DNA of 64,000 nucleotides from NCBI GenBank assembly GCA_023265595.1, contig JAHFSU010000002.1, positions 21,105-85,104 of the forward strand. Direction: 5' to 3'. This document shows, in pieces, positions 1-64,000 of the stretch; the stretch's first letter is position 1; every line of letters starts with the position of its first letter. Under the pieces are notes generated by a model that searched no databases, was not told where the DNA came from, and saw nothing but the letters and a program-made list of their open reading frames with translations. The stretch is from Deltaproteobacteria bacterium (GTDB lineage: Bacteria; UBA10199; SPLOWO2-01-44-7). The position numbers and the translations under genes were made by a program.

Positions 1-10005: not shown

Positions 10006-10077
10006 GGTCAAATTTGCGTCACCCACAATCGTCAAAATTTTGACGATTTAGGGGACGTTCCACCAAAATTTTGACGC
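10006..10077. promoter_or_regulatory. Cluster of three related palindromic sites (core TCAAAATTTTGACG; 10030-10045 is a perfect 16-bp palindrome CGTCAAAATTTTGACG) in the receiver/kinase intergenic region
   Basis: Seen directly. Sites at ~10007 (degenerate), 10030-10045 (perfect) and 10063-10076 (one arm imperfect). They lie 150-200 bp upstream of the kinase start at 9883 and just 3' of the receiver gene. Confidence 0.4.
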
Positions 10078-10079
10078 TT

Positions 10080-10463
10080 TTAAATTAACGATTTGATGAC
10101 TTGGACCAGCTCTGCCGAATCAAACGGTTTGGTTAGCACTTTGGCAATCCCTAATGCCTCGGCCCGCGTTGCGAGACCTTTTATCACCTTGGCGGTAATT
10201 ACAATAATAGGAATATTTTTTGTGGCCTGATTTGCTTTCAATTGCTGACACACTTCCCACCCCCCCATTCTCGGCATCGCGATATCGAGTAAAATAATAT
10301 CAGGCTTGAATGCCCTTGTCTGTTCGAGCCCTTGTTCTCCATCGAGTGCCACATCGACCAAAAACCCGAATTTTTGAAGACGCAAAAGAAGAAGCTGAAC
10401 CAGATCCCCTTCATCGTCGATAATAAGCACCTTTTTTTTATTATGGTATTTTAAATGCATCAT
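10080..10463 (-). CDS. Single-domain response regulator (receiver)
   Basis: REC domain (LIIDDEGD…ILLDIAMP…VITAK…LTKPF). The start was chosen at an internal Met; the track ORF begins 30 nt upstream. Confidence 0.8.
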   Translation of the reverse strand: MMHLKYHNKKKVLIIDDEGDLVQLLLLRLQKFGFLVDVALDGEQGLEQTRAFKPDIILLDIAMPRMGGWEVCQQLKANQATKNIPIIVITAKVIKGLATRAEALGIAKVLTKPFDSAELVQVIKSLI

Positions 10464-10591
10464 TGAGTTAAAAACCATAAGTATTTCTAACATTTAATCC
10501 GCACCTTCGGTACGTCTCAAATGTTGAAATACTTTATCTGTCACCATTTTTTCTTGTATATATTATTCCACAATTGATTATAGGCGTCACC

Positions 10592-11344
10592 ATGAAAATC
10601 CTTCGTTGGTTTCCGGTCCTTATCCTGATTTTTTCTTCTTCTGCCTTTGCGCAACAACGCTATTTTTTTTCGGGAGATGGAAAAATCGTCTTTAAAAGGG
10701 GGAGCAAACCGCTCGATAATGTATCCCCTAGATTGATCGCCCTTCTCGGTTATCTGCAGGATGCCTTGGGAAAAGGAATGGCGAAGATTCAAATTCTTTC
10801 GGCCTATCGCAGTCCGGAATATAATGAGAAACTCCGACAAAAAGGAAAATTAGCCGCAAAAGCAAGTCTGCACCAAGAAGGGATGGCCGTCGACTTTACG
10901 ATGGAGGGTGTGCCGGCAGAAGAAATTTGGAAATTTGTCAAAAATTTGAATTGCTGCGGCGTCGGCTTTTATCACGGCAATGCGGTGCATATCGACACCG
11001 GCCCGCCCCGTTTTTGGGATGAAACCTCATCAAAAGTTTTTACCGATTTTTCTCTCCACAACAAACAGATTTATATCACAACTCAATACGATATTTATCA
11101 GCCGGGCGAAAAAATAAGTTTTGATATTGTGCGCATCACGGAATATCCTTTCGGTATTAAAATGGATAAAAAATGCCTTGTCATTGCGTCTAAAAAGGAG
11201 GCTCAGCATTTCATCTTCGACAAGAAATTTAAAAAGCGGGAAGGAAAACCGCAACAGCTGAAAATGAAGGTCTGTCAAAAACCCTCCCCCGAAATGCCGG
11301 ATGCCGTTATTTCGAACACCTTTATAATTGCCTCCCCCAAGTAG
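10592..11344 (+). CDS. Secreted DUF882 / peptidase M15A family protein (YcbK/MepK-like peptidoglycan LD-endopeptidase family)
   Basis: Signal peptide MKILRWFPVLILIFSSSAFA. Conserved block LSAYRSPEYNEKL…HQEGMAVDF…GVGFYHGNAVHIDTGPPRFW matches the YcbK-family zinc-binding motifs. Confidence 0.75.
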   Translation: MKILRWFPVLILIFSSSAFAQQRYFFSGDGKIVFKRGSKPLDNVSPRLIALLGYLQDALGKGMAKIQILSAYRSPEYNEKLRQKGKLAAKASLHQEGMAVDFTMEGVPAEEIWKFVKNLNCCGVGFYHGNAVHIDTGPPRFWDETSSKVFTDFSLHNKQIYITTQYDIYQPGEKISFDIVRITEYPFGIKMDKKCLVIASKKEAQHFIFDKKFKKREGKPQQLKMKVCQKPSPEMPDAVISNTFIIASPK

Positions 11345-11371
11345 CGGTGTTATGAGCGTCACACAGTTGAG

Positions 11372-11444
11372 GGGCCCTTAGCTCAGCGGTTAGAGCTGCC
11401 GGCTCATAACCGGTCGGTCCCAGGTTCGAATCCTGGAGGGCCCA
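11372..11444 (+). tRNA. tRNA-Met (anticodon CAT; elongator type or Ile-lysidine type, not initiator)
   Basis: Manual cloverleaf. Acceptor stem GGGCCCT/AGGGCCC with discriminator A. Anticodon loop CTCATAA. T-arm GGTTCGAATCC. The G1-C72 pair argues against an initiator. CCA is not encoded. Confidence 0.85.
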
Positions 11445-11446
11445 CA

Positions 11447-12400
11447 TTGAAAGTGCCACCTTCCAAAAGCATTACGCACAGAGCTCTTTTTTGCGCAGCG
11501 CTTGCCAAAGGAGAGAGTAGAATTATCGATCCGTCAAAATGCGACGACACACTGGCGAGTGTTCAGGTCCTTTCTCAACTCGGCATTTCCATTATCATGA
11601 AAGAAGAGGAATGGATCGTCCGCGGCGGCGCTTTCAAAAAACCGTCGATACCGCTTGATTGCAACGAATCGGGAACAACTTTTCGATTTGTGACAGCCCT
11701 TGCCGATGTTTTGAAAATTTCATGCGAAATAACCGGCAAACCTTTCTTGATGCAACGCCCGCAACGGCCGGATCCTAAAATCAGTTCGCAATATCTCTCC
11801 GGTCTGTTGTTGGTTGACCCATCCACTGCCATACCGAAGGAGGCCGTTTCCAAACCTTATATTTTTCTTACGATGGAGATGAAAAAAAAATTTGAGAAGG
11901 GCCCCACGGAAGTGACCATTGAAGGCTGTTGGTCTTCTGCCGCTTTTCTGATCGCCTTCGGCACATTGATCCAACCGATCCGATTGGAAGGTTTAAATCG
12001 GGAAAGTCTTCAGGGAGATAAAAAAATCGTGACGATCTTAAAAGAGATGGGGGCTGACATCGAATGGCAAAACAAGACACTTGTGGTAAAACCGTCGCCG
12101 CTCAAAGCGGTCTCATGGGATTTAACCGACACTCCCGATTTATACCCGATCCTTTCTGTTGTGGCCCGTTTTGCCAAAGGCCAATGTCATTTTAGAGGAA
12201 TCGAAAGATTGCGCTTTAAGGAATCAAACCGTTTTGAAGCAATGCAGGAAATCTCAAATGCGGTTGACTCAAAGGACCACCGGGTTATCATGGCGGCGGC
12301 TGTTTGGGGCAAAGCTACGGGGCAAAAGCTGAAGTTCAAATATCCCGAAGCGGTGGCCAAATCGTGGCCGAAGTTTTGGGATGTCCTTAAAAAGATATGA
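11447..12400 (+). CDS. aroA: Compact 3-phosphoshikimate 1-carboxyvinyltransferase (EPSP synthase) homologue, 317 aa, TTG start
   Basis: The KSITHRA motif (the AroA KS(I/V)SNRA Lys22 loop), SSQYLSGLLL, RFKESNRFEAM, DHRVIMAA and VAKSWP match AroA catalytic regions. It is ~110 aa shorter than typical AroA and begins 3 nt after the tRNA. Confidence 0.6.
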   Translation: MKVPPSKSITHRALFCAALAKGESRIIDPSKCDDTLASVQVLSQLGISIIMKEEEWIVRGGAFKKPSIPLDCNESGTTFRFVTALADVLKISCEITGKPFLMQRPQRPDPKISSQYLSGLLLVDPSTAIPKEAVSKPYIFLTMEMKKKFEKGPTEVTIEGCWSSAAFLIAFGTLIQPIRLEGLNRESLQGDKKIVTILKEMGADIEWQNKTLVVKPSPLKAVSWDLTDTPDLYPILSVVARFAKGQCHFRGIERLRFKESNRFEAMQEISNAVDSKDHRVIMAAAVWGKATGQKLKFKYPEAVAKSWPKFWDVLKKI

Positions 12401-13413
12401 GCAATGCCTTTGGCAAAATTTTTCAGGTAACGAGCTTTGGCGAAAGTCATGGGCCCTGTATCGGTGTCGTCGTCGACGGCTGTCCGGCCGGATTGAAAAT
12501 AGATCCCAAAAAAATTGCAGATGATTTGGCCAGAAGACGTCCGGGGCAAATACTAACCACCCCACGCAACGAAACGGATGATTTTAAAATTCTCTCCGGT
12601 CTTGTCGACGGACACACCACCGGAGCCCCGCTCTGTTTTATCATCCCCAATCACGATGTCGATTCCGCGCAATATGAAGAGCGCCGCTTTACCCCGCGGC
12701 CGGGACACGCTGACTACACGGCGTTTATCAAATATGCCGGTTTTGAGGATTATCGCGGCGGCGGCCGTTTTTCGGCCCGCGTGACAGCCGGTTTCGTCAT
12801 TGCGGGGAACATCGCCAAACAGCTTTTGGAAAAAATAGGTGTGACGATTTCTGCCAAAATTATTGAAATTGGGGGGAGGTCGGAAAAAATGATGGAGAGA
12901 ATTGCCGAAGCGGCCGAATCGGGCGAGAGTGTCGGGGGAATCATTGAGGGGGAGGCGTTGAACATTCCGGCCGGTTTGGGAGAACCGCTCTTCGACAAAC
13001 TCGACGCCGAATTGGCGAAGGCCCTCTTCTCTCTCCCCGCCGTCAAAGGCGTTGAATTTGGCAGCGGTTTTGCCGCCGCCAGAAAGCTGGGAAGTGAGAA
13101 CAATGATCCCTATGAAATACAAAACGGAAAAGTGGTGACGAAAACCAACAACGCCGGCGGTGTTTTAGGCGGCATTTCCAATGGCATGCCGATTGTTGCA
13201 TGCGTGGCCTTCAAACCGATCGCCTCGATTGCCAAACCGCAGGAGACCCTCGACCTCAGAACCAACCGACCGGTCCCATTAAAAATCGAAGGGCGTTTTG
13301 ACCCTTGTCCCATTCCACGCGCTGTCGTCATGGTAGAAGCGATGATGGCGATTGTCCTGACCGACTTTGCATTAATGGGGCAAGTGCTGCCAAAAGTTTT
13401 CAAACGCCAATGA
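12397..13413 (+). CDS. aroC: Chorismate synthase
   Basis: N-terminus MSNAFGKIFQVTSFGESHGPCIGVVVDGCPAGL is the canonical AroC start. 338 aa. Overlaps aroA by 4 nt. Confidence 0.9.
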   Translation: MSNAFGKIFQVTSFGESHGPCIGVVVDGCPAGLKIDPKKIADDLARRRPGQILTTPRNETDDFKILSGLVDGHTTGAPLCFIIPNHDVDSAQYEERRFTPRPGHADYTAFIKYAGFEDYRGGGRFSARVTAGFVIAGNIAKQLLEKIGVTISAKIIEIGGRSEKMMERIAEAAESGESVGGIIEGEALNIPAGLGEPLFDKLDAELAKALFSLPAVKGVEFGSGFAAARKLGSENNDPYEIQNGKVVTKTNNAGGVLGGISNGMPIVACVAFKPIASIAKPQETLDLRTNRPVPLKIEGRFDPCPIPRAVVMVEAMMAIVLTDFALMGQVLPKVFKRQ

Positions 13414-14855
13414 ATCTTTTTCGCCGAAAAACAATTGATGCCTGTCTTCAAGATATTGCCAATCCCGAAACATCATTAAAAAAAGCGCTGGGCCCTTGGC
13501 ACCTCATCGCTTTAGGGATCGGCGCTATCATCGGCGCCGGCATTTTTGCATCGATCGGCACCGCCGCCGCCGGAGATTTATTAAGACCGGGGGCCGGGCC
13601 GGCCATTATTCTCTCGTTTATTCTCACCGCCATCGCGTGCGGATTTGCCGCCCTCTGTTACGCCGAATTTGCGGCGATGGTCCCCATCTCCGGCTCGGCC
13701 TACACCTATTCCTACGCAACACTGGGGGAACTGATCGCATGGATTATCGGCTGGGATCTCATCATCGAATATGCAGTCGGCAATGTTGCCGTCGCCATTT
13801 CATGGTCGGGATATTTCACACAGCTTCTTTCCGGATTGGGAATACGCTTCCCCGTCTGGCTGGCCACCGATCTGCGCAGGGCATTAGCCAGCCCCGAAAT
13901 TCTGGCGGCCGCGCCCCACATCGGCAATGTCCCGATTGTCTGCAATCTTCCCGCGGCTTTGATCGTATTGGCGATCACATGGATTCTCGTGATCGGCATC
14001 AAAGAGAGCGCTCTTTTCAACAGCGTCATGGTGTTGATCAAACTGATAACGCTGGGCCTTTTTGTGGCGGTCGGATTTTTTTATGTAAAACCGGAAAATT
14101 GGCAACCTTTTATGCCAAACGGCTGGGCCGGCGTTCAGGCAGGGGCGGCCGTTGTTTTTTTCGCCTACATCGGCTTCGATGCGGTCTCCACCGTGGCTGA
14201 AGAATGCCGCAACCCCGCCAAAGATATGCCTCGCGGCATTATCGGTTCGCTCATCATTTCGACAATCATTTATATTATTGTTGCCGTTGTGTTGACCGGC
14301 ATTCTCCCTTTTTCCCAGCTGAATGTTTCCGAACCGCTCGCCTTGGCGTTGCAAAAAATAGGGGCGCATCAATCGGCCGGTTTTGTCTCCTTGGGCGCCA
14401 TTATTTCGATGACGGCTGTCTTGCTCGTTTTTCAACTGGGCCAGCCGCGCATTTTTTTCTCGATGGCCCGAGACGGCCTCTTGCCCCCATGGTGCGCCAA
14501 AGTGCATCCAAAATATCGAACACCCTATGTCACAACCCTCATTACCGGTTTTGTCGTCGCTTTTTTTTCGGCTTTCGCCAGCATCGATGAGATGGTCGAC
14601 CTCACGAACATCGGCACTCTTTTCGCTTTTGTTTTGGTCTGTGTCGGCATTTTGATTTTGCGTGTTCGGGAACCAAACCGGCTGCGTCCCTTCAAAGCCC
14701 CGCTTTTCCCATGGGTACCCATTTTGGGAATCCTCTCCTGTTTTTATCTGATGATGGGTCTGCCGCAGATCACATGGATCCGATTCGGCGTCTGGCTCGC
14801 GGTGGGGATGATTTTTTATTTTGCCTATGGAAGCCGCCACTCACGACTTGGGTAA
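13410..14855 (+). CDS. Amino-acid permease (APC superfamily)
   Basis: ATG at 13410 overlaps the aroC stop (ATGA). ~12 predicted TM helices. N-terminal consensus WHLIALGIGAIIGAGIF. Confidence 0.8.
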   Translation: MNLFRRKTIDACLQDIANPETSLKKALGPWHLIALGIGAIIGAGIFASIGTAAAGDLLRPGAGPAIILSFILTAIACGFAALCYAEFAAMVPISGSAYTYSYATLGELIAWIIGWDLIIEYAVGNVAVAISWSGYFTQLLSGLGIRFPVWLATDLRRALASPEILAAAPHIGNVPIVCNLPAALIVLAITWILVIGIKESALFNSVMVLIKLITLGLFVAVGFFYVKPENWQPFMPNGWAGVQAGAAVVFFAYIGFDAVSTVAEECRNPAKDMPRGIIGSLIISTIIYIIVAVVLTGILPFSQLNVSEPLALALQKIGAHQSAGFVSLGAIISMTAVLLVFQLGQPRIFFSMARDGLLPPWCAKVHPKYRTPYVTTLITGFVVAFFSAFASIDEMVDLTNIGTLFAFVLVCVGILILRVREPNRLRPFKAPLFPWVPILGILSCFYLMMGLPQITWIRFGVWLAVGMIFYFAYGSRHSRLG

Positions 14856-16418
14856 TGCCAAACGGTTTTTCCATTGTCTGATTTTTTTTCGGGCGGTGGG
14901 GGTCAAGACATCCCAGAAAAGTTCATCCAAAAAAGCAAAACGATTGGGGTGGCGCTCTCTCGAGTCGTCTGAAAAGCCGCCGTTTGTCGCAAAATAGAGG
15001 TGTGCGGTTTCCGCAAAATCTTCGGCGCGGTTTTTCTGCGCATATTCGCTGGGGCTGCTGGCGTCGCCCTGCATCGCTTTAAGCCACCCGCAATGATTTG
15101 CCAAATGGGAATCCCCAAACCGATACCACGCGATATGATGGCCCAATTCGTGATAGAAGGTGTCTCGTGTCAGGAGACCCATCTCAAAGCGACTCATAGC
15201 TTCTTCAGATCGTTTGAAAAAAGTGATTGTTCCATATCCCGCATTGGCTGCATAATGATTCGGGTCCGTTTTATCCAGAATGCGTATTCGTTTCAGTCCT
15301 GCCAGCAAATCATCCGGAACGGTCTTTAGAATATCGACAATCATTTGTGGCGTGGGTGTGGTGTAATGGAGGCCGTCATCGGGAATCAGTTGCGAGGCCG
15401 AGATTATAAATATCTTTTCACCTTTTGAAAAACATTGATTCATTTCATCCTCTCTTGCCTTTGCCGGTATTGATTCTGTCATAGGCTTTGCCTCAGAGCC
15501 TTTGATAAAAACAGATGAATGAGGCCGCCCCTGTTTCAGCAGTCTTTCCATCGTGCCCGTTTCTTGAGTTAGATATCTGGCGGGTCGTAGGGTTGAACGG
15601 GTTAACGAGGCAGGGACAAACGGGGCAAAATAATAGGGCTCCAGCAAATCGTCAGGGCCTATAATCCGATAATCTTCGGGAAAACCAGATTTTTCCGGTG
15701 CGTTGGCGTTGCAAAGTATCAAAGCGCCGGTCACGCAAAAATCGGCCACTCTCCATTGTTCCCCGCCGTAATACAAAACCAGATTATCATCATGATGGGC
15801 ATTCAAAAAATATCTTGCGTTATGGGCCAATCTTTTAAAATGGGGGTTGTCGCTAAAGTGATAGGGGGCATTGGCCACCGTAAAGACGCGGATTTTTGCG
15901 GGTAAAATATCCGGATCAATGATGCTCCCCAATCTTTTTCCGCGCAGTTTTAGGCCAAGGCCTTTTTCCTGTTTTGAAATTTCCATGATTTCGAGACTTT
16001 CCGGATTGAAAAGAATGTTGCGATCGTAGAAGACCCATCGCTCATCGTCTTTGCGTTTTCTTGTTTTACTTTTGTTCCCACTCTTGATGAGTATTTCCGC
16101 TATTCCCTCCACCGGCTGGAAAAGCTTGATCCGTTTAGCAATGGCCTGACGATCCGGTTTTAAAATCTCCTGCCACTTTTGGGGGTCGATCTTTTTGAAT
16201 GTATCAATAACGGCCGCTCGGTCGGATACCGTTTTTTCATCTGAAAAATCTGCCGGAACGGCCCCGCCTTCTCTCAAAAGAGGGACGGCCTCCAATAAAA
16301 TGGGGGCAATTTGACCATAAGGGGCTTGAGTCCCCTCCAAGGCCCCTGCCGCCTCTATGGGGGTCATAAAGGTCCTTAGGCCAAGCAAGAAAGATGAGTT
16401 GAGTATTTCGTTCATCAA
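14841..16418 (-). CDS. Hypothetical cytoplasmic protein with an HExxH zinc-metallopeptidase-like motif (HELGHHIAWY)
   Basis: 525 aa. No signal peptide. One HExxH with a downstream Glu. No family recognised by eye. Confidence 0.5.
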   Translation of the reverse strand: MMNEILNSSFLLGLRTFMTPIEAAGALEGTQAPYGQIAPILLEAVPLLREGGAVPADFSDEKTVSDRAAVIDTFKKIDPQKWQEILKPDRQAIAKRIKLFQPVEGIAEILIKSGNKSKTRKRKDDERWVFYDRNILFNPESLEIMEISKQEKGLGLKLRGKRLGSIIDPDILPAKIRVFTVANAPYHFSDNPHFKRLAHNARYFLNAHHDDNLVLYYGGEQWRVADFCVTGALILCNANAPEKSGFPEDYRIIGPDDLLEPYYFAPFVPASLTRSTLRPARYLTQETGTMERLLKQGRPHSSVFIKGSEAKPMTESIPAKAREDEMNQCFSKGEKIFIISASQLIPDDGLHYTTPTPQMIVDILKTVPDDLLAGLKRIRILDKTDPNHYAANAGYGTITFFKRSEEAMSRFEMGLLTRDTFYHELGHHIAWYRFGDSHLANHCGWLKAMQGDASSPSEYAQKNRAEDFAETAHLYFATNGGFSDDSRERHPNRFAFLDELFWDVLTPTARKKIRQWKNRLALPKS

Positions 16419-16475
16419 TAGAGTTATCGGCAGATTTCAGAAAAAGTTGCCTATAAATGCTTGCATTCCTTATTT

Positions 16476-16553
16476 CCCTCTCCCCTTGTGCCAGCCCGCC
16501 GGTTGTTTGGCGGGGGAGAGGGTGGCCGCAGGCCGGGTGAGGGGGTAAGGGTT
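16476..16553. repeat. GC-rich nested-hairpin repeat element (CCCTCTCCCC…CCCGCC-N-GGCGGG…GGGGAGAGGG…GGGTAAGGG). Member of a dispersed family; an inverted copy sits at 56446-56508.
   Basis: Seen directly. Shares TCCCTCTCCC-TTG, GCCCGCCGGTTGT(T/G)TGGCGGGGG and GGGTAAGGG blocks with the reverse complement of 56446-56508. Confidence 0.55.
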
Positions 16554-16554
16554 T

Positions 16555-17745
16555 TCAGAAAAGGCGGTATTTTTTCCCGACTTTTTCGAAGCCGGTCAAG
16601 GCTTTGTCGAGATGGGCAGGGGTGTGGGCGGCGGAAATTTGAACGCGGATGCGCGCCTTATCTTTGGGAACAACCGGATAGGAAAAGCCGATGACATAAA
16701 TTCCTTCGTCTAATAAATCGTGGGCGATATTTTGCGCGAGTTTGGCATCGCCCAACATGACGGGGACAATCGGGTGGGTCCCTTCCAAAATTTTAAAACC
16801 GAGCGCTTTCATTTTGGAACGAAAATATTTTGTATTTTCTTCGAGACGGTCTCGCAATGTGGTCGACTTTTCGAGAAGTTCAAAAACTTTGAGCGAGGCG
16901 GCGACAACAACAGGCGCCACGGTATTGGAAAAAAGATAGGGACGCGAACGCTGACGCAAAAATTCGATGATCTCTTTTCTACCAACGGTGAAGCCGCCGG
17001 TGGCGCCTCCAAGGGCCTTGCCCAAAGTCGATGTCAAAACATCAATGCGCCCCATGACGCCGCAATGTTCCGGCGTACCGCGGCCTGTCTTGCCAATAAA
17101 GCCGGTCGCGTGCGAATCATCGACCATCACGAGCGCCTCATATTTTTCAGCGAGGTCGCAAATGGAATCGAGCTTGGCGACAGTTCCATCCATCGAAAAA
17201 ACGCCGTCGGTCGCAATCATTTTGAGCCTCGCCCCTTTGTCATGCGCCTCTTTGAGTTTGGCATCCAGATCGGCCATGTCCGAATTATTGTAGCGATAGC
17301 GCTGGGCCTTGCACAGACGGACGCCATCGATAATCGAGGCATGATTCAATGCATCGCTGATGATTGCGTCTTCTTCGCCGAGTAGAGTTTCAAAAAGCCC
17401 TCCATTCGCATCAAAACAAGAAGAATATAAAATCGCATCGTCCATTTTTAAAAAATGGGCGATTTCTTTCTCCAAATTTTTATGGAGGTCAGTCGTGCCG
17501 CAGATAAAACGAACCGAAGACATGCCGAAGCCCCGTTCGTCCAGCGATTTTTTTGCCGCCGCGATCAATTCGGGATTGTCGGCCAACCCCAGATAATTAT
17601 TGGCGCAAAAATTGATCACATCCCCTTTGGAGACACGGATATCGGCCCGTTGCGGCGATAAAATGATTCGCTCTTCTTTATACAAACCGGCGTCCCGAAT
17701 TTCCTGAAGCTGATCCGTAAGAATTTTTTGGAGTTTGCCGTACAT
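16555..17745 (-). CDS. kbl: 2-amino-3-ketobutyrate CoA ligase (glycine C-acetyltransferase)
   Basis: 396 aa, collinear with E. coli Kbl over its full length (…[20 protein letters not shown]…VRFICGT…[15 protein letters not shown]…[17 protein letters not shown]…). Confidence 0.9.
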
Positions 17746-17842
17746 GACGGTTGCAGAACGTAGCCGCTACTTATTGCAACGTCAAACAAAAAACAAACGC
17801 CAGACGATCCGGCTGTCTGGCGCTTGGAAGCGAGGTTGGTTT

Positions 17843-19543
17843 TTATTTGGTACGAATCAAAATCCCAAATCCATCGGTAGAACCACTGCTGCTGAAATCG
17901 AGTTTGCCGCTGACATTCGATACTTTATAAAATCTCGCGGCAGAAGAGGCGGTGGTGGAGCTTTGAGAACCGCTGAAACTCTTGACCGACACGCCGGAGA
18001 GTTTGGTTCCGCGATTATCTTGCGCACTGCAGCTCAAGCAGACACCGCTCAAATTGCCGGTCGCAGAATCGGCCACTCGGGGTTGATAGGTAAACCGACG
18101 ATCTTGGCTCACTCCTCTGTCGGTCATCGCCAGCGCGGCCGACCATCTCAGAAAAAATTCACCGAACTGGTCAAAATCACCGGCACGCCCGCCGAAGGCT
18201 GCTTCAATGCCTCGGACACCGGTGTTGCTGCTTTGCAACAATTTGGCCAAAAAGGCCTTCGGATTTTCCGCCTGTTCATAAAGATATCTGAGAAAAAGAT
18301 AAGCGCCGCCGCGGGTTGCTAAATTAGGTGATTTAGAGGTTGTCAAAGGATACGCTGACGGGTTCTGCAGATAGAGGGCATAGCGCGAGGGATTTTCCTG
18401 ATTTTGCCCCATCATATCTTCAGCCAAATGAGACAACCCCTCGTTGAGCCATGCCTCTTCGGAACTCCCTTTGTTGACGAAAACATGCTGATTGTAACTA
18501 ATCGCATGTTGCAACTCATGCGGCAAAACGGCGGGGATTAAATTCGACATCGCAAACGATTTAGAAACAGTCGCACCATATTCACCCTTCGGATCCGGAA
18601 CCATAATGTAGAGAATTTCCATATGATTGCTCGCCGCATTCGATGAAGAATTGGAATAGAGATCGGTTGCGTTAAAAAATCCGGTTACGATACCGCCGCC
18701 CAGCGCCCCTAATTTATTGACTTGGGGTGTGAACAACACAATCACCTTGCCGTCATTGTTGACATCGGAGAGAGAACCAAACAAGGCCTCTTCCTTTGAT
18801 ACGGTTTCATCGAACTGCCGGCAAAAGCCGTCCACTTCAGCAGAAGAAAGCATTTCAGTGGTGACCCGTTTGTCGACATAAAAAGCGACATTATTCCGAA
18901 CACATTCGGCCACCGCATCGACACTGACCGAACTGGAGGTGGAACTTAAACTGGCCAGCACTTTAAAGGATTGTTCACTCCCTTCGGAAATGCTGGGACT
19001 GACACCGGTAGAAATCGATTTGGCCATCGACAAGGACTCTGCTTCAGAAGAAATTTCCAATGTCTCCAATTCTTTTTCTTTCAAACGGAGCGATTCATGA
19101 AACTGTTCGGTAATATCGTTAACCTCTTCAGCATGGACAGCCAGAGATTTGGAAAGTGTCGGATCTTCTTCCAGATCAAACTCAGCCTCCGAAAGATCGC
19201 CGTTGATTTGAACGGAAAAATTGCTGCTGTTGGAGGAGGTATTCGCCACAACAAAAATAAATTCTGATTGACTCTCAACCCCTGCAAAATCGAGCGATTT
19301 GGAGCTATTTAAATCGACATATAAAAGATCACCGGTTCCTAATTGTTTCGGTTGGGAATAGATATTGGTAACGGTCACGCCACCGCTATTACCGGCTCCG
19401 GAATCGGAGCCTCCACCGGAGCCACCGAGTAACGATTTGGATTCGGAAACCCCGCCTGCTTGACTTCCACAACCTGTCTCTATCATCACCAAACCGATTC
19501 CGATCATTAAAATAATCTGTTTAATATATCGATTGGCAACCAT
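17843..19543 (-). CDS. Secreted lipoprotein with an HExxH motif (PHELQHAISYNQH); putative zinc metallopeptidase
   Basis: Lipobox …LVMIETGC at the chosen start (Met 10 of the track ORF, preceded by a GAGGA SD). Driven by a σ54 promoter. Confidence 0.5.
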   Translation of the reverse strand: MVANRYIKQIILMIGIGLVMIETGCGSQAGGVSESKSLLGGSGGGSDSGAGNSGGVTVTNIYSQPKQLGTGDLLYVDLNSSKSLDFAGVESQSEFIFVVANTSSNSSNFSVQINGDLSEAEFDLEEDPTLSKSLAVHAEEVNDITEQFHESLRLKEKELETLEISSEAESLSMAKSISTGVSPSISEGSEQSFKVLASLSSTSSSVSVDAVAECVRNNVAFYVDKRVTTEMLSSAEVDGFCRQFDETVSKEEALFGSLSDVNNDGKVIVLFTPQVNKLGALGGGIVTGFFNATDLYSNSSSNAASNHMEILYIMVPDPKGEYGATVSKSFAMSNLIPAVLPHELQHAISYNQHVFVNKGSSEEAWLNEGLSHLAEDMMGQNQENPSRYALYLQNPSAYPLTTSKSPNLATRGGAYLFLRYLYEQAENPKAFLAKLLQSSNTGVRGIEAAFGGRAGDFDQFGEFFLRWSAALAMTDRGVSQDRRFTYQPRVADSATGNLSGVCLSCSAQDNRGTKLSGVSVKSFSGSQSSTTASSAARFYKVSNVSGKLDFSSSGSTDGFGILIRTK

Positions 19544-19577
19544 TTGATTATCCTCGCTTTCTTGCTTCAAGCCTTAG

Positions 19578-19598
19578 AAAAGCAAGTGGCGTGCCAAT
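19578..19598 (-). promoter_or_regulatory. σ54 (RpoN) promoter: TGGCACGCCACTTGCT on the minus strand (−24 GG / −12 GC with canonical spacing)
   Basis: Plus strand reads AGCAAGTGGCGTGCCA. The reverse complement is TGGCAC-GCCAC-TTGCT, ~30-50 nt upstream of the lipoprotein start. It is 16/17 identical to the flp promoter at 54458-54476. Confidence 0.6.
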
Positions 19599-19813
19599 CC
19601 GATCTTTTTGATAAAATTTTTTATTTCATTTTATATTTCAATGAGTTGAACTACATAAAAATTTCTGATTCTAAATATAGATGAGTGTAAAAAAACCCAT
19701 TTATTAAAAATGTGTTGATTCACTGCGTTAAAAATATGAAAAATGGCTTATTTTTCGAGACATTAACTATAAAAGATATGGGTACTAAAACACCCAAATG
19801 AATAACAAGGTGA

Positions 19814-19836
19814 CATATGGTAGCTGCTACCATATG
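19814..19836. promoter_or_regulatory. Perfect 23-bp palindrome CATATGGTAGC-T-GCTACCATATG, 11 nt upstream of the radical SAM gene start
   Basis: Seen directly. 11-bp arms are exact reverse complements. It overlaps the expected RBS/5'UTR and follows a 245-bp AT-rich intergenic region. Confidence 0.4.
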
Positions 19837-19846
19837 CCACTCTGAC

Positions 19847-20809
19847 ATGATGAAGCGCTATCGGGACCTGTCGGGCTGGCTTAAAGAAAAATATGGGTCA
19901 AAAGTTTTCAAGGTCAGTTTAACCGCCGCCACGACTTGTCCCAATTTAGACGGCAGTCTCGCAACGGGTGGGTGTACTTTTTGCAACGATGCGGCCTATT
20001 CCCCTCTCGCCTTGGCGAAAAACAGGAGACAAAAATCGATTCCCGAACAACTGGCCCAAGGGATGGAGTATGTCAAAAGACGTCATGCCACATCCAAATT
20101 CATCGCTTATTTTCAGAGCTTTACAAGCACCTATGGCGACAAAGAAAAATTGATGGCCAAATTCAGAGAAAGTCTCGATCACCCCGACGTCGTCGGCTTT
20201 GCCCTCTCCACCCGCCCCGATTGCATCGACAAAGATTGGGCCAAAGCCCTTTCCCAATTGGCCGACGGAAAATTGTGTTGGATTGAATTAGGACTGCAAA
20301 GCGCCAACGATCTTATTCTCGCCAAAATCAATCGGTGGCACACCCGATGGCAATTTGGGGAGGCCTTGAAAATTCTTAAAGATCAGAACATCGCCGTCTG
20401 CGCCCATGTTGTTTTGGGTTTGCCGCTCGAGACAAGGCCTGATGTTTTGGAAACGGCCCAATATCTGGCAACACAACCGATCGATGGAATCAAAATTCAC
20501 AATCTCCATGTTGTGAAGGGGACAGCGCTCGCACAAGAATACCAACGGGGTAAATATCAACCCCTTTCCCTGACAACTTTTACCGAATGGGCTGTCGATT
20601 TTTTGGAACAGACCCCGCCCCAGCTTTTGATTCATCGGCTTAATGCCCATGCCCCGAGGCAATTAACTTTGGCCCCCGACTGGTCGGTCAACAAATTGGC
20701 TGTCTTTCGGGCGGTTGAAAAGGAATTGATAAAAAGGGAGAGCTGGCAGGGAAAAGGACTAGGCTTTGCTAGAACCTATCTCATAAATCTGACGAAAGCG
20801 AAATTTTGA
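19847..20809 (+). CDS. Radical SAM protein, TIGR01212 family
   Basis: N-terminal CPNLDGSLATGGCTFCN (the CxxxxxxxGGCxFC cluster of the TIGR01212 family). Start chosen at the MMKRYRDLS Met; the track ORF starts 30 nt earlier inside the palindrome. Confidence 0.8.
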   Translation: MMKRYRDLSGWLKEKYGSKVFKVSLTAATTCPNLDGSLATGGCTFCNDAAYSPLALAKNRRQKSIPEQLAQGMEYVKRRHATSKFIAYFQSFTSTYGDKEKLMAKFRESLDHPDVVGFALSTRPDCIDKDWAKALSQLADGKLCWIELGLQSANDLILAKINRWHTRWQFGEALKILKDQNIAVCAHVVLGLPLETRPDVLETAQYLATQPIDGIKIHNLHVVKGTALAQEYQRGKYQPLSLTTFTEWAVDFLEQTPPQLLIHRLNAHAPRQLTLAPDWSVNKLAVFRAVEKELIKRESWQGKGLGFARTYLINLTKAKF

Positions 20810-20851
20810 TTTTTCGAGCGAGACGAGAAGGATGAGCAAAAAGCCCGGAGG

Positions 20852-20880
20852 CGTAGCCATAGCTACGTTGAGGATTTTTT
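20852..20880 (+). terminator. Weak putative intrinsic terminator (6-bp stem CGTAGC-CATA-GCTACG, spacer, T6) after the radical SAM gene
   Basis: Seen directly. Short stem with the T-run 7 nt away, hence low confidence. Confidence 0.3.
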
Positions 20881-20946
20881 GCGAAATCCGACGAAGTCGC
20901 AGCCGAAAAAGCAAAATTGCAGCCGGAACGATTTATGAGATAGGTT

Positions 20947-21660
20947 CTAGGGATTTATTGGCGGTGGAATCGGTTCTCGATCAAACAATCGCCTGAGTTC
21001 TACAACGGTCTCCCTTAGAAAAAATTTTGTTTTCCCTTCAGCCATTTCGGAGAGACCATCGACCATAAATTGATAATGGGGTCTCAAAAAGAGCCTCGGC
21101 CTAAAAAAGGATAGAACGCGCAAAAATTCAGCCGCCTTTTCATCCTTTTTCAGCACCGCTTCTTTAATCAGTTGGGAAATCGCCCCAATCGAACAAATGG
21201 ATATCGTATTCGATGCAATCCGATAGAGATCTCGATCTATTTCGCCACTCAAAAACAAATAGGCGGCGCTAAAATCTGGATTAATCGTATTTATAAAACG
21301 AAAGTCGCTCACATCCCTTTGCCCCACTGTAAAAGCGACGGCTTTTGCAAAAACCGTTTTTTCAATCAAGCACAAATGGGCTGCTAAAGTTCTTGCGTCG
21401 AGACAAAAACCGTCATCGGTGCGATCCTGAAATCTTCTTAAAGAAGCAACGTCTCTTTGAACCGATCTTCCACACCCGGCTACATCAAGATGGGAAGTAA
21501 AATAATCGATCGAACGAGAATCCCAGTTCCGAATCGTGGAGCCACTTTCCAATGCCCGCGAAAGTCCGCTCGGCCCCGCAGAAATGGCGCCCCATAAGGA
21601 GATGCTGCCTATCTGTGCAATCATTGTTTCTCTATAAGTCGGAAGCGACGTTTTATTCAA
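20947..21660 (-). CDS. Hypothetical protein, last gene of the peptide ABC transporter operon
   Basis: 237 aa. 4-nt overlap with the ABC ATPase stop. No recognisable motifs. Confidence 0.45.
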
Positions 21661-23297
21661 GCGGGCTTTTTTGGAGGTTCGAAAGGTTTTAGTCCCCTCT
21701 TGCGCATCGGATCGGGAAGGGGAACCGCCGCAAGAAGCGCTCTGGTGTAAGGATGTTGTGCCTGAGCCAGATTTTGCGGCAAAAAAGTCTCCACAATTTT
21801 TCCGCGGTACATGACCGCAATCCGGTCGCTCATTTGCGAAACCACTTTCAGATCGTGTGAGATAAAAAGTGTGGTCAGCTTCAGTTCTCGCTGCAAATTT
21901 TTAATCAGCGCCATGATTTCGGCCTGAATAGAGACATCGAGCGCCGAAAGAGGTTCGTCCGCCACAATCAGATCGGGATGAAGCGCAATCGCTCGCGCAA
22001 TGCCGATCCGCTGGCGTTGTCCGCCGCTGAATTCGTGCGGATATTTATCGTAATCTTTTGCGGCAAGCCCCACTTGTTCGAGCAATTGCAAAACCCGCGC
22101 ATGGCGTTCTTTTCGATCTCCTCTTTGATGGATGAGCAACGGCTCTTCAATAATTTCACCGGCCATCATGCGCGGGTTTAAAGAGGCATACGGGTCTTGA
22201 AAGATCATCTGGATTTTGGCACGAAGCGGCCTCAAAGAGCGCTGAGATAAATGAGTGATCTCTTTCCCTTCAAAGAAAATCCGGCCGTTATCGGGTTCCA
22301 AAAGGCGCATCAACATCATCCCCAACGTCGTCTTGCCGCAACCCGATTCACCCACAAGCCCCAATGTTTCCCCTTTCGTCACGCAAAAAGAGACATCATT
22401 AACGGCATCGATCTTTTGCCTTCCGACCGGAAACGATTTCACAAGATTTTGAACTTCAAGGATCGCCGCCGGTTTTGCTAAAATAATAGCCGAAGGTTTC
22501 TCGTTCGGAATTTTTTGGAGTGGGGGGATCGCATCGAGCAATTTTTTAGTATAGGCGTGTTGCGGTTTTTTAAAAATCCCCTCGACAGAGGCCTCCTCCA
22601 CCATCTCGCCGGTTTTCATCACCATCACACGATGGGCAATGTCGGCCGCCACGCCAAAATCATGCGTGATCAGCAGCAAGGCCATCCCCAATTCCTGCTG
22701 CAACTTCTTCAGCAGATCCAAAATTTGCGCCTGAATCGTCACATCCAAAGCGGTGGTCGGCTCATCGGCAATCAACAGATCCGGTTTACACGCCAACGCC
22801 ATGGCGATCATGACCCGTTGCCGCATACCGCCCGAAAGTTGATGGGGATATTGATCGAGACGTTCGATCGGAGACGGAATCCCGACTTTTTCGAGCAGCT
22901 CGATCACACGCGCTTTTGCTTGCAACGGAGTTCCCCCTTCGTGCAAAAGAAGGGCCTCCGCAATCTGGTCCCTAATGGTAAAAACGGGATTGAGCGAAGT
23001 CATCGGTTCCTGAAAAATCATCGCGATATTTTTGCCGCGGATGCGCTGCATCGCTTTGCGATCCAAAGCAAGAAGGTTTTGACCCTTGAAAAGAATTTCG
23101 CCGCCGGAAATTTTTCCGGGGGGCGGCACCAGACGCATCAAAGACAAGGAGAGAACGCTTTTGCCGGAGCCCGATTCTCCAACGAGCCCGACCGACTCTC
23201 CCTTTTCAATCGAAAAAGAGACACCTTGAACCGCCTTGACCAAACCGGAAGAGGTCTCAAAAGCGGTCTGCAAATTTTTGACCTCGAGTAATGTCAT
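21657..23297 (-). CDS. Fused double ATP-binding-cassette protein of a peptide/nickel (Opp/Dpp-type) ABC transporter
   Basis: 546 aa with two complete ABC ATPase domains. Walker A GESGSGKS and GESGCGKT. Two LSGGxxQR signatures. Walker [13 protein letters not shown] and [12 protein letters not shown]. Confidence 0.9.
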
Positions 23298-24142
23298 AAA
23301 TTTTTGAGCCGTGGATCGATCGCATCCCGCAAACCTTCACCGACCAGATTGTAAGCCGTGATCGTGATGAAAATGGCCAAACCGGGGGCCAAGGTAAGCC
23401 ACCACGCCGTGTCCATAAAACTTTGCGCCTGAGACAAAATCGCCCCCCAACTCGGAACCTGTGGGGGAACTCCAAACCCGAGAAAAGACAAGGCGCTCTC
23501 CGTCAAAATGGCCGAGGCAACGCCAAAACTGGCCGAAACCAAAACAGGGGCCAGCGCGTTGGGGAGCAGATATTTGAAAAGGATCCGAAAATCGCCGGCC
23601 CCGATCTGTCTGGCCCCCAAAACAAATTCACGATTTCTGAATTTTAAGAATTCACCGCGCACGAGCCGCGCAATGCCGGTCCATTGTGTCACACCGATCA
23701 CAATCATGATGTTGTAAATGCTCGGCCCCACAAAGGCCAACACCGCCAGAATTAGAAAAAATGTCGGGAAGCAGAGCATCACTTCAATCCCGCGGGAAAT
23801 GATCATGTCGATCCAACCGCCGTAGTAACCGGCCAAGGCGCCCAGAATAATGCCAATCACGACATAAATACTGACCGCGACAAAACCGACACTCAAAGAA
23901 ACGCGCGCGCCAAAAAGCATTCGGCTAAAAACATCGCGCCCCAAATCATCGGTGCCGAGCCAATGCATGGCGTTGGGCGCAATCAAAATCTGATCCAAAT
24001 CGTAGGACTCGGGTGAAAAAGGGGCCAAAAAGGGAGCCGCAACGGCGATCAAAATCAGAAACAAAACCAAAAAGAGAGCCGCGACCGCCAGCTTTGAACG
24101 CTGGAATTGATACCAAACCTGTTGCCAATACGATTGATGCAT
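23294..24142 (-). CDS. ABC transporter permease (OppC/DppC-like)
   Basis: 282 aa polytopic membrane protein. Operon position and 4-nt overlaps. Confidence 0.85.
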
Positions 24143-25161
24143 TATCTCCCCTCAAATGTAATACGCGGATCGACGACCCGATACAAAAGATCGCTGATCA
24201 AAAGGCTGATCAATGTTAAAAAAGCGTCGATTGTTGCAATCGCCATAATCAACGGGTAATCGCGATTTAAAACCGCCTCGAACCCCAAACGCCCCATCCC
24301 CGGAATGGCAAAAATTTGTTCGATGATCACCGAGCCCCCTAACAGCGCCGGAAGCAGCGTCCCCAACAGGGTCAGTTGTGGGATCAACGCGTTCCGCAAT
24401 CCATGTTTGAAAATCACTTTCCATTCACTCAAACCCTTTGCCCGTGCCGTACGGATATAATCCTGATGAATCACTTCGAGCATCGTGGCGCGACTGAACC
24501 GCGCCAAAAAAGAAAAACTGCCGTAAGTCAGGCAGAGGATCGGCAGAATAAGATGCCATGCGATATTGCCGACCTTGCGAAAAAAGGAGAGGGAATCAGC
24601 CCCATCAGAAATAAAACCGGCAATCGGAAACAGATTCAAATAGTCGCCGCCGGCCACAAAAATAATCAGGAGCATCGCGACCCAAAAGGTCGGGAGCGAA
24701 TATAAAACAAACAAAATAAGCGCCGAAACACGATCAAACCATCCGGTCGGTTTGATGGCCGAAACAACGCCCCACGGAATCGAGACAAGATAGATAATCA
24801 AAATCGTGATGAGGTTGAGAGTGAGTGTAATCGGAAGCGTTTCGGCAATCTTTTTTAAAACCGGCCGATGATCTTTATAAGAATCGCCAAAATCAAATGT
24901 GGCTACCCGTTTCACCCAAATGGCAAATTGTTCGGGGATCGGTTTATCCAACCCGTAGAGTTTTCGCGTCTCTTCGACAATCGACATCGCCGCACGGTCG
25001 GCCATCATCCCCTGTGCAGAGGCGCGCAGCTTCATCTCGGCCGGATCGCCCGGCGCCAGACGGATGACCAAAAAGGTGATAAAAATAATCCCGATAAGTG
25101 TCGGGATCATGAAAAAAATCCTTTTGAGGGTATAGGATAGCATTATTCTTCCACCACCCAT
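24142..25161 (-). CDS. ABC transporter permease (OppB/DppB-like)
   Basis: 339 aa polytopic membrane protein, adjacent to the OppC-like gene. Confidence 0.85.
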   Translation of the reverse strand: MGGGRIMLSYTLKRIFFMIPTLIGIIFITFLVIRLAPGDPAEMKLRASAQGMMADRAAMSIVEETRKLYGLDKPIPEQFAIWVKRVATFDFGDSYKDHRPVLKKIAETLPITLTLNLITILIIYLVSIPWGVVSAIKPTGWFDRVSALILFVLYSLPTFWVAMLLIIFVAGGDYLNLFPIAGFISDGADSLSFFRKVGNIAWHLILPILCLTYGSFSFLARFSRATMLEVIHQDYIRTARAKGLSEWKVIFKHGLRNALIPQLTLLGTLLPALLGGSVIIEQIFAIPGMGRLGFEAVLNRDYPLIMAIATIDAFLTLISLLISDLLYRVVDPRITFEGR

Positions 25162-26759
25162 TCTTTCATATCGAGCCCCACAGGATATTCCTTCACATTT
25201 TTGAAACGTTTGTCGCGCGCCAAAAGATCGGGCCGTGCAAACATAAAACAGTAGGGTTGATCTTCATACAAAAGTCGGTGGATCTTTTTGTAAATTTCCG
25301 ATCTTTTCTTCTCATCAAACTCTTTTCCCCCTTCTTCAATGAGGCGATCCACTTCCGCGTTGGCATAACTGACAAAATTGGATCCCCCCTTCGACTGGGA
25401 AGAGTGAAATGTTTGATACATGTCCTCAATGCCAACACCACGGCCCCATGCCGCCATGTAAGCATCAAAATCGTGCTCATTCAGAAGTCGAAAAAGGGTG
25501 ATTGCCTCCAGACGGCGTAATTCAATGGCAATGCCGACTTTTGCAAAATTTTGCTGCAAAATGGGGGTGAGCTGTTCATAAAATTGCTGGCCGGCGGAAA
25601 AAAGGAGGGTGAACCGGAGAGGGACTCCGTTTTTATCACGCAGCCCGTCTCCATCGTGATCGATCCATTCGGCTTCATTGAGCAACTGTTGCGCCCTCTC
25701 CAAATCATACTCGATAGGTTTCAGGTTCTTATCATAATTGTTTCCCAACGGATTATAAGGTCCCGTGACCGGGAAATAGAGACGGAAAAGGATTTTTTCA
25801 TTGATGATATTCCGATTGACCAGATGCGCCAAGGCCAAACGGACCCTTTTATCTTGGAAATAAGGTCTCTTAAGATTCCATCCGATATAGTTATAAGTCG
25901 CAAATGGGGTGAAAAACCAGTGTTTGATAAAATGTTCTTCAAATTTTTTGCTTTCGGTCTGTCTGGCCCATTGAAGCGGTGTCAAATCGATCAGATCCAA
26001 GTCTCCCTTTTTGAAAAGCTGGAAGGCCGTTTCCCCATCCGGCACCATTTTAAAAATAATTTTTTTAATGGGATAGGCGGGACGCCAATAATTCGGATTT
26101 TTTTTCAGAACAATCCTTTGTCCGGTTTTCCATTCCTGAAAAAGAAAGGGGCCGGTCCCTATCGGTTGTCTTCCGGCCGGATGGGTATTGAAATCGCCCC
26201 CTGTATCAAAAACATGTTTTGGGAGAACGGTCAGCAAACCCAAGGTATACAATGCCCCGGCGTAAGGACGGCGATAAGTAAAGCGAACGGTATGGGCATC
26301 CAATTTTTCAGCCTTTACAACATCCCGATAATAATTTCTCAAAGGGGCGGCATCGACCTTAGGATCCTGAATTTTTTCGTAAGTATAGAGGACATCATCA
26401 GCGGTAAACGGTTTGCCGTCCTGCCAGCGAATATCCTCCCTCAAAAAAAAGGTGTATTGCAATTTATCCGGCGAAACGGTCCAGCGTGTTGCCAAAAGCG
26501 GCTTTGGTTTCAAGGTTTCATTATCGAGTTCAAAAAGATTTTCATAAATATATCCGGCAACTATGGAAGCATAAGCACTGCCTGCCGTCACCGGATTAAG
26601 CGTATCAGGATCGGTAGGTAAATTTTGGACAACGGCATAGGGGTCCTTGGGGACTTTGAAGGAACAGCCCGCTAAAAAAAAGGAGAGAAGGTAAATGAAT
26701 GCGATCCCCGCTTTCGCGGAGAGGACACTATTCCCATTGTTTGATTTTCCCTTCCACAC
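25143..26759 (-). CDS. ABC transporter substrate-binding lipoprotein (family 5, peptide/nickel-type)
   Basis: 538 aa. Lipoprotein signal …FLAGC. Size and position are typical of OppA/DppA. Confidence 0.8.
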   Translation of the reverse strand: MWKGKSNNGNSVLSAKAGIAFIYLLSFFLAGCSFKVPKDPYAVVQNLPTDPDTLNPVTAGSAYASIVAGYIYENLFELDNETLKPKPLLATRWTVSPDKLQYTFFLREDIRWQDGKPFTADDVLYTYEKIQDPKVDAAPLRNYYRDVVKAEKLDAHTVRFTYRRPYAGALYTLGLLTVLPKHVFDTGGDFNTHPAGRQPIGTGPFLFQEWKTGQRIVLKKNPNYWRPAYPIKKIIFKMVPDGETAFQLFKKGDLDLIDLTPLQWARQTESKKFEEHFIKHWFFTPFATYNYIGWNLKRPYFQDKRVRLALAHLVNRNIINEKILFRLYFPVTGPYNPLGNNYDKNLKPIEYDLERAQQLLNEAEWIDHDGDGLRDKNGVPLRFTLLFSAGQQFYEQLTPILQQNFAKVGIAIELRRLEAITLFRLLNEHDFDAYMAAWGRGVGIEDMYQTFHSSQSKGGSNFVSYANAEVDRLIEEGGKEFDEKKRSEIYKKIHRLLYEDQPYCFMFARPDLLARDKRFKNVKEYPVGLDMKEWVVEE

Positions 26760-28329
26760 GCTCCAAATCCTCTCTGTTGGGCTCTGCTTGGGTTTTGTTC
26801 AAATCACGGGCCTTCTGAAAAAATCGGAGGGCCTGCGCCTTTTGACCCAATTTCAAATAGGCGTCTCCCAAATGTTCGTTGATGATCGGCTCTTTAGGAA
26901 GTATCTGATACGCTTTTTGCAAAGTCCGGAGGGCCATCTTGTAATCCCCTTTTCGATAATAAACCCAGCCGAGACTATCGATGATGTAGCCATCATTCGG
27001 TTTTAATTTCAAAGCCTCTTCTACCCATTGTTGGGCCTGATTCAGATTTTTCCCCTCTTCCGCATAGATGTATCCGATATAATTCAAGGCGGAGGCGTTT
27101 TGCGGATTAATCTCCAAAACCTTTTGCATCAGCTTAACCGCCTCGTCTTTCTTTTTTGTTTTATCGTAGAGAAGGGACAAATTAAAATAGAGCTGTTCTT
27201 CCCCTTCCATTTGACGAATCCCGTTTTTCAAAACATCGATGGCCTGCCCGATTTTACTTTGTTCTTCATAGAGCAGGGATAAAAGCAGATAGAGTTGCGG
27301 CGCTTTTGTCTCTTTGCGAAGAGCCTTCTCCAAAAGGGCAACGGCTTTTTCATTTTGCTTTAAATCACGATAGAGAAGCGCCTCATGCAATGTTGCATCT
27401 TTATAAAAAGAAGAGGCCGACGGCACCTTTTCAAAATGATCGAGTGCCTCCTGATTGCGCTTCATCTTTTCAAAAACCAGCCCCAAATAATAATGAATCC
27501 GGTCGGCGTTGGGATTGGCCTGCAAAATCTTTTCCAACCGAGAGATGGTCTCTTTCATATCGCCCAATTCCTGATAAATAGAGGCGATCTGAAGTTGAAG
27601 GCCGAGATCCTCCGACATCTGTTTTTCAATCAACAACAGTTGTTTTAATGCCGACTGCATCTTGTTTTGCTCGACATAAATTTGCGCAATCTGATGCCGG
27701 ACCTTCAGATTATCCGGATCCTCCTTGAGAATTTGTTCATAATATTGTAGCGCCTTGCCCGGCTGTTCTAGATAGGTTTCATAAATAGTCGCCATATAAT
27801 AATCGGCCGATAAAGATTCCGGATGACGTTTTTTCAGATTTTCGAGAACGCGAATGGCTCCATGAAATTTTTTTTCATAAACCAGACTTTGGGCCAGCTT
27901 GAGGTAACCCTCTTCCCATTCCGGTTTTGCTTTAACCACCTGCTCAAAAACATGTGTCGATTGCGGCGTCTCTCCTTTAGCCTCCAAAACTTGTGCGTAC
28001 AAAACGCGGGCATCCGTCATATTCGGATCGCTTTTGAGCGCCGCTTCCGATTCTTTCAACGCCTCATCGAGCTGTTTGTTTTGGGCATAACGCTGGGCCA
28101 ACAGGGTGTGGAGATAAGCGCTGTCGGGATAGGCCGCGACTGTTTTTTTGAGATCGGCAATTGAAGATCCCAAATTTTCTTCATAGGCCTCCAGATTGGA
28201 GAGGACAAAATGGGTGTAGGGATTCTCCTCTTTTTTGGAAACAGCGCCCTTTTTTGAAGGCTGTTTCGTACACCCCCCGACTAGGAGAAAAAAAAGAATT
28301 CCAAAAACCAGAACGTTTTTCTTTTTCAT
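26728..28329 (-). CDS. TPR-repeat lipoprotein
   Basis: Start placed at MKKKNVLVFGILFFLLVGGC (lipobox); the track ORF extends 71 codons further upstream. The body is ~12 TPR-like repeats. Confidence 0.6.
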   Translation of the reverse strand: MKKKNVLVFGILFFLLVGGCTKQPSKKGAVSKKEENPYTHFVLSNLEAYEENLGSSIADLKKTVAAYPDSAYLHTLLAQRYAQNKQLDEALKESEAALKSDPNMTDARVLYAQVLEAKGETPQSTHVFEQVVKAKPEWEEGYLKLAQSLVYEKKFHGAIRVLENLKKRHPESLSADYYMATIYETYLEQPGKALQYYEQILKEDPDNLKVRHQIAQIYVEQNKMQSALKQLLLIEKQMSEDLGLQLQIASIYQELGDMKETISRLEKILQANPNADRIHYYLGLVFEKMKRNQEALDHFEKVPSASSFYKDATLHEALLYRDLKQNEKAVALLEKALRKETKAPQLYLLLSLLYEEQSKIGQAIDVLKNGIRQMEGEEQLYFNLSLLYDKTKKKDEAVKLMQKVLEINPQNASALNYIGYIYAEEGKNLNQAQQWVEEALKLKPNDGYIIDSLGWVYYRKGDYKMALRTLQKAYQILPKEPIINEHLGDAYLKLGQKAQALRFFQKARDLNKTQAEPNREDLERVEGKIKQWE

Positions 28330-28354
28330 AGGTAACGAATTTTGAATATACCAT

Positions 28355-28972
28355 TTAAGGGGTTTGAAACAAAATGAGAAATTCCCTATTTCCATCGGCG
28401 CCGGAAATAGGGGACGAAGTGACGCCGAGACATTCCCACCCCTCTTGAAGTCCGGCCTCTTGAATCTGCGTGACAGCCCATTCATGAAGTTTGGGGTCAT
28501 GGACAATCCCCCCTTTTTCGACTTGGGTTTTGGCCACTTCAAACTGCGGCTTGATCAAGGCGATGATTTTTGCGTCGGGGGCCAAAAAAGGCCTCAAAAC
28601 CGGAAAAACTTTTTTGAGCGAGATGAAAGAGAGGTCGAGGGTTGCCAGTTCAATCGGCTCTTGAATTTTCTCTTTTTTTAAGGCGCGGATATTTTGCCTC
28701 TCGATGACGACAACTTTAGGGTTTTGGCGAAGAGGCCACGCCAGTTGCCCGTAGCCGACATCAACCGCATAGACTTTTTGAGCGCCGTGCTGCAACAGGC
28801 AATCGGTAAAACCACCGGTCGAGGCGCCGATATCGATGCAAATTTTATTTGATGGATCGACCTTGAATTCTTTTAAAGCCTGCTCCAGCTTCAAACCGCC
28901 GCGGCTCACATATTTTTTTTGAGCCTTCTTAGCACGAAGCTCTTCCGCAATTTGCGCAAGCGTTTTTTTCAC
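28355..28972 (-). CDS. TlyA-family FtsJ-like rRNA 2'-O-methyltransferase lacking the N-terminal S4 domain
   Basis: …YVSRGGLKLEQAL…IDIGASTGGFTDCLLQHGAQKVYAVDVGYGQLAW… matches TlyA. It is only 205 aa, and the YVSRGG block sits at residue 22 instead of ~65. Confidence 0.7.
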   Translation of the reverse strand: MKKTLAQIAEELRAKKAQKKYVSRGGLKLEQALKEFKVDPSNKICIDIGASTGGFTDCLLQHGAQKVYAVDVGYGQLAWPLRQNPKVVVIERQNIRALKKEKIQEPIELATLDLSFISLKKVFPVLRPFLAPDAKIIALIKPQFEVAKTQVEKGGIVHDPKLHEWAVTQIQEAGLQEGWECLGVTSSPISGADGNREFLILFQTP

Positions 28973-29421
28973 TTCTTCTTTTTAAGCTGTTTTTGAACTT
29001 CTTCGAGATATTTGAGGTCCTCCAAATCGACATTCCTGCCTGCGGCCTTTTTCATTTTAATCAAATCTTCCAGGGAAGAAAAATAAACAGTTTCATCACA
29101 TAACTTTAAAGGCACTTTGTTTTGCCATAAAGTCTCAAACCGGACTCCCGCCGCAAAGGGATGGATATCCAATTCCAAGATATACTTTCTGAAAAGAATT
29201 TTTTTTTGGAGAGCCTCTTCAACGGTAGTATCCTGTAAATCATACCCAACGTTTTGTAACGCTTTAAAAAGACGTTCGACATTTTCACGTGTGGGTTCTA
29301 CGAAAATGTCTAAGTCTTTAGTGGTGCGAACAAGACCATGCGCAATCACTGCAGCACCTCCAATGATGACAAAATTAACATTATTTTCTTTTAACGATTT
29401 GAGGAGTTGTTTGGTGTCCAT
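28969..29421 (-). CDS. Small nucleotidyltransferase-fold protein (minimal NTase-like; h-G-G…D-x-D motif)
   Basis: 150 aa. VIIGGAAVIAHGLVRTTKDLDIFV resembles the GS/GG…DxD core of pol-β-superfamily minimal NTases. It is wedged between lon and tlyA with a 4-nt overlap. Confidence 0.4.
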   Translation of the reverse strand: MDTKQLLKSLKENNVNFVIIGGAAVIAHGLVRTTKDLDIFVEPTRENVERLFKALQNVGYDLQDTTVEEALQKKILFRKYILELDIHPFAAGVRFETLWQNKVPLKLCDETVYFSSLEDLIKMKKAAGRNVDLEDLKYLEEVQKQLKKKK

Positions 29422-29573
29422 GCAATTTGTAAAACCAAGTTAACATATCTATATTCCACGCCAACCATCTTCTAAGACGCTCTTCCGGATTCTCCGTCAA
29501 CGCACACTTCACCTCGAACTCCAGCTCTTTTTGGGGATCGTCTTTTGCGAGTTTCAAGAGGGCCATATCTATT

Positions 29574-32018
29574 TTAATGTTTCATCACAATCGGGGCTTC
29601 GGCGGAAGCCCCCTTTTTGACAGGGGGCGGCGTCGACGGCTTTGAGGCAATCCCCTTGAAAAGCCGATCGGGATCATCCAACACCAAGGCCGTTCTCAAA
29701 ACGGCATCCATATGCTCCACCGGTACAATCTGCAAATCTTTCAGGATTTTTTTCGGAATCTCTTTCAAATCTTTTTCATTTTCGATCGGGATAATCACGG
29801 TCTGAATCTGCCCCCGATGTGCCGCAAAAAGTTTTTCCTTCAAACCGCCGATCGGTAAGACCCTTCCGCGCAGTGTGATTTCACCAGTCATCGCCACATC
29901 GCGACGGACCGGAATTTTGGTCAGCGCCGAAACAATCGCGGTCGCCATCGTGATGCCGGCCGACGGCCCATCTTTAGGGATGGCCCCTTCGGGCAAGTGG
30001 ATATGGATATCGACTTTTTGATAAAATTCGCGGCCCAAGCCCAAGGCCTCCGCACGTGTCCGGACATAACTCATTGCGGCCTGCGCCGATTCCTGCATCA
30101 CATCGCCCAATTTTCCGGTCACGGTCAATTTTCCTTTTCCGGGCATGACAGTTACTTCGGTCGTCAGTAATTCGCCGCCGACTTCGGTCCAAGCCAAACC
30201 GGTGGTGATCCCCATCTGGTCGGTCTCTTCCGCCAGACCATAACGAAATTTGGGCACCCCGAGATATTCGGTCACTTTGGCCGGAGTCACCTTAATCGCT
30301 TTTCCATTTATCTTCGTCTGTTTCATCACCACATCTTTCGCCAGCTTGCGCAAAATAGAAGCGATCTCTCTTTCCAAATTACGCACCCCCGCTTCGCGGG
30401 TGTAGCGGCGAATGATTAACCTAACGGCCGAGTCGGTAAACTGGATATCTTTTTCCAAAAGCCCGTTGGCCTCGCACTGTTTGCGAATCAGATATTTTCT
30501 CGCAATGTGGAGTTTTTCTTCTTCGGTGTAGCCGGGGAGACGGATGATCTCCATTCTGTCTTGCAACGGCAGAGGGATGGCCGGCAATGTGTTGGCGGTT
30601 GTGATGAACATCACATGGCTCAAATCGTAATCGAGATCGAGATAATGATCGTTGAACGCGCAGTTTTGTTCCGGATCGAGCACTTCGAGAAGCGCCGCGG
30701 AAGGATCGCCCCTAAAATCCATACTCATCTTGTCGACCTCGTCGAGCAAAAAGAGAGGATTGTTGGAATTGGCCTTGCGCAACGATTGAATCACCTTGCC
30801 CGGAAGGGCACCGATGTAGGTTCTCCGGTGGCCGCGGATCTCGGCCTCATCGCGCACACCGCCCAGAGAGAGCCGGACAAATTTGCGCCCCATGGCCCTT
30901 GCAATCGATTTTCCGAGAGAAGTTTTCCCAACCCCCGGAGGGCCCACAAAACAGAGGATCGGCCCTTTGACTTTTCCCATAAGCTGACAGACAGCCAGAT
31001 ATTCCAAGATTCTTTCTTTGGGCTGTTTCAAACCGTAGTGGTCTTCATCGAGAATTTTTTCGGCCTCTTTCAAGTCAAGTTTGTCCTGCGTATTTTCTCC
31101 CCACGGCAGAGACAAAATCCAGTCGAGATAATTTCGGACCACCGTCGCCTCGGCCGACATCGGCGACATCATCTTCAGTTTTTTGAGTTCCTGCTTGCAA
31201 CGGTTCAAAGCTTCCGCGGAGAGTTTCTTCTTTTTCATCTTCTCTTCGAGTTCTTGAATCTCCGTTTTAAATTCGTCCCGCTCGCCCAATTCTTTCTGGA
31301 TCGCCTGCATCTGTTCATTGAGATAGTATTCGCGTTGGGTCTTCTCCATCTGTTTTTTCACGCGGGTCCGGATTCGTTTTTCAACCTGTAAAATCTCGAT
31401 TTCGGACTGCATCATCCCGAGCAATTTTTCGAGACGCTCCGATGGGGAGATGATTTCCAAAATTTGCTGTTTGTCGGAAAGTTTTAAAGAGAGGTGCGCC
31501 ACAATTGTATCGGCCAACCTTGCCGGATCATCGATTGAAGAGACGGAGGCAAGCATTTCGGGCGGGATTCTCTTGTTCAGTTTGACATATTGTTCAAACG
31601 TGGTTTTGACCCCGCGCATCAGCGCTTCGAGTTCGATCGTCTTGTCCAACGTTTCATCAATCGCTTCGGCCTCCACCAAAAAATAGGTTGGGTTTGGCAA
31701 AAATTGTTGGATGCGGGCCCGTCTTTTCCCTTCGATCAAGACTTTGACGGTCCCGTCGGGGAGGCGAAGGAGCTGGATGATCGACGCCAATGTCCCGATT
31801 TTATAAACATCATCGGGCTTGGGATCGTTGGTTTTCGCATTCACCTGAGCGGCCAGTAGAATATCCTTCTCTTTATTCATCGCCTCTTCCAAAGCGGCGA
31901 TCGATTTTTCACGCCCGACAAAGAGGGGGACCACCATGTACGGAAAAACCACAATATCTCTGAGCGGCAACAGCGGAATAACCAACCCTTCTTTTTTGGG
32001 AACCAGATCTCCGGGCAT
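29574..32018 (-). CDS. lon: ATP-dependent Lon protease
   Basis: Full Lon architecture: N-domain, AAA+ (GPPGVGKTS) and S16 protease domain (…[17 protein letters not shown]…). Start chosen at [11 protein letters not shown]. Confidence 0.95.
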
Positions 32019-32074
32019 ATTTTCTCCTTTTTTTTTACAGATCGTGTTTCGTCTTTCGAAACACGATTCACAAT

Positions 32075-33331
32075 TCACGCACTCTGGGCCTTTTTCTCGT
32101 AAACAACAACCGGTCTTGTCTGCTTGATAATCACATCCTCATTGACAACGACTTCGCGAACTCCTTCCTGAGAGGGAATGTCATACATCACGTCCAACAT
32201 GACATTTTCAAGGATCGCCCGCAAACCGCGGGCTCCGGACTTTTTCCGGATTGCCTCCCTTGCCAGCGCCTCAATGCTGCCCGCCGTGAATTGCAGTTTG
32301 ACCTTCTCGAATTCAAAGAGCCTTTGATATTGTTTAATGAGGGCGTTCCTCGGAAGAGTCAAAATCTTGACGAGCGCTTGCTCATCCAACTCACCCAGCG
32401 TTGCAATAACGGGGAGCCTTCCGATAAATTCCGGGATGAGTCCAAATTTGATCAGGTCTTCGGTTTCCACCTCTCTTAAAACTTCGGAGAGCCTTTTTTC
32501 CCCTCTCGCTTTAAGTTCCGCGCCAAAGCCCAATCGTTTTTGGCCGATCCGTTTTTCAATCACCTCTTCCAAACCGACAAATGTTCCGCCGCAGATAAAA
32601 AGAATGTTGGCGGTATCGATCGGAATATATTCCTGCTGCGGGTGTTTTCTCCCCCCTTTGGGCGGGACATTCGCAACGGTCCCTTCCAAAATTTTAAGCA
32701 ATGCCTGTTGCACCCCTTCGCCCGAGACATCACGCGTGATCGAAGGGTTTTCCGATTTTCTCGAAATTTTGTCGATCTCGTCGATGTAGACAATCCCTCG
32801 TTCACATTTCGCCTTGTCGTAATCGGAGGCTTGCAGCAGATTCAAAATGATATTTTCGACATCTTCGCCGACATAGCCGGCTTCCGTCAGACAGGTTGCG
32901 TCGGCAATCGTGAAAGGGACATTGAGCATGCGCGCCAAAGTCTGGGCCAGCAAGGTTTTGCCGACCCCCGTTGGGCCGATCAGCATGATATTGCTCTTTT
33001 GAAGTTCGACATCGTCTCGACCGTGGGCCCGCGACTCGATTCTTTTATAATGATTGTGGACGGCGACCGATAAAACCCGCTTGGCGTGCTCCTGTCCAAT
33101 GACATATTCATCCAAAAAGGCCTTGATCTCGGAGGGCTTGGGGACACCCAAATGGGAACCGACCTGCCGCGAACGGGAATTTTCCTCGGCGATGATATCA
33201 TTGCAAAGTTCGATACATTCGTCGCAAATATAAACGGTGGGGCCGGCGATGAGTTTTCGGACCTCCCGCTGATTCTTGCCGCAAAAGGAACAGTTCAGAT
33301 TGACCGGATCTTCAATGCCATCCTTAACCAT
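32075..33331 (-). CDS. clpX: ClpX ATP-dependent protease ATP-binding subunit
   Basis: C4 zinc finger (CSFCGK…CDEC). Walker A GPTGVGKT. 418 aa. Confidence 0.95.
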
Positions 33332-33959
33332 GGGAACCTCCGATCGATTGAATCGTCTTTTTCAACTTTTCCTGATCGCGCCGATAGGTCAAGACATCAT
33401 CAATAAGTCCGTAGGCTTTTGCCTCCAACGCACTCATAAAAAAATCACGATCCGTATCGCCCTGAATTTTGGTTAACGGCTGATTCGTATGGTGGACTAA
33501 AATTTCATTGAGTTTTTCGCGCATCCTCAAAATTTCTTTGGCTTGAATATCGATATCGGAGGCCTGCCCCTGAAACCCACCGAGCGGTTGATGGATCATG
33601 ATCCGGGCATGAGGGAGGGAAAAACGCTTTCCCGGAGTGCCGGCCGACAGCAAAAGCGCCCCCATTGAAGCGGCTTGTCCCACGCAAAAGGTCGCAATAG
33701 GAGGTTTTATATATTGCATCGTATCGTAAATGGCCAAGCCGGCGGTAACCACCCCACCCGGGCAGTTAATATAGATGAAAATATCCTTGTCGGGGTCTTC
33801 CGATTCCAAAAAGAGGAGTTGGGCGATAACAAGACTCGAAATTTCGTCTGTAATGGGGCAACCAATGAAAATGATTCGTTCTTTTAAGAGTCTGGAGTAG
33901 ATATCATAGGCCCGCTCCCCTCTTCCACTCTGCTCGATAACCATCGGAATTAGGTTCAT
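33324..33959 (-). CDS. clpP: ClpP protease proteolytic subunit
   Basis: Catalytic-triad context (…[11 protein letters not shown]…HARIMIHQP…). 211 aa. Confidence 0.95.
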
Positions 33960-33986
33960 ATTTACCCCTTTTTGACTGAATTTTTA

Positions 33987-35303
33987 CTATTTTTTCTCTT
34001 TTTTTGGCTTCACTATCTTGATTTTAGCTTCATTGAGCAAAAACTCAAGGGCTTTTTCATGAATAATGCGAGTTTTTAAACTGGGTAGGAGCCGATTTTT
34101 TTCGTAGTGGGTCCGCACTTCCTCAAAAGGACGGTTTATATTGGTCGCAATGGCCTTTAGGCGATTTTCCACTTCGGCATCGGTTGCCTCCATTTTTTCT
34201 TCATGGGCCACCTTGTCCAAAACTAAAAAGCCCCGCACTCTGAACTCGGCTTCCGGTTTGTAATGTTTGATCACCTCTTCGGGATTTAAATCTTCCAACT
34301 TTTGCCCCCGTTTTTTTAGTTCGGCGGTCAATTCTTCGAGCATGTGGGCCAATTCAGAGTTGGCCAACGATTCCGGAATTTCAAATTTTACCTTTTCGAC
34401 CAACTGTTTCAAAATTGCATTATAGAGAACTCCTTTTTGCTGCGATTCTTTCGCCTGCACAATTCTTTTGGAAAGGTCCTCTTTGACCTCTTTCAAACTT
34501 TTGTAGTCTCCCACATCTTTGGCAAAATCGTCGTCGAGTTTTGGGACATTTTTTTTCCGAATATCTTTGACTTTTACTTTGAACTCGGCCTTTTTTCCGG
34601 CCAAATCTTTATTGAAATAATCGGTGGGATAACTAAAATGAATCTCTTTTTCCTCTCCGGTTTTGGCGCCTGTCAAAGCCTTTTCAAATTCGGGGAGAAG
34701 ACCGCCTGCCCCAAGCTCCACCAAAAAATCTTTTGCCTCTCCTTCTTTATATTCCTTTCCTTCTATCAAACCTTTGAAATCGATGGTAGCCACGTGCCCT
34801 GCCGCCAGCGCCGTTTCAGTCGGCAAAGGCTCCAGTTGTGTCATCGCCTGTTGCAAACGGAGCAATTCTTGATCGACTTCCGTCGTCTCTGCCGTCACCT
34901 CTGTTTTTTCCAATTTCAATCCTTTGTAATCTTTTTCTTTCACCGTGATTTCCGGCAAAATTTCAAATAGGGCGGAATAGGAGATGCCGCCCATTGCGGT
35001 AGAAAGCCCCGGCTCAATTTCCGGACGCGAGATAGGAGTCAGTTGTGATTGTTGCAATGCAGTCAAAAGAGTCAGATCGACAACTTTTTCCATCATCTGA
35101 TGTTTAATTTCATGCGCAAAACGCTGTTCGATAATTTGCGGCGGAACGTGTCCCGGCCTAAAACCTTCCACCTTTGCCGCTTTCTGCAATTCTTTCATAG
35201 CAAGCATCCGCGCTTCAGCCACAACATCGGCATCGACTTCTACTTTAAGACGTTTTTTTACAGAACTGACATCTTCGATGAGTGTTTTCATTTTTGTCTG
35301 CAC
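33987..35303 (-). CDS. tig: Trigger factor
   Basis: 438 aa. Canonical position upstream of clpP-clpX-lon. N-terminal ribosome-binding-domain pattern. Confidence 0.9.
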   Translation of the reverse strand: MQTKMKTLIEDVSSVKKRLKVEVDADVVAEARMLAMKELQKAAKVEGFRPGHVPPQIIEQRFAHEIKHQMMEKVVDLTLLTALQQSQLTPISRPEIEPGLSTAMGGISYSALFEILPEITVKEKDYKGLKLEKTEVTAETTEVDQELLRLQQAMTQLEPLPTETALAAGHVATIDFKGLIEGKEYKEGEAKDFLVELGAGGLLPEFEKALTGAKTGEEKEIHFSYPTDYFNKDLAGKKAEFKVKVKDIRKKNVPKLDDDFAKDVGDYKSLKEVKEDLSKRIVQAKESQQKGVLYNAILKQLVEKVKFEIPESLANSELAHMLEELTAELKKRGQKLEDLNPEEVIKHYKPEAEFRVRGFLVLDKVAHEEKMEATDAEVENRLKAIATNINRPFEEVRTHYEKNRLLPSLKTRIIHEKALEFLLNEAKIKIVKPKKEKK

Positions 35304-35806
35304 AACAGAGGTCTTAAAATCACAATGAGGAGACCGAAGGAGAGCCCGAAGACAAGATGAAGCAAAATGGAAACCGGTTTTGGGAGCAAATAAGTCATCG
35401 CCTCATTGAACGAAGGCATAAACATGGACGACCAAAAGAGCCAAACAGCCAACCCGCCCAAAGCCCCCATCAAAAGGAGTACCCGTTTGCGTGTCCACTC
35501 GGCGACGAATTGCGCAAAGACAAAACCGAAAAGGGCCGAAAGGGCGATGTGTGTCATAAGCCCCGCCAGACCGCCCGAGTTGAAAGCACCGGCATCCAAC
35601 GCATGCTGTCCCACCCACGAAAAGCCGATCAACTTAAACGGATAACCGGCTTCCCGATAGATATAATGAATCGAAAAAAAAGAACCCAACCCGATGGCGA
35701 TGAATCCGGCGCCGATACCCGATAGGATGCCGGTCAATATCCAGCGGGGTTCAAACCGGGTCCAGATATGAGAAACGTCATTTTTAGTTTGTGCAATTTC
35801 TGGCAT
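35288..35806 (-). CDS. Hypothetical integral membrane protein (5-6 TM)
   Basis: 172 aa, strongly hydrophobic. Overlaps the tig start by 16 nt. Confidence 0.5.
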   Translation of the reverse strand: MPEIAQTKNDVSHIWTRFEPRWILTGILSGIGAGFIAIGLGSFFSIHYIYREAGYPFKLIGFSWVGQHALDAGAFNSGGLAGLMTHIALSALFGFVFAQFVAEWTRKRVLLLMGALGGLAVWLFWSSMFMPSFNEAMTYLLPKPVSILLHLVFGLSFGLLIVILRPLLCRQK

Positions 35807-35817
35807 AAAAGCACTCC

Positions 35818-38052
35818 TTAATGATCATAATTAATTATCGGGTTCAAGGGGAATTTTTCCTCTGCCAGCTCTGCTTCTATTTCCTCGGCAATACGTTGCT
35901 TTTCCAATGCAAGGAAGAAATCATCTGCACGGTGAACTTTTTGACTTTGCCTCGTTACGAAGGACCTAAGTTCATCAACGATAATCTTTAAGTATATTTC
36001 TATTTCTTTTCTTTTATCCTTTATCCCCATCCAACTCACAATAAACTTTAATTGATGTATTCTCTCCCCCGGGTGAATATTCACAATATGTGGAAACTGG
36101 CGGGCGGCAGTCGCCGCCTTCATCTGAATATCCAATGGGAGTTCAATACGCCGATCTTCCGAATCAAATCCGGGAAGGAGTTCCGAAATATGAAAATTGG
36201 CTGTCTTTGCCGCAAGGTGATCATCAGCCATGGCCTTTAAAATAGCCTCTTTTTCTTCTTCTAAAAAAGGGCTCTCAGTATGCGACAATCGCATCTTGAA
36301 ATATTCCTTCAAAATATAAGCGCTAAAGAGATAAGCACCCCGCTCCGCAAGAATAGACGAGCGATTCCCGGCTGGAAAAAACCCGCTCAAATTTTTGTAT
36401 CCATCCATGTTGTGAAAGATCTCATGAGCCAAAATCTGCAATCTTTCGTAAAAAGGTTTCAAAAAACCATTTTGAGGATTGGCGTACTCGACTTCTATAT
36501 TTTTAAAAAGCGCTCTCGCAAAGCCGGCCGCACCTTCTATTTTCAGCGTCGAATCCAGCGCCACCGTATCCACCGATTGAACCGCCAAATCATAAACAGG
36601 AACACCTCGGTAAGCAATTTCTTTTAAAACATCCAATTCACTTTCCAAAGGATTGTCGGAGCGGGGGTAGGCTTCGAACGGCACAACCAGACGTCCCTTT
36701 TTGAAGACATCGGCCCAATGAGCCGGCTCCGGCTTGGTCCAGAGAATATCATCGGGCAAAACTTTTTCGTGATAAAGATTTGCTGATTGGGCCAATAGAT
36801 CAGAGACGCCAAAAGGAATTTTGGCAGATTTAGCATCAAAAATATAATGGCCCATAAACATATTAAAGAAAAAATCATTCTGACATTGGTTCAGGGCGGA
36901 GCCGCCGCGTTCCAACTCCAACCGGATCGATTCAGAAATAGCGCTCAAAAAATCATTGCGGACTTTGTAGTTGTCGAGACGGCTCTCGGTTTCAAAGGCT
37001 CGTCGCGCAGCAACAAAAGGCTTTTTAATCTTATCCAACAGATCGGGGGTCCATTTATCTTTGTAGGCTTGTTGGAACATCGAAATAAGGGAATCGATCA
37101 TTGCAATTTCACCTTGAGTTTGTGTGAATCCCCTCACCCCCAACTCCACAAAAAAAGCGTACGATTTCAAAAAGTGCTGAACCCTCTCTTCAGAATTTTG
37201 CGCATTCCTCCCTTCTAAAAAAAGATTTTTGGAAAATTCGATAAGTTCTGGATCGTTCAATTTGGGCAAAACCTCCAAATATTCCGGAGAAAGGCCGCGC
37301 GCCATCAGGGCCGTTTTGTATTCTTCCCGATATTTTTGATGATATTCCCTTGCAACCTTTACGATCTCTTCTTCAGAAAATCGCGACCGGAAATATTGGT
37401 TCACTACGAGACCGTTTTTCCAATCTCCATCGTCAAAAAGCAAAACTTCTCCATCAAAACTTTTCAAAAACTGCAGGGTATTAGAATGACCCATTTCAAA
37501 CATTTCTTGCAGAGAAGGATTCTCTTTTTCTATGCGGTAGATCAAACCACGGGATTGGGAATTGAGATCGGGGGCCGCCAAAATAGAGAGCCGCCTGATT
37601 TCGGGCCGATCGGCTTGGGCCAGATATTCGGGATTTTCAAATGCGATTCGCTCAATAGCTTTGAGCCAATTTTTGAGAGATAAAAAGGCCGTCAAATCAG
37701 CGACAGGGGCCTCGTGCGATTTTTCATCATAACGAAAGACCCTTGCCTCCAGCTCTTTCAGATGGATCAACAATTCCGGAATACTTAAATTGCGGACTTG
37801 CGCCTCAAAGGCCTCGGCAGTGGCATAAAGCTGCGGGTATTTTACGGCAGGAGAATCCGGATGGATGAGATCGACAACGGAGCGGAAGGTATCGATATCT
37901 TTTTTGGCGTCATTGACTTTAGGTTGATGGGCAGTCGGATCCGGATCGGTCTTTTCTAAGGCTAAAGCGATTTGTTTTTCACAAAACGCTCTCGCTTTTT
38001 TACCGGATATTTCAAAAGGCATAAACAATGGCCCCCAAATAGTTATCGGCAC
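35818..38052 (-). CDS. Large hypothetical protein with a single HExxH motif (ILAHEIFHNMDGY…AERGAY); putative gluzincin-type metallopeptidase
   Basis: 744 aa with a GTG start. No signal peptide. An HExxH with a Glu ~20 aa downstream is the only recognisable feature. Confidence 0.5.
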   Translation of the reverse strand: MPITIWGPLFMPFEISGKKARAFCEKQIALALEKTDPDPTAHQPKVNDAKKDIDTFRSVVDLIHPDSPAVKYPQLYATAEAFEAQVRNLSIPELLIHLKELEARVFRYDEKSHEAPVADLTAFLSLKNWLKAIERIAFENPEYLAQADRPEIRRLSILAAPDLNSQSRGLIYRIEKENPSLQEMFEMGHSNTLQFLKSFDGEVLLFDDGDWKNGLVVNQYFRSRFSEEEIVKVAREYHQKYREEYKTALMARGLSPEYLEVLPKLNDPELIEFSKNLFLEGRNAQNSEERVQHFLKSYAFFVELGVRGFTQTQGEIAMIDSLISMFQQAYKDKWTPDLLDKIKKPFVAARRAFETESRLDNYKVRNDFLSAISESIRLELERGGSALNQCQNDFFFNMFMGHYIFDAKSAKIPFGVSDLLAQSANLYHEKVLPDDILWTKPEPAHWADVFKKGRLVVPFEAYPRSDNPLESELDVLKEIAYRGVPVYDLAVQSVDTVALDSTLKIEGAAGFARALFKNIEVEYANPQNGFLKPFYERLQILAHEIFHNMDGYKNLSGFFPAGNRSSILAERGAYLFSAYILKEYFKMRLSHTESPFLEEEKEAILKAMADDHLAAKTANFHISELLPGFDSEDRRIELPLDIQMKAATAARQFPHIVNIHPGERIHQLKFIVSWMGIKDKRKEIEIYLKIIVDELRSFVTRQSQKVHRADDFFLALEKQRIAEEIEAELAEEKFPLNPIINYDH

Positions 38053-38116
38053 TAAGGGGGCCGAAGTTGCGTGCCACCATTTCCAGAATCCGTCACTTAA
38101 ATTTTTCTTACTTTTT

Positions 38117-38146
38117 CCCCTCCCTTGATGGGAGGGGGAATTTTTG
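38117..38146. repeat. GC-rich hairpin (CCCCTCCC-TTGAT-GGGAGGGG) followed by T5; variant of the dispersed hairpin family
   Basis: Seen directly. Shares the CCCTTGATGG core with the 56484-56506 copy. Confidence 0.45.
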
Positions 38147-38165
38147 CTGACGAATTCTGGAAAAT

Positions 38166-38369
38166 CTACATTTCCAACCCGGCTTGTTTTAAAATGGATT
38201 TCAAAAGGCAGGGTCCGATAATTTTTTCACTATGGACAGGAACAGTAACCTTTCGTCCTGTTGCGGGATTTACAAAATGTTGATGGGAACCCATGGAATC
38301 ATAAAGATTAGCGGTAGATTTCTTTTCGATGCCCCACTTTTTCAATCGTGACGGTTTGAGAGGCATCAT
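38166..38369 (-). CDS. hicA: HicA-family toxin homologue (orphan; no hicB found)
   Basis: …SMGSHQHFVNPATGRKVTVPVHSEKIIGPCLLKSILKQAGL matches the HicA consensus (GSHh.F.hP…VtVP.H…gTLksIlKQAGL). Its N-terminus overlaps the 3' end of the RelE-like gene by ~60 nt in another frame. There is no room for hicB downstream. Confidence 0.5.
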   Translation of the reverse strand: MMPLKPSRLKKWGIEKKSTANLYDSMGSHQHFVNPATGRKVTVPVHSEKIIGPCLLKSILKQAGLEM

Positions 38370-38565
38370 CGATAAGATAAACAACACGATAATCACCCTG
38401 TCTGACACGCCAATATGCGTCCCCTTTCAATTTTTCTGCACCTGGCGGTCTTGGATCAAGGGTTAACTGACGGATTTTCATCACCAGTCGTTTTCGATCT
38501 TCTTTGGGGATTGGTTTGAAATCCTTTTCAGCACTTCTCTTGATGATAAGATTATAAGAGGCCAT
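38308..38565 (-). CDS. RelE/ParE-family type II toxin
   Basis: 85 aa with the C-terminal RelE-like block …YRVVYLIDDASQTVTIEKVGHRKEIY. Overlaps the upstream antitoxin by 14 nt. Confidence 0.7.
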   Translation of the reverse strand: MASYNLIIKRSAEKDFKPIPKEDRKRLVMKIRQLTLDPRPPGAEKLKGDAYWRVRQGDYRVVYLIDDASQTVTIEKVGHRKEIYR

Positions 38566-38782
38566 CTTTTTTCATCTGCCCGACAAAGGCCTCGAAGTCG
38601 CGTGTTTTTTCCTCTTTGCGAAGACGGATCGCTTCCAAATCAATGGCATCCTCACGAAGTGCCGCACGAACCGCCTCGTTGACAACTTCAGAAATGGAGC
38701 TGTCATTTTGCACCGCTTTCAACTTTAAAGCTTTATGAAGCTCCGGCTCCAAATAAACCGTAGCTCGCTTGGGATCGCCCAT
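38552..38782 (-). CDS. Ribbon-helix-helix (CopG/ParD-like) antitoxin
   Basis: 76 aa. N-terminal TVYLEPELHKALKLKAVQNDSSISEVVNEAVRAAL is an RHH β-α-α pattern. A palindromic ATAACGTTAT lies in its promoter (38808-38817). Confidence 0.6.
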   Translation of the reverse strand: MGDPKRATVYLEPELHKALKLKAVQNDSSISEVVNEAVRAALREDAIDLEAIRLRKEEKTRDFEAFVGQMKKDGLL

Positions 38783-38843
38783 AAAACCTCCTCATCGTTA
38801 AAGCATCATAACGTTATGACGTTAAAATGTCAAACGTGAAATG

Positions 38844-38925
38844 TGCTCCCGGCAGGATTTGAACCTGCAACCCTTTCGGGACGGCGTTCTAAGCGCCGCG
38901 CGTATGCCAATTCCGCCACAGGAGC
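38844..38925 (-). tRNA. tRNA-Leu (anticodon TAG), type II with a long variable arm
   Basis: Manual fold of the reverse complement. Acceptor GCTCCTG/CGGGAGC + A. Anticodon stem CGGCG/CGCCG with loop CTTAGAA. Variable arm CCCGAAAGGG. T-arm GCAGG-TTCAAAT-CCTGC. 82 nt. Confidence 0.85.
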
Positions 38926-38932
38926 AATCTCG

Positions 38933-40300
38933 CTATTCACCCAACGCCTCGAACGCCAGCGCGGCGCCCTTGATGCCGCCGTAAAAATTGCTTAAACGGA
39001 TTTTTTCGTTGGGGGAATGGTAATTGTCATCGGGAAGACCCAATCCCACCAAAATCATCGGCACTTTAAGGGCCTCCTGAAAAGAGGCGACGACCGGAAT
39101 GGAGGCCCCTTCCCGTTTGAAGACGATTTTTTTGCCAAAACCTTTTTCATAAGCGGCGGCCACCCGTTTCAAAAAGGGATGGTCCCGGTCGACATAAGCG
39201 GGAGGTGTTGCGGAATGAAGATGCACTGCAACCGACACCCCTTGCGGCAGAATCGCTTTTACGTAATTTTCAAACTTCTCCGCGATTTTTTTCGGATTTT
39301 GATTGGCCACCAAACGCATGCTGATTTTCGCGCGGACCTCGGCCGGAATGATCGTTTTGGCGCCGATGCCGGTATAGCCCCCCCAGATGCCGCAAATATC
39401 AAGGGTCGGGCGCGTCCAGTTATGTTCCAAAGGGGTAAACCCCTTCTCGCTCATTAACGTTGCCGCACCGATTTCTGCAGCGGTCTTTTTTGCATCGAAC
39501 GGGGCTTTTGCTATTTCATTTTTTTCCGCCGCCGTGAGAGGCAAAACATCATCATAAAAGCCGGGAATCAGCACTTTTTCATTCTCATCTTTGAGTCTTC
39601 CCAAAACCCAGCTCAATGCCTGTGCCGGATTGCGCACCATCCCTCCATACAAACCGGAGTGGAGATCCTGCGTAAATCCCTTGACCATAATTTCAAAATA
39701 GACAAGCCCTTTAAGCGAATACGAAACGGCCGGCGTTTCGGAATTGAGCCATGGCATGTCGGAGAGCATTACCGCATCGCATTTCAAAAAATCGGCGTGT
39801 TCTTCAACATATTTTGAAATGCCGTCGGAGCCGACCTCTTCTTCCCCTTCCAAAATCACCTTTATATTGATCGGCAATTTTCCGACCGTTTTCAAAAAGG
39901 CTTCAGTCGCAAAAAGAAAAGAGGAATATTGGGCTTTGTCGTCGGTGGCGCCGCGCGCGTAAAGATTACCGTCGCGCACGGTCGGTTCAAACGGAGGAGA
40001 GGCCCATTGATCAAGCGGGTCGGGGGGCTGCACGTCATAATGCCCGTAGATAAGAATCGTCGGCGCACCGGCGGCATGGAGCCAGTCGCCATAGACCAGA
40101 GGGTTTCCATCGATTTGCAACAGTCTGCAATTTTCCAAACCGATTGTTTTGAAATGATGCAACTCATAATCGGCCGCCTTCAACACCTCTCCCTTTTTGT
40201 CGGGTTGAGTGGAAATCGAAGGGATGCGAATCACCTTTTTAACTTCCTCCAAAAAATATTCCCGGTTTTTTTCAATGTATTCTAATATTCGGGATTCCAT
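38933..40300 (-). CDS. M20-family metallo-dipeptidase (ArgE/DapE/PepV superfamily)
   Basis: …YGHYDVQPPDPLDQW…ARGATDDKAQ… are the M20 metal-binding motifs. ~455 aa from the MESRIL start. Confidence 0.8.
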   Translation of the reverse strand: MESRILEYIEKNREYFLEEVKKVIRIPSISTQPDKKGEVLKAADYELHHFKTIGLENCRLLQIDGNPLVYGDWLHAAGAPTILIYGHYDVQPPDPLDQWASPPFEPTVRDGNLYARGATDDKAQYSSFLFATEAFLKTVGKLPINIKVILEGEEEVGSDGISKYVEEHADFLKCDAVMLSDMPWLNSETPAVSYSLKGLVYFEIMVKGFTQDLHSGLYGGMVRNPAQALSWVLGRLKDENEKVLIPGFYDDVLPLTAAEKNEIAKAPFDAKKTAAEIGAATLMSEKGFTPLEHNWTRPTLDICGIWGGYTGIGAKTIIPAEVRAKISMRLVANQNPKKIAEKFENYVKAILPQGVSVAVHLHSATPPAYVDRDHPFLKRVAAAYEKGFGKKIVFKREGASIPVVASFQEALKVPMILVGLGLPDDNYHSPNEKIRLSNFYGGIKGAALAFEALGE

Positions 40301-40311
40301 GAAGCCTCCAT

Positions 40312-40716
40312 TCAAACTAAAACAGTTTGGGCCCAAGAAGTAAATCGTTCCACTTTTTTTGCAAAATCATGGGCGGCGTCTTGCGTAAAACGACGGGGCT
40401 CATATTCAACAAGATTTTTCAAGTTGATAATTTCGATCAGCCGGTCTGCATTTCTTTTTGCTTCCGTCGAGGAAAGGGCTTGCAATAAAAGGTGGGCACA
40501 GTCCTGATGGGCTTTTCCGGAACTCCGTTTTCCCAGATACAATGTGGTAATGGCATCATTAAAACTAATACAAGCATGAATGCCATTAAGAAGAACAGCA
40601 TCCCATTCCCCGTCTTGCAGGCATATCAGCATCACATCAAAGAATTGTTTTCCTTTGTCCTGATAGTTTTTATATTCGTTTTTTTGGATGCTCTTCGTCG
40701 AAATTTGTTTTACCAT
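40312..40716 (-). CDS. HEPN-domain protein (putative toxin of a HEPN/MNT pair)
   Basis: 134 aa. R-x5-H motif (GKRSSGKAH). Overlaps the upstream MNT gene by 47 nt. Confidence 0.6.
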   Translation of the reverse strand: MVKQISTKSIQKNEYKNYQDKGKQFFDVMLICLQDGEWDAVLLNGIHACISFNDAITTLYLGKRSSGKAHQDCAHLLLQALSSTEAKRNADRLIEIINLKNLVEYEPRRFTQDAAHDFAKKVERFTSWAQTVLV

Positions 40717-41329
40717 CCGTGATAATCTCCGTCAGCATCTTTCCGTAAATGACTTTGCCCTCTTTCGCGATGTTGATAATTAAAGGATCTTTGGATTGCA
40801 ATCTCTTTAAAAAATCACCCGCATGCAGTGATTTGATATTCACAAAATTGCCGTAATAGCGGACAAAATCTTGAGCCATAGAATCGAATAGAGATTCATC
40901 TGTAGGCAAAGGATATTGATCCGCATACAGAAGAAGACAATCGAGATCGCTGGAAGCTGTTTCTTCCCCCCTTGCCGTACTGCCGAATAAAATAACGGAA
41001 ACAGGCTGTGGTTTTAGTTGTACAGCCAATTTGTCTCCTAAATCCGACAAAAGACCTCTTTCAAATGCAAGAAGAGGAAAAACCGCTTTTTGTACAAAAA
41101 TATGGTCTCGATTCAACTCGTAAAGGTGCGCTTTTCCCACTACTTTTTCAAAAAGAATGCCCTGCGTAACCAACTCTCTTAAAACATGACTCATTTTAAA
41201 GGTTGATGTTTTAGCCATAATGGCCAGTTGACGTCCTGTTACGCCCATGTTTTTCCCTGATAGAATTTTAAAAACGCGAATAAATATAGGGTCTCCCAAA
41301 AGTCGTTCAAGATGATTTGTTATATACAT
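40670..41329 (-). CDS. Minimal nucleotidyltransferase (MNT) with an N-terminal winged-HTH; putative antitoxin/regulator of the HEPN/MNT pair
   Basis: GSTARGEETASSDLDCLLL is the GSxARG…SDxD pol-β NTase signature. The N-terminal ~70 aa are HTH-like (ILSGKNMGVTGRQLAIMAKTS…). Confidence 0.75.
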   Translation of the reverse strand: MYITNHLERLLGDPIFIRVFKILSGKNMGVTGRQLAIMAKTSTFKMSHVLRELVTQGILFEKVVGKAHLYELNRDHIFVQKAVFPLLAFERGLLSDLGDKLAVQLKPQPVSVILFGSTARGEETASSDLDCLLLYADQYPLPTDESLFDSMAQDFVRYYGNFVNIKSLHAGDFLKRLQSKDPLIINIAKEGKVIYGKMLTEIITDGKTNFDEEHPKKRI

Positions 41330-41334
41330 ATCGC

Positions 41335-41358
41335 ATATGTTATATTAATATAACATAT
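41335..41358. promoter_or_regulatory. Perfect 24-bp palindrome ATATGTTATATTAATATAACATAT in the divergent promoter region between the MNT/HEPN operon and the giant AAA+ gene
   Basis: Seen directly. The reverse complement is identical. It sits 6 nt from the MNT start codon and ~130 nt from the AAA+ gene start. Confidence 0.5.
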
Positions 41359-41489
41359 ATTATTTTGCAATCTTATAATTACCCCCTCCTCACTTTAATT
41401 TTTGAGCAAGCAACTTTGGGGGGCCCTTCCGCCGATAACTTTATTGGATAGGGGTGGTGTACTATACGGGGAGAGAAGGGATAAAAATT

Positions 41490-44400
41490 ATGGGTGATGC
41501 AAAAATAAAAAACGATTCCCTTTTTAATGAGGGAATTCTTCCTCCTTCTAAAGACGTAGACCGCACCTGTATCGATTACGAAACCATCGAAGAGGTACCG
41601 GTGATTGAAGTAGAAGGTGGCCTTGAAATAGATAAAGATAATTTTGAAGATGTTCGTCGTGTCTGGCTGGGTTATGAAGATGGGAAACCTTCCGTAAAAT
41701 ATTATGAGCCGGGTGAAGGGGAGAGGGCAATACAAGAATCGTTGGACAAACTAAAGCAAGAGGGGAAAGATCCGGAAAATTCTCCCGGCCCCCACCATAT
41801 GTCCGGTTTTCCGGCAGATCAAAAGGGGAACCTTCTTATCCAAATGCTCCAACAAAAAACGTGTCGATATACGGCAAGAGAAAAGGATGAGGAGGCTTCT
41901 TTATATAGGGAGAAAGATGTTCGTAAAAAGCAACACCATAAACTGGGCCGTGCGGAAAAGCCTGATAAAAACGGAAAATTTAAAATCTATTTCTATAAAG
42001 AGAGCCCCAAGCTGGATGTCCCTTGCCAAACCATGGGATTCGTCCCCTTAACGGAAGTTAGAGGGCGGGCCGATATCATTCGCCTCATTAAAGCCGGTGA
42101 GTTGGTACCGGGTACCGATTACTGTATCGGCGGAATCGAAAAAAATCCGAGACTCCTGTTTAATCCAACTCGTGTAGAAGGCTATGTCGATCCTATCGTT
42201 ATCCCTAATATTCTTAAATCGGGTCTCTTTTCAAACGAGATGGAAAAAAGGGTCAAAGCCGACATTGAACGAGCAACAAATACAGAGAGAGAATCTATTT
42301 TGCGGCAGAAAGAATCAGCCGATTTACAAAAACATCAGGTTGAATCACAGCCGTGGTTAATGAGTATTAACACATTCGTAGCCTCTCTGATTGGTGTTGG
42401 CCCCATGTTATGGATCTCCAGAAGACAGATGCAAATGATGAGGGAACAGTTGGGACTTCAAAAAGAACAGATGGGAATTATCCGGGAACAGATGGAAGGG
42501 GGAAAGAAGGAGCCTATTCTCCCTAAACTCAGAGATATAACGCAAGAAGCAAGAGAAGGAAAAATCAAACCGGTCTCGCCAAGACTGTGGCCTGCCATCA
42601 AACAACTTGCCATTAATTTGAGCAAAGGAAAATTGGCAAACCCGACCTTGCTCGCGGAAAATGGAGTTGGCAAATCGGCCGCTGTTGAAGGTTTAGCCTT
42701 GGCTATTGTCAACGGCATTCTTCCTGATGGAACACCCTTACCGGATCATTTGAAAGGAAAAAGAATTTTAGAGGTAAGCGCCGGAGAACAGTTTTCAGCC
42801 ACCAAGGGAGGAGAATATCGCGGAGTCATGGAGGCCAAATTCAGGCAGTTCTTGGAAGAGGTCAAAGCCGCCAAAGATGTCATCCCCTTTATTGATGAAG
42901 TTCATGAATTGGCCAAAGCGGGACAAACAGAGGGTTCAGCAGGTATTGCACAGATGTTCAAAGCAGGGACAGCCCGAACCAATGAGTTTCAATTTATCGG
43001 AGCAACAACCAACGAAGAATTTGCTAGACATTTTGCGGGGGACAAGGCGCTTCAAAGCCGTATGCCACCCGTTGAGGTAGCAACTCCGGATGCCAAAGGG
43101 GCCATAGCTGATCTACGGTTCACGCGCGAGGCCAATGAAGCCCACTACGGAAGAAAAATTCCGGACGCAACAATTGATGAAATAGTGAGACTTTCAGAAC
43201 CGGCCACTTATACCAACTTTCCTAGAAAGGCATTTGATCTGCTGGAAACCGTTGCCAAGCAGATGGATATTGAAGGAGACACAAGTGGCACCATTATACC
43301 GGAAAGAGTTCGGGCTTATGTTGAATGGAAAAGTCTGGATGCCGTAGCCAATGCCACTTCCGAAGCATGGCGTGAGGCGAATCGTCCCAAACTGTCTCTA
43401 CAAGAGATTCGTGTGATACAGGAAAGAAGTATCGGAGAGACTTTGCAAGTATTGGTTCGGGATGCAGAAAAATTGTCCGACCTTGTATTAGAAAAAATTG
43501 TTACTACCCTCACGAATTCATGGGAGGCTCTCAAACCCGAGGCAAGAGCCGGGCTCACTCCCCCCGGAACAGCCGATTTTGCCATTCCACAACGTTTTGT
43601 CGAAGTTTCGTTAAGCGGCATCAAAGATCATTTAGGCATCCAATTAATTCCTCAACCTGTCGTTCCAGCTCCGCCAATTATTTCAGGTGGTGGAGGGACG
43701 GGAGGCCCTGCCCCAACAGGAGGAACATCCGGCACCGGCGGCACACCGCCAACCGGAGGTGGAGCACCTACCGGAACCCCTTCGCCGGCAAACCCAACAT
43801 CTTCTCCGGCACCGGCTTCCGGAGCAACCGCTTCGGCAACGGCTAGAGTGATGGAGACAACAACGACCTCCCCTGAAGCTCAAGCTCTGAGAGCATTAGA
43901 AAAAAGTACCACCGCATTAGAGGTGATATTGGGTTCAAAAGTAATGCCCCATATTGATGTCCGCGTTCCGGTCGGATTGGCAGCAACGACAGGAACAGCT
44001 GCGGCCTTTCATATTGCAGATTATTTTGGTGTTCCTTCCTATCTGACAGGCAGTGCCGCCTTGGGAGCGCTTGCGTGGACTGTTCGCAGTAATCCGGTGG
44101 CAGGCGTTTGCACTGCCGTAGTTCATGCCGGATATTTTATGGCCGGTGCCTATCCTGCCACAGCGGGACTTGCCGACTTGCGAGGCGAGGAGAAACCGTC
44201 TCTCACAACACATCTGGTTGGTGATTTAGCAGGGGGTGTCTCGTGGACTATTATTAATAAAGCCAATGGTGGCGGCGGTCCCGAAAAAATGCTTATTGCC
44301 CAAGCTGAACAGGCCGTCATCGGTTTAAGAATGTATGGTAAAGAAATTGCGGCCGGAGCTTCTGCAACCGCCACAACAATGGCGGCCTATGCCAGAAATG

Positions 44401-44831
44401 CAGGGTCTGTGATGGCGGCAGGGGCACGTGCTTTGGCCAGTGAAGCTGTGGCAACCGAAGGGCTGATGACTGCCGGAGCCACGGTCGGAGGGATCATCGC
44501 TTTTGCGCCGTTTCTTATGGGAATGGCCGGAGAGGAAGATGTGGCTTTGATGCTTGCCGGTGATATCAAACATCGCGACTCCGAACTGAAAAAATTAATC
44601 CGTTGGGCTCTGAACAGCGATCAATTGGATATCGATTGGTATGGAGCCGAATTAGATCGCAATGGATTAAAGGGAACGAAGCACGACGACAGCCAAATCA
44701 TGAAAAACAATCGTCTGTTCATGAAGCACTTCACCGCGCTGGCGAGAGCAAAGGAAAATGGTGATGAAGAGGCCACCAACAAGGCCCGCGAAAATTTCGT
44801 AAAAACTTTTCCGGAATTGGCCAGAAAGTAG
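41490..44831 (+). CDS. Large (1113 aa) multidomain protein: unknown N-terminal domain (~290 aa) with a hydrophobic segment, coiled coil, a single ClpA/ClpB-D1-type AAA+ module, a Gly/Pro/Thr-rich disordered linker and a Gly/Ala-rich hydrophobic C-terminal domain (~330 aa)
   Basis: Start at the ATG 9 nt after GAGAAGGG. The AAA+ core aligns with ClpB D1: Walker A NGVGKSAAVEGLALAIVNG, Walker B VIPFIDEVHEL, sensor-1 FIGATT, Arg finger ALQSRM. The pre-AAA helix (LRDITQEAREGKIKPVSPR) also matches. There is no D2 or ClpB middle domain. The C-terminus (…GASATATTMAAYARNAGSVMAAGARALASEAVATEGLMTAGATVGGIIAFAPFLMGMAG…) looks like glycine-zipper membrane helices. Confidence 0.8.
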   Translation: MGDAKIKNDSLFNEGILPPSKDVDRTCIDYETIEEVPVIEVEGGLEIDKDNFEDVRRVWLGYEDGKPSVKYYEPGEGERAIQESLDKLKQEGKDPENSPGPHHMSGFPADQKGNLLIQMLQQKTCRYTAREKDEEASLYREKDVRKKQHHKLGRAEKPDKNGKFKIYFYKESPKLDVPCQTMGFVPLTEVRGRADIIRLIKAGELVPGTDYCIGGIEKNPRLLFNPTRVEGYVDPIVIPNILKSGLFSNEMEKRVKADIERATNTERESILRQKESADLQKHQVESQPWLMSINTFVASLIGVGPMLWISRRQMQMMREQLGLQKEQMGIIREQMEGGKKEPILPKLRDITQEAREGKIKPVSPRLWPAIKQLAINLSKGKLANPTLLAENGVGKSAAVEGLALAIVNGILPDGTPLPDHLKGKRILEVSAGEQFSATKGGEYRGVMEAKFRQFLEEVKAAKDVIPFIDEVHELAKAGQTEGSAGIAQMFKAGTARTNEFQFIGATTNEEFARHFAGDKALQSRMPPVEVATPDAKGAIADLRFTREANEAHYGRKIPDATIDEIVRLSEPATYTNFPRKAFDLLETVAKQMDIEGDTSGTIIPERVRAYVEWKSLDAVANATSEAWREANRPKLSLQEIRVIQERSIGETLQVLVRDAEKLSDLVLEKIVTTLTNSWEALKPEARAGLTPPGTADFAIPQRFVEVSLSGIKDHLGIQLIPQPVVPAPPIISGGGGTGGPAPTGGTSGTGGTPPTGGGAPTGTPSPANPTSSPAPASGATASATARVMETTTTSPEAQALRALEKSTTALEVILGSKVMPHIDVRVPVGLAATTGTAAAFHIADYFGVPSYLTGSAALGALAWTVRSNPVAGVCTAVVHAGYFMAGAYPATAGLADLRGEEKPSLTTHLVGDLAGGVSWTIINKANGGGGPEKMLIAQAEQAVIGLRMYGKEIAAGASATATTMAAYARNAGSVMAAGARALASEAVATEGLMTAGATVGGIIAFAPFLMGMAGEEDVALMLAGDIKHRDSELKKLIRWALNSDQLDIDWYGAELDRNGLKGTKHDDSQIMKNNRLFMKHFTALARAKENGDEEATNKARENFVKTFPELARK

Positions 44832-44837
44832 CGGCTG

Positions 44838-45161
44838 TCAAGCTACTGCTTTGAAAAGAAGTTTGATTTTTAGGACCTTGAGAATTTCTAAAAAACTGGA
44901 AAATTCGGGATTACCGTTCTTCGACAAGGCGCGATAAAGAGTCATCCGACTTAAATGAGTCCGTTTGGCAACCTCGCCCATGCCACCGGCCGCTTCGGCG
45001 ACATTGCGAAGGGCTTTGAGAATCATTTTTTCATCCCCTTCTTCTAACACAACATTAAGATATCCTGCTGCAAGTTCCGGATCCTGTAAATCTTTGATTA
45101 AATATTCATGACGGCTAACACTTCTTTTATCTTCTTTCATAACTTTTTCTCCGATTGCCAA
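44838..45161 (-). CDS. HigA-family 'addiction module antidote' HTH protein (TIGR02684-like), orphan
   Basis: 107 aa; …AAGYLNVVLEEGDEKMILKALRNVAEAAGGMGEVAKRTHLSRMTLYRALSKNGNPEFSSFLEILKVLKIKL matches this family along its length. No RelE/HigB-like killer gene is adjacent. Confidence 0.65.
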   Translation of the reverse strand: MAIGEKVMKEDKRSVSRHEYLIKDLQDPELAAGYLNVVLEEGDEKMILKALRNVAEAAGGMGEVAKRTHLSRMTLYRALSKNGNPEFSSFLEILKVLKIKLLFKAVA

Positions 45162-45184
45162 CTTTTCATAGTGTACCGTATAAG

Positions 45185-46345
45185 TTACAACACTTCAACC
45201 GATTTTTTACAGGCCTCCAGATTTTTATGGGCTGTCTGCCAAGCAGCGACCTCCGGAAAAACGGAAACATTTTTGACATTTGCAAAGAGTTCCACAGCGG
45301 CTTGGCAGCCTTCCAATTGTAAAACTGTATCGGCTTGCATCAAAAGAGGGCGCGCTTTTTCGTCGAGACGGGTATAAACTTTTTGTAAAAGGTCATTCGC
45401 TTTTGGATTGGGAGAATAGTCGCGGAGAATATTTCGCAAATCATGGCCGATCGCAATGAGATCGGGATTCTTTTTATTTGACCCTTCGACAGGCTCAGGG
45501 TGAGCGGAACTCGGGGTCAAAATGACATCATATTGAGCCAGCTTCGGCTCCAGTTCTTTGTTTAATTTGGCCTCGGCCGCCTGCAAGGCATCCTCAATTT
45601 GTTTATAAAAGGGAGGCTTTAGTTCTTCCGAATTAAAAAGGGCTATGGCTTGTTTCAATTGTTGATAATTGTTGGTTTCTAAAAGTTTTTTGGCTTTGAC
45701 AAATTTTTCTTCAAGCTCCTTTGATGGCCCGTAGTTTTCCTCTTTTTTAAGGGCCTCTTGCAGTGTTGCGGTCATCTTGCCGGCCCGTTCATTGTCAGGC
45801 GATTTTCGTAAAATTGTTTTCAAGGCCAGCAGGGCTTGGGGTGCATCATCTGCTTCCAGAAAAGAGCGGATTTCATCTCCCCCGCTCTCTCCTTTTTTCC
45901 CATCCCCTTTTCCCTCTTCCACAAGGTGAGAGTGAGGCTCCGTAATATACATGAGAGATCGTTCTATTTTCTGCTGCAAAGGGTCCTGACGATTCAGAAT
46001 ATGATTTTGGGCGAGGTCCCAATATTGTTTTGCCTCTGCAAGACGATGCCATTGATAATAGCGAAGCCCATCGCGATAATATCGCGCCGCACGATGCCGC
46101 AATTCTTCCACCAATTCTTTTTTTTCCGCTTCTACCTCGGCAAACAAGGGATCAAAAAAATGGGAGAGGGAATAACTGTAAACGGCGCACCGCCATTCCA
46201 GCCTTTCCTTGTGTTTTCCGGCCAGAGAATAAAATTCGAGCCCCAAAGTTTTGGAGGCAGAGAGGCCCTCTCCCGCGACGAAACGTGGGCTCACAATAAC
46301 GAATAGGAGACTAAGACAAAGTGACCAGAAAACGTTTTTCGCCAT
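45185..46345 (-). CDS. Hypothetical secreted protein at the distal end of the Tad locus; contains an in-ORF copy of the GC-rich hairpin repeat (encoding LVEEGKGDGKK)
   Basis: Start chosen at MAKNVFWSLCLSLLFVIVSPRFVAGEG (signal peptide); the track ORF runs to 46504. Confidence 0.45.
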   Translation of the reverse strand: MAKNVFWSLCLSLLFVIVSPRFVAGEGLSASKTLGLEFYSLAGKHKERLEWRCAVYSYSLSHFFDPLFAEVEAEKKELVEELRHRAARYYRDGLRYYQWHRLAEAKQYWDLAQNHILNRQDPLQQKIERSLMYITEPHSHLVEEGKGDGKKGESGGDEIRSFLEADDAPQALLALKTILRKSPDNERAGKMTATLQEALKKEENYGPSKELEEKFVKAKKLLETNNYQQLKQAIALFNSEELKPPFYKQIEDALQAAEAKLNKELEPKLAQYDVILTPSSAHPEPVEGSNKKNPDLIAIGHDLRNILRDYSPNPKANDLLQKVYTRLDEKARPLLMQADTVLQLEGCQAAVELFANVKNVSVFPEVAAWQTAHKNLEACKKSVEVL

Positions 46346-47039
46346 AATGATTTTCCCAACAGCCGGTCGGATGAGGACTGTCATGGGACAAAACCGCCCT
46401 TGCCTCTTCGGCATCGGGGAAAATGTCCAAAACATGCCCATTTGCCGCCCCTTCTGAACTGGCCAAAATTTTGCCGCTTTCATCAAAACAATAAATTGCC
46501 CCAAGCCCTAGTTTTTTGAGGGATCCGATCCATTCAAAATGCTCCTCTTTTTTTGTTTCACCTTTTTTTTGCAGACGTATTTTTTCGTGCAGAAAAAACC
46601 AGCCCCCTAAACCTAAAAGGGGCGGAAGCAAAAGGGCAAGGCGCAAAAAGAGAAATGGGGGTGAGTCCGGCCGAAATTCCAAAACGACTTTTCCCAGCAT
46701 CTCTTTTTGATCGCTTAAAATAGGTTCTTCAAAAAAGTATTTCCCCTCACCCTTTCCCTCTTCCACAAGGGGAGAGGGAAAACCATAACGGGAAAAGGGG
46801 ACCAAAATTTTTTCCTGCGCATCCAAAATGACGGCATTTTCATTTTCCAAACGGAGCCGTGTCTCCATCTGGTTTTGAAGCGGGTATTGATTCAATGCGG
46901 CGATGTTTTTGACCAACAACCTCCCCTTTTCAAACTCTCTTTGTGAAAAATCGCCCTTCAAAAAATAGAGGGAGAGCCAAATGAAAAAGGCCCAGACCAA
47001 GCAAAATAGAATTACGGAAGTTTTGATATTTTTTTTCAC
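46311..47039 (-). CDS. Hypothetical membrane-anchored protein in the Tad locus; contains the hairpin-repeat-encoded LVEEGKGEGK peptide
   Basis: 242 aa with an N-terminal TM helix. No recognisable family. Confidence 0.4.
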   Translation of the reverse strand: MKKNIKTSVILFCLVWAFFIWLSLYFLKGDFSQREFEKGRLLVKNIAALNQYPLQNQMETRLRLENENAVILDAQEKILVPFSRYGFPSPLVEEGKGEGKYFFEEPILSDQKEMLGKVVLEFRPDSPPFLFLRLALLLPPLLGLGGWFFLHEKIRLQKKGETKKEEHFEWIGSLKKLGLGAIYCFDESGKILASSEGAANGHVLDIFPDAEEARAVLSHDSPHPTGCWENHYGEKRFLVTLS

Positions 47040-47713
47040 AGTTCCCCTTTAAAAAACCGGATCGTCAACGGCGCAAAGAGGGTCAAAAATACCGAAGGGA
47101 AAATGCAAAAGATCATCGGAAAAAGGATTTTTTGCGCCGCTTTGATCCCCATTTTTTCGGCATCCAAAAAACGGCCGGTTCGCATCTGATCAGCGCTGGC
47201 AACTAATACGGGCCCCAAAGAGGTCCCCAACCGAATCGCCTGAACCAAAAAAGAGACGAGGGTTTTGATCTCCGGCAAAGGGGCCCGTGTTTTCAAAGAC
47301 AAAAGGGCCTCTTTGCGCGTTTTTCCCAAACGTAATTCGTGCAACATCCGGTTGAATTCTTCGACAATCCCCTCTTTTGGAAAAACAGCCGCTATTTTTT
47401 GAATGGCCTGCATCATTTCCATCCCCGCCGCAACAGAAATCGCTAACAGGTCCATCACGAGGGGCAAATCACGCCGCATTTTCAAAAATCTTTCTTTCTT
47501 TTCAAAATAGTTATGAACCCACAGGACCAAACAACCGGGAAAGAGCCATAAAAAAACAAAATTTCTTTTTTCAGAAGCAGAAAAATGGGAGAGCCACTTT
47601 AAACGACTTTTCTCCTGTTCCCTTTTTTGAAGAAGAAAGTGGACAAAAATTCCGGAAGCGGCGGCCATAATCATGGAAAAAATGGCGATCATGGCTCCCT
47701 TCCGGAGGCCCAT
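47036..47713 (-). CDS. tadC: Tad pilus inner-membrane platform protein (TadC-like, T2SS-F domain)
   Basis: 225 aa. 3 TM helices plus a cytoplasmic helical domain typical of GspF/TadB/TadC. Operon context. Confidence 0.65.
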   Translation of the reverse strand: MGLRKGAMIAIFSMIMAAASGIFVHFLLQKREQEKSRLKWLSHFSASEKRNFVFLWLFPGCLVLWVHNYFEKKERFLKMRRDLPLVMDLLAISVAAGMEMMQAIQKIAAVFPKEGIVEEFNRMLHELRLGKTRKEALLSLKTRAPLPEIKTLVSFLVQAIRLGTSLGPVLVASADQMRTGRFLDAEKMGIKAAQKILFPMIFCIFPSVFLTLFAPLTIRFFKGEL

Positions 47714-48285
47714 TCTATCTGAATCGACTCTTTGATCCCATTTTTAACAAGAAACCCTGAGAGAAGAATTTTTTCGGCAACGGTTCCATTTTTGTCCGGG
47801 AGAAAAAGGGATTGCCCCCCTCCTTCCAGAAAAATTTCTTGGATGCCAAAAGGACGAAGGAGCCCGTTGATGCGGATCTCTTCTTCATTCAACGGGAGCG
47901 GCTCCATTTTTACCTTGAGGAGCCATTGGGTTTCAAAAGTTTGAAGTTTATCTCCTAAAAAATCTTCTTCCTTTTTCAAAACGGTTTCCGGCTTTGTTTC
48001 AATCGGGGGTATGCCGAGACATTCCAAATTCAACGGCGCCTTTTCAAGACAACAAGCCGACAAATCTCCCCTGCGCCGATCAATCACCCATTCCGAACCG
48101 ATTTTTCTCCCCCATAATTCTTTTCTGACCCCGTTTCGTATTTCAAGATAACCGACATGATCGACCGACTTTTTGGAAACGGCCAAAGCCGGAAAAGAAG
48201 AAAAAAGAGCAAAAAAAATAAAAACCGCCTTAGTTTTGGAACAAATTTTTTTCATATCCTTATCCTCGCCAGTTTTCGCATCCAC
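47689..48285 (-). CDS. Hypothetical secreted protein between tadB and tadC
   Basis: 198 aa with a signal peptide (…FFALFSSFPALA). Confidence 0.4.
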   Translation of the reverse strand: MDAKTGEDKDMKKICSKTKAVFIFFALFSSFPALAVSKKSVDHVGYLEIRNGVRKELWGRKIGSEWVIDRRRGDLSACCLEKAPLNLECLGIPPIETKPETVLKKEEDFLGDKLQTFETQWLLKVKMEPLPLNEEEIRINGLLRPFGIQEIFLEGGGQSLFLPDKNGTVAEKILLSGFLVKNGIKESIQIEWASGREP

Positions 48286-48830
48286 AAATAGCCGCCCAAA
48301 TCGAGGCCAAGGATCAGAAAAACGGAAAGCCAGCCGAGAGGATGCGTGAAAAGGGGTGAAATAAACTCGGGAGAAATAAAAGCGATACAGGCCGCCAAGC
48401 CAAACGGCATGACCGCTAAAATGGCTCCCTGAGCCATTCCTTGGGCGGTCAACAGATGAATCTTCGCTGAAACACGTTGTCTCTCCCTCAAAATGCGCGA
48501 GAGATTTTCAAGATGTCCGACCAAATTACCGCCGATGCCGCGGAGCAGAACAATCGAATGGGCCATCAAGGAAAAATCGGGGCTGTTGAGGCGATGGGCC
48601 GAATCCAAAAGGGCTTCGTCCAAAGAATGACCCAGTTTTGTTTTTTCCAAAATGGCGGCTACCGTCTCTTTGAATGGTGACGGCCCCTCCTCAGCTGCCA
48701 TCTGAAACGCCTGATGCATTCCGAGACCGGCCTTTAAGGCATTGGCCATGAGCAAAAATCCGTCAGGAAGAACCGCTTCGAGTTTTTTCGGATGTTTTTC
48801 AAACATCGATCTCCTCCAAAGTAAAAACAT
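48252..48830 (-). CDS. tadB: Tad pilus inner-membrane platform protein (TadB-like, T2SS-F domain)
   Basis: 192 aa. A GspF-domain helical segment followed by TM helices. Confidence 0.65.
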   Translation of the reverse strand: MFLLWRRSMFEKHPKKLEAVLPDGFLLMANALKAGLGMHQAFQMAAEEGPSPFKETVAAILEKTKLGHSLDEALLDSAHRLNSPDFSLMAHSIVLLRGIGGNLVGHLENLSRILRERQRVSAKIHLLTAQGMAQGAILAVMPFGLAACIAFISPEFISPLFTHPLGWLSVFLILGLDLGGYLWMRKLARIRI

Positions 48831-50652
48831 CCCCTTCCATCCCCGATAATTTTACAATCGATACAATTTTCCGATTGCCATCCGCCCCCCTCGCAATCTG
48901 AACAACAATATCGATTGCCGAGGCGATCTGTTCCCGAATGGCTTTTGAGGGGAGTTCCATCTCCGCAAACATCACGAGCGTTTCAAGCCGCGAGAGGGCA
49001 TCGCGCGGCGAATTGGCATGAAGCGTTGTGAGCGAGCCTTCATGCCCCGTGTTCATCGCCTGCAGCATATCGAGCGCCTCCGCCCCGCGACATTCGCCGA
49101 CAACGATCCGGTCCGGGCGCATCCGCAGCGCGTTCCGAACCAGATCACGAATCGCAATGGCCCCTTTCCCTTCTATATTTGCGGGCCGCGACTCGAGGCG
49201 AACCACATGCGGCTGGTTGAGTCTCAATTCCGCCGCATCTTCAATCGTGATAATCCGTTCCTGTTCCGAAATAAAAGAGGAGAGGAGATTCAACAGGGTT
49301 GTTTTTCCCGAACCGGTGCCGCCCGAAACCAGAATATTCATTTTGTTTAAAACGGCCTCTTTCAAAAAAGAGAGTGTCTGCGCCGAGGCCGTTTGCGAAC
49401 GGATCAGATCGTCGGGCCCCAGCATCTCTTTCGAAAAACGCCGGATACTGATGATGGGGCCATTGAGCGCCAATGGCGGAATGATGATATTGACACGCGA
49501 ACCGCACGGCAGTCTGGCATCGACCATTGGAGAAAAAACATCGACCCGCCTGCCGCAAGGGGCCAGAATGCGCTCGATCGCCTTATCCAAAAAATCGCGA
49601 TTTGAAAAATGAAGCGCTGTTTTTTTGAGTCGTCCTTTTTCCTCCACATAAATCGGATCACATCCGTTCACCAAAATTTCGTTGTTGTCGGGAGACTGAA
49701 GCAGTTTTTCGAGAGGGCCCAATCCCAAAAGTTCATCGAGCAATTCTTCGGTCAGATTTGTTCGGTCGGCTTCTTGCGGAATGGTTTGTGTCTGCCGGCT
49801 TAACACCTCATGAACGATCATCCTTATTTTGTCACGAATCCCCTCTTCATTTTGATCGGCCTTTAATCCTTTCGCCTCCATCTGCTGTTTGATATTTTTA
49901 AGCAGCATCCCTTTGAAAGCGGTCTCCTGCGGCATCCTTTTTTCTTCCACGGAAAAGGTCGGCGCCGTTTTTTTTTCACCCAGCAGCCTTTCCGGAAGAA
50001 AGGGGGCCAAATCACCATTCGGGGAGACCAGCCCCTTCAATTTAAGGTGGGCCTCTTCAACATTTTTTCCAAAACAGGTGATCGCGGCAAAATGCTCGAC
50101 ATCGCCTGCCTTCAAAAAAGTTTTTGCATCCCAACGGTTTGCCAAAAACCCGAGCCGCTGTAATGGAAAAAAGCTCGCGGCCAATGCTTCCGTCTTGCGC
50201 TTTAGCGCCTGCAACTGCGTCATGACGGGATTTAAAATAAAAAGGAGGAGGGATGATTTTTTGAAAAATTCGATCGCAACCGGATGCCAGCGGGAACCGA
50301 AATCACCAAGAATCCAATCGAAACAGGAAAAAATGGGATCAGAGGATTTCGCAAACGAGCCGTCGGTCGGCAAAAGTTGCAGCACACTCAAGTCCAAAGA
50401 CCCGCGCAAAAAAGAGGCAACCATGCCGCCGGTGGCAATCCGAGGCAGCTTTTGCAAATCGGCCACGGTCCGCCACGGATGGGAATCCTCGCTGATGATT
50501 TTGAGATCGCCCGGATGATCGACATCCCCGTCGATCAGCAAAACACGCCCGCCGTTTTTGGAAAGGGTGGCCGCCAGCTCTAAACAAAAATGGGAAGCCC
50601 CCACTCCGTCTTTCACCCCCATCACCGATATAAAATGTTGTCCCTTCATCAT
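48799..50652 (-). CDS. cpaF: CpaF/TadA secretion ATPase fused to an N-terminal degenerate CpaE/TadZ (ParA/MinD-like) domain
   Basis: The C-terminal ~330 aa are canonical CpaF (Walker A GGTGSGKTT, Asp box, Walker B RIVVGECRG, His box LTTLHAN). The N-terminal ~300 aa have a ParA-like fold pattern, but the P-loop is degraded to GVKDGVGAS. Confidence 0.8.
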   Translation of the reverse strand: MMKGQHFISVMGVKDGVGASHFCLELAATLSKNGGRVLLIDGDVDHPGDLKIISEDSHPWRTVADLQKLPRIATGGMVASFLRGSLDLSVLQLLPTDGSFAKSSDPIFSCFDWILGDFGSRWHPVAIEFFKKSSLLLFILNPVMTQLQALKRKTEALAASFFPLQRLGFLANRWDAKTFLKAGDVEHFAAITCFGKNVEEAHLKLKGLVSPNGDLAPFLPERLLGEKKTAPTFSVEEKRMPQETAFKGMLLKNIKQQMEAKGLKADQNEEGIRDKIRMIVHEVLSRQTQTIPQEADRTNLTEELLDELLGLGPLEKLLQSPDNNEILVNGCDPIYVEEKGRLKKTALHFSNRDFLDKAIERILAPCGRRVDVFSPMVDARLPCGSRVNIIIPPLALNGPIISIRRFSKEMLGPDDLIRSQTASAQTLSFLKEAVLNKMNILVSGGTGSGKTTLLNLLSSFISEQERIITIEDAAELRLNQPHVVRLESRPANIEGKGAIAIRDLVRNALRMRPDRIVVGECRGAEALDMLQAMNTGHEGSLTTLHANSPRDALSRLETLVMFAEMELPSKAIREQIASAIDIVVQIARGADGNRKIVSIVKLSGMEGDVFTLEEIDV

Positions 50653-52106
50653 TTTTTCTCTTTTAAATATTGATGATATTCCTTCGCGGAGCGCTCTCGA
50701 ATCATCTCTTCCTCTCTCTTTTTCCAATTTTCATTAAAAGAGGAAACCGCCGGCGGCGACGGCGCCGTTGCAAGGCGGGGAAGCGCGAAAATCACAAATT
50801 CCGACTTGTCACTTTGAAAATCTTTCGACAAAAAAAGCGTGAAAAGGGCGGAAGAGGTCGCCATATTTTTCGGGACGCGATGGTAGGTCTTTACATCGCG
50901 ATTACTCAAAATCCCCCCCAAGATTACCGCCTGACCGGAAGGGACATAGGCGGTCGTATTGATCGAATGGGTGTTGATGCCGCCGTCGATATGAGCCGAC
51001 GGCGTGGAGATTTGCGCGGAGAGTTTCAAATCGATATCCGATCCCGCAGCAACCGGTTGCGTCTCCATTTTAACGCCGACCTCTTTGAACTGGACATTTT
51101 GCTGCGCAAAATAAGGGACCTGAACGCCGCTGAAAAACTGAGCCGCATCGCCGCTTTTCACAAAGAGTGTCGGGTTTTCCAAAACACGGCCGAGCCCATG
51201 CTCCCGCACAAAACGGATTTTGGGGAGAAGGTTGAAAATAAAACCGACCAGCGATTGTCCCAAACCGCCAATCCCTCCGCCGGCGCCGCTGATGCCACCG
51301 ACCGCTTCTTCCCCGCTCGACGGAAAGGAACCCGGGGCCCATTGAATTCCAAACGTTCTTAAGGCCGATTTTTGAATCTCCATAAAATAGAGATCGATTT
51401 GAATCATCGCCTGCTTGCCGACATTCCGATCGGTCGGTTTGATCTCAATCAGATTCAGCGCATTCGGATCGTAGAGTTTTGCAATTTCATACGCCTTGTT
51501 TGCGGCGGCCGGGCTAAAGGCGATCCCTTCCAGAATCACACGGTCCCTCACGGAGCGGACTTTGATGCCGGGGGTGGCGATTGCATTTTCAATCCGGTTG
51601 GTCAGTGTTTCCAAAACCGGTTTGGCCAAGACGACCTCATTCATTATTTGCGGATATTTTGCGGCAAAGGCCTGTAATCTTTTGTAATCAGATGGCGAAG
51701 GGGCTTCGCCGATCATCCGAATGAAATCATCTTGAACTAAAAATTCCACACTCCGGATGGAGGCAAACGATTGTTTGGCCTCGCTCAGAACGGCATTCAA
51801 ATTGGCGCTATGAACGGTGACCGGAACGACCTCCTTCAAATCCCCTTTTTTGTCCCAGAGGGTGAGCAGCGTAAACCCTTCATTTTTTCCGTTGAGATAG
51901 AGCGATTTTCTCTCATCTTGAATTACAAAATCGGCCACTTTGGGGTCGGCAATCGCCACATCGCCGATTTCATAATCGGTTTGAACAACCGACGATTCCC
52001 CCTTTGCAATGGTTTGCGGAGAAATGGCGGCACTTTGCGCGGAAGCACCCAGCCCCAAGCCCCCAATTCCAAATAAAATCCATATTCCAAATATTTGAAG
52101 CTTCAT
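50649..52106 (-). CDS. cpaC: Tad pilus secretin (CpaC/RcpA)
   Basis: Signal peptide. The C-terminal secretin domain (…VLENPTLFVKSGDAAQFFSGVQVPY…GGILSNRD…) ends with a low-complexity tail. Confidence 0.8.
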   Translation of the reverse strand: MKLQIFGIWILFGIGGLGLGASAQSAAISPQTIAKGESSVVQTDYEIGDVAIADPKVADFVIQDERKSLYLNGKNEGFTLLTLWDKKGDLKEVVPVTVHSANLNAVLSEAKQSFASIRSVEFLVQDDFIRMIGEAPSPSDYKRLQAFAAKYPQIMNEVVLAKPVLETLTNRIENAIATPGIKVRSVRDRVILEGIAFSPAAANKAYEIAKLYDPNALNLIEIKPTDRNVGKQAMIQIDLYFMEIQKSALRTFGIQWAPGSFPSSGEEAVGGISGAGGGIGGLGQSLVGFIFNLLPKIRFVREHGLGRVLENPTLFVKSGDAAQFFSGVQVPYFAQQNVQFKEVGVKMETQPVAAGSDIDLKLSAQISTPSAHIDGGINTHSINTTAYVPSGQAVILGGILSNRDVKTYHRVPKNMATSSALFTLFLSKDFQSDKSEFVIFALPRLATAPSPPAVSSFNENWKKREEEMIRERSAKEYHQYLKEKK

Positions 52107-52107
52107 T

Positions 52108-52929
52108 TTATTTTCCTCGGTACTCCCTGTATTGAGATTTTGCAGACCGTCCTTTAAAACCGACAACATCGATTGCGGAGGTCGGTTGTAAATCGAGCGG
52201 CTCCTCTTCCCACTGCGGTCTTAATGAAAACGAAATCGTTCCCTGCTGTTTTGCAAATTCAACTTCCTGAACCTGTTTAGGGGTCAAGGCCAGGGTCAAT
52301 GTTTTTTTGCGCTGATGACTTAAGCTATTTGCAAAAAGGGCTGTCCCTAAAACATTTTTTTCAGAAGCTGTTTTAGAAGCCCCCGCATCGGTATCGACCG
52401 CCAACACCAAAACCCGTTGCACCAGCGTGTGGGTTGTTGTCTGCAAATTGGCGGTCGTATCTTCCATTTCGAAAGTGACCAAAATATCGACAAAATTATT
52501 GGGACGAATCAGACCCGAAACACCGGACACCTCATCCGTTTCGACACTAAAAGCCCGCATCCCTTTCGCAATTTTTTGACTGATCCCTCCTTTTTCACCG
52601 ACCGGAAGAAGTTTTGTCTGCAAAATCTGCTCCCCTTTTAACAACGGAGAGACGGCGACAAGCCCTTCCACCTCTTCAAAAGAAGAGGCGGCCGCGGGTT
52701 GGACAAAACGGCGTGGGAATTGATTTAGAGCCAATTGGGATCGGCTGAGTCTCTCCCCTTCCGAAATATCTTTTTTGGCAACAACCGCAACAACCGGTTC
52801 TTCCAGTGCATTCAGCCGCATCTCCTTTGTTTTGAAAAATCCAAAGAGCAAAATGAACGCGGCCAGCCCGGAAGCAACGGCAATCAGCAACGGTTTTTTC
52901 GGATTCATTTTGTTCTCCTTGTCTTGCAA
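52108..52929 (-). CDS. cpaB: Flp pilus assembly protein CpaB/RcpC (SAF domain)
   Basis: 273 aa. N-terminal TM anchor. SAF-like N-domain and β-rich C-domain. Confidence 0.7.
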   Translation of the reverse strand: MQDKENKMNPKKPLLIAVASGLAAFILLFGFFKTKEMRLNALEEPVVAVVAKKDISEGERLSRSQLALNQFPRRFVQPAAASSFEEVEGLVAVSPLLKGEQILQTKLLPVGEKGGISQKIAKGMRAFSVETDEVSGVSGLIRPNNFVDILVTFEMEDTTANLQTTTHTLVQRVLVLAVDTDAGASKTASEKNVLGTALFANSLSHQRKKTLTLALTPKQVQEVEFAKQQGTISFSLRPQWEEEPLDLQPTSAIDVVGFKGRSAKSQYREYRGK

Positions 52930-53162
52930 AAATTTTCAATCACCGCGTGCACAAGACAGGGCCGCTCCAAAACGGGAAGCACCTCCTGTCGTTCACGAAG
53001 CGTTGCCGTATCCCTATATTGACGGGCCATCAGCGCTTTCTGTCTAAAATGGGTCCGTTGAAAGAGATAAAAAAGTCCCGACAAAATGGCCGAGGCAAAT
53101 AAAAGAACAACGGCCATTTCGATGACGGCCGAACCCTTAGTGTTGGACTTGAGACGGATCAA
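52905..53162 (-). CDS. TadE-like pseudopilin/minor pilin
   Basis: 85 aa. N-terminal KGSAVIEMAVVLLFASAIL resembles the TadE/TadF ERG-AVE(F)A motif. Confidence 0.5.
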   Translation of the reverse strand: MIRLKSNTKGSAVIEMAVVLLFASAILSGLFYLFQRTHFRQKALMARQYRDTATLRERQEVLPVLERPCLVHAVIENFCKTRRTK

Positions 53163-53961
53163 AATTCCTCCAATTTTCGTTTCCTTTCAAAAAACCGCCG
53201 TGCGGCAAGGACGACAAAGGGACAAAAGCAGTCTGGTAGCAAAAAACCTCTCCAGACTCTCTTTGAAAAGCGCCGTTCCAAACGGAACCGCCAAAAGGTT
53301 GCGCGGCAGAGACCGCACGCATCGTCGATTTCCAATGCGGAAAATCCCATTCAGCACCGGCCGCAAAAGCAACCACGGCGCTGGCATCCTTCACAAAGGC
53401 CATCCTTCCCTCCAACTCGGTTTTCCCGATTTTTTGATGACCGGTCGGATCAAAAAGGATGCCTCCGTTAATTTTATCGAACGCAAAATCTTTTTTGGGC
53501 CCATCCAAAATAGTGGGGGCCACGGCATAAAGCGGCACCAAACGAGCGTTCGGAATCTCTTTTTGTAATTCGTTCTCCGCAATCTCAAAGCTGAGCGACA
53601 GCATCCTCTCTGTTTTTTCAGACATCGCATCGTAGAGCCGATTTTGATCGGCCCAAAGCCGGCGGACACGGTCTTTTGGTTTTTCAAGATTCGGCTGGCT
53701 GACATTTTTAAAATCTTTTTCAAGTTCTAAAAAAAGTTCATAGGCCTTCCGATTTTCCAGCACCCATTCGTTCATCATTTCCGTCATCAAACTGGCGGCC
53801 GCAAAAACGCCGCGGTCCAAAGCCCCCTGAAGTTTCATTTTTGAAAAAACAATTTTAGAAAATTGGGCCAAGGCCGCCGCAGCAAACGCAAAGGCGATCA
53901 TAAAAAAGAGAAACAAAATAAAAATTTGGCCTTTCTGATTTATTTTTTGCATCATGGGCAC
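53137..53961 (-). CDS. TadG-like pilus-assembly protein
   Basis: 274 aa. N-terminal hydrophobic TadE/G-like segment (KGQIFILFLFFMIAFAFAAAAL). Confidence 0.45.
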   Translation of the reverse strand: MPMMQKINQKGQIFILFLFFMIAFAFAAAALAQFSKIVFSKMKLQGALDRGVFAAASLMTEMMNEWVLENRKAYELFLELEKDFKNVSQPNLEKPKDRVRRLWADQNRLYDAMSEKTERMLSLSFEIAENELQKEIPNARLVPLYAVAPTILDGPKKDFAFDKINGGILFDPTGHQKIGKTELEGRMAFVKDASAVVAFAAGAEWDFPHWKSTMRAVSAAQPFGGSVWNGAFQRESGEVFCYQTAFVPLSSLPHGGFLKGNENWRNFDPSQVQH

Positions 53962-54263
53962 TCTCCCTCATCGCCGCAAAAGACGATTGGGTTATCCATT
54001 TTCTCTTTTTCATCCCAAGCGACGCGCAGTCCTTTTAATGTCGGGTAAAAAGGGGCCGAGGCATTGCCAAAACGACCGTCATCGGCCTTGTAAACCACGG
54101 CTTTTCTGGCTTTGCCGAATGCTTTGAGTTGAGTGAGGTGGGCTTTGAATAAGGACAAAGTCATACCGATGAGGCCCGCCAAAATTAATATAAACCACGG
54201 CATCACCAAAACAAACTCCACGGCAAAGGCGCCCCGAACCGATCTATTTTTCAGGACGCGCAT
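53952..54263 (-). CDS. TadE-like pseudopilin
   Basis: The internal start MRVLKNRSVRGAFAVEFVLVMPWFILIL matches the TadE N-terminal motif. The track ORF extends upstream through flp in another frame. Confidence 0.5.
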   Translation of the reverse strand: MRVLKNRSVRGAFAVEFVLVMPWFILILAGLIGMTLSLFKAHLTQLKAFGKARKAVVYKADDGRFGNASAPFYPTLKGLRVAWDEKEKMDNPIVFCGDEGECP

Positions 54264-54432
54264 TGTCATAAGTGGTCTCCAAAGTTTTGATGACATTATC
54301 GCCCAACGCATCGACCCCCTGTTTGAATTTGGGCAACAGAGTCGATGCCGCCGCAACAAGCCCCAGCACGACAATCGCAATGATCAGCATGTATTCCGTT
54401 GCCGATTGTCCTTTTTGATTTTTTAAAATCAT
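54244..54432 (-). CDS. flp: Flp-family type IVb pilin
   Basis: 62 aa. KGQSATEYMLIIAIVVLGLVAA matches the Flp G-x4-EY processing motif plus hydrophobic helix. A perfect AAAGGAGG SD lies 7 nt upstream. Confidence 0.8.
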   Translation of the reverse strand: MILKNQKGQSATEYMLIIAIVVLGLVAAASTLLPKFKQGVDALGDNVIKTLETTYDNARPEK

Positions 54433-54457
54433 GACCGCCTCCTTTAACCTTTAAGCA

Positions 54458-54476
54458 AAAGCAAATGGCGTGCCAG
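54458..54476 (-). promoter_or_regulatory. σ54 (RpoN) promoter TGGCACGCCATTTGCT driving flp
   Basis: Plus strand reads AGCAAATGGCGTGCCA. The reverse complement has GG and GC with the canonical 10-nt spacing, ~18-45 nt upstream of the flp ATG. It is near-identical to the promoter at 19578-19598. Confidence 0.65.
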
Positions 54477-54612
54477 CCGAACGGGACAAATAATTGGGTT
54501 TGAAGCGGGAGGGGTGACGGTTTTGGGACAGGGGATGAAGTGATTACGTCAGCATATAGTGCCAGGCACTAGGTGACACTTTTGTTTTTCTTTGAGGGCG
54601 CTAATGAGTTTT

Positions 54613-56418
54613 CTATTGCAAATTTGCCTTTTGAACGGCGGAGGCGGTCGAGGCGGTCGAGGCGGTGTCGGGAAGGTCCGATTCCATCACACCGGCATCT
54701 TGTACACCGCTACCTTGTAGCACAGGTTCGAGTGCCGCAGAAGGGGCCAACTCCTCTGACTCCTCTTGCAGCTCCTCCCTTTTTGGCTCCGTAATGGTGT
54801 GTTGCACCGGCTGGATAATCAACTGTTGTCCTATTTTTAGACTCTTCACATTTTTGATTTTGTTTAAACTTTTAAGTTGGGCAATGGTCATGCCGTGCCT
54901 CTTGGCAATTTTTGCTAAATTATCTCCCTTTTTAACCTTGTAGGTCACCGAGGATATTTTTTGTATTGTATCGACTTTAACTTCCGATTCTTGCGGAGAA
55001 TCAGCGACGGAGACCGACTCGGCTGCAACTTCATTAGAGACGTCGCTAATTTCATTTTCTTCTTCCCCATTCGCCTTCTGCTCCCGACGGATCAGCCACT
55101 CCACGCCATTTTGATGTACACCCTTCGATTTTTTATTATAGGCGAGTAAATCTTCTCCTTGTAAAGAGGAGCCTGTCTTGATTTTCAGTGTTTGCCCTAC
55201 ACGAAGCCCATTTTGCCGCAAATGATTTTGAGTCTTGATCCGGCTTTGTGTCACCCCAAAACGCTTAGCCACTTTTGCCAAAGTATCGCCGCGACGAACC
55301 CGATAGCTGTGTGTTTCAGAGACCTCTTCATTGACAACAGAGGCCACCGACAAAGCCGCACCGGCTTTGGGCACCATGATGTAGCTCCCTCTTTTCAAAC
55401 GGCCTTTTTTTCCATTCAAGCCGTTGATCGAAACAAGAGTGTCGCTATCGACTCCATAACGCCTCGCAATTTTGGCAACCGTATCTCCTTTGTGAACCCG
55501 AACCGTTATCATCGATATCCGCTTTTCTGCCGGCAAGTCTGCATAAGCCAGCTCAAATTTTTCTTTGGTGCCGGGAGGCAACTTCAAAGCATATTGACGC
55601 GGTGGCGTGATGAAACGATTCAGCTCCGGATTTAACATTTTCATCTGCTCAAAATCGACTTCAGCCAGTTCTGCGGCAACACTCAGATCCAAATGACCAT
55701 CAACAACCGTTTCTTCATAAGCAAACGGTTCATGATAGTCGACATCACTGAAACCATATCGGGCAGGATTTTTGGCGATGATGGCCGCAGCAATAAATTT
55801 GGGGACATAATCTTTTGTCTCCGGCTTGAGATAGCGAGTACCCGGAGCGGTCATCTCCCAAAAATCACGGCATCCGCAGCGGCGAATGGCTTGGGAGACA
55901 CGTCCTTCACCGGCATTATATGCCGCCATAGCAAGATACCAGTCTCCAAAATCGCCGTAGAGTTTTTTCAAATATTGCGCGGCGGCCCTTGTCGCTTTTT
56001 CGGGATTGCGCCGTTCATCCAACCATTGATTGTTGTCGAGTCCGTAATGACGGCCGGTCGAGCGGATGAACTGCCACGTTCCAACCGCTTTTGCACGAGA
56101 ATAGGCGCTGTTGGAAAAGCCACTCTCAATTAATGCCAAATAGACCAGATCTTGAGGAACCCCTTCTTCTTTCAAAATCTGGCGCATCCATTCGACATAA
56201 CGGCCGGAGCGTTGCAAATAGCGGCCAAAACGGTCTCTGTTTGTCCCTTGAAAATAGTCGATCCAAGAAGAGACCCTATCATTCCTAACAATAGGGATAT
56301 CAAACTTAGATTTTTTTCCAGAACCATTAACTTTATAGGTCCGTTTGCTGAATTGACTCGAATGGGAACAGCCGATTCCGGCAATGGCCAATCCCATTAT
56401 TAATAGAATTATCCGCTT
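54613..56418 (-). CDS. mltD: Membrane-bound lytic murein transglycosylase D-like lipoprotein (SLT domain + multiple LysM repeats)
   Basis: Lipobox …IAGIGC. The SLT-domain motif is …ALIESGFSNSAYSRAKAVGTWQF…. Three or more LysM repeats (YRVRRGDTLAKVAKRFGV…; YKVKKGDNLAKIAKRHGM…). Confidence 0.8.
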   Translation of the reverse strand, partial: KRIILLIMGLAIAGIGCSHSSQFSKRTYKVNGSGKKSKFDIPIVRNDRVSSWIDYFQGTNRDRFGRYLQRSGRYVEWMRQILKEEGVPQDLVYLALIESGFSNSAYSRAKAVGTWQFIRSTGRHYGLDNNQWLDERRNPEKATRAAAQYLKKLYGDFGDWYLAMAAYNAGEGRVSQAIRRCGCRDFWEMTAPGTRYLKPETKDYVPKFIAAAIIAKNPARYGFSDVDYHEPFAYEETVVDGHLDLSVAAELAEVDFEQMKMLNPELNRFITPPRQYALKLPPGTKEKFELAYADLPAEKRISMITVRVHKGDTVAKIARRYGVDSDTLVSINGLNGKKGRLKRGSYIMVPKAGAALSVASVVNEEVSETHSYRVRRGDTLAKVAKRFGVTQSRIKTQNHLRQNGLRVGQTLKIKTGSSLQGEDLLAYNKKSKGVHQNGVEWLIRREQKANGEEENEISDVSNEVAAESVSVADSPQESEVKVDTIQKISSVTYKVKKGDNLAKIAKRHGMTIAQLKSLNKIKNVKSLKIGQQLIIQPVQHTITEPKREELQEESEELAPSAALEPVLQGSGVQDAGVMESDLPDTASTASTASAVQKANLQ

Positions 56419-56445
56419 CACAGTCACTCTACCTCCATTTTTTTT

Positions 56446-56508
56446 CGCCCTTACCCCCCGCCACACAACCGGCGGGCAGGCAACCCTCTTCCATCAAGGG
56501 AGAGGGAG
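56446..56508. repeat. Inverted copy of the GC-rich nested-hairpin repeat (cf. 16476-16553), between ftsZ and mltD; contains the hairpin CCCTCTTCC-ATCAA-GGGAGAGGG
   Basis: Seen directly. The reverse complement aligns with the 16476-16553 element. Confidence 0.55.
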
Positions 56509-57777
56509 TTAATCTGCCTGCTTTCTCAAAAATGTAGGGACATCATACTCGTCTTCCTGAAAGCCTTGCAAGCCAATTTCTTGAATCAGATCCTTAAGCC
56601 GGATCGGTTGTTCTTCCAGCTGTCTTTTGGTGACAACATAGTCCGAAACCTCAACGGTTCCCCCGTCTTCTTTCAAAGCGATTCTCGGTTGGACAGTGAT
56701 TGTCTCCTGAACGGCCGCCTGTTGTTGATTATACGTCGCTGTTTGGCCAAGACCCACCGTCTGGGTGATCTGCTTTGTTGGTTGCGCTTTTCTCCACGGT
56801 ATCTGATTCATCTTCGTCATCGGTTTATCAAAGCCGGTCGCAATAACGGTTACACGAATATCCTCGTTCATTGTATCATCGATCACGGCGCCGAACAAAA
56901 TATTCGCCTCTTCATGGGCCTCTTCTTGAATCAATTTGGAAGCCTCACTGATTTCCTTGAGGGTCATATTCTGGCCGCCGGTTATATTGATGAGAACACC
57001 GGTTGCCCCTTTGATCGACATGTCTTCCAATAAAGGCGAAGAGATGGCACGGGTGGCGGCATCAATTGCCCTGTGCTCCCCGCGGGAGACACCGGTCCCC
57101 ATCAAGGCCAAGCCGGTTTCGCTCATCACGGTTCGGACATCGGCAAAATCGAGATTGATCAGGCCATGAACCGTGATCAAGTCGGATATCCCTTTAACCG
57201 CCTGATAGAGAATCTGGTCGGCTTGTTTGAAGGCATCCAACATCGTAAGATTATCCGACGCCAAGGCGAGCAACTTCTCATTGGGGATGGTGATCAATGT
57301 ATCGACCACCTCTTTCAATTCGGCAACCCCCTGTTCGGCATGTTTTGCCCTCTGTTTTCCTTCAAAAGAAAAAGGCTTTGTGACGACACCGACCGTTAAG
57401 GCCCCCATCTCTTTGGCCAAACGGGCAATCACCGGCGCTCCGCCGGTGCCGGTTCCACCCCCCATGCCGGCGGTGATGAAAACCATATCGGCCCCTTCCA
57501 AAATTTCGGCGATGACCCGTTGGTCTTCCAACGCCGCATTTTTCCCGACATCGGGATTGGCCCCGGCTCCCAACCCTTTAGTCAATTCACGCCCAAGCTG
57601 GACTTTTGTCCCCGCCTTGTTGGCGCGAAGGGCCTGCATGTCGGTATTGGCCACAATAAAATCGACTCCTTCCAAACCGAATGTAATCATTGTATTGATC
57701 GCATTCCCCCCCCCTCCACCGACACCAAAAACTTTAATTCTGGCATTTTGTGCATCATTATCGACAAATTCAAACAT
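56509..57777 (-). CDS. ftsZ: Cell division GTPase FtsZ
   Basis: Tubulin signature GGGTGTG. 422 aa. C-terminal conserved peptide DVPTFLRK. Confidence 0.95.
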   Translation of the reverse strand: MFEFVDNDAQNARIKVFGVGGGGGNAINTMITFGLEGVDFIVANTDMQALRANKAGTKVQLGRELTKGLGAGANPDVGKNAALEDQRVIAEILEGADMVFITAGMGGGTGTGGAPVIARLAKEMGALTVGVVTKPFSFEGKQRAKHAEQGVAELKEVVDTLITIPNEKLLALASDNLTMLDAFKQADQILYQAVKGISDLITVHGLINLDFADVRTVMSETGLALMGTGVSRGEHRAIDAATRAISSPLLEDMSIKGATGVLINITGGQNMTLKEISEASKLIQEEAHEEANILFGAVIDDTMNEDIRVTVIATGFDKPMTKMNQIPWRKAQPTKQITQTVGLGQTATYNQQQAAVQETITVQPRIALKEDGGTVEVSDYVVTKRQLEEQPIRLKDLIQEIGLQGFQEDEYDVPTFLRKQAD

Positions 57778-57817
57778 AATATCCTCCCCTGCCTCGCCAT
57801 GGGCGGGCTTATAAAGA

Positions 57818-59044
57818 TTAGAAAATATCGGCCAGCCATTCCTTCATCCGGCCTTTCACTTTGTGATAAACATTGTACTCACGGGTCCGAAATCGTTCTC
57901 CCTGCTGTTTTTGTTTGAGACCGATTTGAATTAACCCAACACCGGTGGCAAACATCGGACTTTTGACCACATCGACGAGGCCTCCGATATTGTGCGGCAA
58001 TCCCCGTCTGACTGGAAGATGAAAAACCTGCTCGGCCAATTCGGGCCCCCCATCAATAATGGTTGTCCCCCCGCTCAGTACAATCCCTGCGGCAACAAGA
58101 TCTTCACAGCCGGCCCGGACAATTTCCTGCCGAACCAGACTGAAAATCTCTTCTAATCTCGGCTCCACAATCTCCGCCAAAATCTGACGGGATACGATGC
58201 GTGGATTCCTCCCCCCCACACTCGGCACTTCGATCGTTTCATCCTTCGAAACAAGCGACGTCAATGCACAACCATATTTCTGCTTGATCCTCTCCGCCTC
58301 ATGCGCCGGCGTACGAAGTCCTACGGCCACATCGTTGGTAATGTGGTTGCCCCCCAAAGCCAAGACACTCGTATGAATCAAGGCCCCTCTTGAAAAAATC
58401 GCGATATCGGTGGTCCCCCCGCCGATATCGACCAGCGCCACGCCGAGCTCTTTTTCATCCTGACTCAACACCGCTTCGGATGAAGCGAGCTGCTCCAGAA
58501 TGATGTCGCAAACATTGAGACCGGCCCGATTGCAACACTTGATGATATTTTGCGCCGACGTCACGGCGCCGGTTACGATGTGGACCTTGGCTTCAAGCCT
58601 TACCCCCGACATCCCGACCGGATCCTTCACCCCGTCTTGTTCATCAACGATGAATTCCTGCGGGATGACATGGATCAGTTCGCGATCGAGAGGGATGGCT
58701 ATTGCCTGAGCCGCATCGATCACCCGATCGACATCGGTAGCCTTAACCTCTTTGTCCTTAATCGCTACAATCCCGTGGCTATTAACACCCTTGATGTGAT
58801 TACCGGCGATGCCGGTGTACACTTGGGTGATTTCGCCGCCTGCCATCAATTCGGCCTCCTCGACAGCGCGACGGATAGAATTCACCGTGGCCTCGATATT
58901 GACCACCACACCCTTCCTTAGACCTCTGGAAGGGTGGGTACCGATGCCAACGATGTCTAAACCATGCTCTGTCGGTTCGCCGACGATGGTACAGACTTTG
59001 GTCGTGCCTATATCTAGGCCAACGATCCAGTTATTTTTACCCAT
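57818..59044 (-). CDS. ftsA: Cell division protein FtsA
   Basis: Actin-like ATPase motifs (GLDIGTTKV…; DIGGGTTD). Position upstream of ftsZ. Confidence 0.9.
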   Translation of the reverse strand: MGKNNWIVGLDIGTTKVCTIVGEPTEHGLDIVGIGTHPSRGLRKGVVVNIEATVNSIRRAVEEAELMAGGEITQVYTGIAGNHIKGVNSHGIVAIKDKEVKATDVDRVIDAAQAIAIPLDRELIHVIPQEFIVDEQDGVKDPVGMSGVRLEAKVHIVTGAVTSAQNIIKCCNRAGLNVCDIILEQLASSEAVLSQDEKELGVALVDIGGGTTDIAIFSRGALIHTSVLALGGNHITNDVAVGLRTPAHEAERIKQKYGCALTSLVSKDETIEVPSVGGRNPRIVSRQILAEIVEPRLEEIFSLVRQEIVRAGCEDLVAAGIVLSGGTTIIDGGPELAEQVFHLPVRRGLPHNIGGLVDVVKSPMFATGVGLIQIGLKQKQQGERFRTREYNVYHKVKGRMKEWLADIF

Positions 59045-59070
59045 ATGCCTCCTCCTTGAAAATTTTTTAA

Positions 59071-59835
59071 TCATAGTTTAACAAATGCCTTGCCTGAATA
59101 ATCGAGATCAATCCCCTGCACCTTCCCAAACCGCTCACGCACATCCGGCCAAATATTTTTGAGACGTTCCACTTTTGCCTCAAAATCCTCCTTTCCCAGT
59201 TTCACTTCGATGGGTCCCATCAGAGTGACCACTGAAAAACCGGTTGCTTCATTATAATGAACTTCTGAGATTCCGAACAACTCAAAATCACTCGAATTTT
59301 CTAAAAAATGAATCAGTTGCATCGCTGACGTGAGCGAATCCTCTCCACGAAAACCGGTCAGCACCGGAAGATCACGCGTCACCTCATTTTCAACCACCTT
59401 GAAAACAACCCCCTCATCGGAAACAAAATAGAGTTTATCGGTTAAGAGCAATGCGAACGGCTTTTGCTCCTTCACATGAATCCAGAGTATCGATGGAGCC
59501 TGTCTGCGAACGGAAACATTGGCCACCCAAGGGAGTTTCAACACATTCCGCTCTATCTCTTGGAGAGAAACCGAAAAGATATTCGTCCCTGACGGAATAT
59601 TGGCCGCGGCCACCACATCGGAAACCGTCAGTTGTTTGAGCGACCCAACCACTTCTATCTTGGCCAACGTAAAATGGGGATTGTGGGTCACCCCAAACCA
59701 GACCAACCAGCCGATAAAGAGGGCCGCCATTGCCACAAGACCAAAACGGACCGACCGCCTCATCTTTTTAAAAAACCGGCTCAGGTGATGCTTCGGCTTT
59801 TTGGCAATCTCCTGATTTTCCAGTATCGGACTCAT
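59071..59835 (-). CDS. ftsQ: Cell division protein FtsQ/DivIB (POTRA)
   Basis: 254 aa, single N-terminal TM then a POTRA-like domain. Position between ddl and ftsA. Confidence 0.7.
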   Translation of the reverse strand: MSPILENQEIAKKPKHHLSRFFKKMRRSVRFGLVAMAALFIGWLVWFGVTHNPHFTLAKIEVVGSLKQLTVSDVVAAANIPSGTNIFSVSLQEIERNVLKLPWVANVSVRRQAPSILWIHVKEQKPFALLLTDKLYFVSDEGVVFKVVENEVTRDLPVLTGFRGEDSLTSAMQLIHFLENSSDFELFGISEVHYNEATGFSVVTLMGPIEVKLGKEDFEAKVERLKNIWPDVRERFGKVQGIDLDYSGKAFVKL

Positions 59836-60785
59836 AGGGATACCCCTCCCAATTTCAATCCGGCGGTCTCCAAAATCTGTTCACACAAATCCTCAAACGA
59901 AATGCCGGCATGAGCGGCCGCTTTGGGGACAAGACTCGTCTCCGTCATTCCCGGAATGGTATTGATTTCCAAAAAATAGGCTCTCTCGTCGGCCGTCACG
60001 ATAAAATCGGCTCGGGCCACACCGTTGCAATCGATCGCGGCAAAAACTTTTTCCGAAACGACGGCCAGATGTTTCTGACATTTTTCCGAAACCCGCGCCG
60101 GCAAAATATAATCGGTCATCCCTTTCGTATATTTATGCTGGTAATCATAAAAACCGTCTTTCGGGGCGATTTCGATTGTGGGCAACGCCTTGCCATTCAA
60201 CACAGAAACGGTTACCTCTTTACCTTTGATATATTCTTCGATCAAAACTTTGCTGTCCGATTGCAACGCAAGCGAAAGGGCCTTTTTGAGTTGAGAAACC
60301 TCCGAAACAATGGAGACATTGATCGTCGAGCCTTCACGCGACGGTTTGACAACGGCAGGGATCCCGCATCGTGCATCGTGAATCGTGGAAAGAAAATCGT
60401 CGATTGTTTGGTGGTGGGCATCAAAAACAATTTCTTTCGGAACCAAAATGCCCAGATCACGGCTTAAGCTATTCAAAACCGCCTTGTCAAAGGCCAATGC
60501 CGAGGCCAAAACACCGGAGCCGGTATAGGGAAGGCGAAGCCATTCCAAAAGTCCCTGAATGCAACCATCTTCACCGTAGGTTCCGTGCAGTGCGATAAAA
60601 GCGCAATCCATCGGATTGTTCTTGAGTTGATCGACCAAGTTTTGGCCGACATCGATCGAGGCGACATCATAGCCCTTCTTTTTAAGGGCCTCAAAAATAG
60701 CTCTCCCCGTCCGCAAAGAGATCTCACGTTCTTTGGAAATACCCCCCATTAAAACACCGATCTTTTTCGACTTCCATTTTGGCAT
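59832..60785 (-). CDS. ddl: D-alanine--D-alanine ligase
   Basis: 317 aa; …KIGVLMGGISKEREISLRTG…EDGCIQGLLE… match Ddl. Confidence 0.9.
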   Translation of the reverse strand: MPKWKSKKIGVLMGGISKEREISLRTGRAIFEALKKKGYDVASIDVGQNLVDQLKNNPMDCAFIALHGTYGEDGCIQGLLEWLRLPYTGSGVLASALAFDKAVLNSLSRDLGILVPKEIVFDAHHQTIDDFLSTIHDARCGIPAVVKPSREGSTINVSIVSEVSQLKKALSLALQSDSKVLIEEYIKGKEVTVSVLNGKALPTIEIAPKDGFYDYQHKYTKGMTDYILPARVSEKCQKHLAVVSEKVFAAIDCNGVARADFIVTADERAYFLEINTIPGMTETSLVPKAAAHAGISFEDLCEQILETAGLKLGGVSL

Positions 60786-60787
60786 TT

Positions 60788-61723
60788 CTATTCCCCCACT
60801 ACTTTGATTTCTGTCTCCAGCAAAATGCCTGTTGTCTGTTTCACCTTGTCTTTAATCAGGCCAATCAAAATCAAAACATCTTTTGCCGTCGCATTCCCCT
60901 CATTCACAATAAAATTGGCATGTTTTTCCGAAACCCTTGCACCCCCCACTCGAACCCCTTTGCAACTCGCCTCTTCCACCAATTCCCAAGCCTTTTTCTT
61001 TGATTGGGCTGTCGTCGACGGATTTTTGAAAATCGATCCCAGATTGGGGAGCTCCACCGGCTGCGACAAACCTCTTTTTTCAAAAATCTCCCGCAAAATT
61101 TTCTCCAACTTCCCTCTTTCCCCCTTCTCCAATTTCATCACCGCATTCACAACCACTGTCGACGGGGGTATTGAACTTTTCCGATATTCAAATTCAAGTT
61201 TTGCTTTAGGAAGCGTCATGAGTTTTCCCTTTGCATCGCAAATTTGGACCTCTTCCAAAAGATCGGCGATCTCCCCCAAATGGGTTCCCGCATTCATGAA
61301 GACATTGCCGCCGATCGTCCCCGGAACACCGGCCAGCCGCTCGGCGCCGCCCAAACCCTGGTCGACACACCAACGGACAAATTGCTGGGTCGGCACCCCG
61401 CCTTGCGCCTGAACCCAGACATGATGGCCATTTTCTTTGGCGATGCCAAAATGGCGAAACCCTTTTGTGAGAGAAATCACAAGGCCCCGGAAACCCCCAT
61501 CTTTCACTAATGTGTTGCTCCCTTTTCCCAAAATCAGGCAGGGAATTTTTTTCTCTTTGGCCCAAACGAGAGCCTGAACCAACTCCTCTTCATTTTTGGG
61601 CCAAATCATGGCATCGGCCGGTCCGCCGACATGAATGCTCGTAAACGGACTCAACGAAAGATCGAAGCCGATCTCTTCTGAAAACAGTTTTTTAAGTTCC
61701 TCTTTTTGTGTTGTGCTGAACAT
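60788..61723 (-). CDS. murB: UDP-N-acetylenolpyruvoylglucosamine reductase
   Basis: 311 aa; FAD-binding N-domain (…GGPADAMIWP…) and MurB C-domain; dcw context. Confidence 0.9.
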   Translation of the reverse strand: MFSTTQKEELKKLFSEEIGFDLSLSPFTSIHVGGPADAMIWPKNEEELVQALVWAKEKKIPCLILGKGSNTLVKDGGFRGLVISLTKGFRHFGIAKENGHHVWVQAQGGVPTQQFVRWCVDQGLGGAERLAGVPGTIGGNVFMNAGTHLGEIADLLEEVQICDAKGKLMTLPKAKLEFEYRKSSIPPSTVVVNAVMKLEKGERGKLEKILREIFEKRGLSQPVELPNLGSIFKNPSTTAQSKKKAWELVEEASCKGVRVGGARVSEKHANFIVNEGNATAKDVLILIGLIKDKVKQTTGILLETEIKVVGE

Positions 61724-63074
61724 AAAGTCTCGCCATTTTTGTTATATTTCCCGCTCCCAAAAACAGGATCATCGTTTTAGGGCCGACCCACGGTTGTAAT
61801 ACCGCCTTTATTTCATCGAGCGATTCTACAATGGCAACGGGCAATTTAGGGTGTGCCTCTCTTACCTTCATAAAAAGATTTTTGCCGCTCACCCCGATAA
61901 TTTCTTTTTCTCCGGCCGCATAGACCGGCAAAATCAGGGCCAAATCGGCCTTCCCCAAAACTTTCACAAAATCGTCCCACAAAAATCGAAGCCGCGTGTA
62001 ACGATGCGGCTGCAACACAACGGCAATTTTATAATCGGGCCACCCTTTTCGGGCCGCCGCAATCGTCGCCTCGATTTCAACCGGGTGGTGGGCGTAATCA
62101 TCGACCACAATCGGGTCTCTTTTCCCCAAAATTTCAAAGCGCCGTGAAATCCCTTTAAACTTTTTCAAACCGGACGCAATTTTTACAAAAGGGATGTCGA
62201 GTTCTCTAGCCACCGCCACCGCGGCCAAAGCATTCCCCACATGATGAATCCCCGGCTGCTCTAATTTTATTTTTCCCAAAAATTCGCCGTGATAAAAAAC
62301 GTCAAACGACATGATTTTTTCTTTTTGCCCGATATTTTTGGCTGTGTATTCGGCATCGGTTGTAAGACCATAAGTCACAATCCTTCTTTTGAGTTCCGGA
62401 AAAATTTTCCGAACCTGCGGGTGATCGGCACAGGCAACAACAGCGCCATAAAAAGGAACCTTATTCGCAAAATCGGCAAAACATTTTTTGACCTGACTAA
62501 AATCTTTGTAATTTTCCATATGCTCCGGATCGATATTGGTAATGACCGCCAACGCGGGCCCCAGTTTTAAAAACGAACGATCCGATTCATCCGCCTCGGC
62601 CACTAAAAACTCCCCCTTGCCCAACCGGGCATTCGTTTTGAGGCTGTTGACTTTTCCGCCGATAATGAGCGTCGGATCGAGGCCGGCCTCCTGCAAGACG
62701 GTTCCGATCATCGACGTCGTGGTTGTTTTGCCGTGGGTGCCGGCAACCGCAATGCCATATTTCATCCGCATCAGCTCGGCCAACATTTCGGCGCGCGGCA
62801 CAACCGGTATGTTCAAATTTTTGGCCTGCTTTACTTCCGGATTATTTTTCTGCACGGCGGAAGAGGTGACAACCACTTGCGCATTACGGATATGATCGCG
62901 ATGATGGCCGATAAAAATTTTCGCCCCCCGTTTTTTGAGACGGCGGGTCACAGGCGAGCGTTTCAAATCAGAACCGCTCACCTGATAGCCTAAGTTCAAC
63001 AAAACCTCTGCGATGCCGCTCATCCCAATCCCTCCAATCCCTACAAAATGAATATGTTGATACTTCTTAAACAT
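61692..63074 (-). CDS. murC: UDP-N-acetylmuramate--L-alanine ligase
   Basis: 460 aa; Mur ligase motifs (HFVGIGGIGMSGIAEVL; GTHGKTTTTSM). Confidence 0.9.
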   Translation of the reverse strand: MFKKYQHIHFVGIGGIGMSGIAEVLLNLGYQVSGSDLKRSPVTRRLKKRGAKIFIGHHRDHIRNAQVVVTSSAVQKNNPEVKQAKNLNIPVVPRAEMLAELMRMKYGIAVAGTHGKTTTTSMIGTVLQEAGLDPTLIIGGKVNSLKTNARLGKGEFLVAEADESDRSFLKLGPALAVITNIDPEHMENYKDFSQVKKCFADFANKVPFYGAVVACADHPQVRKIFPELKRRIVTYGLTTDAEYTAKNIGQKEKIMSFDVFYHGEFLGKIKLEQPGIHHVGNALAAVAVARELDIPFVKIASGLKKFKGISRRFEILGKRDPIVVDDYAHHPVEIEATIAAARKGWPDYKIAVVLQPHRYTRLRFLWDDFVKVLGKADLALILPVYAAGEKEIIGVSGKNLFMKVREAHPKLPVAIVESLDEIKAVLQPWVGPKTMILFLGAGNITKMARLYVQHNTKRGT

Positions 63075-64000
63075 CTCTTACTAATCCCAGACACAAATCG
63101 ACGATGTCGTCGGCGGCTTTGGAAGAGCCAAGCTTGTCCAAATTCGCCCGCATCGTGTTCAACGTATCGGGTGATTCCATCATTTTACGAATCACACCGG
63201 CTAAACGTTCTCCCGTCAGATGGGCCTCTTGTAAAACATGGGCTCCACCAGCCCGCTCCAAAACCATCGCATTGGTCTGCTGATGACCCGCGGCCGCATG
63301 CGGATACGGGACTAAAATTCCGGGGATCTTTAAAGCAACCAGCTCCGCCAAGGTGTTGGCACCCGCCCTTGCAATAACAAAAGAAGATTTTGAATAAAAC
63401 AGACCCATATTTTCAATGAAGGGGTGGACTTCGGCTGAAAATCCGGCTTCACGATATTTTTGTGCAAAAATTTCCGTCGGATTTTTTCTTCCGATCTGAT
63501 GGACAAAATGGATTTTGTCTTTGAGATCTTTCAAAAACGGGAGCGCCGTAACGATTCCTTCGTTAATGGCTTGGGCGCCTTGTGAACCGCCGAAGATAAA
63601 GATTGTGCTGATTGCTGATCGCTGATTGCTGATCGCTGATTGCAAAACACTTTTGCGGACCGGAACACCAAGCACCACCGTCTTTTTCCCATAGAGCTGT
63701 TTGAGTGCCGGGTTGGCCACAACCACCTTGTCGACAAAAGGTTTGAGCAGCCGGTTCGTAAGCCCCGACACAAAATTCGGCTCGATCGTCACCGTCGGCG
63801 TCCGCATCATCGAGGCCATCATCAAAACAGGGCCGGCCGAATAACCACCGGTCCCGACAACCAGATCGGGTTTCTCTTTTTTGAGCAATCGTTGCGCCTG
63901 ACGCAAAGAGCCCAGAATCCCAAAGAGGGCCCCTATTTTTTTCAAACCCTTTTTGTCAGCCAACGAGGGCACCGTGATCATTTCCAATCTCCAGTTTGTC
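63067..64000 (-). CDS. murG: MurG, UDP-N-acetylglucosamine--N-acetylmuramyl-(pentapeptide) pyrophosphoryl-undecaprenol N-acetylglucosamine transferase (3' part; the N-terminus lies beyond the window end)
   Basis: GGSQGA motif and a C-terminal GT28 domain. The track ORF starts at an internal Met; a true MurG N-terminus (GGTGGH) is not in the window. Confidence 0.85.
   Translation of the reverse strand, partial: TNWRLEMITVPSLADKKGLKKIGALFGILGSLRQAQRLLKKEKPDLVVGTGGYSAGPVLMMASMMRTPTVTIEPNFVSGLTNRLLKPFVDKVVVANPALKQLYGKKTVVLGVPVRKSVLQSAISNQRSAISTIFIFGGSQGAQAINEGIVTALPFLKDLKDKIHFVHQIGRKNPTEIFAQKYREAGFSAEVHPFIENMGLFYSKSSFVIARAGANTLAELVALKIPGILVPYPHAAAGHQQTNAMVLERAGGAHVLQEAHLTGERLAGVIRKMMESPDTLNTMRANLDKLGSSKAADDIVDLCLGLVRDV
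63604..63638. repeat. Heptanucleotide tandem repeat (CTGAT[T/C]G)x5 inside murG
   Basis: Seen directly: ctgattg ctgatcg ctgattg ctgatcg ctgattg. It encodes QSAISNQRSAIS immediately N-terminal to the conserved GGSQGA motif. Confidence 0.7.

Follow-up and report, generated by a model that had tools for sequence, protein, structure and literature searches.

The 64,000-nt stretch of DNA analysed here (the window) contains a complete ORF of 1113 aa (41490..44831, + strand, stop codon included) whose product founds a very small family of single-ring Clp D1-type ATPases that is restricted to one lineage. As judged from its sequence, the protein carries one Clp D1-type AAA+ module and is not a canonical Clp chaperone. 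We tentatively propose, at somewhat less than an even chance, that it is a membrane-tethered protein-threading ATPase, lineage-specific and vertically inherited at a fixed locus, which would belong to a sigma-28 regulon, the toxin-antitoxin (TA) modules around it being unrelated insertions. The reading frame starts either at 41454 (GTG) or at 41490 (ATG) and ends at 44831. The 1113-aa ATG form is the version present in public collections, where an identical protein (P0001) is found on an 86.7-kb contig, and a likely ribosome-binding site (GGAGAGAAGGG) is located 10-20 nt upstream of the ATG at 41490. All the parts of the protein and the promoter-like element described below are on the + strand.

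The AAA+ module occupies residues 343-610 (42516..43319) and is made up of a pre-Walker helix (ILPKLRDITQEAREGKI), a large subdomain and a lid. Residues 343-605 match the NCBIfam models of ClpB (E = 5e-43), ClpV (E = 3e-40) and ClpA (E = 8e-36); the ClpB match covers only model positions ~155-409, ending where D1 ends, and the whole protein scores 147.6 bits against a cut-off of 1232 for full-length ClpB. The top PDB match is the D1 of ClpC (E = 9e-37), and Pfam recognises AAA at residues 389-508 and, weakly, AAA_lid_9 at 538-605. NCBIfam, PDB and motifs thus agree with the initial annotation, which had assigned this central region to the ClpA/ClpB nucleotide-binding domain 1 type. It was also right that the ClpB N-domain, middle domain and D2 are missing: the 1113-aa protein has no Pfam match to Clp_N, AAA_2 or ClpB_D2-small, and there is no P-loop after residue 610, a region that is all-helical in the model. 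Walker A (AENGVGKS), the pore loop (EYRG), Walker B (FIDEVH) and sensor-1 (GATT) are all present. The claimed arginine finger is there in part: of the two Arg in the 'RR' pair of ClpB the second is kept, and this family has Ser, Ala or Gly in place of the first. The five full-length members have all kept the AAA motifs (pore-loop aromatic, Walker A/B, sensor-1 Thr and one Arg finger) despite an overall identity of 27-34%.

The similarity to the D1 of class I Clp proteins (ClpB, ClpC, ClpA, ClpV/TssH) runs along the entire domain and both its subdomains (residues ~343-610, 33-38% aligned identity), with a shared pre-Walker helix, Walker A/B, Tyr pore loop, sensor-1, one Arg finger and the PxKAxDL lid motif. 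However, those proteins have two AAA+ rings while the window protein has a single one without D2, and consequently without the region in which the ClpP-docking loop would sit; the Clp N-domain and the M-domain coiled coil of ClpB and ClpC are missing too. Conversely, class I Clp proteins have neither the PDGxP insertion found after the Walker A helix, family-specific in the motif alignment, nor the new N- and C-regions, and only the window family has its motor flanked on either side by hydrophobic segments that may be membrane anchors. Clp/Hsp100 D1 modules are known almost solely from soluble chaperones or unfoldases with two rings, of which they form the first.

An exhaustive HMMER search against 1.84 billion representatives gave, among the matches listed, only six sequence clusters of this family, the window protein and five others that are all metagenomic and all have the same layout. 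The stronger members score at least 260 bits and the non-family matches listed at most 233; two members reach only Clp-like scores, P0100 at 172.0 bits (a fragment cut off by its contig end) and P0101 at 171.9 bits, and were told apart from Clp proteins not by score but by matches that go past the AAA core. No members were found in viral contigs or JGI metagenome contigs. By protein identity, the AAA protein diverges very fast relative to the neighbouring genes: between the window and the orthologous locus L012, ClpX is 82% identical and the M20 peptidase 61%, while the AAA protein is 27% identical, and the comparison with locus L001 gives 61% for M20 and 34% for the AAA protein.

Outside the AAA core, the N-region, the post-AAA domain and the Gly/Ala-rich C-region matched no entry of Pfam, PHROGs, PADLOC or PDB. 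With six sequence clusters in all, this bears out the earlier remark that the architecture is not a recognised one, and of the regions searched separately for homology and fold only the AAA core (Clp D1) gave an answer. As no fold or homolog was found for the N- and C-regions, no substrate or partner can be named. The N-terminal domain (residues 1-287, 41490..42350) is mixed alpha/beta, family-less and alignable in the five full-length members. Described before as ~290 aa without recognisable motifs, it has no match in Pfam, PHROGs or PDB for any family member, and its AF2 model (mean pLDDT 41) is unusable. It holds four of the five cysteines of the window protein, and the five full-length members have 4, 4, 4, 6 and 4 cysteines in this region versus 1-2 in the remaining ~750 aa. 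It is followed by a charge-free hydrophobic helix (PWLMSINTFVASLIGVGPMLWISR, residues 288-311, 42351..42422), a candidate transmembrane anchor with a Kyte-Doolittle (KD) peak of 1.52, a Trp at both ends, 19 residues apart by our reading of the sequence, and Arg-Arg directly after. A counterpart exists in all five full-length members (KD 1.4-1.8, 0-1 charged residues, then a K/R cluster). Against an anchoring role, these candidate helices peak at borderline hydropathy (KD 1.4-1.8) and have positive values in simple Hessa sums.

The Q/M-rich coiled coil that had been described exists at about residues 312-338, within an insertion (312-340, 42423..42509) that is predicted helical, but it is particular to the window protein, the alignment of the other four full-length members being gapped there. 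Behind the motor, the post-AAA helical domain (residues 611-722, 43320..43655) has invariant Ser647, Trp678, Pro683 and Phe703. The next segment (residues 723-790, 43656..43859) is, as first reported, a Gly/Pro/Thr linker, also rich in Ala and Ser (G 24%, P 21%, T 18%, A 15%); it is probably disordered (pLDDT about 30 and no secondary structure in the model), and a linker of like composition is found at the same position in all members. The Ala/Gly-rich C-terminal region (residues 791-1015, 43860..44534; A 21%, G 12% and T 10% over 791-1010) could be aligned in six members, all of which carry a hydrophobic, G/A-rich stretch close to the end, and is predicted helical at a pLDDT of only 24-50. 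The hydrophobic C-terminal helices claimed for it are Gly/Ala-rich and followed by a charged tail; only segment 990-1015 (KD 1.75) has membrane-grade hydropathy, the others being weaker. The tail (residues 1016-1113, 44535..44831) is variable among members, and its final ~47 residues were modelled as helices (means of 10-residue blocks, pLDDT 54-87).

The Trp-flanked helix with its trailing K/R cluster, together with the confinement of cysteines to the N-region, suggests an exported N-domain and a cytoplasmic motor. We found no signal peptide in the AAA protein; an N-out topology needs the export of a ~285-aa domain without one, which is unusual in bacteria. In the reading that we favour, six subunits would form a ring that is anchored in the inner membrane by the pre-motor hydrophobic helix and the Gly/Ala-rich segments near the C-terminus, and its Tyr/Phe pore loops would thread polypeptides. 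The sequence has the prerequisites for such a hexamer, for ATP hydrolysis and for threading. Since the hydrophobic helix lies directly before the AAA+ module, the ring would, like FtsH or Msp1, have its entry face turned to the membrane, with the Cys-bearing N-domain outside the cytoplasm. Such a ring would act on membrane, envelope or exported proteins within a sigma-28-controlled programme, and would be neither a general chaperone nor a TA or defence effector. If this is true, a stand-alone D1 ring with new domains and probable anchors extends Clp motors to membrane-tethered work. In bacteria, membrane-tethered work of this kind is otherwise known as the task of FtsH.

The likeness to FtsH would consist of a hydrophobic helix just before the AAA+ module and an extracytoplasmic domain before that helix. 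There is no sequence similarity beyond the generic AAA+ fold, FtsH has two pre-motor helices instead of one, and its motor is of the classic FtsH/Cdc48 lineage, whereas the window motor is of the Clp D1 lineage. FtsH also has an M41 protease domain, while the AAA protein has neither a Pfam Peptidase_M41 match nor an HExxH motif in its sequence. Msp1/ATAD1 and Bcs1, dislocases or translocases of organelles with a single AAA+ ring and an anchor at the N-terminus, are eukaryotic and of another AAA+ clade. They would offer an analogy of architecture (one transmembrane helix, one AAA+ ring, aromatic pore loops and no protease in the same chain) but do not have the large domain before the anchor nor the Gly/Ala-rich C-terminal region. 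A more detailed version, in which an inner-membrane machine with the Clp-D1 ring tethered on both sides, a disulfide-bonded periplasmic sensor or receptor domain and a Gly/Ala membrane conduit would pull proteins out of the membrane or push them across it, in a sigma-28 life-stage programme that resembles a predator's attack phase and is shared with HExxH proteases, seems to us unlikely as a whole.

The AAA gene has its own putative sigma-28-type promoter-like element, GCAACTTT-n13-GCCGATAA(C), at 41410..41439, ending 51 nt before the ATG. The pattern was counted three times in the window versus 0.00 expected, and it is kept in three orthologous loci (window, L001 and L012) though the flanking DNA is otherwise not conserved. 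Its -10 box matches the sigma-28 consensus GCCGATAA at 8/8 positions, while the -35 matches TAAAGTTT, the E. coli sigma-28 consensus, at only 5/8 (PMC2859248, PMC12784957); the spacer is 13 here and 11-13 across six copies versus 11 in TAAAGTTT-n11-GCCGATAA. Such a match does not by itself establish dependence on sigma-28. The other copies in the window precede two neighbouring HExxH proteins without signal peptide or family, and in L012 the element also precedes another protein outside known families. No sigma factor gene or flagellar gene was found within the 64 kb. There is a precedent for sigma-28 driving non-flagellar proteases and genes without annotated function, in Bdellovibrio bacteriovorus, where many non-flagellar attack-phase genes depend on it (PMC3627812). 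The likeness to such extended sigma-28 (FliA) regulons lies in the -10 box before non-flagellar genes, those of protease-like and of family-less proteins among them; the -35 differs, being GCAACTT in the window element instead of TAAAG or TTAAG. An element common to several family-less proteins marks a small, putatively co-regulated gene set in an uncultured lineage.

This promoter type would also fit an effector that is exported or injected, together with the HExxH proteins, during a life-stage programme like the attack phase of a predator and that inserts into the membrane of a target cell. The very fast divergence, the lack of a signal peptide in all three window proteins, the Bdellovibrio precedent and the label 'Deltaproteobacteria' on the ClpX of one neighbour speak for it. 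Nevertheless we consider it improbable, as the AAA gene is linked neither to a secretion signal nor to genes for a chaperone or a secretion system, an ATP-dependent motor of 1100 aa is an unusual secreted protein, and the predatory lifestyle is a guess, with the taxonomy drawn from that single label. Tad pilus genes lie nearby; to our knowledge they are not known as exporters of such cargo.

Unfolding and disaggregation are the classic work of Clp D1 modules, and we give a similarly small chance to a cytoplasmic factor that remodels or assembles a single aggregation-prone client and that uses its own hydrophobic segments for oligomerisation or client binding instead of membrane anchoring. In the branch of P0101 and P0092 the client could be a Tyr/Phe/Pro/Gly-rich protein, since in L012 and L013 a conserved Tyr-rich gene (56% identity) stops 4-8 nt short of the AAA gene. 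The sigma-28-type element of L012 is upstream of this Tyr-rich gene, so that both genes would form an operon. However, neither the window nor L001 has the Tyr-rich gene and its product is therefore not a general client, and the Trp-flanked, K/R-trailed helix and the cysteine pattern fit a membrane topology better.

The initial annotation had placed the gene inside a TA island. The tRNA-Leu that it mentioned was found (tRNA-Leu(tag), 38843-38925), and the order tRNA-Leu(tag)-M20 peptidase-AAA beside tig-clpP-clpX-lon is seen in both the window and L012; in L001 the M20 gene is divergent from the AAA gene. Of the flanking modules, MNT (Polbeta/NTP_transf_2/MntA), ParE with its RHH partner, a HicA-like and a HigA-like gene (dnstrm_HI1420) could be supported. 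For the 'HEPN' ORF (40312-40716), Pfam, NCBIfam, PADLOC and PDB gave no match, and its name comes from where it lies and from an Rx6H motif that we read in its sequence. The palindromic operator in the divergent intergenic region is a perfect 24-bp palindrome (41335-41358), unique in the window and about 50 nt upstream of the promoter-like element. A sigma-70-like site (41350-41379, +, 10/12) overlaps it and faces the AAA gene, although such sites are not enriched over shuffles. Neither the MNT/HEPN-like pair nor the palindrome exists in L001 or L012, and both look for this reason like an insertion. The AAA gene is thus not paired with HEPN/MNT in these loci, and its shared operator is set against an own, conserved promoter-like element.

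Of the four loci with sufficient flank, three have TA-type genes next to the AAA gene, which keeps a small chance of a functional link, but their families differ: directly downstream there is a DUF4258 gene with an MqsA-like gene in L012 and a HigBA pair in L014, and no TA gene lies in the M20-AAA gap of L001, whose contig ends about 50 nt past the AAA stop, leaving the downstream side unseen. The HigA-like gene is the sole TA gene that two loci, the window and L014, have in common. GC3 is 0.34-0.39 in the TA genes, 0.43 in the AAA gene and 0.52-0.60 in housekeeping genes. From its backbone position, the missing MNT/HEPN pair, the differing TA families, their foreign GC3 and its own promoter-like element, the AAA gene is an inherited chromosomal gene and not cargo of the neighbouring TA genes. 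We rejected TA or defence island cargo for want of a constant TA partner across loci, with the gene in a housekeeping backbone and absent from viral contigs.

Consequently we hold it very unlikely that the protein is a TA or defence-island effector, with an AAA+-triggered C-terminus that permeabilises the membrane of its own cell and a palindrome that co-controls it with the MNT/HEPN operon, even though the C-region is hydrophobic, Gly/Ala-rich and conserved. The AAA protein has no PADLOC match at E <= 0.01, and homology searches and a fold search with the low-confidence model gave no match for the C-region, known glycine-zipper or helical pore-forming domains included; the MNT neighbour does match the PADLOC candidate systems PDC-S09 and PDC-M05A. 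Taken alone, the idea of an AAA+-gated, membrane-permeabilising C-terminus is neither favoured nor contradicted by these searches. For genome scans this is a caution: TA modules pile up at variable spots beside tRNA genes, and a gene found among them is thus not necessarily part of a defence island. Finally, a decaying or non-functional Clp remnant fused to low-complexity sequence, which the linker, the Ala/Gly-rich C-region and the very low ortholog identity might evoke, is hardly credible with a frame open over 1038-1334 aa in five genomes, invariant catalytic, pore-loop and several non-AAA columns and a conserved promoter-like element.

The gene at window 41490-44831 (+) has an open reading frame that begins at 41454 (GTG) or 41490 (ATG), and the ATG form (1113 aa), whose start is preceded by GGAGAGAAGGG, matches identically a public protein on an 86.7-kb contig. 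The initial annotation had described an AAA+ core of the ClpB D1 type without the ClpB N-domain and D2, and both points were confirmed. Residues 343-605 matched the NCBIfam models of ClpB (E = 5e-43), ClpV/TssH (3e-40), ClpA (8e-36) and also ClpG/ClpK, in alignments that cover D1 only (model positions ~155-409 of ~850) with scores around one tenth of the family cut-offs. Walker A (AENGVGKS), the pore loop (EYRG), Walker B (FIDEVH), sensor-1 (GATT), the lid (FPRKAFDL) and an arginine finger, the second Arg of the ClpB 'RR' pair, could be located in the alignments. Among PDB sequences the closest solved structure was the D1 of ClpC (E = 9e-37). Pfam gave AAA at 389-508 and a weak AAA_lid_9, and detected no Clp_N, AAA_2 or ClpB_D2-small, the similarity to ClpB being restricted to its D1 part. 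The best-supported reading of these sequences is that of a lineage-specific, single-ring threading ATPase of the Clp D1 type, under a predicted sigma-28-type promoter and probably tethered to the membrane. The kind of motor is already known; novelty lies in the architecture, in the two unknown domains and in the regulatory setting.

Public data contain almost no members of the family. Past ordinary Clp proteins, a word-indexed search of 5.8 billion proteins returned a sole relative, P0002 (34% identity, residues 28-725). A profile of two members, run exhaustively with HMMER against 1.84 billion cluster representatives, brought in P0091, P0092 and P0101 as well as P0100, a fragment truncated by its contig. 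The remaining HMMER matches, among those listed, covered the AAA core alone (at most 233 bits); P0100 (172.0 bits) and P0101 (171.9 bits) fall inside the Clp score range and were chosen because their matches reach past the core. No relatives were found in JGI metagenome and IMG/VR contigs, and the GTDB species representatives, a set without the window's own genome, gave ordinary Clp D1 matches only, from Chloroflexota and Clostridia. Beyond the AAA core none of the six members matched Pfam or PHROG, the family profile found no PDB sequence and PADLOC had no match for the protein, in agreement with the earlier statement that the architecture was unrecognised. Two further word-indexed searches were uninformative: the N-region alone failed to recover the query's own entry, which is not to be taken as absence, and an AAA-deleted six-member profile missed P0002, itself one of its rows. 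Since these positive controls were missed, word-indexed negatives for such low-complexity or N-region queries are not trustworthy; Gly/Ala/Pro low-complexity words probably flooded the candidate list.

All members have a common layout, with an N-domain carrying conserved Y..I.D.PVC, RVW and CRS signatures, a hydrophobic helix, an ILPxLRN helix with the D1 module, a helical domain in which Ser, Trp, Pro and Phe residues are invariant, and a Gly/Pro-rich linker that leads to an Ala/Gly-rich C-region, the last two with the compositions originally described. Catalytic and pore-loop residues are retained in the five full-length members, and the family is marked by a PDGxP insertion behind the Walker A helix. 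P0092 (L013, 875-4879) has at approximately residues 700-1000 an extra ~250-aa insertion after the linker, in which a lid-like segment (ITEEAIRVAV...PLPGKAMPLFETA) and a helical one recur ahead of a second Gly-rich linker. This insertion is a partial internal duplication.

Just before the motor each of the five full-length members carries a hydrophobic helix that is charge-free (KD 1.4-1.8) and runs immediately into a Lys/Arg cluster, and a strongly hydrophobic Gly/Ala-rich segment is located near the C-terminus in all six. The first helix of the window protein reads with a Trp at both ends, 19 residues apart. The N-regions of the full-length members contain 4, 4, 4, 6 and 4 Cys versus 1-2 in the remaining ~750 residues, and the window protein retains its four although two have moved. 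Combined, these features fit a predicted topology in which the N-domain would be exported and disulfide-bonded, the chain would cross the membrane once, the motor would be cytoplasmic and the C-region would associate with the membrane. What speaks most against it is the lack of a signal peptide for the ~285-aa exported N-domain. By analogy with FtsH and Msp1, where a helix also lies directly before the motor, such an arrangement, here predicted from sequence, would place the entry face of the ring at the membrane and suggests that the protein might extract or handle membrane, envelope or exported proteins. The C-terminus had been described as dominated by hydrophobic Gly/Ala-rich helices; the composition is as stated, but only one segment reaches membrane-grade hydropathy. 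The Q/M-rich coiled coil is present in the window protein but only there within the family. With two sequences as input, AF2 gave no usable model of the N-region (mean pLDDT 41). For residues 602-1113, modelled from six sequences, confidence was restricted to the helical domain after the AAA module (pLDDT 65-87) and to the very end of the tail, with the Ala/Gly-rich part helical at pLDDT 24-50 only, and Foldseek found no match for this model in the PDB (all E > 1).

Upstream DNA of the AAA gene in the window and in L001 (the locus of P0002) was aligned with that of the Tyr-rich-AAA gene pair of L012 (the locus of P0101). A single conserved block, GCAACTyT-n12/13-G(C/A)CGATAACT, was found within unalignable surroundings. 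Three copies of the pattern GCAACT-N15-20-CGATAAC are present in the 64-kb window versus 0.00 expected, each just upstream of a large gene without known family: at 41410-41439 (+), 51 nt from the ATG of the AAA gene; at 38042-38070 (-), 20 nt from that of p734 (35818-38022, -); and at 16423-16450 (-), 8 nt from that of p524 (14841-16415, -). Other copies are located in L001 (1676-1705, +) and L012 (5224-5260, -, and 6779-6807, +), where one lies 7 nt before a 401-aa gene that fills the same slot as p734. The distance of just 7-8 nt to the ATG in two copies suggests that these two genes have leaderless transcripts. Across copies the motif can be summarized as GCAACTT-n11-13-GCCGATAA. Its -10 half, GCCGATAA, is the exact published -10 consensus of sigma-28 (FliA), for which the full consensus is TAAAGTTT-n11-GCCGATAA (PMC2859248; PMC12784957); the -35 agrees at five of eight positions, with spacers of 11-13. 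An ECF-sigma reading ('AAC' as -35, 'CGA' as -10) was dropped because of this exact -10 box. The predicted sigma-28-type promoter-like motif marks a small set of large genes without known family. It need not imply a flagellar role, since in Bdellovibrio bacteriovorus a sigma-28-type motif is found before 66% of attack-phase promoters, among them those of proteases, of surface proteins and of numerous uncharacterised genes (PMC3627812). Under such a promoter the AAA protein could instead be exported and act as an effector in a life-stage programme run by sigma-28, which we consider improbable next to a membrane-tethered threading ATPase.

The two other genes marked in the window, p734 (734 aa) and p524 (524 aa), carry HExxH zinc-protease motifs (HEIFH; HELGH then AEDFAE). 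Both lack a signal peptide, a membrane segment and any match in Pfam or NCBIfam, they have no mutual similarity, and in BLASTP neither they nor the product of the 401-aa gene of L012 were homologous to the AAA protein. In the P0101/P0092 branch the AAA start is preceded, at 4-8 nt, by the end of a conserved Tyr-rich gene (L012 6823-7491, +; L013 3-866, +; 56% identity). The AAA protein might then be a factor dedicated to remodelling one particular client, in this branch the co-transcribed Tyr-rich protein, an alternative that seems to us no more probable than the exported effector; the Tyr-rich gene is absent from the window and from L001. Its product is an unusual Tyr/Phe/Pro/Gly-rich, aggregation-prone-looking protein (e.g. 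GGRYFYGSYFSPAYAG).

The initial annotation had suggested that the gene could encode an AAA+-gated pore within a toxin-antitoxin (TA) and defence island. The window has, in order, lon, clpX, clpP, tig, p734, HicA-like and ParE/RHH genes, tRNA-Leu(tag) (38843-38925, nearby as had been reported), an M20 peptidase gene, the HEPN-like and HTH-MNT genes, the AAA gene on the opposite strand, a HigA-like gene convergent with it, p386 and a Tad pilus operon. L012 has lon, clpX, clpP, tig, the 401-aa gene, tRNA-Leu(tag) and M20, and then on the opposite strand the Tyr-rich gene, the AAA gene, a DUF4258/MqsA-like pair and RtcB. In L001, M20 is directly divergent from the AAA gene, and in L014 (the locus of P0100) the AAA gene is followed by two small genes, a HigA-like gene with a Gp49/HigB-type toxin, the p386 ortholog and the Tad operon. 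The backbone is therefore common to the compared loci, and the TA-type genes are the variable part: their families change from genome to genome, and the MNT/HEPN-like pair with its palindrome was seen nowhere but in the window and L002, another contig that carries the identical protein. GC3 composition agrees: it is lowest in the MNT, HEPN-like, ParE and HigA-like genes (0.34-0.39), intermediate in the AAA gene (0.43, a level close to that of tig, p734 and p386) and highest in lon, clpX, clpP and M20 (0.52-0.60). The arguments from context for a gated pore in a defence island fail. That reading as a whole is very unlikely, a gated pore taken by itself is a possible function, and the gene is less exceptional than had been held. 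Between the window and L012 identity was 82% for ClpX, 61% for M20 and 27% for the AAA protein, which is diverging much faster than its neighbours. The best-supported view is that of an inherited chromosomal gene, vertical and fast-evolving; that it is decaying, contradicted by the conserved motifs and open reading frames, is hardly credible. Downstream of the AAA locus in L012, the RtcB RNA ligase gene (11328-14719, -) is split by an intein (Pfam RtcB - Intein_splicing - RtcB) and adjoins an archease gene.

The 24-bp palindrome previously noticed is indeed perfect and unique in the window (41335-41358). It is situated ~50 nt upstream of the AAA-gene -35 and immediately precedes the HTH-MNT gene, and instead of the shared operator that had been proposed it reads most simply as the putative operator of the HTH-MNT module itself. 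This gene codes for an ArsR-like HTH joined to a Pol-beta-type nucleotidyltransferase, matches the PADLOC candidates PDC-S09 and PDC-M05A and overlaps that of its 134-aa HEPN-like partner, and together with the palindrome they occupy 40312-41358. The partner carries an Rx6H motif and had no profile match in the libraries searched, leaving the label HEPN without library support. Given its GC3 and its absence from orthologous loci, the pair seems to have been inserted recently, together with an operator of its own. A sigma-70-like site that overlaps the palindrome and faces the AAA gene was not above shuffle expectation; some extra control of the AAA gene by the inserted module is possible.

No toxin partner accompanies the HigA-like antitoxin gene (dnstrm_HI1420; 44838-45140, -) in the window. 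In L014 (2308-2942, -) the ortholog, 66% identical, still has the Gp49/HigB-type toxin gene upstream, and the window has lost it. The HicA-like ORF (38166-38408, -; Pfam E = 6e-13 over the last 40 residues) shares ~100 nt with the ParE gene, has no HicB partner, is not annotated as a gene in the public record and may be a remnant. A further TA-like element in the housekeeping block is a 150-aa nucleotidyltransferase (DUF6036/DUF2204, weak AbiEii match; 28969-29421, -) found between lon and an FtsJ methyltransferase gene.
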